52,767 bases of DNA, from positions 1 through 52,767 of IMG/VR virus record IMGVR_UViG_3300034524_000183, one strand, 5' to 3'. The stretch comes from a virus (lineage: Duplodnaviria > Caudoviricetes). Below, piece after piece: positions 1 through 52,767 of this stretch. The translations under genes and the position numbers were made by a program. Position 1 is the stretch's first letter. Every line of letters starts with the position of its first letter. The notes below the pieces were generated by a model. It was not told where the DNA came from, made no database searches, and was given only the letters and a program-made list of their open reading frames with translations.

Positions 1-726
1 TTCGACATGCTGCTTACGGCGTACATCGAAGAATATCAGGATAAACATGGCAAGATGCCTTCGTATGCTCTTCTCACCAAGGAGGCGTATGCGATTCAGG
101 CTGACATCATGAATAACCTCGACAGATACGGGAATGGCTCCATACGCGCTCCTGAGACGCTTGACCAGAACATGCCCGGAGCTTCCGAGTATGCGCGTAG
201 CCTCGCAAGTGGCGAGTTCAACTGGCAGGACACTCCGGTCGTTGATTCACCTGCCAAGTTCAACGCTGCTTACAAACAATGGCGTACTGACGGCTCTGGA
301 CCGCTTGCAGACTGGGCAGGAAGACTTGGCTTGGAAGGCGACGATGCGGTCCGCTTCGTAGCGCGTCAAGCAGAACTCCACGGCTACAAGCCCGTTCTCA
401 AGAGTGCTGAAGAGGAAGCTGCGCCTGTTGTCGCTCCGGTCGCTGAGGATGTAGCCGCTGAGATACCTGACGACGGTGAAGTCCATGACTTCCAGTCGTT
501 CAACGATCTTGCTGCATACATTGCCAGCGCAACCGGAAGGAACATGCGAGACGCTCTCATGGAACGAGGACAAATGGCGCGAGAAGCGTTGCGGTATAAC
601 ATGGTCGGACAGTACGAACAGTACGATGACTACGATTGGAGCTGGCTTACCGACTACTTCTCTGACCCCAACGCTCTTGCCGCACTGCTTGGAATCAGGA
701 CGGTAAAGAGGAAACAAGATGAGTAA
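1..726 (+). CDS. C-terminal part of an internal virion protein (T7 gp15-like position), truncated by the window edge
   Basis: The frame is open from base 1. It lies directly upstream of the large internal virion protein; assigned by synteny only. Confidence 0.55.
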   Translation, partial: FDMLLTAYIEEYQDKHGKMPSYALLTKEAYAIQADIMNNLDRYGNGSIRAPETLDQNMPGASEYARSLASGEFNWQDTPVVDSPAKFNAAYKQWRTDGSGPLADWAGRLGLEGDDAVRFVARQAELHGYKPVLKSAEEEAAPVVAPVAEDVAAEIPDDGEVHDFQSFNDLAAYIASATGRNMRDALMERGQMAREALRYNMVGQYEQYDDYDWSWLTDYFSDPNALAALLGIRTVKRKQDE

Positions 727-735
727 GGAGGCCGC

Positions 736-3700
736 ATGGCTCTTGAACTGATCGGAATTGAAGGGATCGACATCGGTCCCGAAGCACATATCCCCGGTCA
801 GGAAGAGATTACTGAGGCTGGAGGTGTAACGCCTCCGGCCTCTTCTCTTTCTACCGGACCGGAAGAGGATTCGCCGGGATTCTTTGGAACTGCGGCAGAC
901 ATGGGTAAAGGCGTTGTCGGAGGCGTTCGCGACGCAGCTCAGGAGACTATGGACTTTGGTCTGGATGTTCTCAATCTCGTTGACGACCACACCTTCAACG
1001 TCCTCCCTGAAGAAATCCCTGAAGAATACCGCCTTCCCGACATCGAAACAAACACCACGGCAGGACGCATCACACGAGGCATCTCACAGTTCGCCGCTGG
1101 TTTTGTAGGTGCAGGCAAGTTCCTCAAGGCCGCAAAGGTGCTTCAAGGAGCAGGTAAGGGCGTTGCTCTTGCTCGTGGTATGGCGCAAGGCGCAATCACG
1201 GACACGGTGGCGTTCGATCCTCACGAGGACCGTTTGTCCAACCTGATTGAAGAATATCCTTCACTCTCAAACCCAGTGACTCAATACCTGGCTGCGGACG
1301 AAGACGACTCAAACGCAGAAGGACGTTTCAAGAATGCGCTCGAAGGCGTCCTAGCTGGCGGTGCGGTCGATGTTTTCATGAAGACAGTCAAGGGAGTGAA
1401 GGCTCTCCGCGCAGTCAAAGGCTCCAAAGCTGAAGTGGAAGTGGCTGAACAGGCCGTGAAGGAAGTCGAGGAAGCCGTAGCGAAAGCTAAGGAACCGAAG
1501 ACGACTGTTGATACTGAGCTTCGAGATGCTGACGGTGAAATTGTCGATGGCTCTACCGTTGAGCTTACCGAGATAGCCAAGATTGAGCTGCACGCTGAGA
1601 AGGTGGACGGCAATCGTGCGGCCTTTGACCACGAGAGTTACTTCAAACTCCTGAAGGAAAATCAGGGACTTTCGCGTGAAGAGATCATCGAACAGCATGG
1701 GCGTGACCTCTTCAACCTGAGCAAGTTCGAGGGAACCGATGGTACTCTCAATGCCCTGAAGGAAATGAGTTCGCTCATTCATCCTCAGACCCTCAAAGGA
1801 CGCACCGGACGGGAAACCTTCGAGCAGATCGACGAAAACGCCGTGTCTTACCTCAAGGATGCGTTCGATACCGACGGGACCACCTTGATCGACTCCGTGA
1901 CAAAACTTGCTGGTGATATGGAACAGGCGACAACGCTCATGCACACCGCCAAGATGTACTCGCAGTACCTTGGCAGCGAGATCGAGAAAACCACTGCCAA
2001 AATCGCCGCGAACCTTGAACCGGGCGTGACAATGAAGGACGCCCTGAGCGGGGATCACCCCATGTCCACGGAGATTCTCAGACTCGTCAAACTCAACGAA
2101 CAGCTTGAGAACCTCAGCCTCGGCTTCAGTGGCATCCGCACAGCATCTGCGCGTGTAACCGCCGCTGGTCGAATGGGTGTCCAGAACCTGACGTGGAACG
2201 TCATCAAGCATGGCAACGAAGCGACACATCGGGAAATTATCGAGAAGCTCAACATCAACCCGAAGAAGATGGAACGCTACCTCAAGGCCGTTCAAGCTGC
2301 CGACAAGGGCGATGTACATGCCCTGTACCGTCTTTCCAAGATGGGATGGCAAGGACGCTTTTGGGATTTGCACAACGAGTATTGGATCAATTCCGTCCTC
2401 TCCGGCTTCAGAACACAAACCGTCAACATGACCTCAAACGCATTGAAATCCGCAATCACTCCCGCCTCCAAAATCCTTGGTGGCTGGCGTATGGGTGACA
2501 AGGAACTCATGCGTGAGGGAATGGCAACATATATGGGATTCAGGAAGTTCGCACTGGACTCCGTGAAGATGGCTGCGAAAGCCTTTAAAATGGAAGCGAA
2601 CATCCTTGATCCTGTCTATACGATCATGGACTCCCCGACCCATGCTTGGTCGCGTGAGACGGTCTACCAGATGGCTGAGGCAAAAGGCGTCAAACCTAAC
2701 GAAAAACTGGCAACCGCCTTTGATTGGCTTGGAAAGGCTATTCGTCTTCCTAGCAGGATGCTCCTGACGGGTGACGAACTTTTCAAGCAGTTGAACTACC
2801 GCGCTGACTTGTATGCACGGCTCTACCGTCAAGGGGTTGCCCTTTACGGAGACGACGCAGCAAGGATCGCGCAGCACGTCGAGGACAACTTCGACAAGTG
2901 GTTCACGAAACACGGAGCAGGCAAGGCAGAGCAATCCCTCGCCTACGCACGTGAAACGACGTGGACACAGGAGCTGGTTCGCGGTTCGCTTGGACACACG
3001 ATCCAGACCGTCCCTGCAAAACACCCTTGGCTACGTCCTGTCCTCCCCTTCGTTCGTACTCCTGTGAACATTGTCAACGATATGTTCATGCACACTCCCG
3101 GCATTAACAGGCTGATGAAGCAATACAAAGCTGACATCGCCGCCGGAGGTGAAAGAGCAGCTATGGCGAAGGGCAAGGAAGCCCTTGGCTCCCTCTTTTG
3201 GGGCGCGGCGGTGGTCATGGCCTCGGAAGGCACAATCACCGGAGGTGGCCCCAAGGACAAGAACCTGCGGGATCGTCTCTACGAAACAGGCTGGCAGCCA
3301 TACTCAATCAAAGTGGGTGACAAGTATTACTCGTTCTCCCGCTTCGATCCATACGGCATGTTCCTCGGCCTTGCTGCCGACTTCGCAATGATCGCGAGAG
3401 AGGCTCCTGAGAACGAGGCAAACACCCTTGCCGTTGGGATGATTACGGCGTTGTCGAACAACCTGATGTCCAAGACCTATCTCAAAGGACTTGCGGACAC
3501 TCTCAACGTCATCACCAACCCGGAGATGCACGGAGAGAAGTTCCTTCAGCGTCAGGCTGCGACATACGTTCCGTTCTCAAGTGCGGCTGGACAGCTTCGG
3601 CAGGAGACTGACTCCATGATGCGCGAGGTGCGTTCTGTGGCAGACGCCTTCATGAACAAAATCCCCGGCTTCTCGGATGACCTTCCCGCACGTAGGTCGT

Positions 3701-4188
3701 GGGTTACTGGTGATCCGATCATGTACGCTGATGGCGTTGGCCCTGATCTCTTCAGTCCTATGGCCTACAGGGAGCATAAAGGCGATGTCGTCATGGATGA
3801 ACTTGCCCGTCTCGACTACGGCTTTGAACCTCCAAGCAGGAAGCTCATGAACCTCGTGGAGCTTTCCTCGGCACAGTATTCCAGACTGAACGAGCTGCAT
3901 GGAAAGGTTCGCATCGGGCGGTACACCCTGCATCAACGCCTTGAAAAGCTCTTCAAATCAGACCGTTACGACATTGAACGCAAACGCTTCCTCGACGGAC
4001 CTGACGCCAGTCCACGTCTGGATGCCGTGAAGAAGGTCATCCGTTCCTATCGCAAGGCCGCGACACGTGCGCTGCTTAGTGAGGATCGCGAACTCCTCAT
4101 GGCAGTCGAGCAAGCACGGCGTTCAAAACTGTTACAGAAACGAGGAAAAGCCGCTGAGTTGGATAATCTGCGGCAGATCGGACAATAA
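736..4188 (+). CDS. Large internal virion/ejection protein (T7 gp16-like position)
   Basis: 1150 aa with AAGGAGG RBS, located just before the tail fibre. Segments such as WQPYSIKVGDKYYSFSRFDPYGMFLGLAAD resemble podophage internal virion proteins. Confidence 0.75.
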   Translation: MALELIGIEGIDIGPEAHIPGQEEITEAGGVTPPASSLSTGPEEDSPGFFGTAADMGKGVVGGVRDAAQETMDFGLDVLNLVDDHTFNVLPEEIPEEYRLPDIETNTTAGRITRGISQFAAGFVGAGKFLKAAKVLQGAGKGVALARGMAQGAITDTVAFDPHEDRLSNLIEEYPSLSNPVTQYLAADEDDSNAEGRFKNALEGVLAGGAVDVFMKTVKGVKALRAVKGSKAEVEVAEQAVKEVEEAVAKAKEPKTTVDTELRDADGEIVDGSTVELTEIAKIELHAEKVDGNRAAFDHESYFKLLKENQGLSREEIIEQHGRDLFNLSKFEGTDGTLNALKEMSSLIHPQTLKGRTGRETFEQIDENAVSYLKDAFDTDGTTLIDSVTKLAGDMEQATTLMHTAKMYSQYLGSEIEKTTAKIAANLEPGVTMKDALSGDHPMSTEILRLVKLNEQLENLSLGFSGIRTASARVTAAGRMGVQNLTWNVIKHGNEATHREIIEKLNINPKKMERYLKAVQAADKGDVHALYRLSKMGWQGRFWDLHNEYWINSVLSGFRTQTVNMTSNALKSAITPASKILGGWRMGDKELMREGMATYMGFRKFALDSVKMAAKAFKMEANILDPVYTIMDSPTHAWSRETVYQMAEAKGVKPNEKLATAFDWLGKAIRLPSRMLLTGDELFKQLNYRADLYARLYRQGVALYGDDAARIAQHVEDNFDKWFTKHGAGKAEQSLAYARETTWTQELVRGSLGHTIQTVPAKHPWLRPVLPFVRTPVNIVNDMFMHTPGINRLMKQYKADIAAGGERAAMAKGKEALGSLFWGAAVVMASEGTITGGGPKDKNLRDRLYETGWQPYSIKVGDKYYSFSRFDPYGMFLGLAADFAMIAREAPENEANTLAVGMITALSNNLMSKTYLKGLADTLNVITNPEMHGEKFLQRQAATYVPFSSAAGQLRQETDSMMREVRSVADAFMNKIPGFSDDLPARRSWVTGDPIMYADGVGPDLFSPMAYREHKGDVVMDELARLDYGFEPPSRKLMNLVELSSAQYSRLNELHGKVRIGRYTLHQRLEKLFKSDRYDIERKRFLDGPDASPRLDAVKKVIRSYRKAATRALLSEDRELLMAVEQARRSKLLQKRGKAAELDNLRQIGQ

Positions 4189-4191
4189 ACT

Positions 4192-4224
4192 AGGAAGCCC
4201 CGGTGGAAACACTGGGGCTTTCCT
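4192..4224 (+). terminator. Intergenic stem-loop, probable terminator/attenuator
   Basis: AGGAAGCCCCGGTG-GAAA-CACTGGGGCTTTCCT right after the stop codon; weak U-tract. Confidence 0.55.
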
Positions 4225-4245
4225 CATTCTAGGAGAAGTTCACAA

Positions 4246-7200
4246 ATGGCACTGAGTTACGATGTATTCCAGTCCGACGGCTCCAATCCGATCTTCAACC
4301 TCTCCTTCGAGTACATTGACCGTGCTCATGTGAAAGTGAAGATCGACGGCGTGGAGGTCAACGAAGCTGGCTATACTTTCGAGTGGCTTAATAGCCAGTC
4401 TATCAAGCTCTCGCCCACGCCGCCGCAGGGAGCGTCTATCAAACTCTATCGAGAGACGCCTCGTGACGCCCGTCTGATTGACTTCAAAGACGGCACGACG
4501 ATGCAGGAAGAAGACCTCGACACTGCCATCAACCAACAGTTCTTCCTCATGCAGGAAGTGCTGGATGCGTCTGTGGGTGACGCGATCATGGCGGCTTATG
4601 AGGATACAGTTCGACATTACAACCTCACCCTTGGCGTTAAGGCTGACATCGAAGCTCTCAAGCTGGAGATCGAGGGGCATATCGCAACCGAACACCAGCT
4701 TGTCGAAAAGGCTCGTCAGTGGGCTGAGAACCCTGAAGACGCCGCAGTTGAGGAAGGAGCGTATTCTGCCAAGCATTGGGCAGCTAAAGCGAAAGCACAG
4801 ACGGACAAGGCCATCGCCGAACGTGAAGCCGCAGGCTTCCCCTTGTGTGAGGCTTCCAAGGCAGGGAACCTGCTTCGCCTGAAAGATGATGCCAGTGGAT
4901 ACGAGTTCTTCAAACTTGCTCCCAATGGTCCGGGTATTAGGAACACCATCCTCTCCGGGTGCGTAAAAGACGGCTATCCTGCCTTTCTCGTTGGTCCTGA
5001 GTTCCTGAACATGGAACACGAAAACAACGTGAAGCATTCCAAAATCGGCACAGTCTCCGCTTCGGCTATCTACAACGGTACTTACAATGAAGTGAAGCCG
5101 CTTAGGAACCAAGTCGTATGGGAAAGCAATGGATGGCTGACACCCAACGGTCAACGGGCAGGCTGGTGGCAGTACGACTTCACCAGTGCGCATGTTCTCG
5201 TTGGTATGTTCATGATCCCCTACGATAACCAGCAGGGCCAGTGTCCCAAGGACTGGGAGCTTCTCGGTTGGAACGGTGATGGCTGGGACATGATCTACTC
5301 CCGCACGAGCGATCAAGGCCAGCGTGGGTACAATTCCAACGCCAAGACTGATGGGCGCATGTATTGGTTCACAGAGAACACCAAAGCGTACAAGCGTGTT
5401 CGTTTGAACGTAAAGGACGTTATTGGTGATTCAAACAACAGAATCAACATTGCCGCGATCCGCTTCTATGAGGCGGTGATCCCCGGACAACACAAGTACG
5501 ACGTGGCTCTCTACGCCTCGAACGACATCCCGTTCATGGCATCTGTAGCCTGCGGATACGATGAAGAGAAACGTCCTGTGGACAAACCGTACCGCTTCAC
5601 GTCCCCTGTGAACATTGACGGGAACAAGTTCGCGGAGATGTCCCGCAACTACGTCTATCTGGTTCCGGCTGAAAAGGACGGCAGTCTCCCTGCGAATCTC
5701 AATCCCGCAAAGGCTACCAAGATCGCAGGTCATGATGCCTTCCTCTATGTGGACACCCGTCAGGTTCACTACGGCTCCGTGAGCGACATCGAACGTCAGA
5801 ACATTGGGTTGCTGCAAAGTCGGCATGAGGTTGATTACAACCCTGTTCCGAACGGCGATTTTGAGCACAACATGAACTGGTACGGAAATCCCATCGACTT
5901 CACCAACGTCCGTGTGTTCACCTCTGAACCTCATCGAGGAGCACCTTCGTCTTACCACTTTGACGGAGGGAACAACTATATCCATACAGCGAAGCAACTG
6001 GAGGGTGTGTTCAAGAACAAGAGCTACCATCCGTATGGGCAGGACTTTACGATGGAGATTGACTTCAAGTTCGAGGGCAACGCTCCTGAGTCGTCCGACA
6101 GCTACTACATTCTCTTCGACAATGGGTATAACAATAACAAAGGAATGGGCGTCCACTACTGGAACCGGCGAAAAAGTTTCAGTCTGCACTGGAACACAGA
6201 CCAGTTCTACCACATTCCTTTCGATGCTTCAGACAGGCAGTGGCACACGCTGGCTGTGTCGAAGAAGGGTTCTCGCCTGTTCATGCACGTGGACGGGAAG
6301 TGCCTTGGAGCATTTAACGATGTTCCAGACATCAACCAGTATTACCGTGGATGGATGCTTGGGCGGTGGTGGCACAAAGACGGTGGCAGGTGGATCGGGT
6401 GCCTGAACAACTTCCGGTACACCGTAGGCTCGTGCCTGTACCAAGGCGAAGACTATGAGGTAACGCCTACGTTCTCAAGATCACTGATCCCGCACAAGAC
6501 GTTGTGGTACGACGCTGGTGAGGGTGTCGTCAAAGAATGGGACGCTTTCGCTGAAAAGTGGACGGCGACTCCAATGCTACCGCTTGGACACGTGGAGACT
6601 GGTTTCAAGGAGCATCTCCTCACAGACCAACCCCGTGGTACTCATCATATCCGACAGACGAAGTGGATCGTTCCTGACGGCTACGCTGCTTCAAGTAGCT
6701 ACGATGGAAACCACACGCCTGAGAGCCTGTTCAACTTCGGACACGGCGGGGAGTACCCATACAGCACAACGACAACCGCACACACTGAAGATCATTACGT
6801 CCAATTCACGCTTGAGAAGCCAATGGCGTTCGAGCGTTTCGTGCTCTGCAACACGACATGGGACTGGCGGGCGTTCCCTGCGAAGTTCAAAGTGTTCGGA
6901 TCAAACCAGAATGGCGTATGGGAACTTCTTGTGGATCGTCAGGCTCCTAAAGCAGAAGACGGAGGAGCCGCTCACAACTGTCCCAAGTCGCATGGCAACT
7001 CCCATCACGTCACTTTCTACAAGCACTTCCAGATCACGAACACCAAGCCCTACCGGACAATCCGTATAAATCTGCCCAACAAAGGTGATGTTCCATTCTA
7101 CGCGGATTTCGACAGGACGGCCTTCCGCATGACCATGACCTTCGCTGGTGCAAAGCCGGAAGTTGAGAAGATCACGTCCTATGCCATTGGTGGCAGCTTC

Positions 7201-7524
7201 TCCATAGGGCCGATCCCTATCGACGTGAACCAGAACTACAGATTCGAGGTTCCGTTTGGAGGTGCGCCGTTCAATGTCGTCGGATACGTGGAAGAACAGT
7301 GGGACTTCCAAAGCAAGAGGCGTTTGCTTGGGCAAGCCAGTACACACAACGCAAACGGCTATCAAGGCTATGGGGAGCTTGTATACATTGAGCAGGATGC
7401 CATCACTGTGCAGACTCTCAAAGACTACATCTCCTTCTACACGGGGAACGTGTGGAACTGTCCTTCTGTGAACGTGGCAAGCACGAAAGCGAACCTCTAC
7501 CTCAAAGCTGAAAGGAGGTGGTAA
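4246..7524 (+). CDS. Tail fibre with T7 gp17-type N-terminal anchor, two discoidin (F5/8-C)-like domains and a LamG/concanavalin-like domain
   Basis: The N-terminus (FNLSFEYIDRAHVKV...RETPRDARLIDFKDG...DLD) is typical of the T7 fibre anchor. Internal motifs WWQYDF...PKDWELLG, HFDG...FTMEIDFK...WHTLAVSKKG...HVDG and YVQFTL...PAKFKVFGS. Confidence 0.88.
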   Translation: MALSYDVFQSDGSNPIFNLSFEYIDRAHVKVKIDGVEVNEAGYTFEWLNSQSIKLSPTPPQGASIKLYRETPRDARLIDFKDGTTMQEEDLDTAINQQFFLMQEVLDASVGDAIMAAYEDTVRHYNLTLGVKADIEALKLEIEGHIATEHQLVEKARQWAENPEDAAVEEGAYSAKHWAAKAKAQTDKAIAEREAAGFPLCEASKAGNLLRLKDDASGYEFFKLAPNGPGIRNTILSGCVKDGYPAFLVGPEFLNMEHENNVKHSKIGTVSASAIYNGTYNEVKPLRNQVVWESNGWLTPNGQRAGWWQYDFTSAHVLVGMFMIPYDNQQGQCPKDWELLGWNGDGWDMIYSRTSDQGQRGYNSNAKTDGRMYWFTENTKAYKRVRLNVKDVIGDSNNRINIAAIRFYEAVIPGQHKYDVALYASNDIPFMASVACGYDEEKRPVDKPYRFTSPVNIDGNKFAEMSRNYVYLVPAEKDGSLPANLNPAKATKIAGHDAFLYVDTRQVHYGSVSDIERQNIGLLQSRHEVDYNPVPNGDFEHNMNWYGNPIDFTNVRVFTSEPHRGAPSSYHFDGGNNYIHTAKQLEGVFKNKSYHPYGQDFTMEIDFKFEGNAPESSDSYYILFDNGYNNNKGMGVHYWNRRKSFSLHWNTDQFYHIPFDASDRQWHTLAVSKKGSRLFMHVDGKCLGAFNDVPDINQYYRGWMLGRWWHKDGGRWIGCLNNFRYTVGSCLYQGEDYEVTPTFSRSLIPHKTLWYDAGEGVVKEWDAFAEKWTATPMLPLGHVETGFKEHLLTDQPRGTHHIRQTKWIVPDGYAASSSYDGNHTPESLFNFGHGGEYPYSTTTTAHTEDHYVQFTLEKPMAFERFVLCNTTWDWRAFPAKFKVFGSNQNGVWELLVDRQAPKAEDGGAAHNCPKSHGNSHHVTFYKHFQITNTKPYRTIRINLPNKGDVPFYADFDRTAFRMTMTFAGAKPEVEKITSYAIGGSFSIGPIPIDVNQNYRFEVPFGGAPFNVVGYVEEQWDFQSKRRLLGQASTHNANGYQGYGELVYIEQDAITVQTLKDYISFYTGNVWNCPSVNVASTKANLYLKAERRW

Positions 7525-7781
7525 TGCGCCAGATCACTTGGCTCAGGCCAGATGGAAAGACCTATGTCTCGCCTACTCAGGCTTCACAGAGTGATGTCGC
7601 CATTCCTGACACCCCCGGCGCGGACTTCAGTTTCAACCGGGAGAGGTGGGAGTGGGAACGTGTCTACGAGGCTCCTGCCCCTAACGACATCACCGTTCCC
7701 GAAGCAGAGGAACTCTGGCGTCTGGCCCACGAAGAAAACAACGCAATGGCCTCAGTGCTGCTCAAGCACCTGAACCTGTAA
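7524..7781 (+). CDS. Small protein coupled to the tail fibre (possible fibre chaperone)
   Basis: ATG overlaps the fibre stop (TAATG); GGAGG RBS. Confidence 0.6.
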   Translation: MRQITWLRPDGKTYVSPTQASQSDVAIPDTPGADFSFNRERWEWERVYEAPAPNDITVPEAEELWRLAHEENNAMASVLLKHLNL

Positions 7782-7785
7782 ATAC

Positions 7786-7818
7786 AAGGGTGGGAGTGTA
7801 AAAGCTCCTGCCCTTCTT
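7786..7818 (+). terminator. Intergenic stem-loop
   Basis: AAGGGTGGGAG...CTCCTGCCCTT followed by CTT. Confidence 0.5.
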
Positions 7819-7834
7819 CATAGAGGAGAACTAA

Positions 7835-8140
7835 ATGGCAGCACACGAGTGCGTCCAAGGTCCAAAACTTGAGAGTCTTGAGGCTGCTATCGGAGATATT
7901 CGTGAAGGCCAGAAAAAGACTGACGGGAAATTAGATAAGATCACTGAGCTTCTCGTCTCGGATGCGCACACCCAAGAACAGCTCAAGCATATAAAGGAAA
8001 CACAGCGTGACCATGAAGACCGTTTACGATCTGTGGAAACACGCACAAACACGAACTCAGGGTTCACTACACGTGCTGAACGCTTCTTCTGGATCGTGGT
8101 AACGGGCGGCATCGGAACCCTTTGGTATATTGCGAGGTAA
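7835..8140 (+). CDS. Holin-like/XhlA-like membrane protein
   Basis: Coiled-coil N-terminus and one C-terminal TM segment (FFWIVVTGGIGTLWYIA); sits where T7 17.5 sits, between fibre and terminase. Confidence 0.55.
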   Translation: MAAHECVQGPKLESLEAAIGDIREGQKKTDGKLDKITELLVSDAHTQEQLKHIKETQRDHEDRLRSVETRTNTNSGFTTRAERFFWIVVTGGIGTLWYIAR

Positions 8141-8143
8141 ATC

Positions 8144-8401
8144 ATGAGCAAAGCAACCACGAACGATCTTGCTGATCTGCATGGCATGTTCACCGAAGCT
8201 CTCGCCAAGAAACTGAAGAACGGCGATTTCACGTCTGCCGACCTCAGTGTCATTCGCCAGTTCCTGCGTGATAATGGCATCGAGTGTGACGGTGAACGTA
8301 ATGACGGCATCCAAGACCTTGTTGACTCCCTGCCTTCCTACGACTCCGATGAGGATGGAGCAGGTATGTCCTGCGGTCCTGATGGATGCCACCTGAATTA
8401 G
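8144..8401 (+). CDS. Terminase small subunit (T7 gp18-like)
   Basis: 85 aa with LADLH...TSADLSVIRQFLRDNGI, which matches gp18-type proteins; lies upstream of the large terminase. Confidence 0.85.
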   Translation: MSKATTNDLADLHGMFTEALAKKLKNGDFTSADLSVIRQFLRDNGIECDGERNDGIQDLVDSLPSYDSDEDGAGMSCGPDGCHLN

Positions 8402-8428
8402 GCCCAAATTCGCCTTCTAAGCCCTTTT

Positions 8429-8472
8429 GAGGAGGAGGATGACTTGTACGTCGTCTTCCTCCTTTTCTTTTG
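8429..8472 (+). terminator. Intrinsic terminator between small and large terminase genes
   Basis: GAGGAGGAGGATGAC-loop-GTCGTCTTCCTCCTT followed by TTCTTTT. Confidence 0.65.
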
Positions 8473-8533
8473 TCTAACGTCAAATTTAGGCGTCTTTCGA
8501 ACATCTAAAGCTATCCACCAAGGAGATAATCAC

Positions 8534-10267
8534 GTGAGTGTATTAGGTGGCACTATAGAACCCCTCCCGAAGAAGCTCCAAGACTTTCGTGTCTTTCTCA
8601 CAATGGTGTGGCGTCACCTGAACCTTCCTGATCCCACACCCGTCCAGCTCGATATTGCGCACTGGCTCCAGCACGGTCCACGCCGTAAAATCATCGAGGC
8701 ATTCCGAGGCGTCGGTAAGTCGTGGATCACTTCAACCTACGTTGTCTGGAAAGGGCGCATGTATCCCAACAGGAAGTTCCTTGTCGTCTCTGCGTCGAAG
8801 GAGCGCGCCGATAACTTCACCACATTCACCCTTCGTCTCATCAATGAAATCCCTGTGCTCCAGTGTCTTCGACCTCGCACCGACCAGCGTTGCTCCAAGG
8901 TGAGCTTCGACTTTGGCCCTGCGAAAGCCGACCATGCTCCTAGCGTCAAAAGCGTCGGTATCTTCGGACAGCTTGCTGGATCACGTGCAGACGAAATCAT
9001 CCCTGACGATATCGAGGTTCCCAACAACGCCTTCACGCAGTCCATGCGGGACAAGCTCAGTGAGGCCGTGAAGGAGTTCGATGCAATCCTGAAGCCGGGA
9101 GGTTCTATCAACTTCCTCGGCACACCTCAGACAGAGCAGTCGCTCTACAACCTTCTTCAGGATCGAGGGTACCAGACGCGCATCTGGCCTGCCCGTTATC
9201 CTGAACCTAGCGATGGCATCTATACCGACTGTCTGGCTCCGATGATCGCCGAACCGCTTACGGCTGCGGACGGTCACAAGATGGTCGGCAAGCCTACCGA
9301 TCCTCTACGGTTCAATGAGGACGACCTCATAGAGCGAGAACTGTCGTATGGACGCTCTGGCTTCGCCCTTCAGTTCATGCTGGACACCCGGCTGTCCGAC
9401 GCGGATCGCTATCCACTCAAGCTCTCCGACCTGATCGTAATGAACCTTTCGCCCAATGAAGCCCCGGAGAAAGTGGTATGGGCAGCATCCCCTGAGCTGG
9501 TTCATGACGATCTCGCCTGTGTGGGACTGAATGGGGACAGGTACTACCGCCCGATGTGGCTTGCCAACAACTGGATAGACTACAACGGAAGCGTCATGGC
9601 TATCGACCCATCTGGTCGTGGTCAGGACGAAACGTCCTATGCCGTGGTCAAAATGCTCAACGGCTTCCTGTATGTCACAGACGCAGGTGGGATCGCAGGT
9701 GGCTACTCCGATGAAACGCTGGTCAAGCTGGCGAACATCGCGAAGGAGCAGAAAGTGAACAAGCTGGTGATCGAATCGAACTTCGGTGACGGCATGTTCA
9801 CGGAACTTCTCAAACCTCACCTGCGGCGCATTTACCCGGTAGGTATTGAAGAGGTCCGTCACAACATCCAGAAGGAGCGACGCATCATCGACACCCTTGA
9901 ACCTGTCATGAACCAGCATCGTCTTGTGATCGACAAGAAGGTGATCCAGCAGGATTACGCCTCGACAAAGCACCTCCCGCCTGAGAAGGCACTCAAGTAC
10001 CAGCTCTTCTACCAGATGAGCCGCATCACCTTTGAGAGAGGCTCTCTGGCACACGACGACCGCCTCGACGCTCTTGCCATCGCTGTGGGCTACTGGGTGA
10101 ACCAGATGGCTCAGGACGTGGACATCAAGGTCAAGCAGCGTCAGGAAGAGCTACTCGACAAGGAACTTGAGGTCTTCCTCGGTCACGCTGGCGCAGGCAT
10201 GGATATGGCAGTGGTTGTGGGCGTTGATAACTGCCCGGAATCATTGGATGGGCCTACTTGGATATGA
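8534..10267 (+). CDS. Terminase large subunit (T7 gp19-like)
   Basis: AFRGVGKSW Walker A, GSRAD.I..DD.E, LGTPQ, nuclease motifs AIDPSGRGQDET and HDDRLDALA. GTG start at 8534 after AAGGAG. Confidence 0.95.
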   Translation: MSVLGGTIEPLPKKLQDFRVFLTMVWRHLNLPDPTPVQLDIAHWLQHGPRRKIIEAFRGVGKSWITSTYVVWKGRMYPNRKFLVVSASKERADNFTTFTLRLINEIPVLQCLRPRTDQRCSKVSFDFGPAKADHAPSVKSVGIFGQLAGSRADEIIPDDIEVPNNAFTQSMRDKLSEAVKEFDAILKPGGSINFLGTPQTEQSLYNLLQDRGYQTRIWPARYPEPSDGIYTDCLAPMIAEPLTAADGHKMVGKPTDPLRFNEDDLIERELSYGRSGFALQFMLDTRLSDADRYPLKLSDLIVMNLSPNEAPEKVVWAASPELVHDDLACVGLNGDRYYRPMWLANNWIDYNGSVMAIDPSGRGQDETSYAVVKMLNGFLYVTDAGGIAGGYSDETLVKLANIAKEQKVNKLVIESNFGDGMFTELLKPHLRRIYPVGIEEVRHNIQKERRIIDTLEPVMNQHRLVIDKKVIQQDYASTKHLPPEKALKYQLFYQMSRITFERGSLAHDDRLDALAIAVGYWVNQMAQDVDIKVKQRQEELLDKELEVFLGHAGAGMDMAVVVGVDNCPESLDGPTWI

Positions 10268-10503
10268 TGGCTGTAACAGCCTGAAATAAAAGAGGATTCA
10301 ATTAGGTTGCACTAACAAGGGGGAAGGAAGGAAGGCAAGAAAGAATGAACACTTAGTAAAGTTGTACTATAGTTAAACTTAGGACAACCTAAGTAGCCTT
10401 CTTCTATGCTCTTCCCTCCATCCTTCTTTCTTATTGCTTCCTCCTTCTTCCTCTTCAACCTGTATCCTTGGGTGGCTTACGATTGACGTAGGCTACCCTT
10501 GGA

Positions 10504-10905
10504 TCATTCCTGAGATGAAGCAGCAGAAAAGAACTCTCTCATCGTATATGGATCATTGCACTCCGATCCCTTGGGGATGATCTTCTCAATGGTCTTTGAA
10601 TCAGAGGCAGTGATGACTGTCACCTTGCACGTACACGTCCAGTTCGCTCCTTCGAGCGTCGAGTAGTCGTTTGTGTGCTCATAATCGAGGACAGTACGTC
10701 CGTCTTCTAGTTTCGATGAACGAATAGGCGTTCCCCAAGTCAACATGAGATCATCCGTGGAACGGCCTATCCACGTGTCGAGGTGCGCCTTCGTTTGCTG
10801 AGGTGTCAGCTTCTGGTAAGTGGCACAGCCTCCAGTGGATAACGCAAGGGTGAGAGCTAGCAGAACAGAGGCAGCTACACCCTTGAATGACGATTTCTGT
10901 GTCAT
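10504..10905 (-). CDS. Antisense lipoprotein (candidate superinfection-exclusion moron)
   Basis: AGGAGG RBS before the ATG at 10905. Signal peptide with lipobox-like STGG-C. It is the only convincing minus-strand gene in prophage 1. Confidence 0.75.
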   Translation of the reverse strand: MTQKSSFKGVAASVLLALTLALSTGGCATYQKLTPQQTKAHLDTWIGRSTDDLMLTWGTPIRSSKLEDGRTVLDYEHTNDYSTLEGANWTCTCKVTVITASDSKTIEKIIPKGSECNDPYTMREFFSAASSQE

Positions 10906-11311
10906 GCAGGTACCTCCTGTGGTTGTGATAATGATGTCGGTATGTTTACTGCGGGTGAGGGCGAGGATCAAGTCCCGGCTATTTTGGGTGAAAAATGTGA
11001 GACGCTTTCACGCTATGTGAATGAGCGATTTCCCCCCATAGGCTCCGTGGTGTCGCTGTGGCGGTCGATTTGACCAGCTCCAGCCGTCCATGAAAGCACG
11101 TCTTGCAACGTGGATTTGCAACAAAAGCCGCGCAAGCCCTGCCATTCCTACATTCCAAGGAGATAATATATCTCTTCACATTACCTTATAAGGCACGGCA
11201 AGGTGGTATTGTGCCTTCCTTCCTATTGATCCGGCTTATCTGTTCAATCGGCTTTTTCGTTCTTTCCTGTCTTTATCAGTGTTTTCAATGGCTTTACGTC
11301 TTCTTTCGATA

Positions 11312-11461
11312 TTTGCAACAAAATCCCTTGACAAACTATGCGAAGCTGTATAGATTAAAAGCCAACGAAGCGAAGGACTGAAAACAAAAGGCTTTCGCTA
11401 GTTCATTGAAAGACAGTCGAAAGAAGTGATTCGAAAGTTTGCAACAAAATCCCTTGACAAA
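11312..11461 (+). repeat. 24-bp direct repeat TTTGCAACAAAATCCCTTGACAAA (11312-11335, 11438-11461)
   Basis: Exact repeat read from the sequence, 126-bp period. Confidence 0.95.
11328..11356 (+). promoter_or_regulatory. Host sigma70 early promoter 1
   Basis: TTGACA-N17-TAGATT. Confidence 0.8.
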
Positions 11462-11482
11462 GCGAAGAGGGTAAGGCAAGAT
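11454..11482 (+). promoter_or_regulatory. Host sigma70 early promoter 2
   Basis: TTGACA-N17-CAAGAT; shares an exact 24-bp upstream/-35 block with promoter 1. Confidence 0.65.
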
Positions 11483-11657
11483 AAGAATCACGAAAGGCGG
11501 CAAAGGCCAGACGACGACGCAGGAAGTAAGCGCGACTTGAAGACAGTGACAGCCTCTTCCTGCAAGACTACAGGCCACAAGCCGCTAAATTAAAGGCTTC
11601 AACTATCCACCTACGCAAGTAACGCGGAAGTGAAGCCGAAGACTGGAGACAAGACAA

Positions 11658-11670
11658 CGCTCTTTGACAA
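11658..11670 (+). promoter_or_regulatory. boxA-like antitermination element
   Basis: CGCTCTTTGACAA versus rrn boxA TGCTCTTTAACA, in the early leader. Confidence 0.65.
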
Positions 11671-11865
11671 TTGAATAGTGATAAATACTAGCGATTCGAG
11701 TAAATGGAACTGTTACGCTACAGGTTGTCCTCTCACGTAAGGTCAACCATAGGTGCCGCTAGTGGGAACGCTAACGGTACCGCTTGGTTGATTTTATTTT
11801 AAACTTAACTATCCACCTTCGTGAACAACGCTAGTGTGGACATGCGAAGAAAAGGAGAAAGACAA

Positions 11866-12066
11866 ATGACCAGCTTTGATAGCCTTACAAAGGCAGAATT
11901 ACGTTGCAAACTCCGCGCCTACTTCGGTCCTCGCAACTACCGTATTAGTAATGACGGTGCAGTTTACGGGAATGAAAGCGGGCATGGTTGGTACTACCTC
12001 GGGCGTCTTGAGGTTGTTGATAATGAAATAACACGTGAACACGGAAGCGTGTGGCGTGTCAGATAA
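11866..12066 (+). CDS. Early hypothetical protein
   Basis: AAGGAG RBS, ATG at 11866, 66 aa. Confidence 0.7.
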   Translation: MTSFDSLTKAELRCKLRAYFGPRNYRISNDGAVYGNESGHGWYYLGRLEVVDNEITREHGSVWRVR

Positions 12067-12083
12067 AGAAGGAGAATACAGAC

Positions 12084-12344
12084 ATGCAGTTTTATCTAGC
12101 GCACGGCTTCGGAATATCAAATATGCCTAAACGCCTTGAATCGGTGCAGCACCGTGTGAAGGCAGTACGTGGGCTGCGTATTCCGGCAAGTGGATACGGC
12201 AAAGACATACCGACGGAATACATGATCAAGTGGGAAGGACGTTGGTACCGTGTTTACGCAATGCAGTATAGCAACTGCCCGACAACCTACATAAAAACTA
12301 AACACGCGGAAAATGGGCGCATAATCGTTGATATTCACAACTAA
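12084..12344 (+). CDS. Early hypothetical protein
   Basis: AAGGAG RBS, ATG at 12084. Confidence 0.7.
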   Translation: MQFYLAHGFGISNMPKRLESVQHRVKAVRGLRIPASGYGKDIPTEYMIKWEGRWYRVYAMQYSNCPTTYIKTKHAENGRIIVDIHN

Positions 12345-12357
12345 AGGAGTAACAGCC

Positions 12358-12897
12358 ATGACAAGCGAATACAGAATCTACGTTGCAAGCCTTTCCGACT
12401 ACAACAACGCTGTTCTTCACGGACGTTGGATTGACATAGACGGATCAACAACGGTTGAAGAGGTGTGGGACGAAGTAAACGAAATGCTGAAAGAATCGCC
12501 TACGGCAAAGAAATACGGCGAGAAAGCGGAAGAATGGGCCGTTCATGACTACGAAGGCTTTCACGGCTTAGGCTTAGGTGAATGGGACGGCTTTGAGACA
12601 TTTATCAAACACGCTGAAATGCTCGAAGAATACGGCGAGGCTTGGCGCGTGTATGTCGGCTTCGTTGGAAGTGACTACGCGACGAAAGAGAACTTCGAGG
12701 ATAGTTATCGCGGAACGTACAAAGATGAAGAGGACTTTGCTTACGAGCTGGTTGACGAGCTTGGCTATCTCGACAACGTGCCGGATACCGTCAGGAACTA
12801 CTTCGATTATGAAAAGTTTGCACGAGACTTGTTCATGACGGATATGTACGGCGAACACGGTGAAGATGGCGAGTTCTATGTTTTCTGGCGCAACTAG
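12358..12897 (+). CDS. ardA: Antirestriction protein ArdA (acidic DNA mimic)
   Basis: RIYVASLSDYN...LHGRWID, EEWAVHDYEGF, YRGTY..EEDFA and YFDYEKFARDLF motifs; very acidic. Confidence 0.92.
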   Translation: MTSEYRIYVASLSDYNNAVLHGRWIDIDGSTTVEEVWDEVNEMLKESPTAKKYGEKAEEWAVHDYEGFHGLGLGEWDGFETFIKHAEMLEEYGEAWRVYVGFVGSDYATKENFEDSYRGTYKDEEDFAYELVDELGYLDNVPDTVRNYFDYEKFARDLFMTDMYGEHGEDGEFYVFWRN

Positions 12898-13017
12898 GAT
12901 ACGTGCGCCATTAACTATCCACCTTCGTGACAAAAGCGGTTGTGTATTCATAAGGGCCGGATGAAAGCCGTCCGGTCCTCATTGAATCCACAACACTTAA
13001 TCAAAGGAGAACAAATC

Positions 13018-13329
13018 ATGGCCATAGAAGGAACAATCATTCACGGAACCATGCGCAATCAAGACTTAATCCCTGCTTTCCTCGACGTAGCGCGGGAAAT
13101 TGCTCCAGCCGAATACACACAAATGGTATCCGCGCCGTTCAGTCCGGTACCGTCCTATGCGCTTGAAGATGATAGCGCGGAATGGTGGACGAGTGACGAA
13201 GCGCACTACCTGCTTGAAGAGTTGTTCGAGCTGCTCAACCTGTACGCTCCAGAAGGCTTCTACTTCGGCGCACATGAAGGCGATGGCAGTGATTACGGTT
13301 TTTGGGAAATGCCTAATAGTGACAACTAA
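13018..13329 (+). CDS. Acidic early hypothetical phage protein
   Basis: AAGGAG RBS; C-terminal YFGAHEGDGSDYGFW. Confidence 0.75.
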   Translation: MAIEGTIIHGTMRNQDLIPAFLDVAREIAPAEYTQMVSAPFSPVPSYALEDDSAEWWTSDEAHYLLEELFELLNLYAPEGFYFGAHEGDGSDYGFWEMPNSDN

Positions 13330-13337
13330 AGGAGAAC

Positions 13338-13760
13338 GTGACCATGAATCAGGTTTTCGACAACTACGTGTGTGCTGGTGAATATATCGAACGTGAACTG
13401 GATGGCTTCAAATTCCGCGCAACACTCGCCTACGACGACGTAACGACACCAATGGACTATGACGAGGCCGGATGCTGTTTTGACACGTCAGACCCTGAAT
13501 ACGGCGAAGAAAACAAGGAGATAATCGCCTCTTGGAAGCGCGACGAATGGTTCTACGTCGGAATAGTCGTATCGGTTGAGTATAACGGTGTACTCCTCGA
13601 CGATCATATTCACTCCGTATGGGGCTACGAGGCGAACTTTCCCAACGGCGATAATTCCTACCTCACGGAAGAAGCTACTCGCCTGATGGAAGAGGCACTC
13701 GACGACGCGAGAAAGGCACGTGAAGAAATGATCGCAAGACTTATCGGTAAGGCGGCATGA
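13338..13760 (+). CDS. Acidic early hypothetical protein
   Basis: AAGGAG RBS; 140 aa ORF in the early operon. Confidence 0.75.
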   Translation: MTMNQVFDNYVCAGEYIERELDGFKFRATLAYDDVTTPMDYDEAGCCFDTSDPEYGEENKEIIASWKRDEWFYVGIVVSVEYNGVLLDDHIHSVWGYEANFPNGDNSYLTEEATRLMEEALDDARKAREEMIARLIGKAA

Positions 13761-13838
13761 TTTATCCAAGATGGCGGGAGCTTGAACAGGTTCCCGCTAT
13801 CGAAAGATAAAATATGACGATTCTATGAAGAAAGTCAG

Positions 13839-13866
13839 TTGACACTTCTTTACGTGTGATTAGCTT
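13839..13866 (+). promoter_or_regulatory. Putative sigma70 promoter for the regulator-integrase operon
   Basis: TTGACA-N16-TAGCTT upstream of 13927. Confidence 0.5.
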
Positions 13867-13926
13867 TGCACTCTCGCGAAGGTAACACTACTGCATACAA
13901 TTTAAACCCTCACAAGGAGGACAACC

Positions 13927-14139
13927 GTGGTTGAACGCGCCGTTGACTGCCTTCGATTTGTGCTTATCAAGTTTGGTCTGATCGAAGAGTTGTGTTACTG
14001 GTTCTCCAGTGATACACCTGCGGGAAAGTTCTTTGAGTGTGAAAAACACGATGGCGAATACTTCGTGTGGATTGGTCGGCATAACCTGATAATCGCCCCG
14101 AAAGATTGGAGCGCATACAGGAGTGCTAAACAGCAATGA
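13927..14139 (+). CDS. Small hypothetical protein
   Basis: AAGGAGG RBS, GTG start. Confidence 0.65.
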   Translation: MVERAVDCLRFVLIKFGLIEELCYWFSSDTPAGKFFECEKHDGEYFVWIGRHNLIIAPKDWSAYRSAKQQ

Positions 14140-14171
14140 AGTGTGTGTACGTAAACTAGGAGGCTTCGGTA

Positions 14172-14543
14172 ATGAAGAAGATGCAGAACACGTTTAACCT
14201 GCTGATGGAACTCTACAACCTTCCCAAGCCGGGAGACACAAACCCCGACAGAAACCCCGGAATGCCGATCCAGATGGCTGCTGTTTTTCTTTACGTTGCC
14301 ATGCACGACGGCTGCACAATGAAACAAATCGCGGAGGTTTTGGGACTGTCACAGGCCAGTGCATCTCGAAATTGCCAAGCATTAGGAAAGTACCAGAAAC
14401 AAGGCAAGCTCGGCTACGATTTGGTCGAGACGGTCGATGATCCGGCAGAACGACGGCGTAAGATAGTAAAGCTGACGCGAAAAGGTAAGCGTTTGGCGGC
14501 ACGGCTTGCTGAAATGATCGGCGAAGATGGCCTGAAGTTCTAA
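14172..14543 (+). CDS. MarR-family winged-helix regulator (putative prophage repressor)
   Basis: CTMKQIAEVLGLSQASASRNCQAL HTH and DPAERRRKIVKLTRKG wing; adjacent to the integrase. Confidence 0.88.
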   Translation: MKKMQNTFNLLMELYNLPKPGDTNPDRNPGMPIQMAAVFLYVAMHDGCTMKQIAEVLGLSQASASRNCQALGKYQKQGKLGYDLVETVDDPAERRRKIVKLTRKGKRLAARLAEMIGEDGLKF

Positions 14544-14584
14544 GGAGGAGACAACCACCAAATACAAAGGAGGAAATTCGTAAA

Positions 14585-15688
14585 ATGGCGAGAAAAGCAA
14601 CAACGACGAAAAACACTCAAACATTACCGAGAGGTATCCGGCTTCGCAACGGTCGGTTCTTTGTGGACGTAATGGTTAAGGGGAAGCGCAAGACAGCAAC
14701 TTGCGCAACCCTTGAAGAAGCAATCACTCGACGGACAGAACTCAAGGAGGCTCTCAAGCGCGGCCTCGACGGGAAGAACGAGGAAAAGGCGGTAACTGGC
14801 GGCTGGACGCTCAACCAAGCCCTTCAGTACACCATACGGCACCACTGGGCTGGTACTGGTGGAGAAGAAAAAGCTGTCATCAACGCAAACTATGCGGTCC
14901 GCTTCTTTGGCCCTGACAAGCCTCTTGATAAAATCGACAGCCTTGCACTGGATGAATACAAGGAATGGTTGATTGAAGAGCACAACAACTCAAACGCTAC
15001 GATCAATCGCAAGATGTCGGCGTTGTCCAAGTTGTTTACGATGGCAATCGAACGCGGAAAGCTCAAGGCGAAACCCAAGTTCCCGCGCTTGAAAGAAACA
15101 GGTGGCAGAATCCGCTTCTTGAGCGAGGACGAAGAGCGTGTATGCGTAAACCTGCTCAAGCAGTGGAGCCTCGACGACCATGCTGATGCGTTCGTGATAC
15201 TGATAGACACAGGAATGCGTCCTTCGGAGCTGTGGCGGTTGAAACTCAATGACATTGACTTCAACACTGGCCTCATCTCAATATGGGAGAACAAGACCGA
15301 CAATCCGCGCTCTATTGCAATGACCAAAAGAGTGGTGGAAACAATCCGCACACGCCTAGATGAACTCCCTACGCGTATTGTTGGCGACGAAGACCATCTT
15401 GTATGGGACGGGGTTACACTCTTCCCCAACGCTACGAACTATTGGTTTGAACGTGTCTGGAACAAGGTGAAGCACGTGATGAAACTGGACGACGACGAAC
15501 AGTTCGTTCCATATGCACTGCGACACACTTGCTGTTCGCGGTTGATACAGCGTGGTGTGCCTCTCAAACACGTCAAGGATTGGATGGGACACAAAGCCAT
15601 CCAAACCACAATGAGGTATGCCCATCTCGCGCCCCAAGACATGAAGTCTTTGGCGTCGGTTTTAGAGTCGAAGGAGGCGCGGTGGTAA
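14585..15688 (+). CDS. int: Tyrosine integrase
   Basis: N-terminal arm-binding beta domain; TGMRPSEL (R), NKT (K), YALRH, MGH and TMRY catalytic motifs. Confidence 0.95.
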   Translation: MARKATTTKNTQTLPRGIRLRNGRFFVDVMVKGKRKTATCATLEEAITRRTELKEALKRGLDGKNEEKAVTGGWTLNQALQYTIRHHWAGTGGEEKAVINANYAVRFFGPDKPLDKIDSLALDEYKEWLIEEHNNSNATINRKMSALSKLFTMAIERGKLKAKPKFPRLKETGGRIRFLSEDEERVCVNLLKQWSLDDHADAFVILIDTGMRPSELWRLKLNDIDFNTGLISIWENKTDNPRSIAMTKRVVETIRTRLDELPTRIVGDEDHLVWDGVTLFPNATNYWFERVWNKVKHVMKLDDDEQFVPYALRHTCCSRLIQRGVPLKHVKDWMGHKAIQTTMRYAHLAPQDMKSLASVLESKEARW

Positions 15689-15749
15689 AACTGGACTTGC
15701 GTTGTGTAGGGATTTAAAGTAACCGTCAATCCCGGTTTTTCCGGCAGTG

Positions 15750-15796
15750 GTTGCGAACTGTTGCGAAAAACGTCGTTTGTTGCGAATTGTTGCAAA
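15750..15796. repeat. Four GTTGC(G/A)AA direct repeats; putative integrase arm-type sites
   Basis: Copies at 15750, 15760, 15779 and 15789 (two pairs with 10-bp period) between int and the att core. Confidence 0.75.
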
Positions 15797-15798
15797 GG

Positions 15799-15887
15799 GC
15801 CGGAGTGGTGAAACTGGTATACACATCGGACTTAAAATCCGAAGATCATTAATGATCGTGCGGGTTCGATTCCCGCCTCCGGTACCA
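15799..15887 (+). tRNA. tRNA-Leu (anticodon TAA), complete with CCA
   Basis: Acceptor GCCGGAG/CTCCGGT-A-CCA, anticodon arm TCGGA-CTTAAAA-TCCGA, long variable arm GATCAT-TA-ATGATC, T arm GCGGG-TTCGATT-CCCGC. Confidence 0.95.
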
Positions 15888-15916
15888 GCAAAAACAAATT
15901 TCTGGAATTTAAAATC

Positions 15917-15972
15917 ACTTAAAATCTCTCGGCCTTCGGGCTGTACGGGTTCAAGTCCCGTCCTGGGTACCA
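15917..15972 (+). other. 3' half of a different tRNA-Leu(TAA); att junction between the two prophages
   Basis: ACTTAAAATCTCTCGGCCTTCGGGCTGTACGGGTTCAAGTCCCGTCCTGGGTACCA runs from the anticodon loop to CCA with no 5' half. Confidence 0.88.
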
Positions 15973-16045
15973 CTTATTTACCACGTACTTATGCAAGTTC
16001 CGACACTTGCAATGCTCTACGGCGATCCCCTTGTGTAGCCTTTCA

Positions 16046-16064
16046 GGGTCACTATGGGGTCACT
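16046..16064. repeat. GGGTCACT direct repeat; putative arm-type sites of the prophage 2 integrase
   Basis: Copies at 16046 and 16057, about 75 bp from the tRNA fragment. Confidence 0.5.
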
Positions 16065-16276
16065 CTTTGTGGGCGCTTTCGCCCTCTCCCCCTCTGGACT
16101 GCATCAAATCATGACGCCGACGCGATAGCGACGGCTTCCTTTCTCTCTTCCCCCAGCGCCGCGCACTGCGCGGTGCTGGGGGCCTACACGCTTTCCCCCG
16201 CCTCCCCCCGCCTGAAGAAGCACGCCAGATCATCCTATGGGCCAGATCCGTCGCCCAGAGCCCTCCCGTACTCCAT

Positions 16277-16419
16277 GGGTCCTTCTGCGGCACTCGGCTC
16301 TACGGGTGCTGCGAGGCTCGGGTTTCGGGCGCGAGTGATGGAAAACTTTGCTCGGAAAAATGGAAATTATCCAATCGTGACACGCAATTGGTGCACGAAA
16401 GCTTCCATTCGTAACACGC
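16277..16419 (+). other. Lambda-like cos site (cosQ, cosN-like segment and candidate cosB repeats)
   Basis: GGGTCCT (lambda cosQ) then TACG-GGTGCTGCGAGG-CTCGGGTTTCG, versus lambda TACG-GGGCGGCGACCT-CGCGGGTTTTCG. TCGT(G/A)ACACGC repeats at 16375 and 16409. Confidence 0.65.
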
Positions 16420-16429
16420 GGGGGCAGGC

Positions 16430-18088
16430 ATGAGCGAGCTCGGCAATCCCCCTGAAAATCAGGAAGATATTGATAATCCTGATAGCTCTTCCACGCCACA
16501 TGACGAGCTCGCAGAAATGCGGGCGAAGGTTGCCGGGCGGCGTGCCGAAGAAGTTGTTGTGCCACCAGCTGATCCGGAGCCGCTTGACGACGACTTCATC
16601 TATCGCTGTGCCCAGAACAAGGACATCGGCCATGGCATGCTCTACGCAGCACTCAACAAGGACCGGAAAGTATACAACCACCAAGCTGGTTGCTGGATGA
16701 TCTGGCGCGGTCACCATTGGGATTTCGACCTGACCGAAGGCGCTAATATCGATGTCGAGGATCTGGTTGATCAGTACATGGGCCTGCGAGACCGGATCGC
16801 CGACCAGAAGAAACGTGCCGAGGAAGATGGCGCTAACCAGTCCCACTTGGACTTTCTGGAAGGCAAACGCGAAACTTTGCTCAAGGCGTGTCGTTATCTG
16901 CACTCGATTAACGGTGTTACCAACTGCCTGAAAGGAGCTCGAGCAAACCGTGAGGCCATCGCCATTGCTGGTGATGAGATCGACCGGGAGCCGTGGTTGC
17001 TGCCAGTCGCGAACGGAGTTTTGGACCTTCGTTCTGGACTGTTGAAACCGGGGGTACCGGGGGACTACCTCGTACTCGCATCCCCTGTTGAATGGCGCGG
17101 CATCGATGAACCCTGCCCTACATGGGAAGCAGCGCTGCTGGCCATCATGAACGACGATCCCGAAATGGTCGCATATCTACGCCGCCTTTTCGGCTACGCC
17201 ATCACGGGCCAGACCTACGAGCATGTGTTCGTGGTTCTCTTTGGTGATGAGGGCCGTAACGGCAAGGATACCATGACCGGAACGTTGGAAAAGGTGCTCG
17301 GTCCATTGGTAGGAACAGTCCCTGCCGAAATGCTGCTTGACCAGAAGGGAGCTCGCTCGAGCGCCGGTCCTTCTCCAGACATCATGCAGCTACGAGGCCT
17401 GCGCATGGCGCTGGCCTCTGAGACGGATAAGGATGCTCGCTTTTCGCCCAGCCGTGTGAAGTGGCTCTCTGGTGGCGGCAGCCTCACAGGGCGTTATCCT
17501 CATGACAAGCGCCTCGTCACCTTTGAACCGACACATCAACTTTTCCTGCTCACAAACGAGAAACCCTACGCCAACGCCGATGACATGGCCTTCTGGACCC
17601 GTCTACATCTGGTGGACTTTGCCGTGCGCTTTGTCAAAGGCACACCCACAAAGCCCAACGAACGCCCTGTGGATCTGCGCATGAAGGAGAAGCTGCAGGC
17701 CGAGTACCCCGGCATTCTCGCATGGTTGGTTCGCGGTTGCCTTGAGTGGCAGCAGCAGGGGCTCAACCCGCCCGCCAAGGTGCTTGAGGCCACAAACGAA
17801 TATAGAAGTGATGAAGACCTCATGCAGCAGTTCTTCGTTGAATGTCTCATTACGGAGAACGTTCCTGAAACAGATTTCATTCTGTCCACCCCCCTGCACC
17901 AGTTCTTCTCCGTCTGGTGGGAAAAGAACATCAACAAAAAGCCATACTCACAAAAGGCCTTCGGCGGTCGAATGAAAAAGAAGGGGTATCCCAGCGAGAA
18001 GATCCCGGCGGCCGGGAACCTCATGGGCTATCGCGGTCTGCGGATCAACCGTGCCGCTTACAAGGATCTCACGGGCAAGGAGTTCTAG
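16430..18088 (+). CDS. P4/D5-family SF3 helicase (primase-helicase C-terminal part)
   Basis: D5_N-like LPVANGVLDL, Walker A GDEGRNGKDT, ASET, LLTNEKP and AFWTR motifs. Confidence 0.9.
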   Translation: MSELGNPPENQEDIDNPDSSSTPHDELAEMRAKVAGRRAEEVVVPPADPEPLDDDFIYRCAQNKDIGHGMLYAALNKDRKVYNHQAGCWMIWRGHHWDFDLTEGANIDVEDLVDQYMGLRDRIADQKKRAEEDGANQSHLDFLEGKRETLLKACRYLHSINGVTNCLKGARANREAIAIAGDEIDREPWLLPVANGVLDLRSGLLKPGVPGDYLVLASPVEWRGIDEPCPTWEAALLAIMNDDPEMVAYLRRLFGYAITGQTYEHVFVVLFGDEGRNGKDTMTGTLEKVLGPLVGTVPAEMLLDQKGARSSAGPSPDIMQLRGLRMALASETDKDARFSPSRVKWLSGGGSLTGRYPHDKRLVTFEPTHQLFLLTNEKPYANADDMAFWTRLHLVDFAVRFVKGTPTKPNERPVDLRMKEKLQAEYPGILAWLVRGCLEWQQQGLNPPAKVLEATNEYRSDEDLMQQFFVECLITENVPETDFILSTPLHQFFSVWWEKNINKKPYSQKAFGGRMKKKGYPSEKIPAAGNLMGYRGLRINRAAYKDLTGKEF

Positions 18089-18368
18089 GGATGATTGAGA
18101 CGATAGCGGATGATGCCTAGGGATGATCATCACAATCGTAACCATCTAAAATTACGAGATATGGAGTGGTGCGTCGGAGCTTAGGACCATAGGTCCGGCA
18201 ATAGTTGGGAGATTAGAAATCTCGGATTTTGACGACCATGTTTTTACACACTTATCTTCTCATCCTCCATTTTTAAAAAAAATATAATAAAAATATAATG
18301 ATAAGAATCAGGACAATTAGCAGGATGATTGTTTTACACGGTCTCATCCTCCAAGAGGAGAAGAGAAA

Positions 18369-19778
18369 ATGAACGTGCTTGATCTGGTGCGACAAGATGT
18401 AGGCGACAGCAATGTGCGGCTGCAGGCGAGAGGAGAGTGGGGTTCCCCCTGTCCATCCTGCGGCGGTGATGATCGCTTCCGCATCTTTCCGGAGCAGAAC
18501 GACGGTCGTGGATCCTACTGGTGCCGCGTTGAGCAGGTGGGGGGCGATGCCATCCAATACCTTCGCGATTATCGAGGCATGGGATATCGCGAGGCGTGCG
18601 AAGCAGCTGGGGTGGAGCCCCGAGCAAACTACAAGCCGCTCTCCGCTCCGAAATCAAGAAAAGCTGCATCCGTGCCGTCATTCAAGACGCATGCAGATCC
18701 CAAACAGCTCTGGCAGGAAAAGGCTCAATCCTTCATCACGACTGCCCATCAGCGCCTGCTGGCCCATCCTTCCATGCTTGCATACCTCGCAGGACGCGGG
18801 ATTCCGCTTGATGCGGTCAAGCGCTGTCGCCTTGGCTACAACCCGCAGCATGAATATCGCCCGCGTACATCGTGGGGGCTGGAAGAAGAGACTGGCGAAA
18901 ACGGCAAGTCCAAACGTCTCTGGCTACCCAAGGGCATTGTCATTCCATATTGGCGTGCAGGAGTGCTCCAGCGCATCAAGATCCGGCAGGACAACGGTTT
19001 TGAGTTCGGCCCCCGATACTACATGGTGCCGGGTTCCAGTAGTGCCCCAATGTGTCTCAACCCTGAAGCTAGAGCTTTTGTAGCTATAGAGGCGGAACTG
19101 GATGCCATTGCCTGCTGGTGGGCAGCCGTTGATGGTGGCCTGAAAGACGTTGGAACGCTGGGCATGGGGACGCTTGGCGGCAAGCCTGATGAATGGCTTC
19201 ACGCCATCCTCTCAGCTTGCCTATGTATTCTCAACGCACTGGACGTTGAGCGGATCTCGCCGAAGGACGACACGCCCGAGGCCATAGAAGAGGCGCAAAA
19301 GAAAGAGCTGATGCAGGCAAGGCAACGAGACTGGTGGCAGAAAACCTATCCGCATGCAGAGCGGTGGCCAGTGCCTGCGGGAAAGGATCCCGGCGAAGCC
19401 TTCGCCGCTGGCGTGGATTTGAAAACATGGATTGTCGCGGGCTTGCCGCCCGCGTTGACCTTGCCAGTCGCTTCCACCCCTGCTTCAGCCATGGTTCCTG
19501 CCGAGCCGCCTGCGCAGGCTGCGGAATTGCCATCACTCCACCCAGACGTGCTGCGCCTCCATGATGTGCTCTGCGCCGGTCCGATGTGGATTGAGAAGGA
19601 CGCAGCAAGGGTAGCGCTCGGCATCAAGTGGGATTGGAGTTGGCGGAGGGCAGCGCCGGAGCATGCGGCTCTGTGCAGCGAGCTTTCGAGGCTAGTGTTC
19701 CATACGGATGCAGCATTCGGGTGGGTAGTTGCGCACCCGGCGTCATTTATCGACAGCAGCAATTTGTTGCGCCCTTAA
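18369..19778 (+). CDS. DNA primase (N-terminal Zn-binding domain plus TOPRIM-like domain)
   Basis: PCPSCGGDDRF, GDAIQYL, YLAGRGI, IEAELDA and GKDPGE motifs. Confidence 0.8.
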   Translation: MNVLDLVRQDVGDSNVRLQARGEWGSPCPSCGGDDRFRIFPEQNDGRGSYWCRVEQVGGDAIQYLRDYRGMGYREACEAAGVEPRANYKPLSAPKSRKAASVPSFKTHADPKQLWQEKAQSFITTAHQRLLAHPSMLAYLAGRGIPLDAVKRCRLGYNPQHEYRPRTSWGLEEETGENGKSKRLWLPKGIVIPYWRAGVLQRIKIRQDNGFEFGPRYYMVPGSSSAPMCLNPEARAFVAIEAELDAIACWWAAVDGGLKDVGTLGMGTLGGKPDEWLHAILSACLCILNALDVERISPKDDTPEAIEEAQKKELMQARQRDWWQKTYPHAERWPVPAGKDPGEAFAAGVDLKTWIVAGLPPALTLPVASTPASAMVPAEPPAQAAELPSLHPDVLRLHDVLCAGPMWIEKDAARVALGIKWDWSWRRAAPEHAALCSELSRLVFHTDAAFGWVVAHPASFIDSSNLLRP

Positions 19779-19837
19779 TTTTCCCCCGCAGGAGGGGGAA
19801 CGCGAAAACAGTTTTTTACCCGCTGAGAGGGGGAAAA

Positions 19838-20287
19838 ATGAAAGAACAGCGTCCGAGATTAGCCCGCATAACAGTCAAGCTTGCCGATGGATCCGTCCGC
19901 GCCTTTTCTGTTTACGATGCAGAAGAATGGCCTGAGCGTAACGGACCTGCGGGGTTAGTTCGGGTGCAGGACGGTGAAACATGGGTCAGCAGAGATGGTA
20001 ACAAATACGATTGGCATAATCCAGAAGCAGTGGGCCATCTGTTAGCCACCCTATTGCGGGAGCAAATGGGTACCGTTGAGCCTGAACCGCACATACCACC
20101 AGACACTCCGGCGGGAACACCGGTGTGCGTCAAAACTGCATCCGAAGTAGGTCGACAGTTCTCAACACGTACCCGATCCGCTCCATTTGAACGCGGGGGA
20201 CAATGGAAGGTCTTTGTGTCCGGGCACCGCTATCCGTTGCCACTGGAGTGTGTGGAACGAGCGAGAGACGGGCCGGAAGATAAATAG
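19838..20287 (+). CDS. Hypothetical protein
   Basis: ATG at 19838 after GAGGGGG; co-oriented with its neighbours. Confidence 0.6.
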   Translation: MKEQRPRLARITVKLADGSVRAFSVYDAEEWPERNGPAGLVRVQDGETWVSRDGNKYDWHNPEAVGHLLATLLREQMGTVEPEPHIPPDTPAGTPVCVKTASEVGRQFSTRTRSAPFERGGQWKVFVSGHRYPLPLECVERARDGPEDK

Positions 20288-20427
20288 CGGAACTGAGAGA
20301 GGGCTGCCGCATGCAGCTCGTACCTCCATGCGGCGACCGGATACGTGCATATCCGACCAGAAACTCCAGCCCTCCTGCCGAAACGCGATACGCATCGGTG
20401 AAGGAGGCCTACCACAGGATTTGTCGG

Positions 20428-21774
20428 ATGAAAACGATCTCTCTTGAATACTGGCCACTGGAACGATTGAAACCATACGAACGCCAACTGCGAAAGAATG
20501 ATCGCCATGTCGAAAGAATGATGGATTGCATTACAGAGTTCGGATTCCGACTTCCCATTCTGGCAAAGGCTGATGGCGTTGTTGTGGATGGCCACCTTCG
20601 CTTGAAAGCTGCCCTGCGTATGGGGCTTGCAGAAATCCCAGTTATCCTCGCTGATGGTATGACGGAGGCGCAAGTGCGGGCCTTCCGCATTCTCGCCAAC
20701 AGTTCCGTCGCCTGGTCAAAATGGGATGAAGAGGCGCTTGCTGCCGAGCTGGATGCGCTGCAGCAAGAGTCCTTCCAGCTCGAGCTCACGGGCCTTGCGC
20801 TTTCCGAGATTGAGGATCTGCTGGATTCTCTGGACCGCGAAGATGCTGGGCCGGATCCTGACAAGCTTCCTCCTGACGGGCCATGCGTCACCATGCCCGG
20901 AGATATCTGGTTGCTGGGGGCTCATCGGCTTCTGTGCGGGGACTCCACCTGCAAAGATGCAATGGCGAACCTCATGCAAGGCGCGGAAGCTGACCTGATC
21001 TGGACTGATCCGCCGTACAACGTGAACTACAAAGGAAAGGCCGGCAGCATCAAGAACGACAACATGAAGGCTGCAGAGTTCCGTCAATTCCTGCTTGCTG
21101 CCTATTCGGCCATGTTTGGTGTGCTCGGAAAGGGGTGCCCTATCTATGTCGCTCATGCGGACACTGAAGGCGTCAACTTTCGAGGCGCCTTTCAGGAAGC
21201 TGGGTTCAAGCTGGCATCCTGCCTTATCTGGCGCAAAGATCATTTTGTGCTCGGTCGGGCAGACTATCAGTGTCAGCATGAGCCTATCCTTTATGGCTGG
21301 AAGCCGGGCAGCGCTCATCGATGGTACGGCGGCCGGAAACGGAAAACCATTCAGGAGCTGGGTAGCTTCGGCTCCATAGAGCAGCTTGCTGACGGCTCCA
21401 TTATCCTGTGCCATGAGGGTACCTCCACGGTTATCACCGGGCGAGATCTGGCGGTAGAGCAATTCGACAGCACTATCATTCTGGAGCGTAAACCGCTCCG
21501 AAGTGAACTCCATCCCACCATGAAGCCGGTGGGATTGGTAGAGCGCTTCATCCGTAACAGCAGTAGGGCGGGCAATATGGTTCTTGATCCCTTCGGCGGC
21601 TCGGGCACTACGCTTATTGCGTGTGAGCGCACTAACCGAACCTGCCGAACAATGGAACTGGATCCCAAGTATGCAGATGCCATCGTCAGACGTTGGCAGG
21701 CCTATACGGGGAAAAGCGCCGTGCATGAGCGCACCGGCTCAACTTTCGATGACAGGGAACAGCTCAATGGATGA
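20428..21774 (+). CDS. ParB-like domain fused to an N4/N6 DNA methyltransferase
   Basis: ParB-like FGF..PIL...VVDGHLRL; HRLLCGDS, TDPPYN (motif IV), HPTMKP and VLDPFGGSGTT (motif I). Confidence 0.92.
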   Translation: MKTISLEYWPLERLKPYERQLRKNDRHVERMMDCITEFGFRLPILAKADGVVVDGHLRLKAALRMGLAEIPVILADGMTEAQVRAFRILANSSVAWSKWDEEALAAELDALQQESFQLELTGLALSEIEDLLDSLDREDAGPDPDKLPPDGPCVTMPGDIWLLGAHRLLCGDSTCKDAMANLMQGAEADLIWTDPPYNVNYKGKAGSIKNDNMKAAEFRQFLLAAYSAMFGVLGKGCPIYVAHADTEGVNFRGAFQEAGFKLASCLIWRKDHFVLGRADYQCQHEPILYGWKPGSAHRWYGGRKRKTIQELGSFGSIEQLADGSIILCHEGTSTVITGRDLAVEQFDSTIILERKPLRSELHPTMKPVGLVERFIRNSSRAGNMVLDPFGGSGTTLIACERTNRTCRTMELDPKYADAIVRRWQAYTGKSAVHERTGSTFDDREQLNG

Positions 21775-22525
21775 ACTGAAACTTGAAGAACTACTTGAAC
21801 GCAGTGCGTCCAGTGACGTTGCCTCGTTGCTCAAAGCGAAAGAAGAAGCTAAGCGCGTTATGCGTGACGATCCCTCCCCAGCGGCCATATCCGCGTTTGA
21901 ACGAGCATCGCGCCTTCTGGAGGCTCGCATGCAATCGACAAAGACCGGAGAAAACACCTTCTCCACCCCAGCTCAGGTCATAGAGTACCTGACCTCGCAA
22001 CACCGCAAAGTCGCCAAAAGCAAGCTCTATGCAGACATTAAGGCCGGACGGCTGCGCAAACGTGATGGAACATTCACGGTGGCGGATGTAGAAGCCTACT
22101 CCCGCACCCTGCCGCTCACGTCAACACCGGATGCACAGGCCAAGGCTGCAGATGATGTTGCCCGCCGCAAGCAGGAAGCGGAGGCCATGCGAATAGAAGA
22201 GCAGGCCAGACGAGAGAAGATCAAGCGCCTGCGGGAGGAAGGCAAGCTCATTCCGAGAGAGGATGTTGAAATGGAGCTGTCAACGCGTGCAGTCACTCTT
22301 GAAACGTCTTTGAAATCCGCTATCGAAGTACATGTACTTGAGCTGATCAATGCCGTCGAGGGCAACCCCAACCACTCGCACACGCTGATCAACTCCCTTG
22401 AGGCTTTGTTTGACAAGATTCTGAATGAATATGCGCGGGAGATGGAGATCGAGGTGGAGTTCTCATGTGATGATGCTGAAGAACCCGACGAATACCCCTC
22501 AGAAGAAAGCGACTCGGAAGCCTGA
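21767..22525 (+). CDS. Putative terminase small subunit
   Basis: HTH-like segment plus coiled coil ending EGKLIPREDV; overlaps the large terminase start. Confidence 0.6.
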   Translation: MDELKLEELLERSASSDVASLLKAKEEAKRVMRDDPSPAAISAFERASRLLEARMQSTKTGENTFSTPAQVIEYLTSQHRKVAKSKLYADIKAGRLRKRDGTFTVADVEAYSRTLPLTSTPDAQAKAADDVARRKQEAEAMRIEEQARREKIKRLREEGKLIPREDVEMELSTRAVTLETSLKSAIEVHVLELINAVEGNPNHSHTLINSLEALFDKILNEYAREMEIEVEFSCDDAEEPDEYPSEESDSEA

Positions 22526-24509
22526 CCGAGTTAGCATAGCATCCGGCCTGCCTCTCTGGCTGCCGGAAAAAGTGCGAAACCGACTTCGCCGGAAGCTCAG
22601 AGCTTCCGGCGGTCGGCTCGCCTATTCCTTCCGCTTTTCCCGTGGGGAACGTGCCGCCCTTCGCCATCGTGCTCCGGTTCCGGTGAGCGAGTGGTCCACC
22701 CGCCATCGCGTGTTACATATGAGCGCCATCCCGGGGCGCTGGCATAACGACATCACTCCCTATCTTGCAGGCATCATGGATGCCAGCTTCTTTCCCGGCG
22801 TTGAAGAAATCGTCCAATGCAAGGGGCCACAAGGCGGCGGGACAGAAGCCGTGCACAACTGCATCGGTTATGCTGCAGACAGGCGTCCCGGTCCCACGCT
22901 CTACGTCTTTCCCGACGAAATCACCGCCCGTGAAAACTGCACTGATCGCATCATTCCCATGTTCGAGGAATCGCCGCGGCTGCGCGAACTGTTCACGGGA
23001 AAAGGGGAAGATCGTAGCGCCATTCGCGTCAACCTTTCCAATATGCCTGTATACATGGCGTGGTCAGGATCCGCGACCAAGCTTGCCAACAAGCCCATCT
23101 GCTATTTGGTGCTAGATGAGCTGGACAAGTTCCAGAATCCCAAGAAGGAAGCCAGCTCGGAAAGCCTTGCCGAGGCCCGCACCATCACCTTTGCCCGCCG
23201 CCGGAAGATCTGGAAAATTTCTTCGCCTTCAGATGCCGAAAGCCCCATTTGGCGAAACTTCCAGAAGGCGCAGGCCAAGTTCGACTATTGGGTCCGCTGT
23301 CCGGACTGTGGCGGCGAGCAGCTCATGGAGTTCGACCGCATCCGCTGGGAAGGTGGCACCAAGGCCAACCCCGAAGAGCTGAAGGCCCGCAATCAGGCCA
23401 CCTACGTCTGCGAACACTGCGGCAGTTGCTGGACAGATCAGGGACGAAATGAGGCGGTGAAGCGCGGATACTGGAAGGCTCGCGGCTCCGGCCTTGAACT
23501 CTTTGCCCATCTGAAGGCGTACAGGCCACGCTCGATAGGCTTTCATGTTCCGTCGTGGATCTCGCGCTTCGTGAGCCTTTCTGAAATCGCCGCTGACTTC
23601 GTGGAGTTCAAGCAGGCCAAGGCGCTGGGCAAGTCGGAGTGGAAGTCCAAGATGAAGGACTTCATGAACAAGCGCAAAGCCGAACCGTGGTATGACTACG
23701 AAGAGCAGCGCACTGAGGATGTTCTGCGACAGCACTGTGATGACCGGCCGCGCGGCGTTGTGCCGAGCCCGTTTGGAGATGGGATGTCCAGAGTCTGCTC
23801 ACTGTTGGCAGGCGTGGATACGCAGAAGGGCTATTTCCGGTACGTGGTCCGCGCCTTCGGCTGGGGCGATGAGCAGGAAAGCTGGCTGGTGCAGTGTGGG
23901 AGCCTGCCCACGCTGGAAGCAGTGGAGCGTCAGATCTTGCAGCAGACGTTCCGCGATGTGCAGGGGAATGAATACTCCGTGGAGCGACTCCTGATTGATG
24001 CCATGGGGCACCGTACCACGGAGGTCTATAACTTCGCCCGGAGGTATCGAGCCCGAGTGTTGGCCACAAAAGGTGAACAGAAGTATAAGGCCCCCGTTTC
24101 GTACGGCCAGATCGACTACTTTCCACAGTCAAAAAAGCCCATCCCCGGAGGGCTGAAGCTAGGGCATATTGATACAACCGTCTTTAAGGATGCCCTTGCC
24201 GCCAAGCTGGAAGTGCAGCCGGGTGATCCCGGTGCGTTTTGGCTTCACTCAGCGCAGGGCATGCCCAAGGCTTACTTTGATGAAATGACCATTGAGTATT
24301 GGGATAATGATGCCAAGGCATGGATATGCCCGAAAGGCAAGGATAACCACTTCTGGGACTGCGAGGTACTTTGCCAAGCTGGTGCTTGGGAATTGGATAT
24401 ACGCCGCCGTCGACCACAGAAAGAGCAAAAGAAATCAAGTCCACGTCCACAGCCCATTCCACAATCTTCAAAAGGCGTGGGCATTGGTTCACGGCCTCTA
24501 TGGTTCTAG
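22470..24509 (+). CDS. Terminase large subunit, lambda GpA family
   Basis: TPYLAGIMD, KGPQGGGTE, LVLDELD, CPDCG/CEHCG, GVDTQ and NHFWDCEV motifs. Start position is approximate. Confidence 0.92.
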   Translation: MMLKNPTNTPQKKATRKPDRVSIASGLPLWLPEKVRNRLRRKLRASGGRLAYSFRFSRGERAALRHRAPVPVSEWSTRHRVLHMSAIPGRWHNDITPYLAGIMDASFFPGVEEIVQCKGPQGGGTEAVHNCIGYAADRRPGPTLYVFPDEITARENCTDRIIPMFEESPRLRELFTGKGEDRSAIRVNLSNMPVYMAWSGSATKLANKPICYLVLDELDKFQNPKKEASSESLAEARTITFARRRKIWKISSPSDAESPIWRNFQKAQAKFDYWVRCPDCGGEQLMEFDRIRWEGGTKANPEELKARNQATYVCEHCGSCWTDQGRNEAVKRGYWKARGSGLELFAHLKAYRPRSIGFHVPSWISRFVSLSEIAADFVEFKQAKALGKSEWKSKMKDFMNKRKAEPWYDYEEQRTEDVLRQHCDDRPRGVVPSPFGDGMSRVCSLLAGVDTQKGYFRYVVRAFGWGDEQESWLVQCGSLPTLEAVERQILQQTFRDVQGNEYSVERLLIDAMGHRTTEVYNFARRYRARVLATKGEQKYKAPVSYGQIDYFPQSKKPIPGGLKLGHIDTTVFKDALAAKLEVQPGDPGAFWLHSAQGMPKAYFDEMTIEYWDNDAKAWICPKGKDNHFWDCEVLCQAGAWELDIRRRRPQKEQKKSSPRPQPIPQSSKGVGIGSRPLWF

Positions 24510-24517
24510 GAGGTAAG

Positions 24518-24739
24518 ATGAGTAACGCAGTTGAGGCAGAAGTCAGAAACTTCGGCATGGGGGTCAAGAAGGCCTGCATCTATCTTGGAATTGGACGCAC
24601 CAAGTTCTACGATCTGATGGAGGACGGTGCATTTCCTAATGCCTATAAGTGTGGGACAACAACACGGGTGCCTCTGGGTGACCTGATGGACTATCGTTCA
24701 AAGAATAAGGTTGTGATCGAGTATGAGAATTTTGGATAA
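24518..24739 (+). CDS. Excisionase/AlpA-like HTH protein (candidate late activator)
   Basis: VKKACIYLGIGRTKFYDLMEDG winged HTH; AGGAGG RBS. Confidence 0.8.
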   Translation: MSNAVEAEVRNFGMGVKKACIYLGIGRTKFYDLMEDGAFPNAYKCGTTTRVPLGDLMDYRSKNKVVIEYENFG

Positions 24740-24760
24740 AAATTCTCAAAAAAGATTCCG

Positions 24761-24790
24761 TAGCTGTTCGTAGTTGTTCGTAGCTGTTCG
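24761..24790. repeat. Three tandem 10-bp repeats TAG(C/T)TGTTCG
   Basis: Read directly; intergenic, just upstream of the head operon. Confidence 0.9.
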
Positions 24791-24824
24791 TGCATCACTC
24801 ATTTGAATCCTTCATTATGGGGGC

Positions 24825-25052
24825 ATGACAATATGGACACGCGACGAACTGGTAGCACAGCTTGCTGAATGGAAGAAAGCCCTCCTTCTTTGTGCTTCAG
24901 GCAAGTCATACGGCATAGCGGGCAGAACCCTCACTCGTTCCGATGTAGCTGACATCCGGAAGATGCTTTCCTATCTGGAACGCGAACTCAACAAAATCGA
25001 CGGTACCCCGGTCGGCCCTGTGTTCGTGCAAGGGGTTACCCGCCGTGGCTAG
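24825..25052 (+). CDS. Head-tail joining protein (gpW-like)
   Basis: GKSYGIAGRTLTRSD motif; lies between terminase and portal. Confidence 0.75.
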   Translation: MTIWTRDELVAQLAEWKKALLLCASGKSYGIAGRTLTRSDVADIRKMLSYLERELNKIDGTPVGPVFVQGVTRRG

Positions 25053-26517
25053 TATCTTGCGCCGCCAGTCCGGTCTTCAGCGCCGCTATCCCGGTGTCCG
25101 CCGCTCGGCTGGCTCGCATTCCGGTCGCCTCGGCGGTTGGCACACCCACCGCACCCCCGCATCCTCCGCTCGCTTTGAGCGGGACACGCTGCAACTACGT
25201 GGCGAGGATCTGGTCGCAAACGATTGGGCTCCTCGCTCCGTAGTCGATTCCATGACTGTGAACGTGGTCGGCACCGGCCTCAAGCCACAGGCAAAACCTC
25301 TTGCCGAGATGCTCGGCATTACACCAGAGCAGGCTCGCCTTGTTGCCCGCCAGCAGGAATTTGCATGGCAGATGTGGCAGGGGGAAGCCCACCCCAGTGG
25401 GAAGCTCACCTTTGACGATCTCTGCTTTCTCGGCTTGCGCAGCACATTGACGCTCGGCGAGCTACTCTATCTTCCTGTCATGCTGCCGGATGCTGGCCGC
25501 CGCTTTTCTCTCGCCATTCAGGATGTCCACCCCGGACGACTGCGCACCCCGCTGGATCTTGCCTCCAATCCCGCCATCCGCGAAGGCATCGAATTTACCG
25601 AATGGGGTGCCCCTTCGTGGTACTGGATCTCCGATCCGCCTGCAGGCCTGTTGCAGGATTGGAGTTGCGGCAATGAAGCCCTCAGCTCCGCCCATTTCGT
25701 CCGCAAGCCCGCCTTCGTCGCCCACCGCCCGTGTGTGCTCCACCTCTTCCGTGTTGAAGAGGTGGAGCAGGTGCGAGGTGTCTCTCCGCTTGCGCCCGGC
25801 ATGAAGCTGTTCCGCCATCTGGATGATTCACTTGATTACGAACTGATGGCCCAGATCGTCACCGCCAGCATCCCCATGTTCATCGAGACAGAGGATGCGC
25901 AAGGCATAATCCGGATGCAGGATGACAGGCGAGAAGACGAATACTACCAGCAGATCCGGCCCGGACAGATCATGTACGGCAACCCCGGCGAGCGCCCGCA
26001 CGTTCTTGAATCCAGCCGCCCCGGAAACAATTTTGTCCCGTTCACTGAACTTATCCTCCGTGCTGCATCCGCCTCCATGGGCATGCCCTACGAAGTGCTC
26101 TCCAAGGACTTCTCCAAGAGCAATTACTCCTCCACCCGTGCAGCCCTGCTCGAAGCATGGCGTGTCTTTCTGCTTTACCGCACATGGATGGTGAACCACC
26201 TGTGCCGCGCCGTGTGGTGCATGGTGCAGGAGGAGGCCATTCTGCGCGGGTATGTGCAGCTGCCGAAGAACGCCCCCGGATTCTATGATGCCTACCATGC
26301 GTGGACCAACTCCAAATGGATAGGCCCGGCTCGCGGCTACGTGGATCCCGTCAAGGAAGTTCTGGGCGCTGTCAAGGCGCTGGAGAACCGCCTGACCACC
26401 CATGCCGACGTCATCGCGGAAAGGGGCGAAGACTGGGAAGACGTCTGGGCCCAGCGTACATTGGAGGATTCCATACTGCTCTCCCAAAATCAGCAAGGAG
26501 CTTCCGCCCATGTATGA
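25045..26517 (+). CDS. Portal protein, lambda family
   Basis: NVVGTGL, QVRGVS.LAP, SNYSSTRAALLE and YVDPVKE motifs. Confidence 0.93.
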   Translation: MASILRRQSGLQRRYPGVRRSAGSHSGRLGGWHTHRTPASSARFERDTLQLRGEDLVANDWAPRSVVDSMTVNVVGTGLKPQAKPLAEMLGITPEQARLVARQQEFAWQMWQGEAHPSGKLTFDDLCFLGLRSTLTLGELLYLPVMLPDAGRRFSLAIQDVHPGRLRTPLDLASNPAIREGIEFTEWGAPSWYWISDPPAGLLQDWSCGNEALSSAHFVRKPAFVAHRPCVLHLFRVEEVEQVRGVSPLAPGMKLFRHLDDSLDYELMAQIVTASIPMFIETEDAQGIIRMQDDRREDEYYQQIRPGQIMYGNPGERPHVLESSRPGNNFVPFTELILRAASASMGMPYEVLSKDFSKSNYSSTRAALLEAWRVFLLYRTWMVNHLCRAVWCMVQEEAILRGYVQLPKNAPGFYDAYHAWTNSKWIGPARGYVDPVKEVLGAVKALENRLTTHADVIAERGEDWEDVWAQRTLEDSILLSQNQQGASAHV

Positions 26518-27796
26518 CCTTTTAAAGAGCCCTATCCTGTTCGTTGCTGCCGAGGCATTGCCTCAGCTGGCCAGCGAAGTGCGGCACCCCTCCGCAGGAA
26601 TGTTCCTTTTCGGTGGACGTAGGGAGGATGGTGAACGCAAGCCGTACACGCTGCAGAGCGGAATAGCCACCATCACCATACGCGGCGCACTTTCTCAGTA
26701 CGGTGGCTTCTGGACTACCGGCTATGAGCAGATCCGCGAGAACATCCGCACGGCGCTCGCGGATAGTGCCGTCAAAGCCATCCTGCTGAACATCAACTCC
26801 CCGGGCGGAGCAGAGGCAGGCTTGTTTGAGTTGGCGGACTGGATTCACGCCGTCCATGAGCAAAAGCCCATGTACGCCTATGCGGATGCCATGATGTGCA
26901 GTGCAGCATACTGCATTGCCAGTTCCACCGGCACCATTCTCGCGCCACGCATGGCGACTGTGGGCAGCGTTGGCGTGGTGATGATGCACACGGACTGGAG
27001 CAAATGGAACGAGAAAACCGGCATCACATACACCTACCTGCATGCCGGGGAATTCAAGATAGCAGGAAATCAGGAGCAGCCCCTCAGTGACAGAGACCGC
27101 TCCTATTTTCAGGCTCGGCTCAACCAGTCCTACAGCGTGTTCCTACAGTCTTGCCAACGCGGTATGGGGCTGGATCCCGCAAAAGCCACCGAATGGGCCG
27201 ACGGCAAGATTTTCCATGGCGACGAAGCTCAGTCGTTGGGCCTTGTTTCCGCCATTGTCAGAGACCGGGATGATGCCATGGCGCACATCCTCTCCCACAT
27301 TTCCACAACGGAGAAAGACATGAACCTGAAAGAGATCGATCTGGATACGCTGCAGAAGGAGAACCCCGAGCTCCACGCGCAGCTGATCGCTCAGGCTCAG
27401 GCGTCTGCGGGAAAGGGTACTCAGGAAGACGGCAAGGGCACCGAGCTCTCCGCGCCTGCCAATCCCGCAGCCACCGTAACGAGCCCCGAGGATGCCGCGT
27501 TCGAGGCCTCCTGCGCCATGTTGGAGGCCACCGGCGCAAAGGCGCAGGCAGAGGCGATGCGCAAGATGAAGGCCGCAGGGCTCTCCTGCCAGCAGATGGC
27601 CGCAGTTGCCCCCATGCTGGCAGATGCCCAGCTTCCCGACACGTCCGATGCTCCCGCCATGCAGAAACAGTTGCTTACCGCACTGAACAATTCCGAAAGC
27701 CTGAAGCCCGTGGGTCAGCAGCCCGGCCAGAAGGCCAAAACCACCGCACAGGCTCAGACGGATCTGGTCTCCGAGCTTTCCGGACTGGAGGTGTAA
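26510..27796 (+). CDS. S49 prohead protease with C-terminal scaffold region
   Basis: LLNINSPGG, CSAAYCIAS, VGSVGVV and AGEFK motifs; Ala-rich C-terminus. Confidence 0.9.
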   Translation: MYDLLKSPILFVAAEALPQLASEVRHPSAGMFLFGGRREDGERKPYTLQSGIATITIRGALSQYGGFWTTGYEQIRENIRTALADSAVKAILLNINSPGGAEAGLFELADWIHAVHEQKPMYAYADAMMCSAAYCIASSTGTILAPRMATVGSVGVVMMHTDWSKWNEKTGITYTYLHAGEFKIAGNQEQPLSDRDRSYFQARLNQSYSVFLQSCQRGMGLDPAKATEWADGKIFHGDEAQSLGLVSAIVRDRDDAMAHILSHISTTEKDMNLKEIDLDTLQKENPELHAQLIAQAQASAGKGTQEDGKGTELSAPANPAATVTSPEDAAFEASCAMLEATGAKAQAEAMRKMKAAGLSCQQMAAVAPMLADAQLPDTSDAPAMQKQLLTALNNSESLKPVGQQPGQKAKTTAQAQTDLVSELSGLEV

Positions 27797-27799
27797 TCC

Positions 27800-28156
27800 A
27801 TGGTTACCGCAGAACTTTCCAGCAACACTCTGCTGGCCGGGCATGACGTCATCACCATGCAGGTGGTGCTCGCCTCCACCGGCTCGGAAGTCGCGCTGCA
27901 GCGCGGCGCTCCTCTCGGTCGCGTGACCGCCACCCGCAAGTTCAAGGCATGGAATCCCGCAGCCAGTGACGGCAGCGAGGTCATTGTCGCTCTGCTCACC
28001 GAAGCCAAGACCGTGCCCGCTGCTGGCGATGCCAAGAGCGACGGCTATGTGCACGGCGAGTTCCATAAAAACGCCATTCCGTGGGGTGCCGCAACAGCCG
28101 ACCAGATCAGCGATGCTGTCTGGGCAATGGCCGGTCGTGGCATCTACGTCCGCTAA
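27800..28156 (+). CDS. Head decoration protein (gpD-like)
   Basis: LQRGAPLG...DGSE...LL...YVHGEF; lies between protease and capsid. Confidence 0.82.
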   Translation: MVTAELSSNTLLAGHDVITMQVVLASTGSEVALQRGAPLGRVTATRKFKAWNPAASDGSEVIVALLTEAKTVPAAGDAKSDGYVHGEFHKNAIPWGAATADQISDAVWAMAGRGIYVR

Positions 28157-28168
28157 AGGGAGTATTGT

Positions 28169-29200
28169 ATGCCTGAAGCCAACATTCTCGACCTGCTCTT
28201 CAGCCCTCGCACGCTGACCGAAACAGCGATCAAGCGCAAGGCGGTTCCCCGCCTGATGCAGTATCTGTTCTTCAAGCGCCGCCATACACACCTGACCAGA
28301 GATATCGACCTGCGCAATGTCGCCTATCCCCTCAAGGTGCTGCCCATGGTGGGCGAACGATCTGGTGCCGTGGTTATTGAAGGCACCAAGAGAGCCCTCA
28401 AGATCGTGCCCTCTGCCCGTTTCCGGCCCAAGCGTGTATCCGGTGCTAACGAATTGCTCTACGTAACCGCTCCGGGTGAGCCCGTGGAGTTGAAACAGGG
28501 GATGGGCAATGTTGAAGAACGCCTGAAATCCGCCATCGTCAGCGATATCGACATCCTGAACGATTCACTTGAGCTGTCCATCGAGCTCTTGTGTTCGGAA
28601 CTGCTCCGCACTGGCAAGGTCGTAGCACACGATGATGACGGCGTGGATTACGAAGTGGACTTCGGCCTGCCCGCCGCGCACACCGTTGTGCTTACCGGCA
28701 CCGATCTCTGGACGGATGCAGCTTCCGACCCCATTGAAATTCTGGAAGAGTGCTCGAGTGCTGTGCAGGATGCCTGTGGCAGACGGCCCAATGTGGTTGT
28801 GCATGGCACAGGCGCATGGCAGGCCTTCCGCAAGAATAAGGCAGTGAAGGACGAGCTGAATAACCGCAATATCGACAGCGGCACCATGCGCACTGCCATT
28901 GGCGAGCTCTTCAAAGGTAACATCGGTAACGTCGGACATTATGTGTACGGCGGTAGTTATGATGATACGCACGGCAACTCTCGTGAACTCTTCCCCTCTG
29001 ATTATATCCTGATGGGCTGCACGGATGCTCCCTGCTCCGTGGAGTTTGGCCTGCCCGCAGACCTCGCCAATACCGGCCCCGTCGAAAAGTTCGTGAAGAC
29101 GGTCATCGAAGATGATCCGTCCCATCTCGCCATCATCGAGGAGAGCCGCCCCCTGCCCGTTGCGGATCTGGATTACTTCTGCTTCGTCAAGGTCCGCTAG
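28169..29200 (+). CDS. Major capsid protein (gpE family)
   Basis: 343 aa with LRTGKV...VDFG, WTD..SDPI and C-terminal ESRPLP; synteny. Confidence 0.9.
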   Translation: MPEANILDLLFSPRTLTETAIKRKAVPRLMQYLFFKRRHTHLTRDIDLRNVAYPLKVLPMVGERSGAVVIEGTKRALKIVPSARFRPKRVSGANELLYVTAPGEPVELKQGMGNVEERLKSAIVSDIDILNDSLELSIELLCSELLRTGKVVAHDDDGVDYEVDFGLPAAHTVVLTGTDLWTDAASDPIEILEECSSAVQDACGRRPNVVVHGTGAWQAFRKNKAVKDELNNRNIDSGTMRTAIGELFKGNIGNVGHYVYGGSYDDTHGNSRELFPSDYILMGCTDAPCSVEFGLPADLANTGPVEKFVKTVIEDDPSHLAIIEESRPLPVADLDYFCFVKVR

Positions 29201-29210
29201 GAGGTGCACC

Positions 29211-29567
29211 ATGGCTAGTAAGAAAAACTCTAAGAAAATTGATGTGCTGCTCAAGTGCGCCCTCGGACGCGGCGGCAAGGATGGCAAGCCCGGCGAGATC
29301 AAAGCCTTGTCTGAGGAAGACGCCCTCGAACTGATCAAGGCAGGCCACGCCGTGGAATACACTGGCGTTCAGCCCGTTGATGGTGCCGCCTCCGAGCGCA
29401 TCATGGAACTGGAGCAGACCGTGGCGGATCTGCGTGGTGATCTAGCTGCGGTGCAGGAAGACTGCGCAGCCAAACTCGACCAGGCAAAGGCCTATGCATC
29501 CGCACTGGAAGATCGCTGCAAGGCTGCAGGTGTGGACATTGCCGATCTGACCGGCACCGGAAAGTAA
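29211..29567 (+). CDS. Hypothetical head-associated coiled-coil protein
   Basis: GGAGG RBS, follows the capsid gene. Confidence 0.65.
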   Translation: MASKKNSKKIDVLLKCALGRGGKDGKPGEIKALSEEDALELIKAGHAVEYTGVQPVDGAASERIMELEQTVADLRGDLAAVQEDCAAKLDQAKAYASALEDRCKAAGVDIADLTGTGK

Positions 29568-29571
29568 CCGA

Positions 29572-29600
29572 CGGGGTCGGGAAACCGACCCCGCCCTTTT
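29572..29600 (+). terminator. Intrinsic terminator after the head genes
   Basis: CGGGGTCGG-GAAA-CCGACCCCG then CCCTTTT. Confidence 0.7.
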
Positions 29601-29615
29601 CAAGGCAGGCACCTC

Positions 29616-29855
29616 ATGACGTTATCTCCGCTCGAACTGCTTCTGCTCACAGCGCTCGTCTCCATGGTCACAGCAGTGGCTGTCCGCCTGCTGTTCTCGG
29701 AAAAGTATGTACGCAAAATCGAGTGCGAAGGAAGCATTGTCGAAATCAAGCGAAGGCTGGACATCCAGTTTCGCATGCTACGTGCCATCGTGCCGTGTCT
29801 GCCTATTGATCCTGCCACGATGCGCGAGATCCTTAACGAAAGAGGGACTGACTGA
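29616..29855 (+). CDS. Small membrane protein (holin/antiholin candidate)
   Basis: N-terminal TM segment; translationally coupled to the endolysin. Confidence 0.6.
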   Translation: MTLSPLELLLLTALVSMVTAVAVRLLFSEKYVRKIECEGSIVEIKRRLDIQFRMLRAIVPCLPIDPATMREILNERGTD

Positions 29856-30442
29856 TGACACCTGCATTAAAACTGGCTCTTGATTTCACCCTCCGCTGGG
29901 AAGGCGGATTCGTGGACCACCCGGACGATCCCGGCGGGGCCACCAACCATGGCGTGAGCCTGCGTTGGCTGAAAGGGCTTGAAGTATCCATCGCGGACAT
30001 CGACGGAGATGGAGATGTTGACGCTGAAGATATCCGGGCGCTCACCATTGATCAGGCCCGCGATTTGTTTGCGGATCGTTTCTGGCATGGGCTTTCGCTC
30101 GACGAGTTCCCTCCTGCTGTCTCCATAGCTGTCTTTGATGCCGCAGTTAACTCCGGCCCACGCCCTGCGTTTCGCTTCCTGCAGCGGGCTCTCAACCTCT
30201 GCGGGTCGACTCTTGAAGAGGATGGCATCTTCGGTCCCGCCTCGCGGGCGGAACTGGTTCGCCATGCAATGCCTCCGAATGGCCCTCTGCTGCTGGTTAA
30301 CGGTGCCAATTGGGCAAGAATCAAGCTCATGACAACGCTTGCCCAGCGTAAGAATGAAGCAGGTCGACAGCCTATGCAGGTGTTCCTGCCTGGCTGGACG
30401 AACCGCGTTCACGCCCTGACTGAAGAGATCTGGAGGATGTAA
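29855..30442 (+). CDS. Endolysin, glycoside hydrolase family 108
   Basis: EGGFVDHPDDPGGATNHG, FDAAVNSG, DGIFGP and GWTNR motifs. Confidence 0.92.
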   Translation: MTPALKLALDFTLRWEGGFVDHPDDPGGATNHGVSLRWLKGLEVSIADIDGDGDVDAEDIRALTIDQARDLFADRFWHGLSLDEFPPAVSIAVFDAAVNSGPRPAFRFLQRALNLCGSTLEEDGIFGPASRAELVRHAMPPNGPLLLVNGANWARIKLMTTLAQRKNEAGRQPMQVFLPGWTNRVHALTEEIWRM

Positions 30443-31002
30443 TGGACTGGCTCAAAACTATCGCTAGTGCCGCCCCCATTCTCGGAACCGTTGTTGGGGG
30501 GCCTGTGGGCGGCATCGTCGGCAAGGGCCTGTCTCTCATTGCTGAGGCCTTCAGCTGTGAACCCACAGAAGATGCAGTTGCTTCCGCAATTAAGGCGGAT
30601 CCGCAGGCAGCCATCAAGTTGAAAGAGCTTGAGCTTCAGCACCAGGCTGTTTTGATCGAATGGCAGCGCGTCCAGCTGCAGGCCGAGCTGGAGAACACCA
30701 AAAGCGCCAGAGACCGTGAGGTTGCAATGACCAAAGCGGGCACCAGTATGGGCTGGTTCCCCCCGGCCATGATCAGCTTGGTGGTGACGGTTGGTTTTTT
30801 CATCATGCTCTACCATGTGCTCACCATGCAGAGTGAGCCCTCGCAGGCAGCTGTCCTTCTTCTCGGCTCTCTCGCAACCGCCTTCGCCGCAGTGGTGAAC
30901 TACTACCTCGGTTCTTCCCTCGGAAGTTACCGGAAGAACAATGCCCTCGAACAGCAAGTGTCTGGTGCCATCCGTAGCACAGGAAAAGCGGGAGGCATCT
31001 GA
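30442..31002 (+). CDS. Holin-like membrane protein (3TM type)
   Basis: Gly-rich N-terminus, SARDRE and two C-terminal TM segments ending YYLGSS. Confidence 0.7.
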   Translation: MDWLKTIASAAPILGTVVGGPVGGIVGKGLSLIAEAFSCEPTEDAVASAIKADPQAAIKLKELELQHQAVLIEWQRVQLQAELENTKSARDREVAMTKAGTSMGWFPPAMISLVVTVGFFIMLYHVLTMQSEPSQAAVLLLGSLATAFAAVVNYYLGSSLGSYRKNNALEQQVSGAIRSTGKAGGI

Positions 31003-31307
31003 TGACTCTTCGTGACCACATGCAGGCCGATCTTGCCATGATGATGAGTACCAATGAGTTCGGCGAAGAAATCACCTTCTGCGGAGTCTCGCTCGTAGCC
31101 ATTGTGGACCTGTCCAGAGAGCCTGCCAGCTATGATGACCGGCAATCCGTCTTTGTGGAAAGTGCCACCCTGCGCATTGCTGAAGGAGCCGTTTTGCTTC
31201 CTGACGTTGGCCGCCGGGTGGAGTTCAACGGTGAAGAGTGGATCGTGGGACAGACCGAAGATGAGGATGGCCTGCAAGTTGTCCACCTCTGGAGGGATCT
31301 CGCATGA
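31002..31307 (+). CDS. Head closure/head-tail joining protein
   Basis: EFGEEITF motif; synteny. Confidence 0.6.
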   Translation: MTLRDHMQADLAMMMSTNEFGEEITFCGVSLVAIVDLSREPASYDDRQSVFVESATLRIAEGAVLLPDVGRRVEFNGEEWIVGQTEDEDGLQVVHLWRDLA

Positions 31308-31936
31308 GTAAAGCCGGACAGACCCTTGTGCTCATCGACAAGGACCGCATTGACCGGCAGATGCAGGCAATGCGCGGAGCCCTTGAACACATCAAGGACG
31401 GCTACAAGACCGTGGCCATGCGTGCCGTGAACAAGACCCTTGATGGCATGCGCACCGATGTGGTGCGGCTGATCCGCTCCACCTATGCCGTTCCGGCGCG
31501 GGATCTGCGCGAAAAGCTCTCCGTTATCAAGGCCAAGAAATCGTATCTGCGAGGCTCTCTTTCGGCAAAGGGGCCTATCTCCGTGCCGCTCATGCGGTAC
31601 GGGGCTTACCCCCGCGCCCCCTTTATCAGTGCTCCGAAAGGCCCCAGAGGAAAGCGCCACAAGGGCGTAACCGTAAAGGTGCGTGCCGATGCTGGGCACA
31701 AGGGCGTGCGTCATGCCTTCGTGCTCAACTCGCCGTCCACAGGAAGGCCGGAAGTCGTGAAGAAGGTGCATGCTGATCGCCGTTACCCCATTCGCATCCT
31801 CTACGGCCCCGGCCATCTTGCCGCCCTGCGGGAAGAAGAGAACCTCGGCAGCCTGCAGGAGCAGGCCATGGAACGCTTCAGCAAGGCCGTGGATCATGAA
31901 GCCCGGTACCTTATCGAAAAGGCGGGCTTGCGATGA
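31304..31936 (+). CDS. Neck/minor tail protein (gpZ-like)
   Basis: Basic protein with RAVNKT, HAFV and RYPIRILYGP motifs. Confidence 0.75.
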   Translation: MSKAGQTLVLIDKDRIDRQMQAMRGALEHIKDGYKTVAMRAVNKTLDGMRTDVVRLIRSTYAVPARDLREKLSVIKAKKSYLRGSLSAKGPISVPLMRYGAYPRAPFISAPKGPRGKRHKGVTVKVRADAGHKGVRHAFVLNSPSTGRPEVVKKVHADRRYPIRILYGPGHLAALREEENLGSLQEQAMERFSKAVDHEARYLIEKAGLR

Positions 31937-32394
31937 TTCTGGAACTGCTGACAGAGCTGGAAGTCTTTCTGCAACAGGCGCTGGCAACCGTGCCGCTTCC
32001 TTCACCCGAAAAAGGTGCGGGAGAACTGGCACCGGCCCGCGTGTTTCTGGGTGCCATCCCGCGCACCACAGAAGAACACAAGGCTTTCCCCTGCGCTGTA
32101 CTGCGCTGGCAGAAAGGCGAGGACACTGAAGAGGACAGCAGCGAGACCGTGGATATCCTGCTCGGCGTGTATTCTCCTGCAGGGCTCGACATTGCCGAGA
32201 CATGGATTGCCGTGCTCGTGGGCAGACTGCGCCGCCTGCTGCTGGAACACCGTCGCCTCGGCAAGTGGGAGATGGTGCTGCCGCTTACCTCGGGCAAGCC
32301 CGATCCCGAGAAACAGCAGGAACGATTTCACATCGCCACCATCAGCACTCAGTGGCGAAGAACCTTACCCTCTGACCCCGTCATGGAGGCTTAA
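31933..32394 (+). CDS. Putative tail completion protein
   Basis: FPCAVLR motif; lies before the sheath gene. Confidence 0.6.
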   Translation: MILELLTELEVFLQQALATVPLPSPEKGAGELAPARVFLGAIPRTTEEHKAFPCAVLRWQKGEDTEEDSSETVDILLGVYSPAGLDIAETWIAVLVGRLRRLLLEHRRLGKWEMVLPLTSGKPDPEKQQERFHIATISTQWRRTLPSDPVMEA

Positions 32395-32652
32395 ATGGCA
32401 AAAGAAAAGACCCCGACCGCTACCGGCACTGTAATGTACCTCGGCCCGACATTGCGGGGAGCCCGCCATGTTGTGAACGGGACTATCTTTAAAGGCGGCG
32501 TGCCTCGCCATCTGGAAAAGGAACTGACTGCGGATCCTGACTATGCGGCATTGTTCGTGCCTGTCGCAGATGTCGGTGCCGCCCGCAAGGAACTGAAAAA
32601 CGCAACCTCCGTGCTGGCACACTGCGCCCGCCGCGTTGCTGAAAAGGGGTAA
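32395..32652 (+). CDS. Hypothetical tail-region protein
   Basis: GGAGG RBS; MYLGPTL motif. Confidence 0.65.
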   Translation: MAKEKTPTATGTVMYLGPTLRGARHVVNGTIFKGGVPRHLEKELTADPDYAALFVPVADVGAARKELKNATSVLAHCARRVAEKG

Positions 32653-32655
32653 GCC

Positions 32656-33915
32656 ATGTCTTACAGACACCGCGTTTCCTACAGCGAAAAGCCCACCGGC
32701 ATTGTGCCGCCGCGCCGTATCTCCGCAGGCATCCCTGTGGTTGTCGGCACGGCTCCGGTGCACACCATGTCGGGCGCAAAGCCCATCAATGAGCCCGTGC
32801 TCTGCTATACCTATGGCGAGTTCGCCGCCGCCTTCGCCGGAACCGACGAAGCTGCGCAGACAGCGCTTGAGGCCATTGGTTCCTACACCCTGTGCGAATT
32901 CGCCAAGAGCCACTACGGGCTCTACAACATGGCCCCGGTTGTCTTCATCAACGTGTTCGACCCGGCGCAGCACAAGGCTGTGGACGAGACCCCGGATGTG
33001 ACCAAGGTTACCAGCGAGGATATTGTTGGTGGCATCGATGTTGCCACCAACGCCCGCACCGGTCTTGAGCTCATCGCGGACATCTTCCCCACCTTCCGCA
33101 TCATTCCCGGCCTGATCTGCGCCCCCGGTTTCTCGCAGGATCCTGCCGTGGGTGTGGTGATGGCTGCTAAGGCTGCAAGCATCAACGGCCTGTTCAAGGC
33201 CATGGCCGTGGTGGACGTGCCGGACACCGTATGCACCAAGTACACCGACGTGCCTTCGTGGAAGGAAACCAACAACTACACCGACGAGCACATGATCGTG
33301 TGCTGGCCCAAGGTGAAGCTTGGCGACGATGTGTACCACATGTCCACGCACGTGGCCGGGCTCATCCCGCAGACCGATGCCGAGTATGGCGACATTCCCT
33401 ATGTCTCTCCCTCCAACCGCAGGCTCATGATCGATTCTGCCGTAGCAAACGGCAAGCCGGTTCGTCTGGGTCTTGATCAGGCCGAATACCTGAACGGGCA
33501 GGGCGTGATTGTACCGCTGAACTTTGATGGCGGCTGGAAGGCCTTCGGCAACCGCACGGGCTGTTACCCCTCCAATACCGACCCCAAGGATGCCTTCATC
33601 CCTGTGCGCCGGTTCTTCAACTGGCACGGCAACACCTTTGTGCTCACCTACTTCCAGAAGCTGGACGGGCCTGTCACCCGCCGATGGGTTGAAACCATCG
33701 TGGACAGCGAGAACATCCGCCTGAATGGCTTCCGCCAGATGGAGATCATCCTCGGCGGCGAGATGAAGTTCCTTCAGGACGAGAACCCCACAACCGACCT
33801 CATAGACGGCATCGTGCGCTTCCACACGTGGATGACCCCGCCGGTCCCGGGACGGCAGATCGAGAACATTCTCGAGTTTGACCCCAATAACTTCAGCACC
33901 CTGTTCGGAGGCTAG
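32656..33915 (+). CDS. Tail sheath protein
   Basis: VVGTAPVH, PGLICAPGFS, SPSN, GNRT and FIPVRR motifs. Confidence 0.93.
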   Translation: MSYRHRVSYSEKPTGIVPPRRISAGIPVVVGTAPVHTMSGAKPINEPVLCYTYGEFAAAFAGTDEAAQTALEAIGSYTLCEFAKSHYGLYNMAPVVFINVFDPAQHKAVDETPDVTKVTSEDIVGGIDVATNARTGLELIADIFPTFRIIPGLICAPGFSQDPAVGVVMAAKAASINGLFKAMAVVDVPDTVCTKYTDVPSWKETNNYTDEHMIVCWPKVKLGDDVYHMSTHVAGLIPQTDAEYGDIPYVSPSNRRLMIDSAVANGKPVRLGLDQAEYLNGQGVIVPLNFDGGWKAFGNRTGCYPSNTDPKDAFIPVRRFFNWHGNTFVLTYFQKLDGPVTRRWVETIVDSENIRLNGFRQMEIILGGEMKFLQDENPTTDLIDGIVRFHTWMTPPVPGRQIENILEFDPNNFSTLFGG

Positions 33916-33917
33916 CC

Positions 33918-34442
33918 ATGAATGCACCTGAAAAGGTCATCTCCTTTAATGCCTACGGTGAAGGCAAGGTCTTTCTGGGGCTGGTTGATATTGAGCTGCC
34001 CGGCATCGAGTTCATGACAGACACCATCACCGGCGCGGGCATTGCCGGTGAAGTTGAGTCTCCTGTAATCGGCCACACCAAGGCACTGGGCGTAAAGCTC
34101 AAGTTCCGCACCAAGACCCGCCAGACCCTCGGTCTGCTCTCCCAGAAACGCCACCTGCTCGATCTTCGCGCCTCTGTGCAGTCTCGTGCTCTCGACAAGG
34201 GCGGCTCTCTGGTCACCACCCCTGAAAAGATCGTGGTGGGCGGTCTGGTCAAAAAGCATAGCCTCGGCAAGCTGGAAAGCGCCAAGGCGCAGGATTGCGA
34301 AGTGGAACTGGACGCGGATTATCTGAAGGTCACGTTGGACGGTGAAGACGTGCTGGAAGTGGACAAGTTCGCCATGGTCTTCAAAGTAAACGGTACGGAC
34401 CACCTCGCCTCGGTCCGGTCCGATCTGGGAATGGAGGGCTAA
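33918..34442 (+). CDS. Tail tube protein (P2 FII-like)
   Basis: IELP...GAGIAGEV...EVDK...VNGTD. Confidence 0.9.
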   Translation: MNAPEKVISFNAYGEGKVFLGLVDIELPGIEFMTDTITGAGIAGEVESPVIGHTKALGVKLKFRTKTRQTLGLLSQKRHLLDLRASVQSRALDKGGSLVTTPEKIVVGGLVKKHSLGKLESAKAQDCEVELDADYLKVTLDGEDVLEVDKFAMVFKVNGTDHLASVRSDLGMEG

Positions 34443-34445
34443 CCG

Positions 34446-34784
34446 ATGGAAGTGCGCACCAAGGTCATCATTCTGGGCACGCCGCTCAAGGTGAAGGAAA
34501 AAGAAGTGCTCGAGCTCACCATGCGGGAGCCGCTGGTGGAAGATATGCTGGAAGCTGCCGAGCTGGCGGGAGACATGTCCACAGCCGCCCGGCTCGAGGT
34601 CTGCACTTTCGCTCACCTGTGCGATGTGCCCTTGGCCGACCTGCTACGGATGCGGCAGGCAGACTATACGAAACTGCAGGAGGCATACGGTTTTTTGGCG
34701 CGTTCCGCCCCCCGCGAGGAAGCGACCTGCGAAAAACAGTGCTTGTCTTCGGAAAACGCTCCGGATGGGGACGGCGGGAAATAG
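34446..34784 (+). CDS. Tail assembly chaperone (P2 gpE-like); -1 frameshift extension to 34849
   Basis: LTMREP.V.D...DY..LQ. Slippery GGTTTTTTG at 34689-34697 leads into a -1 frame ending GWGRREIGSLKAREFSAWLE... Confidence 0.85.
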   Translation: MEVRTKVIILGTPLKVKEKEVLELTMREPLVEDMLEAAELAGDMSTAARLEVCTFAHLCDVPLADLLRMRQADYTKLQEAYGFLARSAPREEATCEKQCLSSENAPDGDGGK

Positions 34785-34836
34785 GAAGCCTGAAGGCGCG
34801 GGAGTTCAGTGCGTGGCTGGAAGCCTTGCCCCCTGA

Positions 34837-35064
34837 TCAGGAGGCCTGAGCAATCCAGTTACGGAAGCGGTCCGTAAAGCGGTCAACGCCTTCCACCAGC
34901 GGTGAGGCGACCAGCTTGTAGATGATGCCGCCAAAGAAAATACCAGGCATCAGAGACTGCGAAAGACTGAGATCATTGCCGTCCAGCAGCTCATACCCGA
35001 GCACCACAACAATGCTCGTTTTGAACAAGAACTTGATGAACGTGTGAAGCGGTTCTTCCTGCAT
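34837..35064 (-). CDS. Antisense small membrane protein (moron)
   Basis: GGAG RBS, ATG at 35064, 75 aa with two hydrophobic segments and its own promoter. Confidence 0.7.
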   Translation of the reverse strand: MQEEPLHTFIKFLFKTSIVVVLGYELLDGNDLSLSQSLMPGIFFGGIIYKLVASPLVEGVDRFTDRFRNWIAQAS

Positions 35065-35092
35065 GGCGATCTCCGATAGTTTGTACGCTATT

Positions 35093-35121
35093 ACAATAGA
35101 TCGCCATGCAGGACCAGTCAA
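35093..35121 (-). promoter_or_regulatory. Sigma70 promoter of the antisense moron
   Basis: Minus strand TTGACT-N17-TATTGT. Confidence 0.7.
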
Positions 35122-35133
35122 CCGAGGTAGTGC

Positions 35134-37449
35134 ATGGCAGACATGAAGACAATGGGCCTCAGCTTTGTCATCGGCTCTACGCTGGCAGCAGGATTCGATG
35201 GCAATCTCACCAAGGCGGAAAAGCATCTCAAGCGTATGGGAGACGCTGTTTCCGGTCTGGAGAGCCAAGCGCCGGTCAAGCTCGGCCAGTCTTTCGATAC
35301 CTTGCGCGGCAAGCTGGTATCTTCCCGCCGAGCCCTCTCTGAAGCCGAAAGGGAACTGGAATCCCTGAACGCAGAGGCAGAGCGCTCGGGGGGCATGCAC
35401 GGTCTTTTGGCCCACCGGATAGCCTCCACGGAAAAGCGCATAGGCACCCTGTCACGAGATGTGGACAAGAACCGCCGTGCCTTCCGGAACAACCTTGTGG
35501 AGATGGACCGGCAGGGTTTTTCCGTCAAAAGCCTGCGTAGCGAATATGACAAGCTTGGTGATGCGCTGGACAAGTCGCGTATCAAATATGACCGCTTTGC
35601 CGCCAGCATGGCAAAGAGCAAGGCCTATGCGGATCGGCGTGCCGAGCTACGGGCAGGTGCCATGGACGTGGTTGCCATGGGGGCAAGCGTTGCTGCCCCG
35701 TTCATGCTGGCTGCGCGTGAAGAAGACTCGCAGATCCGGCTTGAGGACGCGTTGAACGCCGATAATAAGCCCGCCGCTATGATGGAAGCGCAAAAGCACG
35801 CCCGTGGCCTTGCCCGCACCGGCCTTGTTGATCTTACCGGAGCCTATGATATTCAGTATGCGCTGAACTCCGCAGGGCTGGATGCTCAGGCCGCACGGGC
35901 AGGCTCCACGGTTGTGGCGAAAGTGGCAAAGATCACCAATGGTGCTGCCGAAGGTGTGGGTGAAGTCATCGCCACCGCCTACAACAACCTCGGCAAGTCG
36001 CTGGGCGGCACTGCCGATGAGAACATGCAGCGCATTGGTGACCTGCTTACCAAGACGCAGCTCAAGTTCCAGTTCCGCGATTTCAGCCAGCTTGGCGAAT
36101 CGCTGAACGAGGCAGCATCCGGCTTCGCTTCCTACAAGGTGAACCTTGAACAGGGCCTTACCCTGCTGGGCCAGCTGAACACTGCAGGCGTGAAGGGCAG
36201 CAGCGCCGGTACCGCGTTCAACGCTGTGCTGCGGCAGCTTGGCAAGGCACAGCAGAAGTGGGGCATTGAGATCGTCCGCACCAAGAACGGCGAACTCGAC
36301 ATGCTCGCCACACTGAAGCAGGTAAACGATGCTGTCGGCGGCATGGATACCGATGCACGGGCGCAGGCCCTGCAGGAAGTCTTCGGCGATGAAGGCCGCA
36401 AGGGTATCGCCCCCCTGCTGGATGCCCTCAAGGATTTGCCTGCCGCGCTGCAGGATGTAAGGGACAATTCTCGTGGCATCATGGATGCCCGCATGGAACG
36501 CCACCTTGCCGCCTCTTCCACACAATGGAAGGCCATGACAAACAATGCCATGATGCTGGGTGCCACCATGGGCTCGGTGCTCCTGCCCTCCCTGAATATG
36601 GGCATTCAGGCAATCAACTCCATTCTGGTACCCATAGCCGAGTTTGCCGCCGGGCATGAAACCCTGACCACCGTAATCGGTGGCACGGTGGCCGGTTTCA
36701 TAGCCTTCAGGCTCGCCGTGTTTGCGGCCCGCTACATCAGTCTTTCCTGCAAAGACACCTACGAGATATTAAACAGGACCACCATGCGCCTCGGCATGGG
36801 CCAGAAGTCCGCTGCAGCGAGCACAACCGCACTCAGTTTTGCCCAGCGCCGGGCTGCCATCACCTCCAGCATCATGGGCAGGGCACAGCGGGGTGCCGCC
36901 ATGGGTTCCACCTTCCTTGCCGGAGGCATCCGCATGGTGGGTACAGCCATCAAGGCTGCCTTCATGGCAAACCCCATCGGCGTGGGCATTATGGCCGTTA
37001 CCACCCTCTGGCAACTCGGCACGGCGCTCTATGAAAGCTGGACTCCCTTCCGTCAGCTTATCGACTGGATATGGGAAGGCCTCGGCAAGATGGGGGACAC
37101 CATCAAGGGCATGCCCATCATCGGCGATGTGATCGGCTTCTTCTCCGGCGACAGCAAGTCTGCTGCACCTTCTGGCAAGGTAGCCGCCCCCCGCATGGGC
37201 GAAACCCTGCCGGATGCGCCGGAGCTCGACCCAATGCCCGGTATGGAAGCTGCCATCAATCAGGCCCCTGCAGCACTCAGCGCCAATGCCCCTGTCACCA
37301 TATCCATTCAGCAGGATTTCACCATTGCCAGCGGCGACGCCGGAACCGTGAAGACGGCGCTGGATTCCGGAAGGCGCGAGCTCGAGGCCACGGTCACTCG
37401 CATCATCGACGACTACTTCAGAAAACAGCGGAGAGTTTCCCTTGCCTAG
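35134..37449 (+). CDS. Tape measure protein
   Basis: 771 aa, Ala/Gly-rich; GVKGSSAGTA, VFGDEG and ANPIG motifs. Confidence 0.92.
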   Translation: MADMKTMGLSFVIGSTLAAGFDGNLTKAEKHLKRMGDAVSGLESQAPVKLGQSFDTLRGKLVSSRRALSEAERELESLNAEAERSGGMHGLLAHRIASTEKRIGTLSRDVDKNRRAFRNNLVEMDRQGFSVKSLRSEYDKLGDALDKSRIKYDRFAASMAKSKAYADRRAELRAGAMDVVAMGASVAAPFMLAAREEDSQIRLEDALNADNKPAAMMEAQKHARGLARTGLVDLTGAYDIQYALNSAGLDAQAARAGSTVVAKVAKITNGAAEGVGEVIATAYNNLGKSLGGTADENMQRIGDLLTKTQLKFQFRDFSQLGESLNEAASGFASYKVNLEQGLTLLGQLNTAGVKGSSAGTAFNAVLRQLGKAQQKWGIEIVRTKNGELDMLATLKQVNDAVGGMDTDARAQALQEVFGDEGRKGIAPLLDALKDLPAALQDVRDNSRGIMDARMERHLAASSTQWKAMTNNAMMLGATMGSVLLPSLNMGIQAINSILVPIAEFAAGHETLTTVIGGTVAGFIAFRLAVFAARYISLSCKDTYEILNRTTMRLGMGQKSAAASTTALSFAQRRAAITSSIMGRAQRGAAMGSTFLAGGIRMVGTAIKAAFMANPIGVGIMAVTTLWQLGTALYESWTPFRQLIDWIWEGLGKMGDTIKGMPIIGDVIGFFSGDSKSAAPSGKVAAPRMGETLPDAPELDPMPGMEAAINQAPAALSANAPVTISIQQDFTIASGDAGTVKTALDSGRRELEATVTRIIDDYFRKQRRVSLA

Positions 37450-37645
37450 TGCCTACATCTGCCAGTCCGGTGAAACGCTGGATTCCATAGCCCGTGCCAT
37501 ATGGGGGGATGAACGCCTGTTCGAGCGCCTGACGGATGCCAACCCGCAGTATCGCGGCACGGCCATCTTTGAGGGCGGCGAACGGCTTACCGTTCCGGAC
37601 CTGCCTGCCGTGGCAACCACGGTCAAGGCTCCGTGGGAGGAATAG
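37442..37645 (+). CDS. Tail protein X (LysM-like)
   Basis: GETLDSIA..IWG...ANP...G..L.VP...PW. Confidence 0.85.
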   Translation: MPSAYICQSGETLDSIARAIWGDERLFERLTDANPQYRGTAIFEGGERLTVPDLPAVATTVKAPWEE

Positions 37646-37647
37646 CC

Positions 37648-38670
37648 ATGCGTACCCGTACCGCCCGATTCGAGATCCTCTGCCGGGGAAAAAACGTGAG
37701 CGCGGCCCTTGCGCCCTACCTTGAATCCGTCACGTGGGAGGACAACGCGCAATCCTCGCAGTCAGACAGCATTGAGCTCCGGCTTGAGGACAGGGACGGC
37801 CTGTTTCGCGGCCCATGGAAATTGAGCAAGGGCGACAAGCTCGAGGCCACGCTCATTGTGGAAGATTGGCAGCGCGAGGGCGACAGCGTCCGCCTGCGGT
37901 GCGGCACCTTTGAGGTCGACGAACTGGAGTACGAATATGGCGAGGGAGGCGACAAGCTCTCCCTCAAGGGTATTTCCAGCATGGTGACCAGCACCCTGCG
38001 CCGGGAAAAGAAAACCCGTGCATGGGAAGCCACAACCCTTTCCCGCGTGCTCTCTGAGATTGCAGCAGCGCAGGGCTTCAGCCCCCGATTCGGTGGCGAC
38101 GATGTTTCCCTTGCCCGGCTGGATCAGCGCGAGGAATCAGACGCGGCCCTGCTCACCCGGCTCGCCAAAGCACACGGCAAGGCCTTCAAGGTCTACTCCG
38201 GCCAGCTGGTGATGATGGATGAAAAGGCGCAGGACGCAAAGCCCGCTGCTGGCAACATCTCGCGGGATGGCGGGGAGCTTAAACGCCTCAGCCTGCGGGA
38301 CAGCCTTGCGGACATCTACAGCGCCTGCACGGTCACTTATCATGATGCCGCCGCCAATGTGACGCAGGAATACACCTACGCCCCGCCTGATGCGCCGGAA
38401 TCAGGCCAGACGCTCAAGATCTCCGACCGCGTGGAGAGCCGTGCTGCGGCAGAAGAACGCGCAAAGACCGAACTGCGCCGCAAGAACAAGCTGGAGACAA
38501 GCGGCAATATCGAGATCATGGGCAACCCGCGTTTCATCGGCGGCGCTGTCTGCGGGGTTGCCGGTTTCGGCTGGTTGGATGGCACATATTTCATAGAGCA
38601 GTCGCGGCACACCGTGGACGACAGCGGCTACTCTACCGCGCTTTCCGTGCGCAGAACCATGGACTGGTAG
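37648..38670 (+). CDS. Baseplate hub/late control protein D
   Basis: SDSIELRLED, GTFEVDE, Q.EESDAALL.RLA and GNP motifs. Confidence 0.88.
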   Translation: MRTRTARFEILCRGKNVSAALAPYLESVTWEDNAQSSQSDSIELRLEDRDGLFRGPWKLSKGDKLEATLIVEDWQREGDSVRLRCGTFEVDELEYEYGEGGDKLSLKGISSMVTSTLRREKKTRAWEATTLSRVLSEIAAAQGFSPRFGGDDVSLARLDQREESDAALLTRLAKAHGKAFKVYSGQLVMMDEKAQDAKPAAGNISRDGGELKRLSLRDSLADIYSACTVTYHDAAANVTQEYTYAPPDAPESGQTLKISDRVESRAAAEERAKTELRRKNKLETSGNIEIMGNPRFIGGAVCGVAGFGWLDGTYFIEQSRHTVDDSGYSTALSVRRTMDW

Positions 38671-38679
38671 GGGGGCGCT

Positions 38680-39351
38680 ATGGTGCAGGAATTTCTGGAA
38701 CGGCTCGGAGGGCTGGAAGCACTTGTCCGCCAGCTGGTGCGCGTGGGCACGGTGGCGAGCGTGAACGATGCGGCAGGCACCTGCCGCGTCACGCTGCCGG
38801 ATGCCGACAACATGCAGACCTATGATCTGCGCGTGATCCAGCGCAAGACGCACAAGGACAAGAACTCTGTGCTGCCCGATGTGGGTGAGCATGTGCTCTG
38901 CCTCTTCCTGCCATACGGACAGGAGCAGGGCTTTGTGCTGGGAGCTTTCTATTCGGCAACGGACCTGCCCCCGGTATCCACACGCGATAAGGCGCACTGG
39001 ACCTTCGCAGACGGCACCGTGCTCGAATATGACCGCAAGCTCCACAGGCTCTCGGGCAAGGTGCAGGGCTCCGTGGAGATAACGGCCACGGGCGACATCT
39101 CGGCCACTTCCGAAACCAGTGTGCACCTGCAAGCGCCGGAGATAACCGTGCAGGGAGGCCAGATAAACTACCTTGGCCCCATGACTGCCGGCAGCGCGGA
39201 TGCTCCCAACACATGGCAGCTGAACGGCCCCATGGAACATAGATCCGGAGACTATACCAATCCGCAGAATGACGTTGTGGCCAGTGGCGTTTCGCTGGTG
39301 AACCACACGCACACATGCCCGACCTGCGGCGAGACGGGGAAGCCTAAATGA
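38680..39351 (+). CDS. Baseplate spike protein V
   Basis: VRVGTV, LPDVGEHV, FADGT..EYD and C-terminal SLVNHTH. Confidence 0.9.
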   Translation: MVQEFLERLGGLEALVRQLVRVGTVASVNDAAGTCRVTLPDADNMQTYDLRVIQRKTHKDKNSVLPDVGEHVLCLFLPYGQEQGFVLGAFYSATDLPPVSTRDKAHWTFADGTVLEYDRKLHRLSGKVQGSVEITATGDISATSETSVHLQAPEITVQGGQINYLGPMTAGSADAPNTWQLNGPMEHRSGDYTNPQNDVVASGVSLVNHTHTCPTCGETGKPK

Positions 39352-40214
39352 GCCTGCGCACCACACTGATTAATGAACTCTTTTCCAACGGGCGCTGCCG
39401 CAACGGTGTGCTCAGCGTCTGCGAGGCCATTGCGGATGAAGAGAACACCACCCTGCAGGCGGCAGGGCTGGACACCTTTTCCCGCCAGATGGATAGGGAG
39501 TACCGCTCCTTTTCCGGTGATGCCGCAGAGGTGGCCGGACTGCAGGGGAGCAGCTCTAAGGCCGAACGCGTGGTGCAGCTTGCCCTGCGCAACCGGTATG
39601 CGGACGGGATAGGTCCGCAGGCATGGGCGCTATGGCAGGACACTGACCTGCGTAACGCACTGAAGGACTGTATTGCCCGTGGCATAGCGGCAGAAAAGCC
39701 CGATGCGGCCATTGCCGACGATGTGACCGAAGTGCTGGCGGAGAACACCGAGCAGGCAACGCCTCCAGCACTTCCGATGCCGGAAGTGCCCACGCGGACA
39801 ACCGCAGAGATCCCCAAGTTTTCCGGCGGCAATGTGGGCAGCTTCGGGCCTGTGGGCTTCTCTGTCTCCCGCGAAACGGTGCATACCATGCACGACATTT
39901 CCCGCAAGCGCAGTGCCCGCTTTGCCGAGCACGGCATCATGAACGCACCGCCCAAGCTGCAATTTCAGGGCATGGGGCTGTGGGAAGCCAGTTTTCGCAT
40001 CCGGCTTACTTCCGCGCTCTGTGCCGATCCTGCAAAGCGCATTGCAACACTTGTGGCAGTGCACGAATCCGGCAAGGCCCATCCGCTTGTGATCGGCGGG
40101 CGCAACCTCGGCACCTTTGTGCTGGTTGATATGGATATCACCGAGCGGACGCACGGCCCCAAGGGGGTGCTCATGTCGGCTGATCTATCCCTCTCTCTGA
40201 AGGAGTATCGCTGA
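39348..40214 (+). CDS. P2 GpU-like tube initiator with long N-terminal extension
   Basis: C-terminal half GSFGPVGF...R.A.H...P.LQF.G...LVIGG..LG...LSLKEY. Confidence 0.75.
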   Translation: MSLRTTLINELFSNGRCRNGVLSVCEAIADEENTTLQAAGLDTFSRQMDREYRSFSGDAAEVAGLQGSSSKAERVVQLALRNRYADGIGPQAWALWQDTDLRNALKDCIARGIAAEKPDAAIADDVTEVLAENTEQATPPALPMPEVPTRTTAEIPKFSGGNVGSFGPVGFSVSRETVHTMHDISRKRSARFAEHGIMNAPPKLQFQGMGLWEASFRIRLTSALCADPAKRIATLVAVHESGKAHPLVIGGRNLGTFVLVDMDITERTHGPKGVLMSADLSLSLKEYR

Positions 40215-40534
40215 TGTACCTCGTCGACATGCGCGAAACCACGCGCCAGATCATAGGAGCCACCGGCATTACGGAGATTGTCCAGAATGCCCGCAACATC
40301 CTTGGCACCACAAAGGGCACCGTGCCGCTCGACCGCACCTTCGGTGTGCGCCTGCGCTTTCTGGACAGGCCCCTGCCGGAGGCTATGGCAGAATACACCG
40401 GCGAGATCGTTGCCGAGCTGCAGGCACAGGAGCCCCGCCTCAAGGTGGAGTCCGTCACCTTTGCCGCAAAGCCGGACGATGCCGTTGACGGGCGGTTGTA
40501 TCCCATTGTGACCATCAGCATTGAGGGAGCCTAG
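40214..40534 (+). CDS. Baseplate wedge protein W/gp25
   Basis: IVQN...IL.T.KGTVPLDRTFG...EPR. Confidence 0.88.
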   Translation: MYLVDMRETTRQIIGATGITEIVQNARNILGTTKGTVPLDRTFGVRLRFLDRPLPEAMAEYTGEIVAELQAQEPRLKVESVTFAAKPDDAVDGRLYPIVTISIEGA

Positions 40535-40537
40535 ACC

Positions 40538-41638
40538 ATGTCGCAGACCATCCGATTTGTCGAAACCGATCCCGCCGCCATCGAGGCGCGGATGATTTCC
40601 ACCTACGAGGCCATAACCGGCAACAAGCTTTATCCCGGTGCGCCGGAGCGGCTCTTTGTGGAGAGCGTTGCCATGGAACATGCCCTGCTGCGGCAGGAGC
40701 AGGACCACGCTGCCCGCATGAATCTGGTGCAATATGCGGAAGGTGAGTTTCTCGAATGCCTCGGTGCCTTTGTGGATACCCATCGCCTGCCTCCGGAAGC
40801 AGCCGGGGTTACCCTGCGCTTTGCCGTGGATCCCGATGCCGGAGGCATTGTCATCCCCGCCGGAACCCGCGCCACACCAGATGGCACGTTGCTCTTTGCC
40901 ACCGATGCCGATGCCGCCGTGCCTGCCGGAACCACCTACATGGATGTGGCCGCAACCTGCACGGTTACGGGAACCAAGGGCAACGGCTTCACGGCAGGCC
41001 AGATAGCCCGCCTGAGCGATCCGGTATCCGGCGTAACGGGCGTGAGCAACACAACCACCAGCATGGCCGGAGCTGATGCGGAGGATGATGAACATCTGCG
41101 CAGCCGCATCCTGCTGGCTCCGGGGCGTTTTTCCTCCGCCGGTCCTGCCGATGCCTACACCTATTGGGCCATGACCGCGCATAGAGACATCATCGATGTG
41201 GCAGTGCTCTCACCCGCGCCCTGCGAAATAGAGGTGTACCCGCTCATGCGCGGAGGGCAGTTGCCGCAGGCTGCCGTGCTGGAGCTGGTCGAGACCATTC
41301 TCACCGACAAGAAGCACCGGCCCATGGGTGACCGGGTCACTGTGGCAGCGCCGGTGGAGCAGCCCTATGCCATCTCTGTTGTCTGGTATGCGGACGATCC
41401 TGTCACACAGGCGCAGACGGAAGAGGCCGTTACCAAGGCTGTGGACGCTTTCATCGCGTGGCAGCGTGCCAAGCTGGGACGGGATGTGAACCCTTCCGAA
41501 CTGATCTATCGGCTGCGTGCCGCCGGGGCCAAGCGCGTGGAGCTCGCAAGCCCGGCCTTTGCCGTGGTGGCCGAGCATGCGCTTGCCGTGCCTGACGGTG
41601 CGCCCGTTATCACCTTCGGCGGGCTGGAGTCGGCATAA
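40538..41638 (+). CDS. Baseplate J protein
   Basis: IPAGTR, G..GNG, GADAEDDE.LRSR and AGP..AY motifs. Confidence 0.92.
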   Translation: MSQTIRFVETDPAAIEARMISTYEAITGNKLYPGAPERLFVESVAMEHALLRQEQDHAARMNLVQYAEGEFLECLGAFVDTHRLPPEAAGVTLRFAVDPDAGGIVIPAGTRATPDGTLLFATDADAAVPAGTTYMDVAATCTVTGTKGNGFTAGQIARLSDPVSGVTGVSNTTTSMAGADAEDDEHLRSRILLAPGRFSSAGPADAYTYWAMTAHRDIIDVAVLSPAPCEIEVYPLMRGGQLPQAAVLELVETILTDKKHRPMGDRVTVAAPVEQPYAISVVWYADDPVTQAQTEEAVTKAVDAFIAWQRAKLGRDVNPSELIYRLRAAGAKRVELASPAFAVVAEHALAVPDGAPVITFGGLESA

Positions 41639-42291
41639 TGGCAAAGGTCACCGACATACACCTTTCGCAACTGCTACCGGATTCCATCGACAAGGATCCG
41701 GTCATGCTGGCCTGTGCCGAGGCTGCGGACATGGAATGTGCCCGCATCATTGCAGACATTCCCGTACCTGCCGTTCTTTCCCGCGTGGACGAGCTGCAGG
41801 AGCCCATGCTCTCCCTGCTCGCCAAGCAGTTCCGCGTGCTGTTCTGGGCGGACACCCTGCCCGTTGCCAAGAAACGCGATCTCATCCGCAAGGCGCTGAT
41901 CTGGCGCATGCATCACGGCACTGTGTACTGCGTGGAAGATGCACTTGCCACGCTCTACGGCAACGGCACCGTGCGCCAGTGGTTTGAATACGGCGGCACA
42001 CCCGGCACCTTCCGCATCGAGGTGGAAGTCACCGACATGGGACTGGATCAGGAGCTCTACGGCCAGATCGACACAGTTGTGGAGGCCACCAAACGCAAGA
42101 GCCAGCATCCGGACGGCATCACCGTGTTTCTCACCGGCTATGGCAGCCCCTATGTCGGGGCGCAGCTCTCCGGCGGCGAGCTCATCACCGTGTATCCGTG
42201 GGAACCAGCTACACCGGATGTTCCCCCTGCTGATATCCGCTTCGGTGTCGGCTATCAGAGCGCAGAAATTTCCTACATCAACCCCCTGTAG
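41638..42291 (+). CDS. Tail protein I (P2-like)
   Basis: LAKQF.V.FW, KRDLI...HGT and WFEYGG.PG.F motifs. Confidence 0.88.
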   Translation: MAKVTDIHLSQLLPDSIDKDPVMLACAEAADMECARIIADIPVPAVLSRVDELQEPMLSLLAKQFRVLFWADTLPVAKKRDLIRKALIWRMHHGTVYCVEDALATLYGNGTVRQWFEYGGTPGTFRIEVEVTDMGLDQELYGQIDTVVEATKRKSQHPDGITVFLTGYGSPYVGAQLSGGELITVYPWEPATPDVPPADIRFGVGYQSAEISYINPL

Positions 42292-42305
42292 CCACGGAGG
42301 AAACC

Positions 42306-43868
42306 GTGCCCAACTATTACACTCTTCTGACCAACAAAGGGAAAGCCAAGCTTGCTGCAGCCCAGAACGGCACGCCGGTGCAGATTACCGAGTTCGCGCT
42401 GGGCGACGGCAACGGCAGCGACATTGTACCCAGCGAGGCTATGATAGCGCTGGTTCGCGAAGTGCACCGCCGCCCTGTGAACTCCATCTACATCCATCCG
42501 CAGAACCCCAACTGGACCGTTGCCGAAGTCGTGGTGCCGCAGGACGTGGGCGGCTTCACCGTGCGCGAGGTGGGCCTGTATGATGCCGATGGCGACCTCT
42601 TCGCCATTGGTGGCTACCCCACCACCTACAAGCCCCTGCTTGATAGCGGCGTGGGCAAAGAGCTGTGCCTTCGCGCCGTGCTTGCCATCAGCAATGCTTC
42701 CACCATCAAGCTGACCATTGATCCTTCCGTGGTTACGGCCACGCGGGAGTTCGTGGATCGGGCCATGGCGATGCATAACGATAGCCCGGATGCCCACGGC
42801 GAAGCCTTTCAAGCCCTTGCCGGGCATATTCAGGATAAGGACGACCCGCATGCAACGCTGCCTCCCGGTGGCGAGACGGGACAGGTGATCATCAAACAGG
42901 CAGACGGCTCCCTTGCGTGGGGTTCCGTGGCTGGTATGCCTGTTGGCACCTTGCACTTCCCGAGCACCGGCAAGCCGGATCCCGGCTCCGTGGCCGTGAA
43001 CGTGAAGCAGAAGTTCCTGCGCACCGTCTATCCTCAGCTCGTGGCCCGTGTACTTGCCGATGGGGGCTACCTTGCCACCGAAGAGGCATGGGATGCCGCT
43101 GCAGCAACGAATGAAGGCAGCTGCGGGCGTTACGCGTTAACAGACACGCACATCATCCTACCGTGCTACCGGCATTATTGGGCTGCAGCTCAGCCGGGTG
43201 TAACGGGTAAAGAGGCGGGGGATTGGGCTGAAGACGCTATCCGGAATATTATGGGTGAGGTAGGGCTGACTGATAATATTGGATTTTTGACTAACGCTTC
43301 AGGAAGTTCTGGTGCTCTGACAACCGGGGCGTTCCGCAATATTGGCCTAACTGCATCAGGAGGGACTGCATATAATGTAGCATTTGATGCATCCCGCGTT
43401 GTCCCTACAGCCGATGAAAACCGCCCCAAGACATCCTACTTGCTGCCCTGTATCAAAGTCGCTGATGTTGTGATCAACGCCTCTCAGGTTGATATGCTGG
43501 CGCTGGCTGGGCAGGTGGCCCAGATTAACGGGGGCAAAGTCGACAAAGGCGATGCCGAATATCGCAGCATAGTAGAACTGAAAGGCTCGCGTGGCGCTGC
43601 CGGAACGTGGACCATACCGGACTTGATTGTTGGGAAACCGCTGATTGTTTCCTTGACGGGCACATCTGATGATGGGGTGCTTTACAGAGTAGTCAGTGGC
43701 ACGCTGGATGCTGTGACAACATCTACCAGTCGCTATCACGGCATGGCCTCGCGAGCCAACTTTACCTCTGTCACTCCGTCATCGTTCGTGTTGATCCCGA
43801 CCGCCACCGTTGTTGAAATCTATATCCAAAACATTCAAACAGGGGCGACCCTGCGAGCCTATCAGTAG
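42306..43868 (+). CDS. Tail fibre protein (P2 gpH-type N-terminus)
   Basis: YYTLLT.KG..KLA, GDGNG, GGFTVREVGL and ATREFV; central EDAIRNI.G...FDASRVVPTADENRP module. Confidence 0.9.
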   Translation: MPNYYTLLTNKGKAKLAAAQNGTPVQITEFALGDGNGSDIVPSEAMIALVREVHRRPVNSIYIHPQNPNWTVAEVVVPQDVGGFTVREVGLYDADGDLFAIGGYPTTYKPLLDSGVGKELCLRAVLAISNASTIKLTIDPSVVTATREFVDRAMAMHNDSPDAHGEAFQALAGHIQDKDDPHATLPPGGETGQVIIKQADGSLAWGSVAGMPVGTLHFPSTGKPDPGSVAVNVKQKFLRTVYPQLVARVLADGGYLATEEAWDAAAATNEGSCGRYALTDTHIILPCYRHYWAAAQPGVTGKEAGDWAEDAIRNIMGEVGLTDNIGFLTNASGSSGALTTGAFRNIGLTASGGTAYNVAFDASRVVPTADENRPKTSYLLPCIKVADVVINASQVDMLALAGQVAQINGGKVDKGDAEYRSIVELKGSRGAAGTWTIPDLIVGKPLIVSLTGTSDDGVLYRVVSGTLDAVTTSTSRYHGMASRANFTSVTPSSFVLIPTATVVEIYIQNIQTGATLRAYQ

Positions 43869-43880
43869 GAGAACCTCTCC

Positions 43881-44351
43881 ATGCCTAGTACAATTCGTGT
43901 GTTTATTCTGGACAGCCGGGTGGTCAACACTGACAACGATGAAGATGCTGCCCTGTGGTTAAAGCGTGGTGCTCGTGAGCTTTCTGCTGATGAAATTGAC
44001 ACGACCTTCGGCGAACAGGCCCACCTTGCAGGCCCGCACAACTCCGTGGTGCATGCAGACGGCAGCATCACCTTTACCCCGGCTCCCTCCAGTCTCGAGG
44101 AACTGGCAGTGCTGGCCCGTGCAGAACGCAACCGGCTCATGCGTGAGGTCTATGACCCCGCCATGATGCAGCTGCTGCGCAGACACCGCACTGCTGTAAC
44201 CGCCGGAACCGATACCGCCGAAATCAACGCCAGCATTGCCGCGTGGGATGCCTACGCCGGTGCACTGGAAGGCGTGCCGGAACAGGCAGGCTTCCCGAAT
44301 GAAATCGTGTGGCCGCAGGCACCTGCAGCCAATGCGGAGCCTTCCGCGTAA
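43881..44351 (+). CDS. Tail fibre assembly chaperone
   Basis: RAERNRL...W.AY..AL..VPEQAGFP.EI.WP. Confidence 0.82.
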   Translation: MPSTIRVFILDSRVVNTDNDEDAALWLKRGARELSADEIDTTFGEQAHLAGPHNSVVHADGSITFTPAPSSLEELAVLARAERNRLMREVYDPAMMQLLRRHRTAVTAGTDTAEINASIAAWDAYAGALEGVPEQAGFPNEIVWPQAPAANAEPSA

Positions 44352-44374
44352 ACCCCACCTCCCCCCGACAACAT

Positions 44375-44425
44375 AAAAGGCTATAGCGGACCTCAACTTG
44401 CGTTGAGATGCGCTATAGCCTTTTT
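44375..44425. terminator. Long, probably bidirectional terminator hairpin ending the late operon
   Basis: AAAAGGCTATAGCG...CTCAAC-TTGC-GTTGAG...CGCTATAGCCTTTTT. Confidence 0.75.
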
Positions 44426-44441
44426 CTGCTAGATTGGGTCA

Positions 44442-44777
44442 ATGCGCGACTCAGTCTTCTGGGATCCGGTCCGGCACCTGCAACGGCACGGCATCTCCAT
44501 CCGCAAAGGCCTTCAAGGCCACGGCGAGCCCGAATTCATGCTTGAGTTCGAGCGCACACGCCCATGGCCTCCCGCCAAGATCCAGCGGGCTATTCAGCTT
44601 CTGGACCAGTACCGCAACCTCATCCGCCTGCAGCTGGATGTTCCCCCCGGCATGCCCTACCGCTCATGCGAATCGCTCCGCGCCAAGGGCTACATCAAGA
44701 TCGTGGAGCTCGGGCCACGGCAGCACAGGTATGTGCTGACGGAGTTGGGAAAGAGGGTGTTGGGGGGGAAGCAATAA
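44442..44777 (+). CDS. Hypothetical protein
   Basis: 111 aa ORF with phage-like codon usage; C-terminal winged-helix-like YVLTELG. Confidence 0.55.
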   Translation: MRDSVFWDPVRHLQRHGISIRKGLQGHGEPEFMLEFERTRPWPPAKIQRAIQLLDQYRNLIRLQLDVPPGMPYRSCESLRAKGYIKIVELGPRQHRYVLTELGKRVLGGKQ

Positions 44778-44796
44778 CTGGAGGGGCTACGCCTCT

Positions 44797-45033
44797 TCAC
44801 CCCAAATAGTACCGAATCACATCGGAAACTATATCAATTAGCTCGTCACGTAGAAAGCACAGCACTCCGGGGACAACAATTCCAAAAAAGAAGTAATCCA
44901 ACAGCGAGCCTGCAACTAAAAGAAAAAAAACAAGCCTACGCCCAGAATACCACTCAAACCAAGTTCCTTGAGATATGGGCAAAGCCTGAAGGGCCCTTTC
45001 CCAAAGCGGGACTCCGTCCGTACATCTCGCCAT
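44797..45033 (-). CDS. Small membrane protein
   Basis: GAGG RBS; hydrophobic segments; follows 45043-45744. Confidence 0.55.
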   Translation of the reverse strand: MARCTDGVPLWERALQALPISQGTWFEWYSGRRLVFFLLVAGSLLDYFFFGIVVPGVLCFLRDELIDIVSDVIRYYLG

Positions 45034-45042
45034 GGCTACCTC

Positions 45043-45744
45043 TTATTCCGCAGGACTTCCGCCAAACCAGAGTCCCACCTCTTTTGACATCGACGCCCAG
45101 AACTTAACGCCGTTGTGCACATAGCTGCGCGTGCCGCTACCTACAGTCAGTTCTCCTGTGGTCAGGCCAAGCCCTTTGAGTATCTTGCCGCGATCATCTG
45201 GCTGGATGCCGGGTAAGCACCCGTCCATGATTCCGCCCATAGCGAAGATCATGTCCGTTGAGGACTTGGTCGTCCCATCAGAGGTGGCGATCATCAGAGC
45301 TTCCTTCATCAGGTGGGTGCTTGTGTCTTCTGTCAGTAGCACGCCAATATTGTCGTTTACCTTATATTGAATTGAAATGCCGCCTTGCCCGCTTTGTTCT
45401 TTGACGTAGTGCATGGAAAGCGGGAGTTTGGCATCATTGCTCATGAACTGGTCAAATCGCAGCACAAAGTCATCCGTCCTGAAGGGAAACGTCTTCACTG
45501 CGCTTTGGCTCTGGGCTTGAGCCACCGGAGCGGGAGCTTCTGCAACCTTATCCTTGTTGCCTCCGCTGAAGAGATAGAGAAGCAGCAAGGCTACAAAAAT
45601 GGTCAGGCAGCCAACGTTCAACTTCTTGTTGAACTTTTTCCCGGCAGCGCGATCTTCATCCGTTATCGGGTGCCCGCATTTGGGGCAGGCTTCCGCTTGT
45701 AGCGAAACTTGCTTCTTGCAGGCAGGGCAGGGCATGGTCTTCAT
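45043..45744 (-). CDS. Zinc-ribbon, single-TM membrane protein with extracytoplasmic domain
   Basis: CPACKKQVS..AEACPKCGHP then TM segment GCLTIFVALLLLYLF; AGGAG RBS. Confidence 0.8.
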   Translation of the reverse strand: MKTMPCPACKKQVSLQAEACPKCGHPITDEDRAAGKKFNKKLNVGCLTIFVALLLLYLFSGGNKDKVAEAPAPVAQAQSQSAVKTFPFRTDDFVLRFDQFMSNDAKLPLSMHYVKEQSGQGGISIQYKVNDNIGVLLTEDTSTHLMKEALMIATSDGTTKSSTDMIFAMGGIMDGCLPGIQPDDRGKILKGLGLTTGELTVGSGTRSYVHNGVKFWASMSKEVGLWFGGSPAE

Positions 45745-45852
45745 CGCTTGTCTCCTCTCTGGTTAGGCAGTGCATACTCTCGCCAAGGCGAGCCCCTTTT
45801 GTATACACCTGCCTATAACGCCTCTTTCAACTCGTCAACATCTTGTCGGTAT

Positions 45853-46731
45853 TCAATATGTGTTAGGTTTGCCGTGTCCCGTGAGCAGCCAGTCGGTGGA
45901 TGTTCCTGTCTTTTTCCAGCAGTCCACAATCCAGTTTGCAGGCACATCGTCTGCACGGGAATGCCGAGATATGGCACTACGGTCGACCCCGATGCTCTTT
46001 GCCAGTTCGGTCTGGCTGGCCGCGCCATAGGCCATCATAAGCCGATCACAAATCTGTCCGCCGATAGGGCTGAGCAGGCGAGTTGCTATATACCAGCGTC
46101 CGCCGCCGTATCTGTTTTGATGATACTGTATCCTGAGCGTAACTTTTCTCATTCCGTCTGACCTTCGGACAATGGTTTCGCCTTTGATCACTTCTCCATC
46201 ATGGGACTTGGCCAGCTCCATCAGTTCTTGCATCCGCTGCTGTTGTAGAGGGTGAATAAGCTCTAGGAAATCAATACCGGGTGTTGACTGACTGGCGAGG
46301 GAGCCGAGGTCTGCCTTCGCTGCCAGCACAAGCCACTGATCCGAAATAATCAGCAGGTTGTCCACAGGTGTCTCGGCAAGCTGTCTGGCAATCGCTATAT
46401 CCAACTTCAGCCTTAAATCGTTTGGGCGGATAGTTGTCAGCAGAGCCGATAGCGTGCCCCCGATAACAATGGGGAGAGTTTCCCACCATACTGCATGTGG
46501 CCCTGCACTTCCTCCGTCCAGTATAACATCGCCTGCGGCTTCGGTGCCGGTGCGCATTGCTCCCGTGTCTATGTTTATACTTCCGCCTTGTATGGCAGGG
46601 GGGATTTCGTTTCCGTATTGTGCTTGGAATGCGGTGTTCATGGATGTGATACGCAGTGATGTATCCCGCAAAACAGCCGGGGATTCTATGGCACTGCACA
46701 GCGCAGAAAGTGTGGTGATAACGTCTTGCAT
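45853..46731 (-). CDS. PAS-PAS sensor fused to a C-terminal phage CI-type (186/Phage_CI_repr-like) HTH
   Basis: PAS-like AIESPAVLRDTSLRITSMNTAF and GIDFLELIHP...IVRRSDG; HTH DRLMMAYGAASQTELAKSIGVDRSAIS...VPANW...DWLLTG. Confidence 0.75.
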   Translation of the reverse strand: MQDVITTLSALCSAIESPAVLRDTSLRITSMNTAFQAQYGNEIPPAIQGGSINIDTGAMRTGTEAAGDVILDGGSAGPHAVWWETLPIVIGGTLSALLTTIRPNDLRLKLDIAIARQLAETPVDNLLIISDQWLVLAAKADLGSLASQSTPGIDFLELIHPLQQQRMQELMELAKSHDGEVIKGETIVRRSDGMRKVTLRIQYHQNRYGGGRWYIATRLLSPIGGQICDRLMMAYGAASQTELAKSIGVDRSAISRHSRADDVPANWIVDCWKKTGTSTDWLLTGHGKPNTY

Positions 46732-46859
46732 GTTGACCTCAGAGCAATTTGTTGACGTAAAGTCACGTTAAACACTAAACGCGCAGCTTGGTCTTGACCA
46801 ATCCATAATCAAACGGGATACATATATCGCACAGACGCACTGCAATAGATTGGAGGAAC

Positions 46860-47078
46860 ATGATGTCTGATCCGGTATTCAGTTCTGAAGAACGTATCGA
46901 TTTGGTCGTGGAGGTGCAGGGGGTAGCTGACGGAGTGAGTGATATGCGCGGGAACGTCTTAGGCGTAGGCAACCAGCATATCATGCTGCTGATGGCGAGA
47001 CAGTTGGAGTGCATTGCCAGAATAATGGCAACACGATGCTCAGATTGCCCGATTTGCACAGGGCAATCGAAGAATTAA
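46860..47078 (+). CDS. Stand-alone small ORF with C-terminal CxxCxxC
   Basis: GGAGG RBS; divergent from the PAS-HTH gene and followed directly by a hairpin. Confidence 0.65.
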   Translation: MMSDPVFSSEERIDLVVEVQGVADGVSDMRGNVLGVGNQHIMLLMARQLECIARIMATRCSDCPICTGQSKN

Positions 47079-47080
47079 AT

Positions 47081-47113
47081 CAGGGCGGGAAAGCGGATTG
47101 CCTTCCCGCCCTG
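47081..47113. terminator. Hairpin between convergent genes
   Basis: CAGGGCGGGAA...TTCCCGCCCTG. Confidence 0.65.
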
Positions 47114-47122
47114 CTTAACTTG

Positions 47123-47500
47123 CTAGCCAATAGTCCATAAGTCGTCGTAGTGGATGCCGTTGGACACCAGCACCCGTTTTGCTAACTCTTGGGACGATGC
47201 CGGAACAACCGGAATAAAGCGGCCATTGTTCTGTTTTGCATATGCCGAAAACAGCTCCCATTGACTTAGAGTGTGGCTGTCTTCAATGGAGTCAGCAGTC
47301 TCGACTTCAAACACGTAAATCGTCCCTGACAATTTTGCGGTCACGTCAGGGATATGCCCGCTACTCTGTCCCTTCCAAGTAATGACGCCAGGCTGTGCCC
47401 CGCCAATATGGTCGGCCAATATGTTTGAGTAGCCGTGGGCCTTCAAGTGATCATAGACAGTCTGTACCATCGATTTGTGTGTGGCTTCAGATTTGCGCAT
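47123..47500 (-). CDS. Small PD-(D/E)xK-fold-like protein
   Basis: H....(helix)...PDVTA......VFEVET; GGAGG RBS; directly downstream of cI. Confidence 0.65.
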   Translation of the reverse strand: MRKSEATHKSMVQTVYDHLKAHGYSNILADHIGGAQPGVITWKGQSSGHIPDVTAKLSGTIYVFEVETADSIEDSHTLSQWELFSAYAKQNNGRFIPVVPASSQELAKRVLVSNGIHYDDLWTIG

Positions 47501-47582
47501 CTACCCTCCAATTAATAAGATTTGCGCGCGAATCTATCAAAAAAGGAAATCCTATACTACGAGATTTTTTCCTAGAATAGAC

Positions 47583-48533
47583 CTACATCCTTCGCTTCAC
47601 GTACACCACGGGGGCAACACGTTTAATGTGCTCCTGTGCGATCTCAAGATCAAAAGGCTGCTGTATTCCGCCGTTTCGACGCGGGAGCCAGCCCTGCAGC
47701 CTGACGAACCCCTTCCTCTCTGCCGGGCCATGCCAGAGCTTGATGGTTGCAGAACCATCGGCCTGTTCCACATAGACGGCATCTCCGGCCTCCGGCTCTC
47801 TGGACGGGTCGCAGTAGCAGACAAACCCTTCCCTGATCCCTTCCGGCAGCATCGAATCTCCCACCGGCAGCACTGCAACGGCATCCGGCCCAAGGCCCGG
47901 TAGACGCTCTGTGGTCACCGCCATGCGGCGGGTACATTCCCAGCCTTCCACGCCGCACTGAGCAAGGCCAGTCACCTGCATTGCCTCTGGCGGGACGGGA
48001 AGCGCCGGAACCACCGGGGGGATAGACTCCGACTCCGCTCTATCCTCAAACGGTTCACCAATGCCGAGCAGGAGCCAGTCCGGCGAAATGTGCAGACGGC
48101 GGGAAAGCAGCTCAAGATCGTCCGCGTTGGGCAACTGCCCCTTCTCCCATCCTTGGGCCCTTCCATAGCTCAATCCGAGGTCGCGTCCAAAGGCTGTTAC
48201 TGAAACGGGCATCTTGTCTCGAACTGCTCTCGTGCTCCATTGTCTGTAAATAACTTGAAACTGAGATTTCCAGTCTGGTGGTGTGGCATTTTCAGACAAT
48301 CTTTGCCCCAAGAAGGGATTCCCCTCTCTTAGTATGAGCCATTGTGGGGACAGGCCTAGCTTATGTGTCAGCATACGCATGTCTTCGACGTTTGGCCTTT
48401 GTCCTCGGCCCCACGCTTCCACTTTTCCCGGAGTTATCTCTAGGAATTGGGCGATGCTGCGAAGCGTAACTCCGCCTCGTTTGCCTGACATTTCAGATGA
48501 AAATTTATTCTTAATAATATCTAGTAGTTGCAT
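47583..48533 (-). CDS. cI: CI/LexA-like repressor with two tandem HTH domains and an S24 peptidase domain
   Basis: Two HTH repeats (W.RGQRP...LSPQWL and WEKGQLP...ISPDWL), AQCG cleavage-like site, GDSM Ser and TIK Lys; divergent from the early operon. Confidence 0.88.
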   Translation of the reverse strand: MQLLDIIKNKFSSEMSGKRGGVTLRSIAQFLEITPGKVEAWGRGQRPNVEDMRMLTHKLGLSPQWLILREGNPFLGQRLSENATPPDWKSQFQVIYRQWSTRAVRDKMPVSVTAFGRDLGLSYGRAQGWEKGQLPNADDLELLSRRLHISPDWLLLGIGEPFEDRAESESIPPVVPALPVPPEAMQVTGLAQCGVEGWECTRRMAVTTERLPGLGPDAVAVLPVGDSMLPEGIREGFVCYCDPSREPEAGDAVYVEQADGSATIKLWHGPAERKGFVRLQGWLPRRNGGIQQPFDLEIAQEHIKRVAPVVYVKRRM

Positions 48534-48660
48534 TGTCTTTTATTAAAAACCCATCTTTGTCGTCTGAAATTTCTTTGACAATATGAATTTTTAGACTAAA
48601 CATTAACCCCACACAGCAAGAACACCACGAACGACTGCCATCGTTCAATACAACACGGGG

Positions 48661-48942
48661 GTGTTAATGTTTAACCCATCAGAAACCAACGCGCAACACG
48701 ATCAATCGTCGGCAATCGTTCCCTCTGTCGGGGATCTGCGTCGCATCTGGATGCGCAGACAGAAGCCGCCTGTCACTCTGACTTATCTTGCAAAGCTTTC
48801 CCGCGTATCAGTTCCGCGCATGTTGGCCGTTCTTCACCAAGAGGCTGCGTCTGAACATCACATTGCGGCAATGCGGCAAGTCGGCATGCCTGAAGATCTC
48901 CTGCCCTCTTTGCCTGGTCACGCCAGCTCAGGAGCAGAGTAG
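48661..48942 (+). CDS. Cro-position small DNA-binding protein
   Basis: Divergent from cI; HTH-like TLTYLAKLSRVSVPRM. Confidence 0.55.
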   Translation: MLMFNPSETNAQHDQSSAIVPSVGDLRRIWMRRQKPPVTLTYLAKLSRVSVPRMLAVLHQEAASEHHIAAMRQVGMPEDLLPSLPGHASSGAE

Positions 48943-48944
48943 TC

Positions 48945-49403
48945 ATGAGCAAGGCAACCCTGCTTCCCCTCTGTCCTCAATCTACCCCGGCTATTTCCGG
49001 GCACGCGCAGTGGCTAATATTTCATGCTCCTTACGAGCCGCATCGCCCCTCCACAGCTCCCATTGCGTACCGGTACCGGATTGAAACGCCGGTACGCATG
49101 GGAGAACCTACGAAAATTTCATGTCCGGCGCTCGGTCTGAGGTTGGTTGGCTCCGGAGGCATCCTGTCTGACTTTGTGCGCATAGCCAGAGCAGACGCTG
49201 AAATGCGGACAGGGCAATCATTCCCGATTCCCGCACCGGAACAGCGGACCCAGCCTGATGCATGGCGATTCTATACGTCCAGCTGCACTCCTGTGTCGGC
49301 TATTGATCAGCGCGACATGCTTACCGGCATTCCCATCCTCTACGGTTATAACCCCAGATTCCATCGGCGTTATGACGTTTCCGCCGCTCAGAACATTTCC
49401 TGA
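48945..49403 (+). CDS. Hypothetical protein
   Basis: 152 aa ORF in the early operon. Confidence 0.5.
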   Translation: MSKATLLPLCPQSTPAISGHAQWLIFHAPYEPHRPSTAPIAYRYRIETPVRMGEPTKISCPALGLRLVGSGGILSDFVRIARADAEMRTGQSFPIPAPEQRTQPDAWRFYTSSCTPVSAIDQRDMLTGIPILYGYNPRFHRRYDVSAAQNIS

Positions 49404-49475
49404 AACACGGTCCATTCTCAAGACATTATCGCACCGCAGTAAGCCTGACTACGAGAATTACAAGGAGCTTTTCTC

Positions 49476-49946
49476 ATGGCGAGCCCGCACAACCAACGCA
49501 AATATGACAGCCTGCTTGACCTGATTCAGGACTTGGTGAAGCACGCCCCCAACGGCTTGCCTGCAGAGAAGGTGGCCGAGCAGTTGGGCAAGGCCTACTC
49601 CACACTGATGAATGAGCTGAATTCCGAGCTGCCCAATCACAAGTTCGGCCTGATTTCTCTCATTCCCCTCATGAACGCCGTCGACTCTGACCTACCTGCC
49701 CACTACATTGCGGGCGCTCGCCATGGCGTGTTCGTCAAGCTGCCCCGTGGCGGCAAGCTGGTGGAGAAGACCGAGCGGCAGGCGCTGGCCTGCGTGAAAG
49801 AATTCGGCGAGCTCATGGGCGAAGTGCACGATGCACTGCAAAGCGATTCCATTGAGCCGCATGAGCGCAAGCGCATTGCAAAGGAAGGCTACGAGGCCTT
49901 GCAGGCCATCCTCACCCTGCTCAAGTGCATTGAGGAGGAGGCCTAG
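49476..49946 (+). CDS. Phage regulatory protein, CII/CP76-like
   Basis: VAEQLGKAYSTLMNELN...HKFG...KEFGEL...D.I...E...I; AAGGAG RBS. Confidence 0.8.
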   Translation: MASPHNQRKYDSLLDLIQDLVKHAPNGLPAEKVAEQLGKAYSTLMNELNSELPNHKFGLISLIPLMNAVDSDLPAHYIAGARHGVFVKLPRGGKLVEKTERQALACVKEFGELMGEVHDALQSDSIEPHERKRIAKEGYEALQAILTLLKCIEEEA

Positions 49947-49948
49947 CC

Positions 49949-50254
49949 ATGTCTGAGCGTCCCTTCAGCATTAACGGCCAGCAGTTCGTGGCAATCGCGG
50001 ACAGTGACTTCTTCAAGCCCGACTATGGGCTGAAGCCCTTCAGCGAAGACGCTTTCTTCGCCCGCCACGTCGGTACCGGCTGCCTTGCCGTTATTTCCGA
50101 CGACCACTTCAGCTTCCAGCTTCTGCCCGAGTGCATCGCCAGCATTGAAGATGCTCATCAAATTTTCGCCTTTGCAGCTCGTTGGTACCAGCGAGGCAAG
50201 TTCCATGGTGCCGACGAGCAAAAGAGCAATATACGCCGCGCTCTGGGCGTATGA
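49949..50254 (+). CDS. Hypothetical protein
   Basis: GGAGG RBS, in the early operon. Confidence 0.6.
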   Translation: MSERPFSINGQQFVAIADSDFFKPDYGLKPFSEDAFFARHVGTGCLAVISDDHFSFQLLPECIASIEDAHQIFAFAARWYQRGKFHGADEQKSNIRRALGV

Positions 50255-50279
50255 CCCATAACACACAGGAGGTTCCCGC

Positions 50280-50750
50280 ATGCCTACCGAGTTCAGCTTT
50301 GACGAGTGTTTCAACCGTATTCGCACCGGAGTTCTTACCGCCACTGCAGGCGCAGTTGATCCGCGCACGCAGGTGGTGCTGGCGGATATTCTCGACATCC
50401 GCCAGTCCAGCATTTCTGACGCCAAGCGCCGGAACACCTTGCCCCCCGAATGGCTTCTCAAGCTGCAGCGCGCCTATGGCTTGAATCCTGACTGGATCGA
50501 GTTCGGCACCGGCGGGCAGTTCGTCATCGCCAGCGACGATCCGCAGGACATGGTTCTCGGCTCCGAAAAGGAACGCCTGCTGGAAGCCGCCACCGTGAAG
50601 GCCCGCGAGCAGCTTCTGGAAAGCATGACGCTGGAAGAGGCCAAGGCCCTGATTCTGGATCTGCTGCCTGAAGGCGCAACTGTTGATGTGCATTTCAATC
50701 AGAGCTGGACCAAGGTTGCAGCCGCCGCTCCTGCGCACAGGGAGCAATAG
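50280..50750 (+). CDS. Phage CI-type (Phage_CI_repr-like) HTH protein
   Basis: TQVVLADILDIRQSSISDAKRR..LPPEWL......LNPDWI..G.G. Confidence 0.85.
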   Translation: MPTEFSFDECFNRIRTGVLTATAGAVDPRTQVVLADILDIRQSSISDAKRRNTLPPEWLLKLQRAYGLNPDWIEFGTGGQFVIASDDPQDMVLGSEKERLLEAATVKAREQLLESMTLEEAKALILDLLPEGATVDVHFNQSWTKVAAAAPAHREQ

Positions 50751-50752
50751 CC

Positions 50753-50980
50753 ATGCAGCAATCCACCATCACCATTATTCCCATGGGCCAGCGCTCGCCC
50801 AACCCCTTCGAGCTGAAGCTTATCGCCTTGGCTCTGGCCGACATGACCCGCACCAACGATCTGAATTCCGCATGGGTCGAAGCTCAGCGCTCCGGCGCTG
50901 TGATCGAAGTATCTCCTGACGGCCATGCTCGGGTGATCCGGGCCGAAGACCTCCGTCCCGAGGTAGCCCATGCGCAGTAG
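50753..50980 (+). CDS. Hypothetical protein
   Basis: GGAG RBS, coupled to the previous gene. Confidence 0.55.
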   Translation: MQQSTITIIPMGQRSPNPFELKLIALALADMTRTNDLNSAWVEAQRSGAVIEVSPDGHARVIRAEDLRPEVAHAQ

Positions 50981-51168
50981 CATCCTGCATCCCCATCCGG
51001 ATCATCCCCCCTGATCCTCGCGCCCTGTGGAGCCGGTTCCCGGCTCCCGTCGATGCCGCGTCGAACTGACTCCACCGCACGCTGCATCGTAGGTGACGGG
51101 AACACCTAGCCGGGGGGAGGCACACCTTCCCCCGGCTCCCCCCGCACAAACGGAAACGGGAGGTCGCC

Positions 51169-51378
51169 ATGGACGATTCAGCAGCAATTCGCCGACTGGC
51201 AGACGAGATCGAAAGCAAGCTCGCACGACTGACGAAAATGCAGGGCCTTACAGGCTCGGACCACTGCGACTTGATTGTTGCCAAGGGCAAGATCTCGGCA
51301 ATCCGCGACCGCCACAGGGCCAAGCTGGGGTTTATCCCCAAAGGAGAAACAGATGCACGCATTGACCAGAATCATTGA
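51169..51378 (+). CDS. Hypothetical protein
   Basis: GGAGG RBS. Confidence 0.55.
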   Translation: MDDSAAIRRLADEIESKLARLTKMQGLTGSDHCDLIVAKGKISAIRDRHRAKLGFIPKGETDARIDQNH

Positions 51379-51514
51379 GAAGGTTCCGCATGATCCGCTG
51401 ATGATCGCGTTCCTCGGCGGCATGGCTGTGCTCATTGTCAGCGTTATCGCCATGTGGATTGTAACCACGGTGTGGAGCCGTGCAGAGCGGAGGGGCATAT
51501 GGCCGCTGAATTAA
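51353..51514 (+). CDS. Small membrane protein
   Basis: AAGGAG RBS; one TM segment. Confidence 0.55.
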   Translation: MHALTRIIEKVPHDPLMIAFLGGMAVLIVSVIAMWIVTTVWSRAERRGIWPLN

Positions 51515-51702
51515 CCGTGCAGGCGCAGTTGCCGCTGGTGTGGGCACAGCTTGTTGAGCTGGCAGCCATTAACACCACATGGATGGACCAGGGCCTGCCG
51601 CTTTCTGATCCGCAGCAGTTGCTTGATGTCGCTGCCAAGATGGATGCGATGGCCGGAGAGATCCGGATTCTCGCTCAGCTCGTGGAGGCAGGCCATGCCT
51701 AA
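51499..51702 (+). CDS. Hypothetical protein
   Basis: GGAGG RBS; overlaps its neighbours. Confidence 0.5.
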   Translation: MAAELTVQAQLPLVWAQLVELAAINTTWMDQGLPLSDPQQLLDVAAKMDAMAGEIRILAQLVEAGHA

Positions 51703-52072
51703 CGTGCCATGCGATCAATGCGGCAAGGAATTCCACGCCTCCCCCAGCAGGCTTGCTGCCGGTGCACGCTACTGCTCCCGCGCCTGCTATCAGGAGGCGA
51801 ATAAGCGCATGGCGGACGGCGAGTGCGCATGGTGCGGCAAGGTGTTTAAGAAGCAGAACTCACGCCAGAAACACTGCTCCACCGATTGTGCCCGATCCGC
51901 CCAGCAGGATGCTGCACGGAACACCGTTCTGGCAAAGCAGATAGCCGCTGCCAAGGGCCGTTCCAGTTCCGGTTTCGGGCTCTTTGACGACCCGTGGACC
52001 ACCGGAGATGTGAAGCCCGACCGCTACGGCAGAGACCTGTACCGGACGCCTGACTTCGGGCTCGGTTTCTAG
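51695..52072 (+). CDS. Double treble-clef Zn-finger protein ending PDFGLGF
   Basis: CDQCGKEF...YCSRAC and CAWCGKVF...HCSTDC. Confidence 0.75.
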   Translation: MPNVPCDQCGKEFHASPSRLAAGARYCSRACYQEANKRMADGECAWCGKVFKKQNSRQKHCSTDCARSAQQDAARNTVLAKQIAAAKGRSSSGFGLFDDPWTTGDVKPDRYGRDLYRTPDFGLGF

Positions 52073-52082
52073 GGAGGCGCGA

Positions 52083-52451
52083 ATGGCCGAATCAAAAGCA
52101 GAAGGCTGGCGGCGCATTCCGGGCTTTGAGCAATACGAAATCAACATACACGGCGTTATCCGCGCTCTGCCTGCCCGGCACAAGATGGTTCGCAAGGGCA
52201 ACTTTATCGTGCTTTGGGCAGGTGGGGAGAGGGTGAAGTGCTGCATCGGCGAGATGCTGGTGCGTGCATGGGCTCCGGAGCTGGACCGCACCGGGCTGCA
52301 GATAGAGGCCCTGACGCTGGAACGCGACAAGTACAAGCGCCGCGTAGTGGAGCTGAAGGAAGAGCTGGAACGCCATGTAACGGGAGTGGCCAGCCGAAAT
52401 TTTTCTGACGGGGATTATCACAGAGAGCCGGACTTCGGGCTCGGTTTCTAA
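52083..52451 (+). CDS. NUMOD4-like domain protein ending PDFGLGF
   Basis: WRRIPGFEQYEINIHGVIR, then a coiled coil. Confidence 0.7.
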   Translation: MAESKAEGWRRIPGFEQYEINIHGVIRALPARHKMVRKGNFIVLWAGGERVKCCIGEMLVRAWAPELDRTGLQIEALTLERDKYKRRVVELKEELERHVTGVASRNFSDGDYHREPDFGLGF

Positions 52452-52473
52452 CAGGGATAAGGGAGGAACAACC

Positions 52474-52767
52474 ATGACCAGAAAAGCACTTATTGAAGCG
52501 ATTCAGGACCAGCTTGCCCTCAAAAAAGAGTGGGTAACCGAAGAAACCGTTGCCTCTGTGCTTCGGGCCACCCTTGATGCCATGTCGCTGCAGCTTGCTG
52601 AGGGCGATGGGCTACAGATTCATGGCTTCGGATCATTCCGCGTTGTGGACCGCGCCGAGCGCATTGGTCGCCATCCCGGTACCGGCGAGATGATGCAGAT
52701 CCCGTTCTCGCGCACGGTGAAGTTCATCCCCAGCGCCGCGCTGAAAGACGCGGTCAACGTGATGTAG
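52474..52767 (+). CDS. HU/IHF-family DNA-binding protein
   Basis: MTRKALI...IHGFGSF...RAERIGRHPGTGE...VKF.PS..LK. Confidence 0.92.
   Translation: MTRKALIEAIQDQLALKKEWVTEETVASVLRATLDAMSLQLAEGDGLQIHGFGSFRVVDRAERIGRHPGTGEMMQIPFSRTVKFIPSAALKDAVNVM

What the first reader, a model, noticed from the sequence alone, without database searches (positions are those of the whole stretch)
45853..47113. Prophage-encoded PAS-PAS-CI-HTH sensor with a divergent small ORF: candidate signal-sensing induction switch
Seen: a 292-aa protein with two PAS-like segments and a C-terminal phage CI-type HTH. It faces a monocistronic 72-aa ORF (own GGAGG RBS, CxxCxxC tail, own hairpin) across a 128-bp gap that contains a TGAC-N5-GTCA palindrome (46753-46765). 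The pair sits about 0.5 kb from the SOS-cleavable cI. Known: Vibrio phage VP882 uses a PAS-containing receptor (VqmA-phage, LuxR-type HTH) to switch on the small antirepressor Qtip, and transcription-factor/small-ORF modules give SOS-independent induction in polylysogens. Inference: this is an analogous module with a different architecture (tandem PAS plus CI-type HTH), which may let prophage 2 respond to a ligand or redox cue independently of its neighbour. I do not know of a characterised example of this fusion.
Basis: partly seen in the sequence, partly recalled or inferred. Interest (0 to 1): 0.85.

Follow-up and report, generated by a model that had tools for sequence, protein, structure and literature searches.

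The report
Prophage PAS sensor regulator with small-protein partner
A prophage of sulfate-reducing bacteria carries, next to its main repressor gene, a conserved pair of genes (a sensor-type DNA-binding regulator facing a tiny cysteine-rich protein) that looks like an extra, DNA-damage-independent switch for waking the virus, but this function is still untested.

Summary
ORF 45853-46731(-) encodes a 292-aa protein with a C-terminal 186-CI-type HTH (PF07022, E 3e-14). Pfam PAS models miss its N-terminal 220 residues. An AlphaFold model (pLDDT 80) shows two PAS units, and its best Foldseek PDB hits are tandem-PAS proteins (E ~1e-10).

The regulator faces a 72-aa Cys-rich ORF across 128 bp, about 0.5 kb from an S24-type cI. 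The family is tiny: 3 relatives among 1.84 billion representatives, those with a named source being Halodesulfovibrio or Desulfovibrio.

All 4 independent loci with upstream sequence keep the order cI, variable cargo slot, small ORF, regulator. The small ORF is under purifying selection (9 synonymous, 2 non-synonymous changes). The intergenic DNA has 1 change in 128 bp, while flanking synonymous sites are 19-41% changed.

Best reading (about 0.45): a TF-smORF-type accessory induction module, so far described only in linear plasmid-like phages. Here it has a new architecture and sits in an integrated myovirus-like prophage. No step of the mechanism is shown. I found no RNA data, and the complex prediction gave no verdict.

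The PAS plus CI-HTH fusion is not unique: longer PAS(n)-CI-HTH proteins occur elsewhere in Desulfovibrionaceae genomes.

The parts
45853..46731 (-). Regulator gene (292 aa): N-terminal helix, PAS1, linker helix, PAS2, C-terminal CI-type HTH
   Evidence: ORF. PF07022 at E 3.1e-14. AF2 pLDDT 80.4. Foldseek tandem-PAS hits. dN/dS 0.12 against L002.
46420..46680 (-). PAS1 (residues about 18-104), a short PAS unit
   Evidence: Strands 19-22, 28-31, 65-71, 79-90, 93-103 and helices 33-39, 54-61 in the model. Relatives give sub-threshold Pfam PAS_4/PAS hits here: E 0.012 and 0.049, 0.0008.
46072..46362 (-). PAS2 (residues about 124-220)
   Evidence: Strands 125-130, 134-139, 181-190, 193-205, 211-219 and helix 161-176. 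TIGR00229 sensory_box at 154-214, E 0.0072, below cut-off.
45856..46071 (-). CI-type helix-turn-helix domain (residues 221-292)
   Evidence: PF07022 at 228-289. 186 CI 2fjr at E 7.5e-4. dN 0.028 against L002. Shares only the final DWLL.G.G.P motif with the prophage cI.
46732..46859 (.). 128-bp divergent control region
   Evidence: 1 difference in 128 bp against L002, while flanking synonymous sites differ 19% (small ORF) and 41% (first 17 regulator codons). Conserved blocks across clades. No consensus sigma-70 site found in it.
46751..46759 (-). Conserved 9-mer TA(C/G)GTCAAC, about 20 bp upstream of the regulator start (candidate operator half-site or promoter element)
   Evidence: Present once, at the same relative place, in the window (as L001) and in L002, L003, L004/L005 and L026.
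46753..46765 (.).
   Evidence: Present. Kept in L026 but not in L004 or L003. Not significant by count alone.
46860..47078 (+). Small ORF (72 aa, or 71 from the ATG at 46863) with a helical N-part and a Cys4-type tail
   Evidence: ORF and GGAGG at 46852-46856. 9 synonymous and 2 non-synonymous changes against L002. Homologues of 76-80 aa at the same place in L004 and L026, 28-31% identical, with H40, C60 and C63 invariant. 4 clusters in 5.8 billion.
47081..47113 (.). 14-bp-stem hairpin between the small ORF and the convergent 125-aa gene
   Evidence: L002 has a different GC hairpin plus TTATTT after its small ORF.
47123..47500 (-). Variable cargo slot, here a 125-aa gene. Not part of the conserved module.
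   Evidence: Absent in L002, where 24 bp replace 47096-47583. Replaced by 1279 other letters in a contig of run X2 and by 1-2 lipoprotein genes in L004 and L026. Weak TIR_2 hit at E 9.5e-4, below cut-off.
47583..48533 (-). Prophage cI: two HTH repeats plus an S24 peptidase domain. Presumed target of the module.
   Evidence: HTH_3 and Peptidase_S24. phrog_4 transcriptional repressor at E 2e-24. GDSM S227 and K265 invariant in 4 sequences. Faces the apl-like and cII (PF06892) genes.

Best explanation
This is an accessory lysis-lysogeny control module of the TF-smORF kind, carried by an integrated myovirus-like prophage of Desulfovibrionaceae.

The proposed mechanism has three steps. The 292-aa protein senses a small-molecule, redox or gas cue through its two PAS domains. 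Through its 186-CI-type HTH it binds the strongly conserved 128-bp divergent control region and so sets expression of the monocistronic 72-aa Cys4 small protein. That small protein then acts as an antirepressor on the neighbouring LexA-like cI, giving a route to induction that does not need RecA.

Shown here: the domain architecture, the reality of both genes, the constraint on the intergenic DNA, and the conserved synteny with cI.

Inferred by analogy: DNA binding at this region, the sign of regulation (activation as in VqmA-phage and TF72, or repression relieved by signal as in P22 Mnt-Ant), the small protein's target, and the cue.
For: **Architecture.** PF07022 HTH. Tandem PAS by AF2 and Foldseek and by the ESM Atlas.

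**Both genes are real and constrained.**
- Regulator: dN/dS 0.12.
- Small ORF: 9 synonymous and 2 non-synonymous changes, dN/dS 0.055.
- Intergenic region: 1 change in 128 bp, against dS 0.22 for the small ORF and 0.60 for the first 17 regulator codons.

**Synteny.**
- The order cI, variable slot, divergent small ORF, regulator holds in 4 of 4 independent loci with upstream sequence: window, L002, L004 (identical to L005) and L026. The regulators are down to 40% identical.
- L003 keeps a partial small ORF at its contig edge.
- A contig of an independent metagenome run (X2) carries regulator plus small ORF at 11 differences in 2383 nt. It has a different cargo and a mosaic cI.

**Downstream genes vary.** The window has 233-aa and 78-aa genes. 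L004 has 73-aa and 64-aa ORFs and a 130-aa Cys-rich ORF. L003 and L010 have a PadR-like gene.

**The small ORF tracks cI.** Small-ORF identity follows cI identity (97/99, 66/74, 28-31/50%) more closely than it follows regulator identity (79.5, 83, 41%).

**Small ORF layout.** It has its own RBS and a hairpin after it in both the window and L002.

**Published logic.** A phage TF activates a divergent small ORF, and the small protein inactivates an autoproteolytic cI. I read sections 4, 5 and 10 of PMC10432266. VqmA-phage has a PAS ligand domain and Qtip sequesters cI, from passages of PMC12802170.
Against: - No functional or expression data: no RNA run is listed.
- Only four independent loci. 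Every relative whose source is named is Halodesulfovibrio or Desulfovibrio.
- The small ORF and cI are physically linked, so their matching divergence may simply reflect a recombination breakpoint inside the regulator gene (identity profile).
- In the X2 contig the small ORF is nearly unchanged, but the N-terminal 143 codons and the last 49 codons of cI are replaced by sequence below 80% identity. A strict small-protein/cI-DNA-binding-domain pairing would not predict this.
- No consensus promoter was found in the intergenic region.
- The candidate motif GTCAAC is absent from the cI-cro intergenic region, so there is no sign of direct action at the main switch. That is neutral for this reading.
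- More distant PAS-PAS-CI-HTH proteins sit in other contexts. In L029 the gene lies between an integrase and early genes with no divergent small ORF. In L027 it faces a 104-aa ORF with a CI-like C-terminal motif by eye (no Pfam hit).
Confidence: 0.45

Rival explanations
1. A lysogeny-phase regulator of accessory (moron) functions. The PAS-HTH protein autoregulates and controls the co-oriented downstream genes (233-aa zinc-ribbon membrane protein, 78-aa membrane protein) or host genes in response to a cue. The small ORF is a minor regulated product with no action on cI.
For: - The regulator is followed on the same strand by the 233-aa and 78-aa genes. This block is kept at 11 differences in 2383 nt in run X2.
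- The region between the tail-fibre genes and cI is a cargo hot spot.
- Longer PAS(n)-PF07022 proteins (558 and 653 aa) occur in other Desulfovibrionaceae genomes. I did not examine their surroundings.
Against: - The downstream genes are not conserved with the regulator in L004, L026, L003 or L010, whereas the small ORF and cI are.
- Strong constraint on the small ORF and on the shared control region.
Confidence: 0.2
2. A two-part sensor or second immunity element. The Cys4 small protein binds the PAS regulator itself, as a partner-switch or redox/metal co-sensor (compare AppA-PpsR, recalled). The regulator then acts directly as an additional repressor or activator of phage promoters, not through cI.
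For: - The Foldseek hits include PpsR, a PAS-PAS-HTH repressor (4hh2).
- Four Cys are kept in both small-ORF clades, and there is a weak match to the Cys-containing segment of DnaX models (E 0.006).
- In L029 a related protein sits in the lysogeny-side gene block of another prophage-like element.
Against: - The regulator diverges freely (79.5%, dS 1.09) while the small ORF stays 97% identical between the window and L002. This is not what tight co-evolving partners usually show.
- The candidate motif was not found at the cI-cro region.
Confidence: 0.2
3. An anti-phage defence or toxin-antitoxin-like cassette carried as prophage cargo, with the HTH protein as sensor or antitoxin and the small protein as effector.
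For: It sits in a cargo-rich slot next to a 125-aa gene with a weak TIR_2 hit (E 9.5e-4, below cut-off). HTH proteins paired with small proteins are common in such cassettes (general knowledge).
Against: No PADLOC match of note for any of the 6 proteins tested; the best E was 0.029. The 125-aa gene is absent from L002. The fixed position beside cI over deep divergence points to a role in phage regulation.
Confidence: 0.05

Closest known systems
VqmA-phage / Qtip of vibriophage VP882
   Same: A phage-encoded PAS-containing transcription factor facing a counter-oriented small ORF, in a phage that also has an SOS-cleavable cI (passages of PMC12802170; PMC10432266 section 4). The small protein is more conserved than the sensor among relatives in both systems.
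   Different: One PAS there, two here. The DNA-binding domain is the 186-CI type (PF07022), not the VqmA type. No sequence relationship was found: 3 relatives only in 1.84 billion representatives. This is an integrated prophage, not a linear plasmid-like phage. The small protein is Cys-rich. Function is untested here.
TF72-smORF72, TF63-smORF63 and XRE/LuxR-smORF modules (Silpe et al. 2023, Nature 620:625)
   Same: Same regulatory layout: a TF divergent from a small ORF, with an autoproteolytic-type cI in the same phage. [quoted passage not shown]
   Different: Those lie at repA-telN or par loci of linear plasmid-like phages of Vibrio and Aeromonas. This one lies between the tail-fibre genes and cI of a provirus from sulfate reducers. 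A PAS-PAS sensor is fused to the TF. The paper's supplementary tables could not be seen, so a similar entry among its 61 loci cannot be excluded.
Phage 186 CI repressor (PDB 2fjr; Pfam PF07022)
   Same: HTH domain homology.
   Different: In 186 CI the HTH is N-terminal and is followed by an oligomerisation domain (recalled). Here it is C-terminal, behind two PAS domains. The prophage's own repressor is a different, S24-type protein.
PpsR/CrtJ-type PAS-PAS-HTH repressors
   Same: Tandem PAS followed by a C-terminal HTH in one polypeptide. Structural match to 4hh2 at E 7e-10.
   Different: PpsR is longer and chromosomal, and has another HTH type (recalled). No sequence-level relationship was seen.
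PAS(n)-PF07022 proteins in other Desulfovibrionaceae genomes (L032 558 aa, L033 653 aa)
   Same: The same fusion of PAS domains to a C-terminal Phage_CI_repr HTH. Weak homology over residues 108-287.
   Different: They have three or more canonical PAS domains with Pfam E down to 1e-38. I did not examine their neighbourhoods for phage genes, a cI or a small ORF. No paper on them was found.
P22 immI (Mnt / Arc / Ant) secondary immunity region (recalled, not tested)
   Same: A second regulatory locus away from the main operator. It consists of a DNA-binding regulator divergent from an antirepressor gene, in a phage with a cleavable repressor.
   Different: Ribbon-helix-helix regulators, a large Ant protein and no sensor domain.

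Membership tests
TF-smORF prophage induction modules (Silpe et al. 2023) | Phage-encoded transcription factor next to a divergently transcribed gene for a small protein | tested here: met
   292-aa HTH protein and 72-aa ORF lie divergent across 128 bp. The pair is conserved in 4 of 4 independent loci with upstream sequence.
TF-smORF prophage induction modules (Silpe et al. 2023) | The same phage has an autoproteolytic (RecA-dependent) cI | tested here: inconclusive
   Peptidase_S24 at 24.9 bits against 23.3, with GDSM and K265 invariant. The candidate cleavage site is QCG, but it reads CS in L026. Cleavage itself is not testable here.
TF-smORF prophage induction modules (Silpe et al. 2023) | The TF activates transcription of the small ORF | not testable with these tools
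   Only indirect evidence: the intergenic region has 1 change in 128 bp and conserved motif blocks. No consensus promoter was found.
TF-smORF prophage induction modules (Silpe et al. 2023) | The small protein inactivates cI and induces lysis independently of SOS | not testable with these tools
TF-smORF prophage induction modules (Silpe et al. 2023) | Location at repA-telN or par loci of linear plasmid-like phages (the setting in which the modules were found) | tested here: not met
   The module lies between tail-fibre/assembly genes and cI. The record is classed as a provirus and has an integrase and a tRNA-Leu. I did not search specifically for telN or repA.
Pfam PF07022 Phage_CI_repr HTH | Score above the gathering threshold | tested here: met
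   53.5 bits against 22. Relatives score 35.7-52.9 bits.
PAS domain superfamily | Sequence match to PAS profiles above curated thresholds | tested here: not met
   No Pfam PAS hit at E<=1. TIGR00229 at 16.5 bits against 22.9. Relatives reach E 0.0008-0.05, all below cut-offs.
PAS domain superfamily | Five-stranded antiparallel sheet flanked by helices (the PAS fold), present twice | tested here: met
   AF2 pLDDT 80.4 with two such units. The Foldseek top PDB hits are tandem-PAS proteins at probability 1.00. Viral PAS proteins match in BFVD. Atlas structural rows cover residues 6-225. All of this rests on predicted models.
VqmA family | Homology to VqmA (PAS plus VqmA-type DNA-binding domain), DPO binding | tested here: not met
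   An exhaustive phmmer search with residues 1-225 found only 3 relatives, all with a PF07022 C-terminus. The HTH is the CI type. Ligand binding is not testable.
Phage 186 CI repressor | N-terminal HTH plus C-terminal oligomerisation domain, acting as the prophage's main repressor | tested here: not met
   The HTH is C-terminal. The main repressor candidate is the S24 protein at 47583-48533, which faces the apl-like and cII genes.

The most novel reading that the evidence does not exclude
A prophage of strict anaerobes uses a tandem-PAS regulator to read oxygen, redox state or a metabolite. Through a zinc or Fe-S Cys4 micro-protein that disables its LexA-like cI, it induces itself without DNA damage. 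This would be the first TF-smORF induction switch outside linear plasmid-like phages and the first with a CI-type HTH. Divergent sensor alleles (79% identity, dS about 1, beside a 99% identical cI) would let co-resident related prophages respond to different cues. The MAG behind L002 holds two alleles, L002 and L010.
Probability: 0.15. Interest if true: 0.85.

Novelty: new variant of a known kind. Interest (0 to 1): 0.6.

Why it matters
TF-smORF modules are the only molecularly defined class of phage-encoded, SOS-independent induction switches. They are known only from linear plasmid-like phages of Vibrio and Aeromonas. The authors predicted that other phage types carry them but said that new search strategies would be needed (PMC10432266, Discussion).

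This locus is a concrete candidate in an integrated prophage of sulfate-reducing bacteria found in subsurface and shale-gas metagenomes. Its sensor domain type often binds haem, flavin or small ligands (general knowledge).

If confirmed, it would link prophage induction in anaerobes to a defined environmental cue. It would also give a recognisable search rule for more such switches: sensor-HTH gene, divergent small ORF, adjacent cI.

Tried and rejected
**Structure and complex prediction**
- Single-sequence AF2 of the regulator gave pLDDT 36 and was useless. It was replaced by the 4-sequence run.
- Complex prediction on cI plus the small ORF, both given as alignments A3 and A2, gave 'no answer' (score 0.01, mark 0.32). 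This is not evidence either way.
- Fold library pdb_via was not on the machine.

**Expression and reads**
- The look-up of sequencing runs listed no RNA holder.
- Read laying used contigs only, so uncovered stretches in X3 and X4 say nothing.

**Searches for relatives**
- The phage collection gave no nucleotide match. tblastn matched only the HTH, in 43 records, none covering 80% of the query.
- A single-protein scan of viral contigs gave 0 relatives. The alignment scan gave 3 loci.
- ESM Atlas on the small ORF gave a best score of 0.90 to clusters partly labelled Phage_cement_2, on a model with pLDDT 0.47. I treat this as uninformative.

**Ideas dropped**
- Cofactor guess: H160 is invariant in the 4 close sequences but is replaced in the distant relatives L027, L029 and L030. 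It also lies in the common PAS 'HP' motif (recalled). I make no haem claim.
- The palindrome as operator: not conserved in L004 or L003.
- The regulator acting at the cI-cro operator: no shared motif, and the HTH is only marginally similar to the cI HTHs.
- Defence system: no PADLOC hit of note.

**Literature**
- I found nothing on PAS plus antirepressor in prophage induction (0 papers).
- PF07022 plus PAS gave 2 unrelated papers, listing only.
- 'TF-smORF' occurs in 3 papers.
- A 2026 review of SOS-independent induction mentions neither VqmA nor smORF (find mode only).
Full report
**1. What is there**

The window is a 52.8-kb IMG/VR provirus record, 87% complete by CheckV.

- The left 10 kb carries T7-like late genes: an internal virion protein, a tail fibre and a large terminase.
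- An integrase lies at 14585-15688 and a tRNA-Leu at 15799-15887.
- From about 16 kb a second, myovirus-like element runs through primase, methylase, terminase, portal, tail, tail fibre (42306-43868) and tail-fibre assembly (43881-44351). It continues to an immunity region: an S24-type cI (47583-48533, minus strand) facing an apl-like ORF, a 152-aa ORF and a 186-type cII (PF06892).
- The finding lies in the 3.2 kb between tail-fibre assembly and cI.

**2. The regulator**

ORF 45853-46731(-) encodes 292 aa. Pfam finds only a C-terminal Phage_CI_repr HTH (residues 228-289, E 3.1e-14). The nearest solved sequence relative is the phage 186 CI N-terminal domain (2fjr, E 7.5e-4).

No PAS profile passes a curated threshold:
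- No Pfam PAS hit at E<=1.
- TIGR00229 scores 16.5 bits against a cut-off of 22.9.
- Relatives give sub-threshold PAS hits.

Structure prediction settles the question as far as models can:
- A single-sequence AF2 run failed (pLDDT 36).
- A run on a four-sequence alignment gave pLDDT 80.4 and pTM 0.65. It shows an N-terminal helix, two beta-beta-alpha-alpha-beta-beta-beta units (19-103 and 125-219) joined by a helix (105-118), and a five-helix HTH.
- The Foldseek top PDB hits are all tandem-PAS proteins: Brucella LOV-PAS, DosP, PpsR, FixL PAS-PAS, MmoS and HIF/ARNT. Their E-values run from 3e-10 to 1e-7 at probability 1.00. TM-scores are low (about 0.3), as expected when the domain arrangement differs.
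- In BFVD the PAS part matches viral PAS and histidine-kinase proteins and the C-terminus matches CI-like repressors. No high-confidence hit spans both parts.
- The ESM Atlas agrees: feature scores 0.95-0.97 to PAS clusters, with structural rows covering residues 6-225.

**3. How rare it is**

- An exhaustive phmmer search with residues 1-225 against 1.84 billion representatives found 3 proteins.
- Word-indexed searches found 2 of 2204 candidates for the single protein and 3 of 8000 for the profile.
- All relatives have the same architecture.
- Named sources are a Halodesulfovibrio MAG and H. aestuarii. The small-ORF homologue in the genome behind L026 is labelled Desulfovibrio mangrovi.
- A profile search of 301 genomes of the same bacterial family gave 14 with a match at E<=1e-15. 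Only G001 (two copies) and G237 are close. G158 and G081 have full-length distant relatives (E about 1e-32). The rest match mostly the C-terminal half.
- Among the distant matches, two are 558- and 653-aa proteins with three or more canonical PAS domains (Pfam E down to 1e-38) and a C-terminal PF07022. The fusion therefore exists beyond this phage.

**4. The small ORF is a real gene**

ORF 46860-47078(+) has GGAGG at 46852-46856. Database copies begin at the second ATG.

Against L002 it shows 9 synonymous and 2 non-synonymous differences (dN/dS 0.055).

Homologues of 76-80 aa occupy the same divergent position in L004/L005 and L026. They are 28-31% identical to the window's protein. Invariant residues are E18, G21, R30, V33, G35, H40, L43, L44, R47, E50, A53, C60, C63 and G68.

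Four Cys are present in both clades, with different spacing:
- Window: C51-x8-C60-x2-C63-x2-C66.
- L004: C58-x3-C62-x2-C65-x8-C74.

A weak hit to the Cys-containing stretch of DnaX models (E 0.006) fits a metal-binding knuckle. The identification of that stretch as the zinc module is recalled, not tested.

The family has 4 clusters among 5.8 billion, with no Pfam, PHROG or PADLOC match.

A 14-pair hairpin follows the ORF. L002 has a different GC hairpin plus TTATTT at the same place.

**5. The control region**

The 128-bp gap differs at 1 position between the window and L002. Synonymous sites of the small ORF differ at 19% (9 of 47.3). Those of the first 17 regulator codons differ at 41% (5 of 12.2). 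The non-coding DNA is therefore the most constrained sequence in the locus.

Across clades, where the regulators are about 40% identical, the alignment keeps blocks. These include TA(C/G)GTCAAC about 20 bp upstream of the regulator start and a second GTCAA copy about 40 bp further upstream. The 9-mer occurs once, in register, in every module locus.

It is kept in L026 and lost in L004 and L003.

The consensus scan finds no sigma-70-like promoter in the gap. That would fit factor-dependent promoters but proves nothing.

**6. Synteny**

- All four independent loci with sequence upstream of the regulator have the order cI, variable slot, divergent small ORF, regulator. These are the window, L002, L004 (identical to L005 over the region) and L026.
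- L003 starts inside the small ORF and L010 ends inside the regulator.
- The slot holds different cargo in each case: a 125-aa gene here, nothing in L002 (24 bp replace 47096-47583), and one or two lipoprotein genes in L004 and L026.
- In a contig of an independent metagenome run (X2), 1279 other letters replace 47079-47731. That contig matches 44696-47078 with 11 differences in 2383 nt. Its cI is mosaic: codons 144-267 are kept with 12 differences in 372 nt, and both ends are replaced.
- The genes downstream of the regulator differ between clades.
- The module always sits between the tail-fibre genes and cI.

**7. Evolution**

Between the window and L002:
- cI is 99.4% identical (dS 0.02).
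- The small ORF is 97% identical (dS 0.22).
- The regulator is 79.5% identical with dS 1.09 and dN/dS 0.12.
- The regulator's divergence is concentrated in the PAS domains (dN 0.17-0.21), against 0.03 in the HTH and the N-terminal helix.

This means an old, selected sensor allele has been recombined into an otherwise nearly identical immunity region. The pattern recalls the nine VqmA-phage isoforms beside near-identical Qtip (passage of PMC12802170).

The MAG behind L002 also holds a second, clade-B allele on another contig (L010). This could mean two related prophages with different sensors, or it could be a binning artefact.

**8. Mechanism**

The layout matches the published TF-smORF logic. 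A phage TF activates a divergent small ORF, and its product inactivates an autoproteolytic cI independently of SOS (PMC10432266; abstract and sections 4, 5 and 10 read). Those modules were sought and found only at repA-telN or par loci of linear plasmid-like phages.

I therefore rate 'TF-smORF-type accessory induction switch' as the best reading, at 0.45.

Points against it, or still open:
- No expression data.
- Only four loci.
- Linkage can explain why the small ORF tracks cI.
- The mosaic cI in X2.
- Distant relatives sit in other contexts (L027, L029, L030).
- The sign of regulation is open. It could be activation as in TF72, or a signal-relieved repressor as in P22 Mnt-Ant (recalled).

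Rivals:
- A regulator of accessory genes (0.2).
- A regulator/small-protein sensor pair acting directly on phage promoters (0.2).
- A defence or TA cassette (0.05).

**9. Novelty and score**

In the library searched I found no paper on PAS-CI-HTH phage regulators or on TF-smORF modules in integrated prophages. Supplementary tables were closed.

I file this as a new variant of a known kind. The anatomy is solid, the conservation is informative and the function is untested. Interest: 0.6.

Noticed in passing
window 47123-47500 (-): A 125-aa gene fills the slot between the small ORF and cI. It is absent from the 96%-identical relative L002 and replaced by other DNA in run X2. It has only a weak TIR_2 hit (E 9.5e-4, below cut-off) and a weaker TnsA-N hit, so it may be a small defence or moron gene.
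   Followed up: partly
window 44442-44777 (+); L003 1278-1553; L010 497-763: A 111-aa protein with a weak PadR-like hit has 33-35% identical homologues close to the regulator gene in two clade-B loci. It may be a further conserved neighbour of the module.
   Followed up: partly
window 45043-45744 (-) and 44797-45033 (-): A 233-aa protein (N-terminal zinc ribbon, one membrane helix, C-terminal domain matching unknown-function PHROGs) and a 78-aa membrane protein lie co-oriented downstream of the regulator. They are kept in run X2 but not in L004 or L026.
   Followed up: partly
window 47583-48533 (-): The prophage cI has two tandem HTH repeats, each ending in a (D/Q)W L(L/I)...G.P motif, before its S24 domain. 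The likely cleavage site reads Q-C-G (Cys-Gly as in UmuD, recalled), but C-S in L026.
   Followed up: partly
window 1-10300 and 14585-15887: T7-like late genes (internal virion protein, tail fibre, TerL) are followed by a lower-GC stretch, an integrase and a tRNA-Leu(TAA). This suggests a second, podovirus-type prophage stacked beside the myovirus-like one.
   Followed up: partly
L029 5666-12186; L030 1-10870: Distant PAS-PAS-CI-HTH proteins (291 and 304 aa) lie in other prophage-like contexts. One lies between an integrase and early recombination genes. The other lies after large tail-fibre-like genes, facing an unrelated 69-aa divergent ORF and followed by two co-oriented genes of 309 and 259 aa that I did not annotate.
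   Followed up: partly
G001 contigs C7 and C184 (L002, L010): One Halodesulfovibrio MAG holds two regulator alleles about 41% identical to each other's clade. This could be two related prophages with different sensors, or mixed strains in one bin.
   Followed up: no
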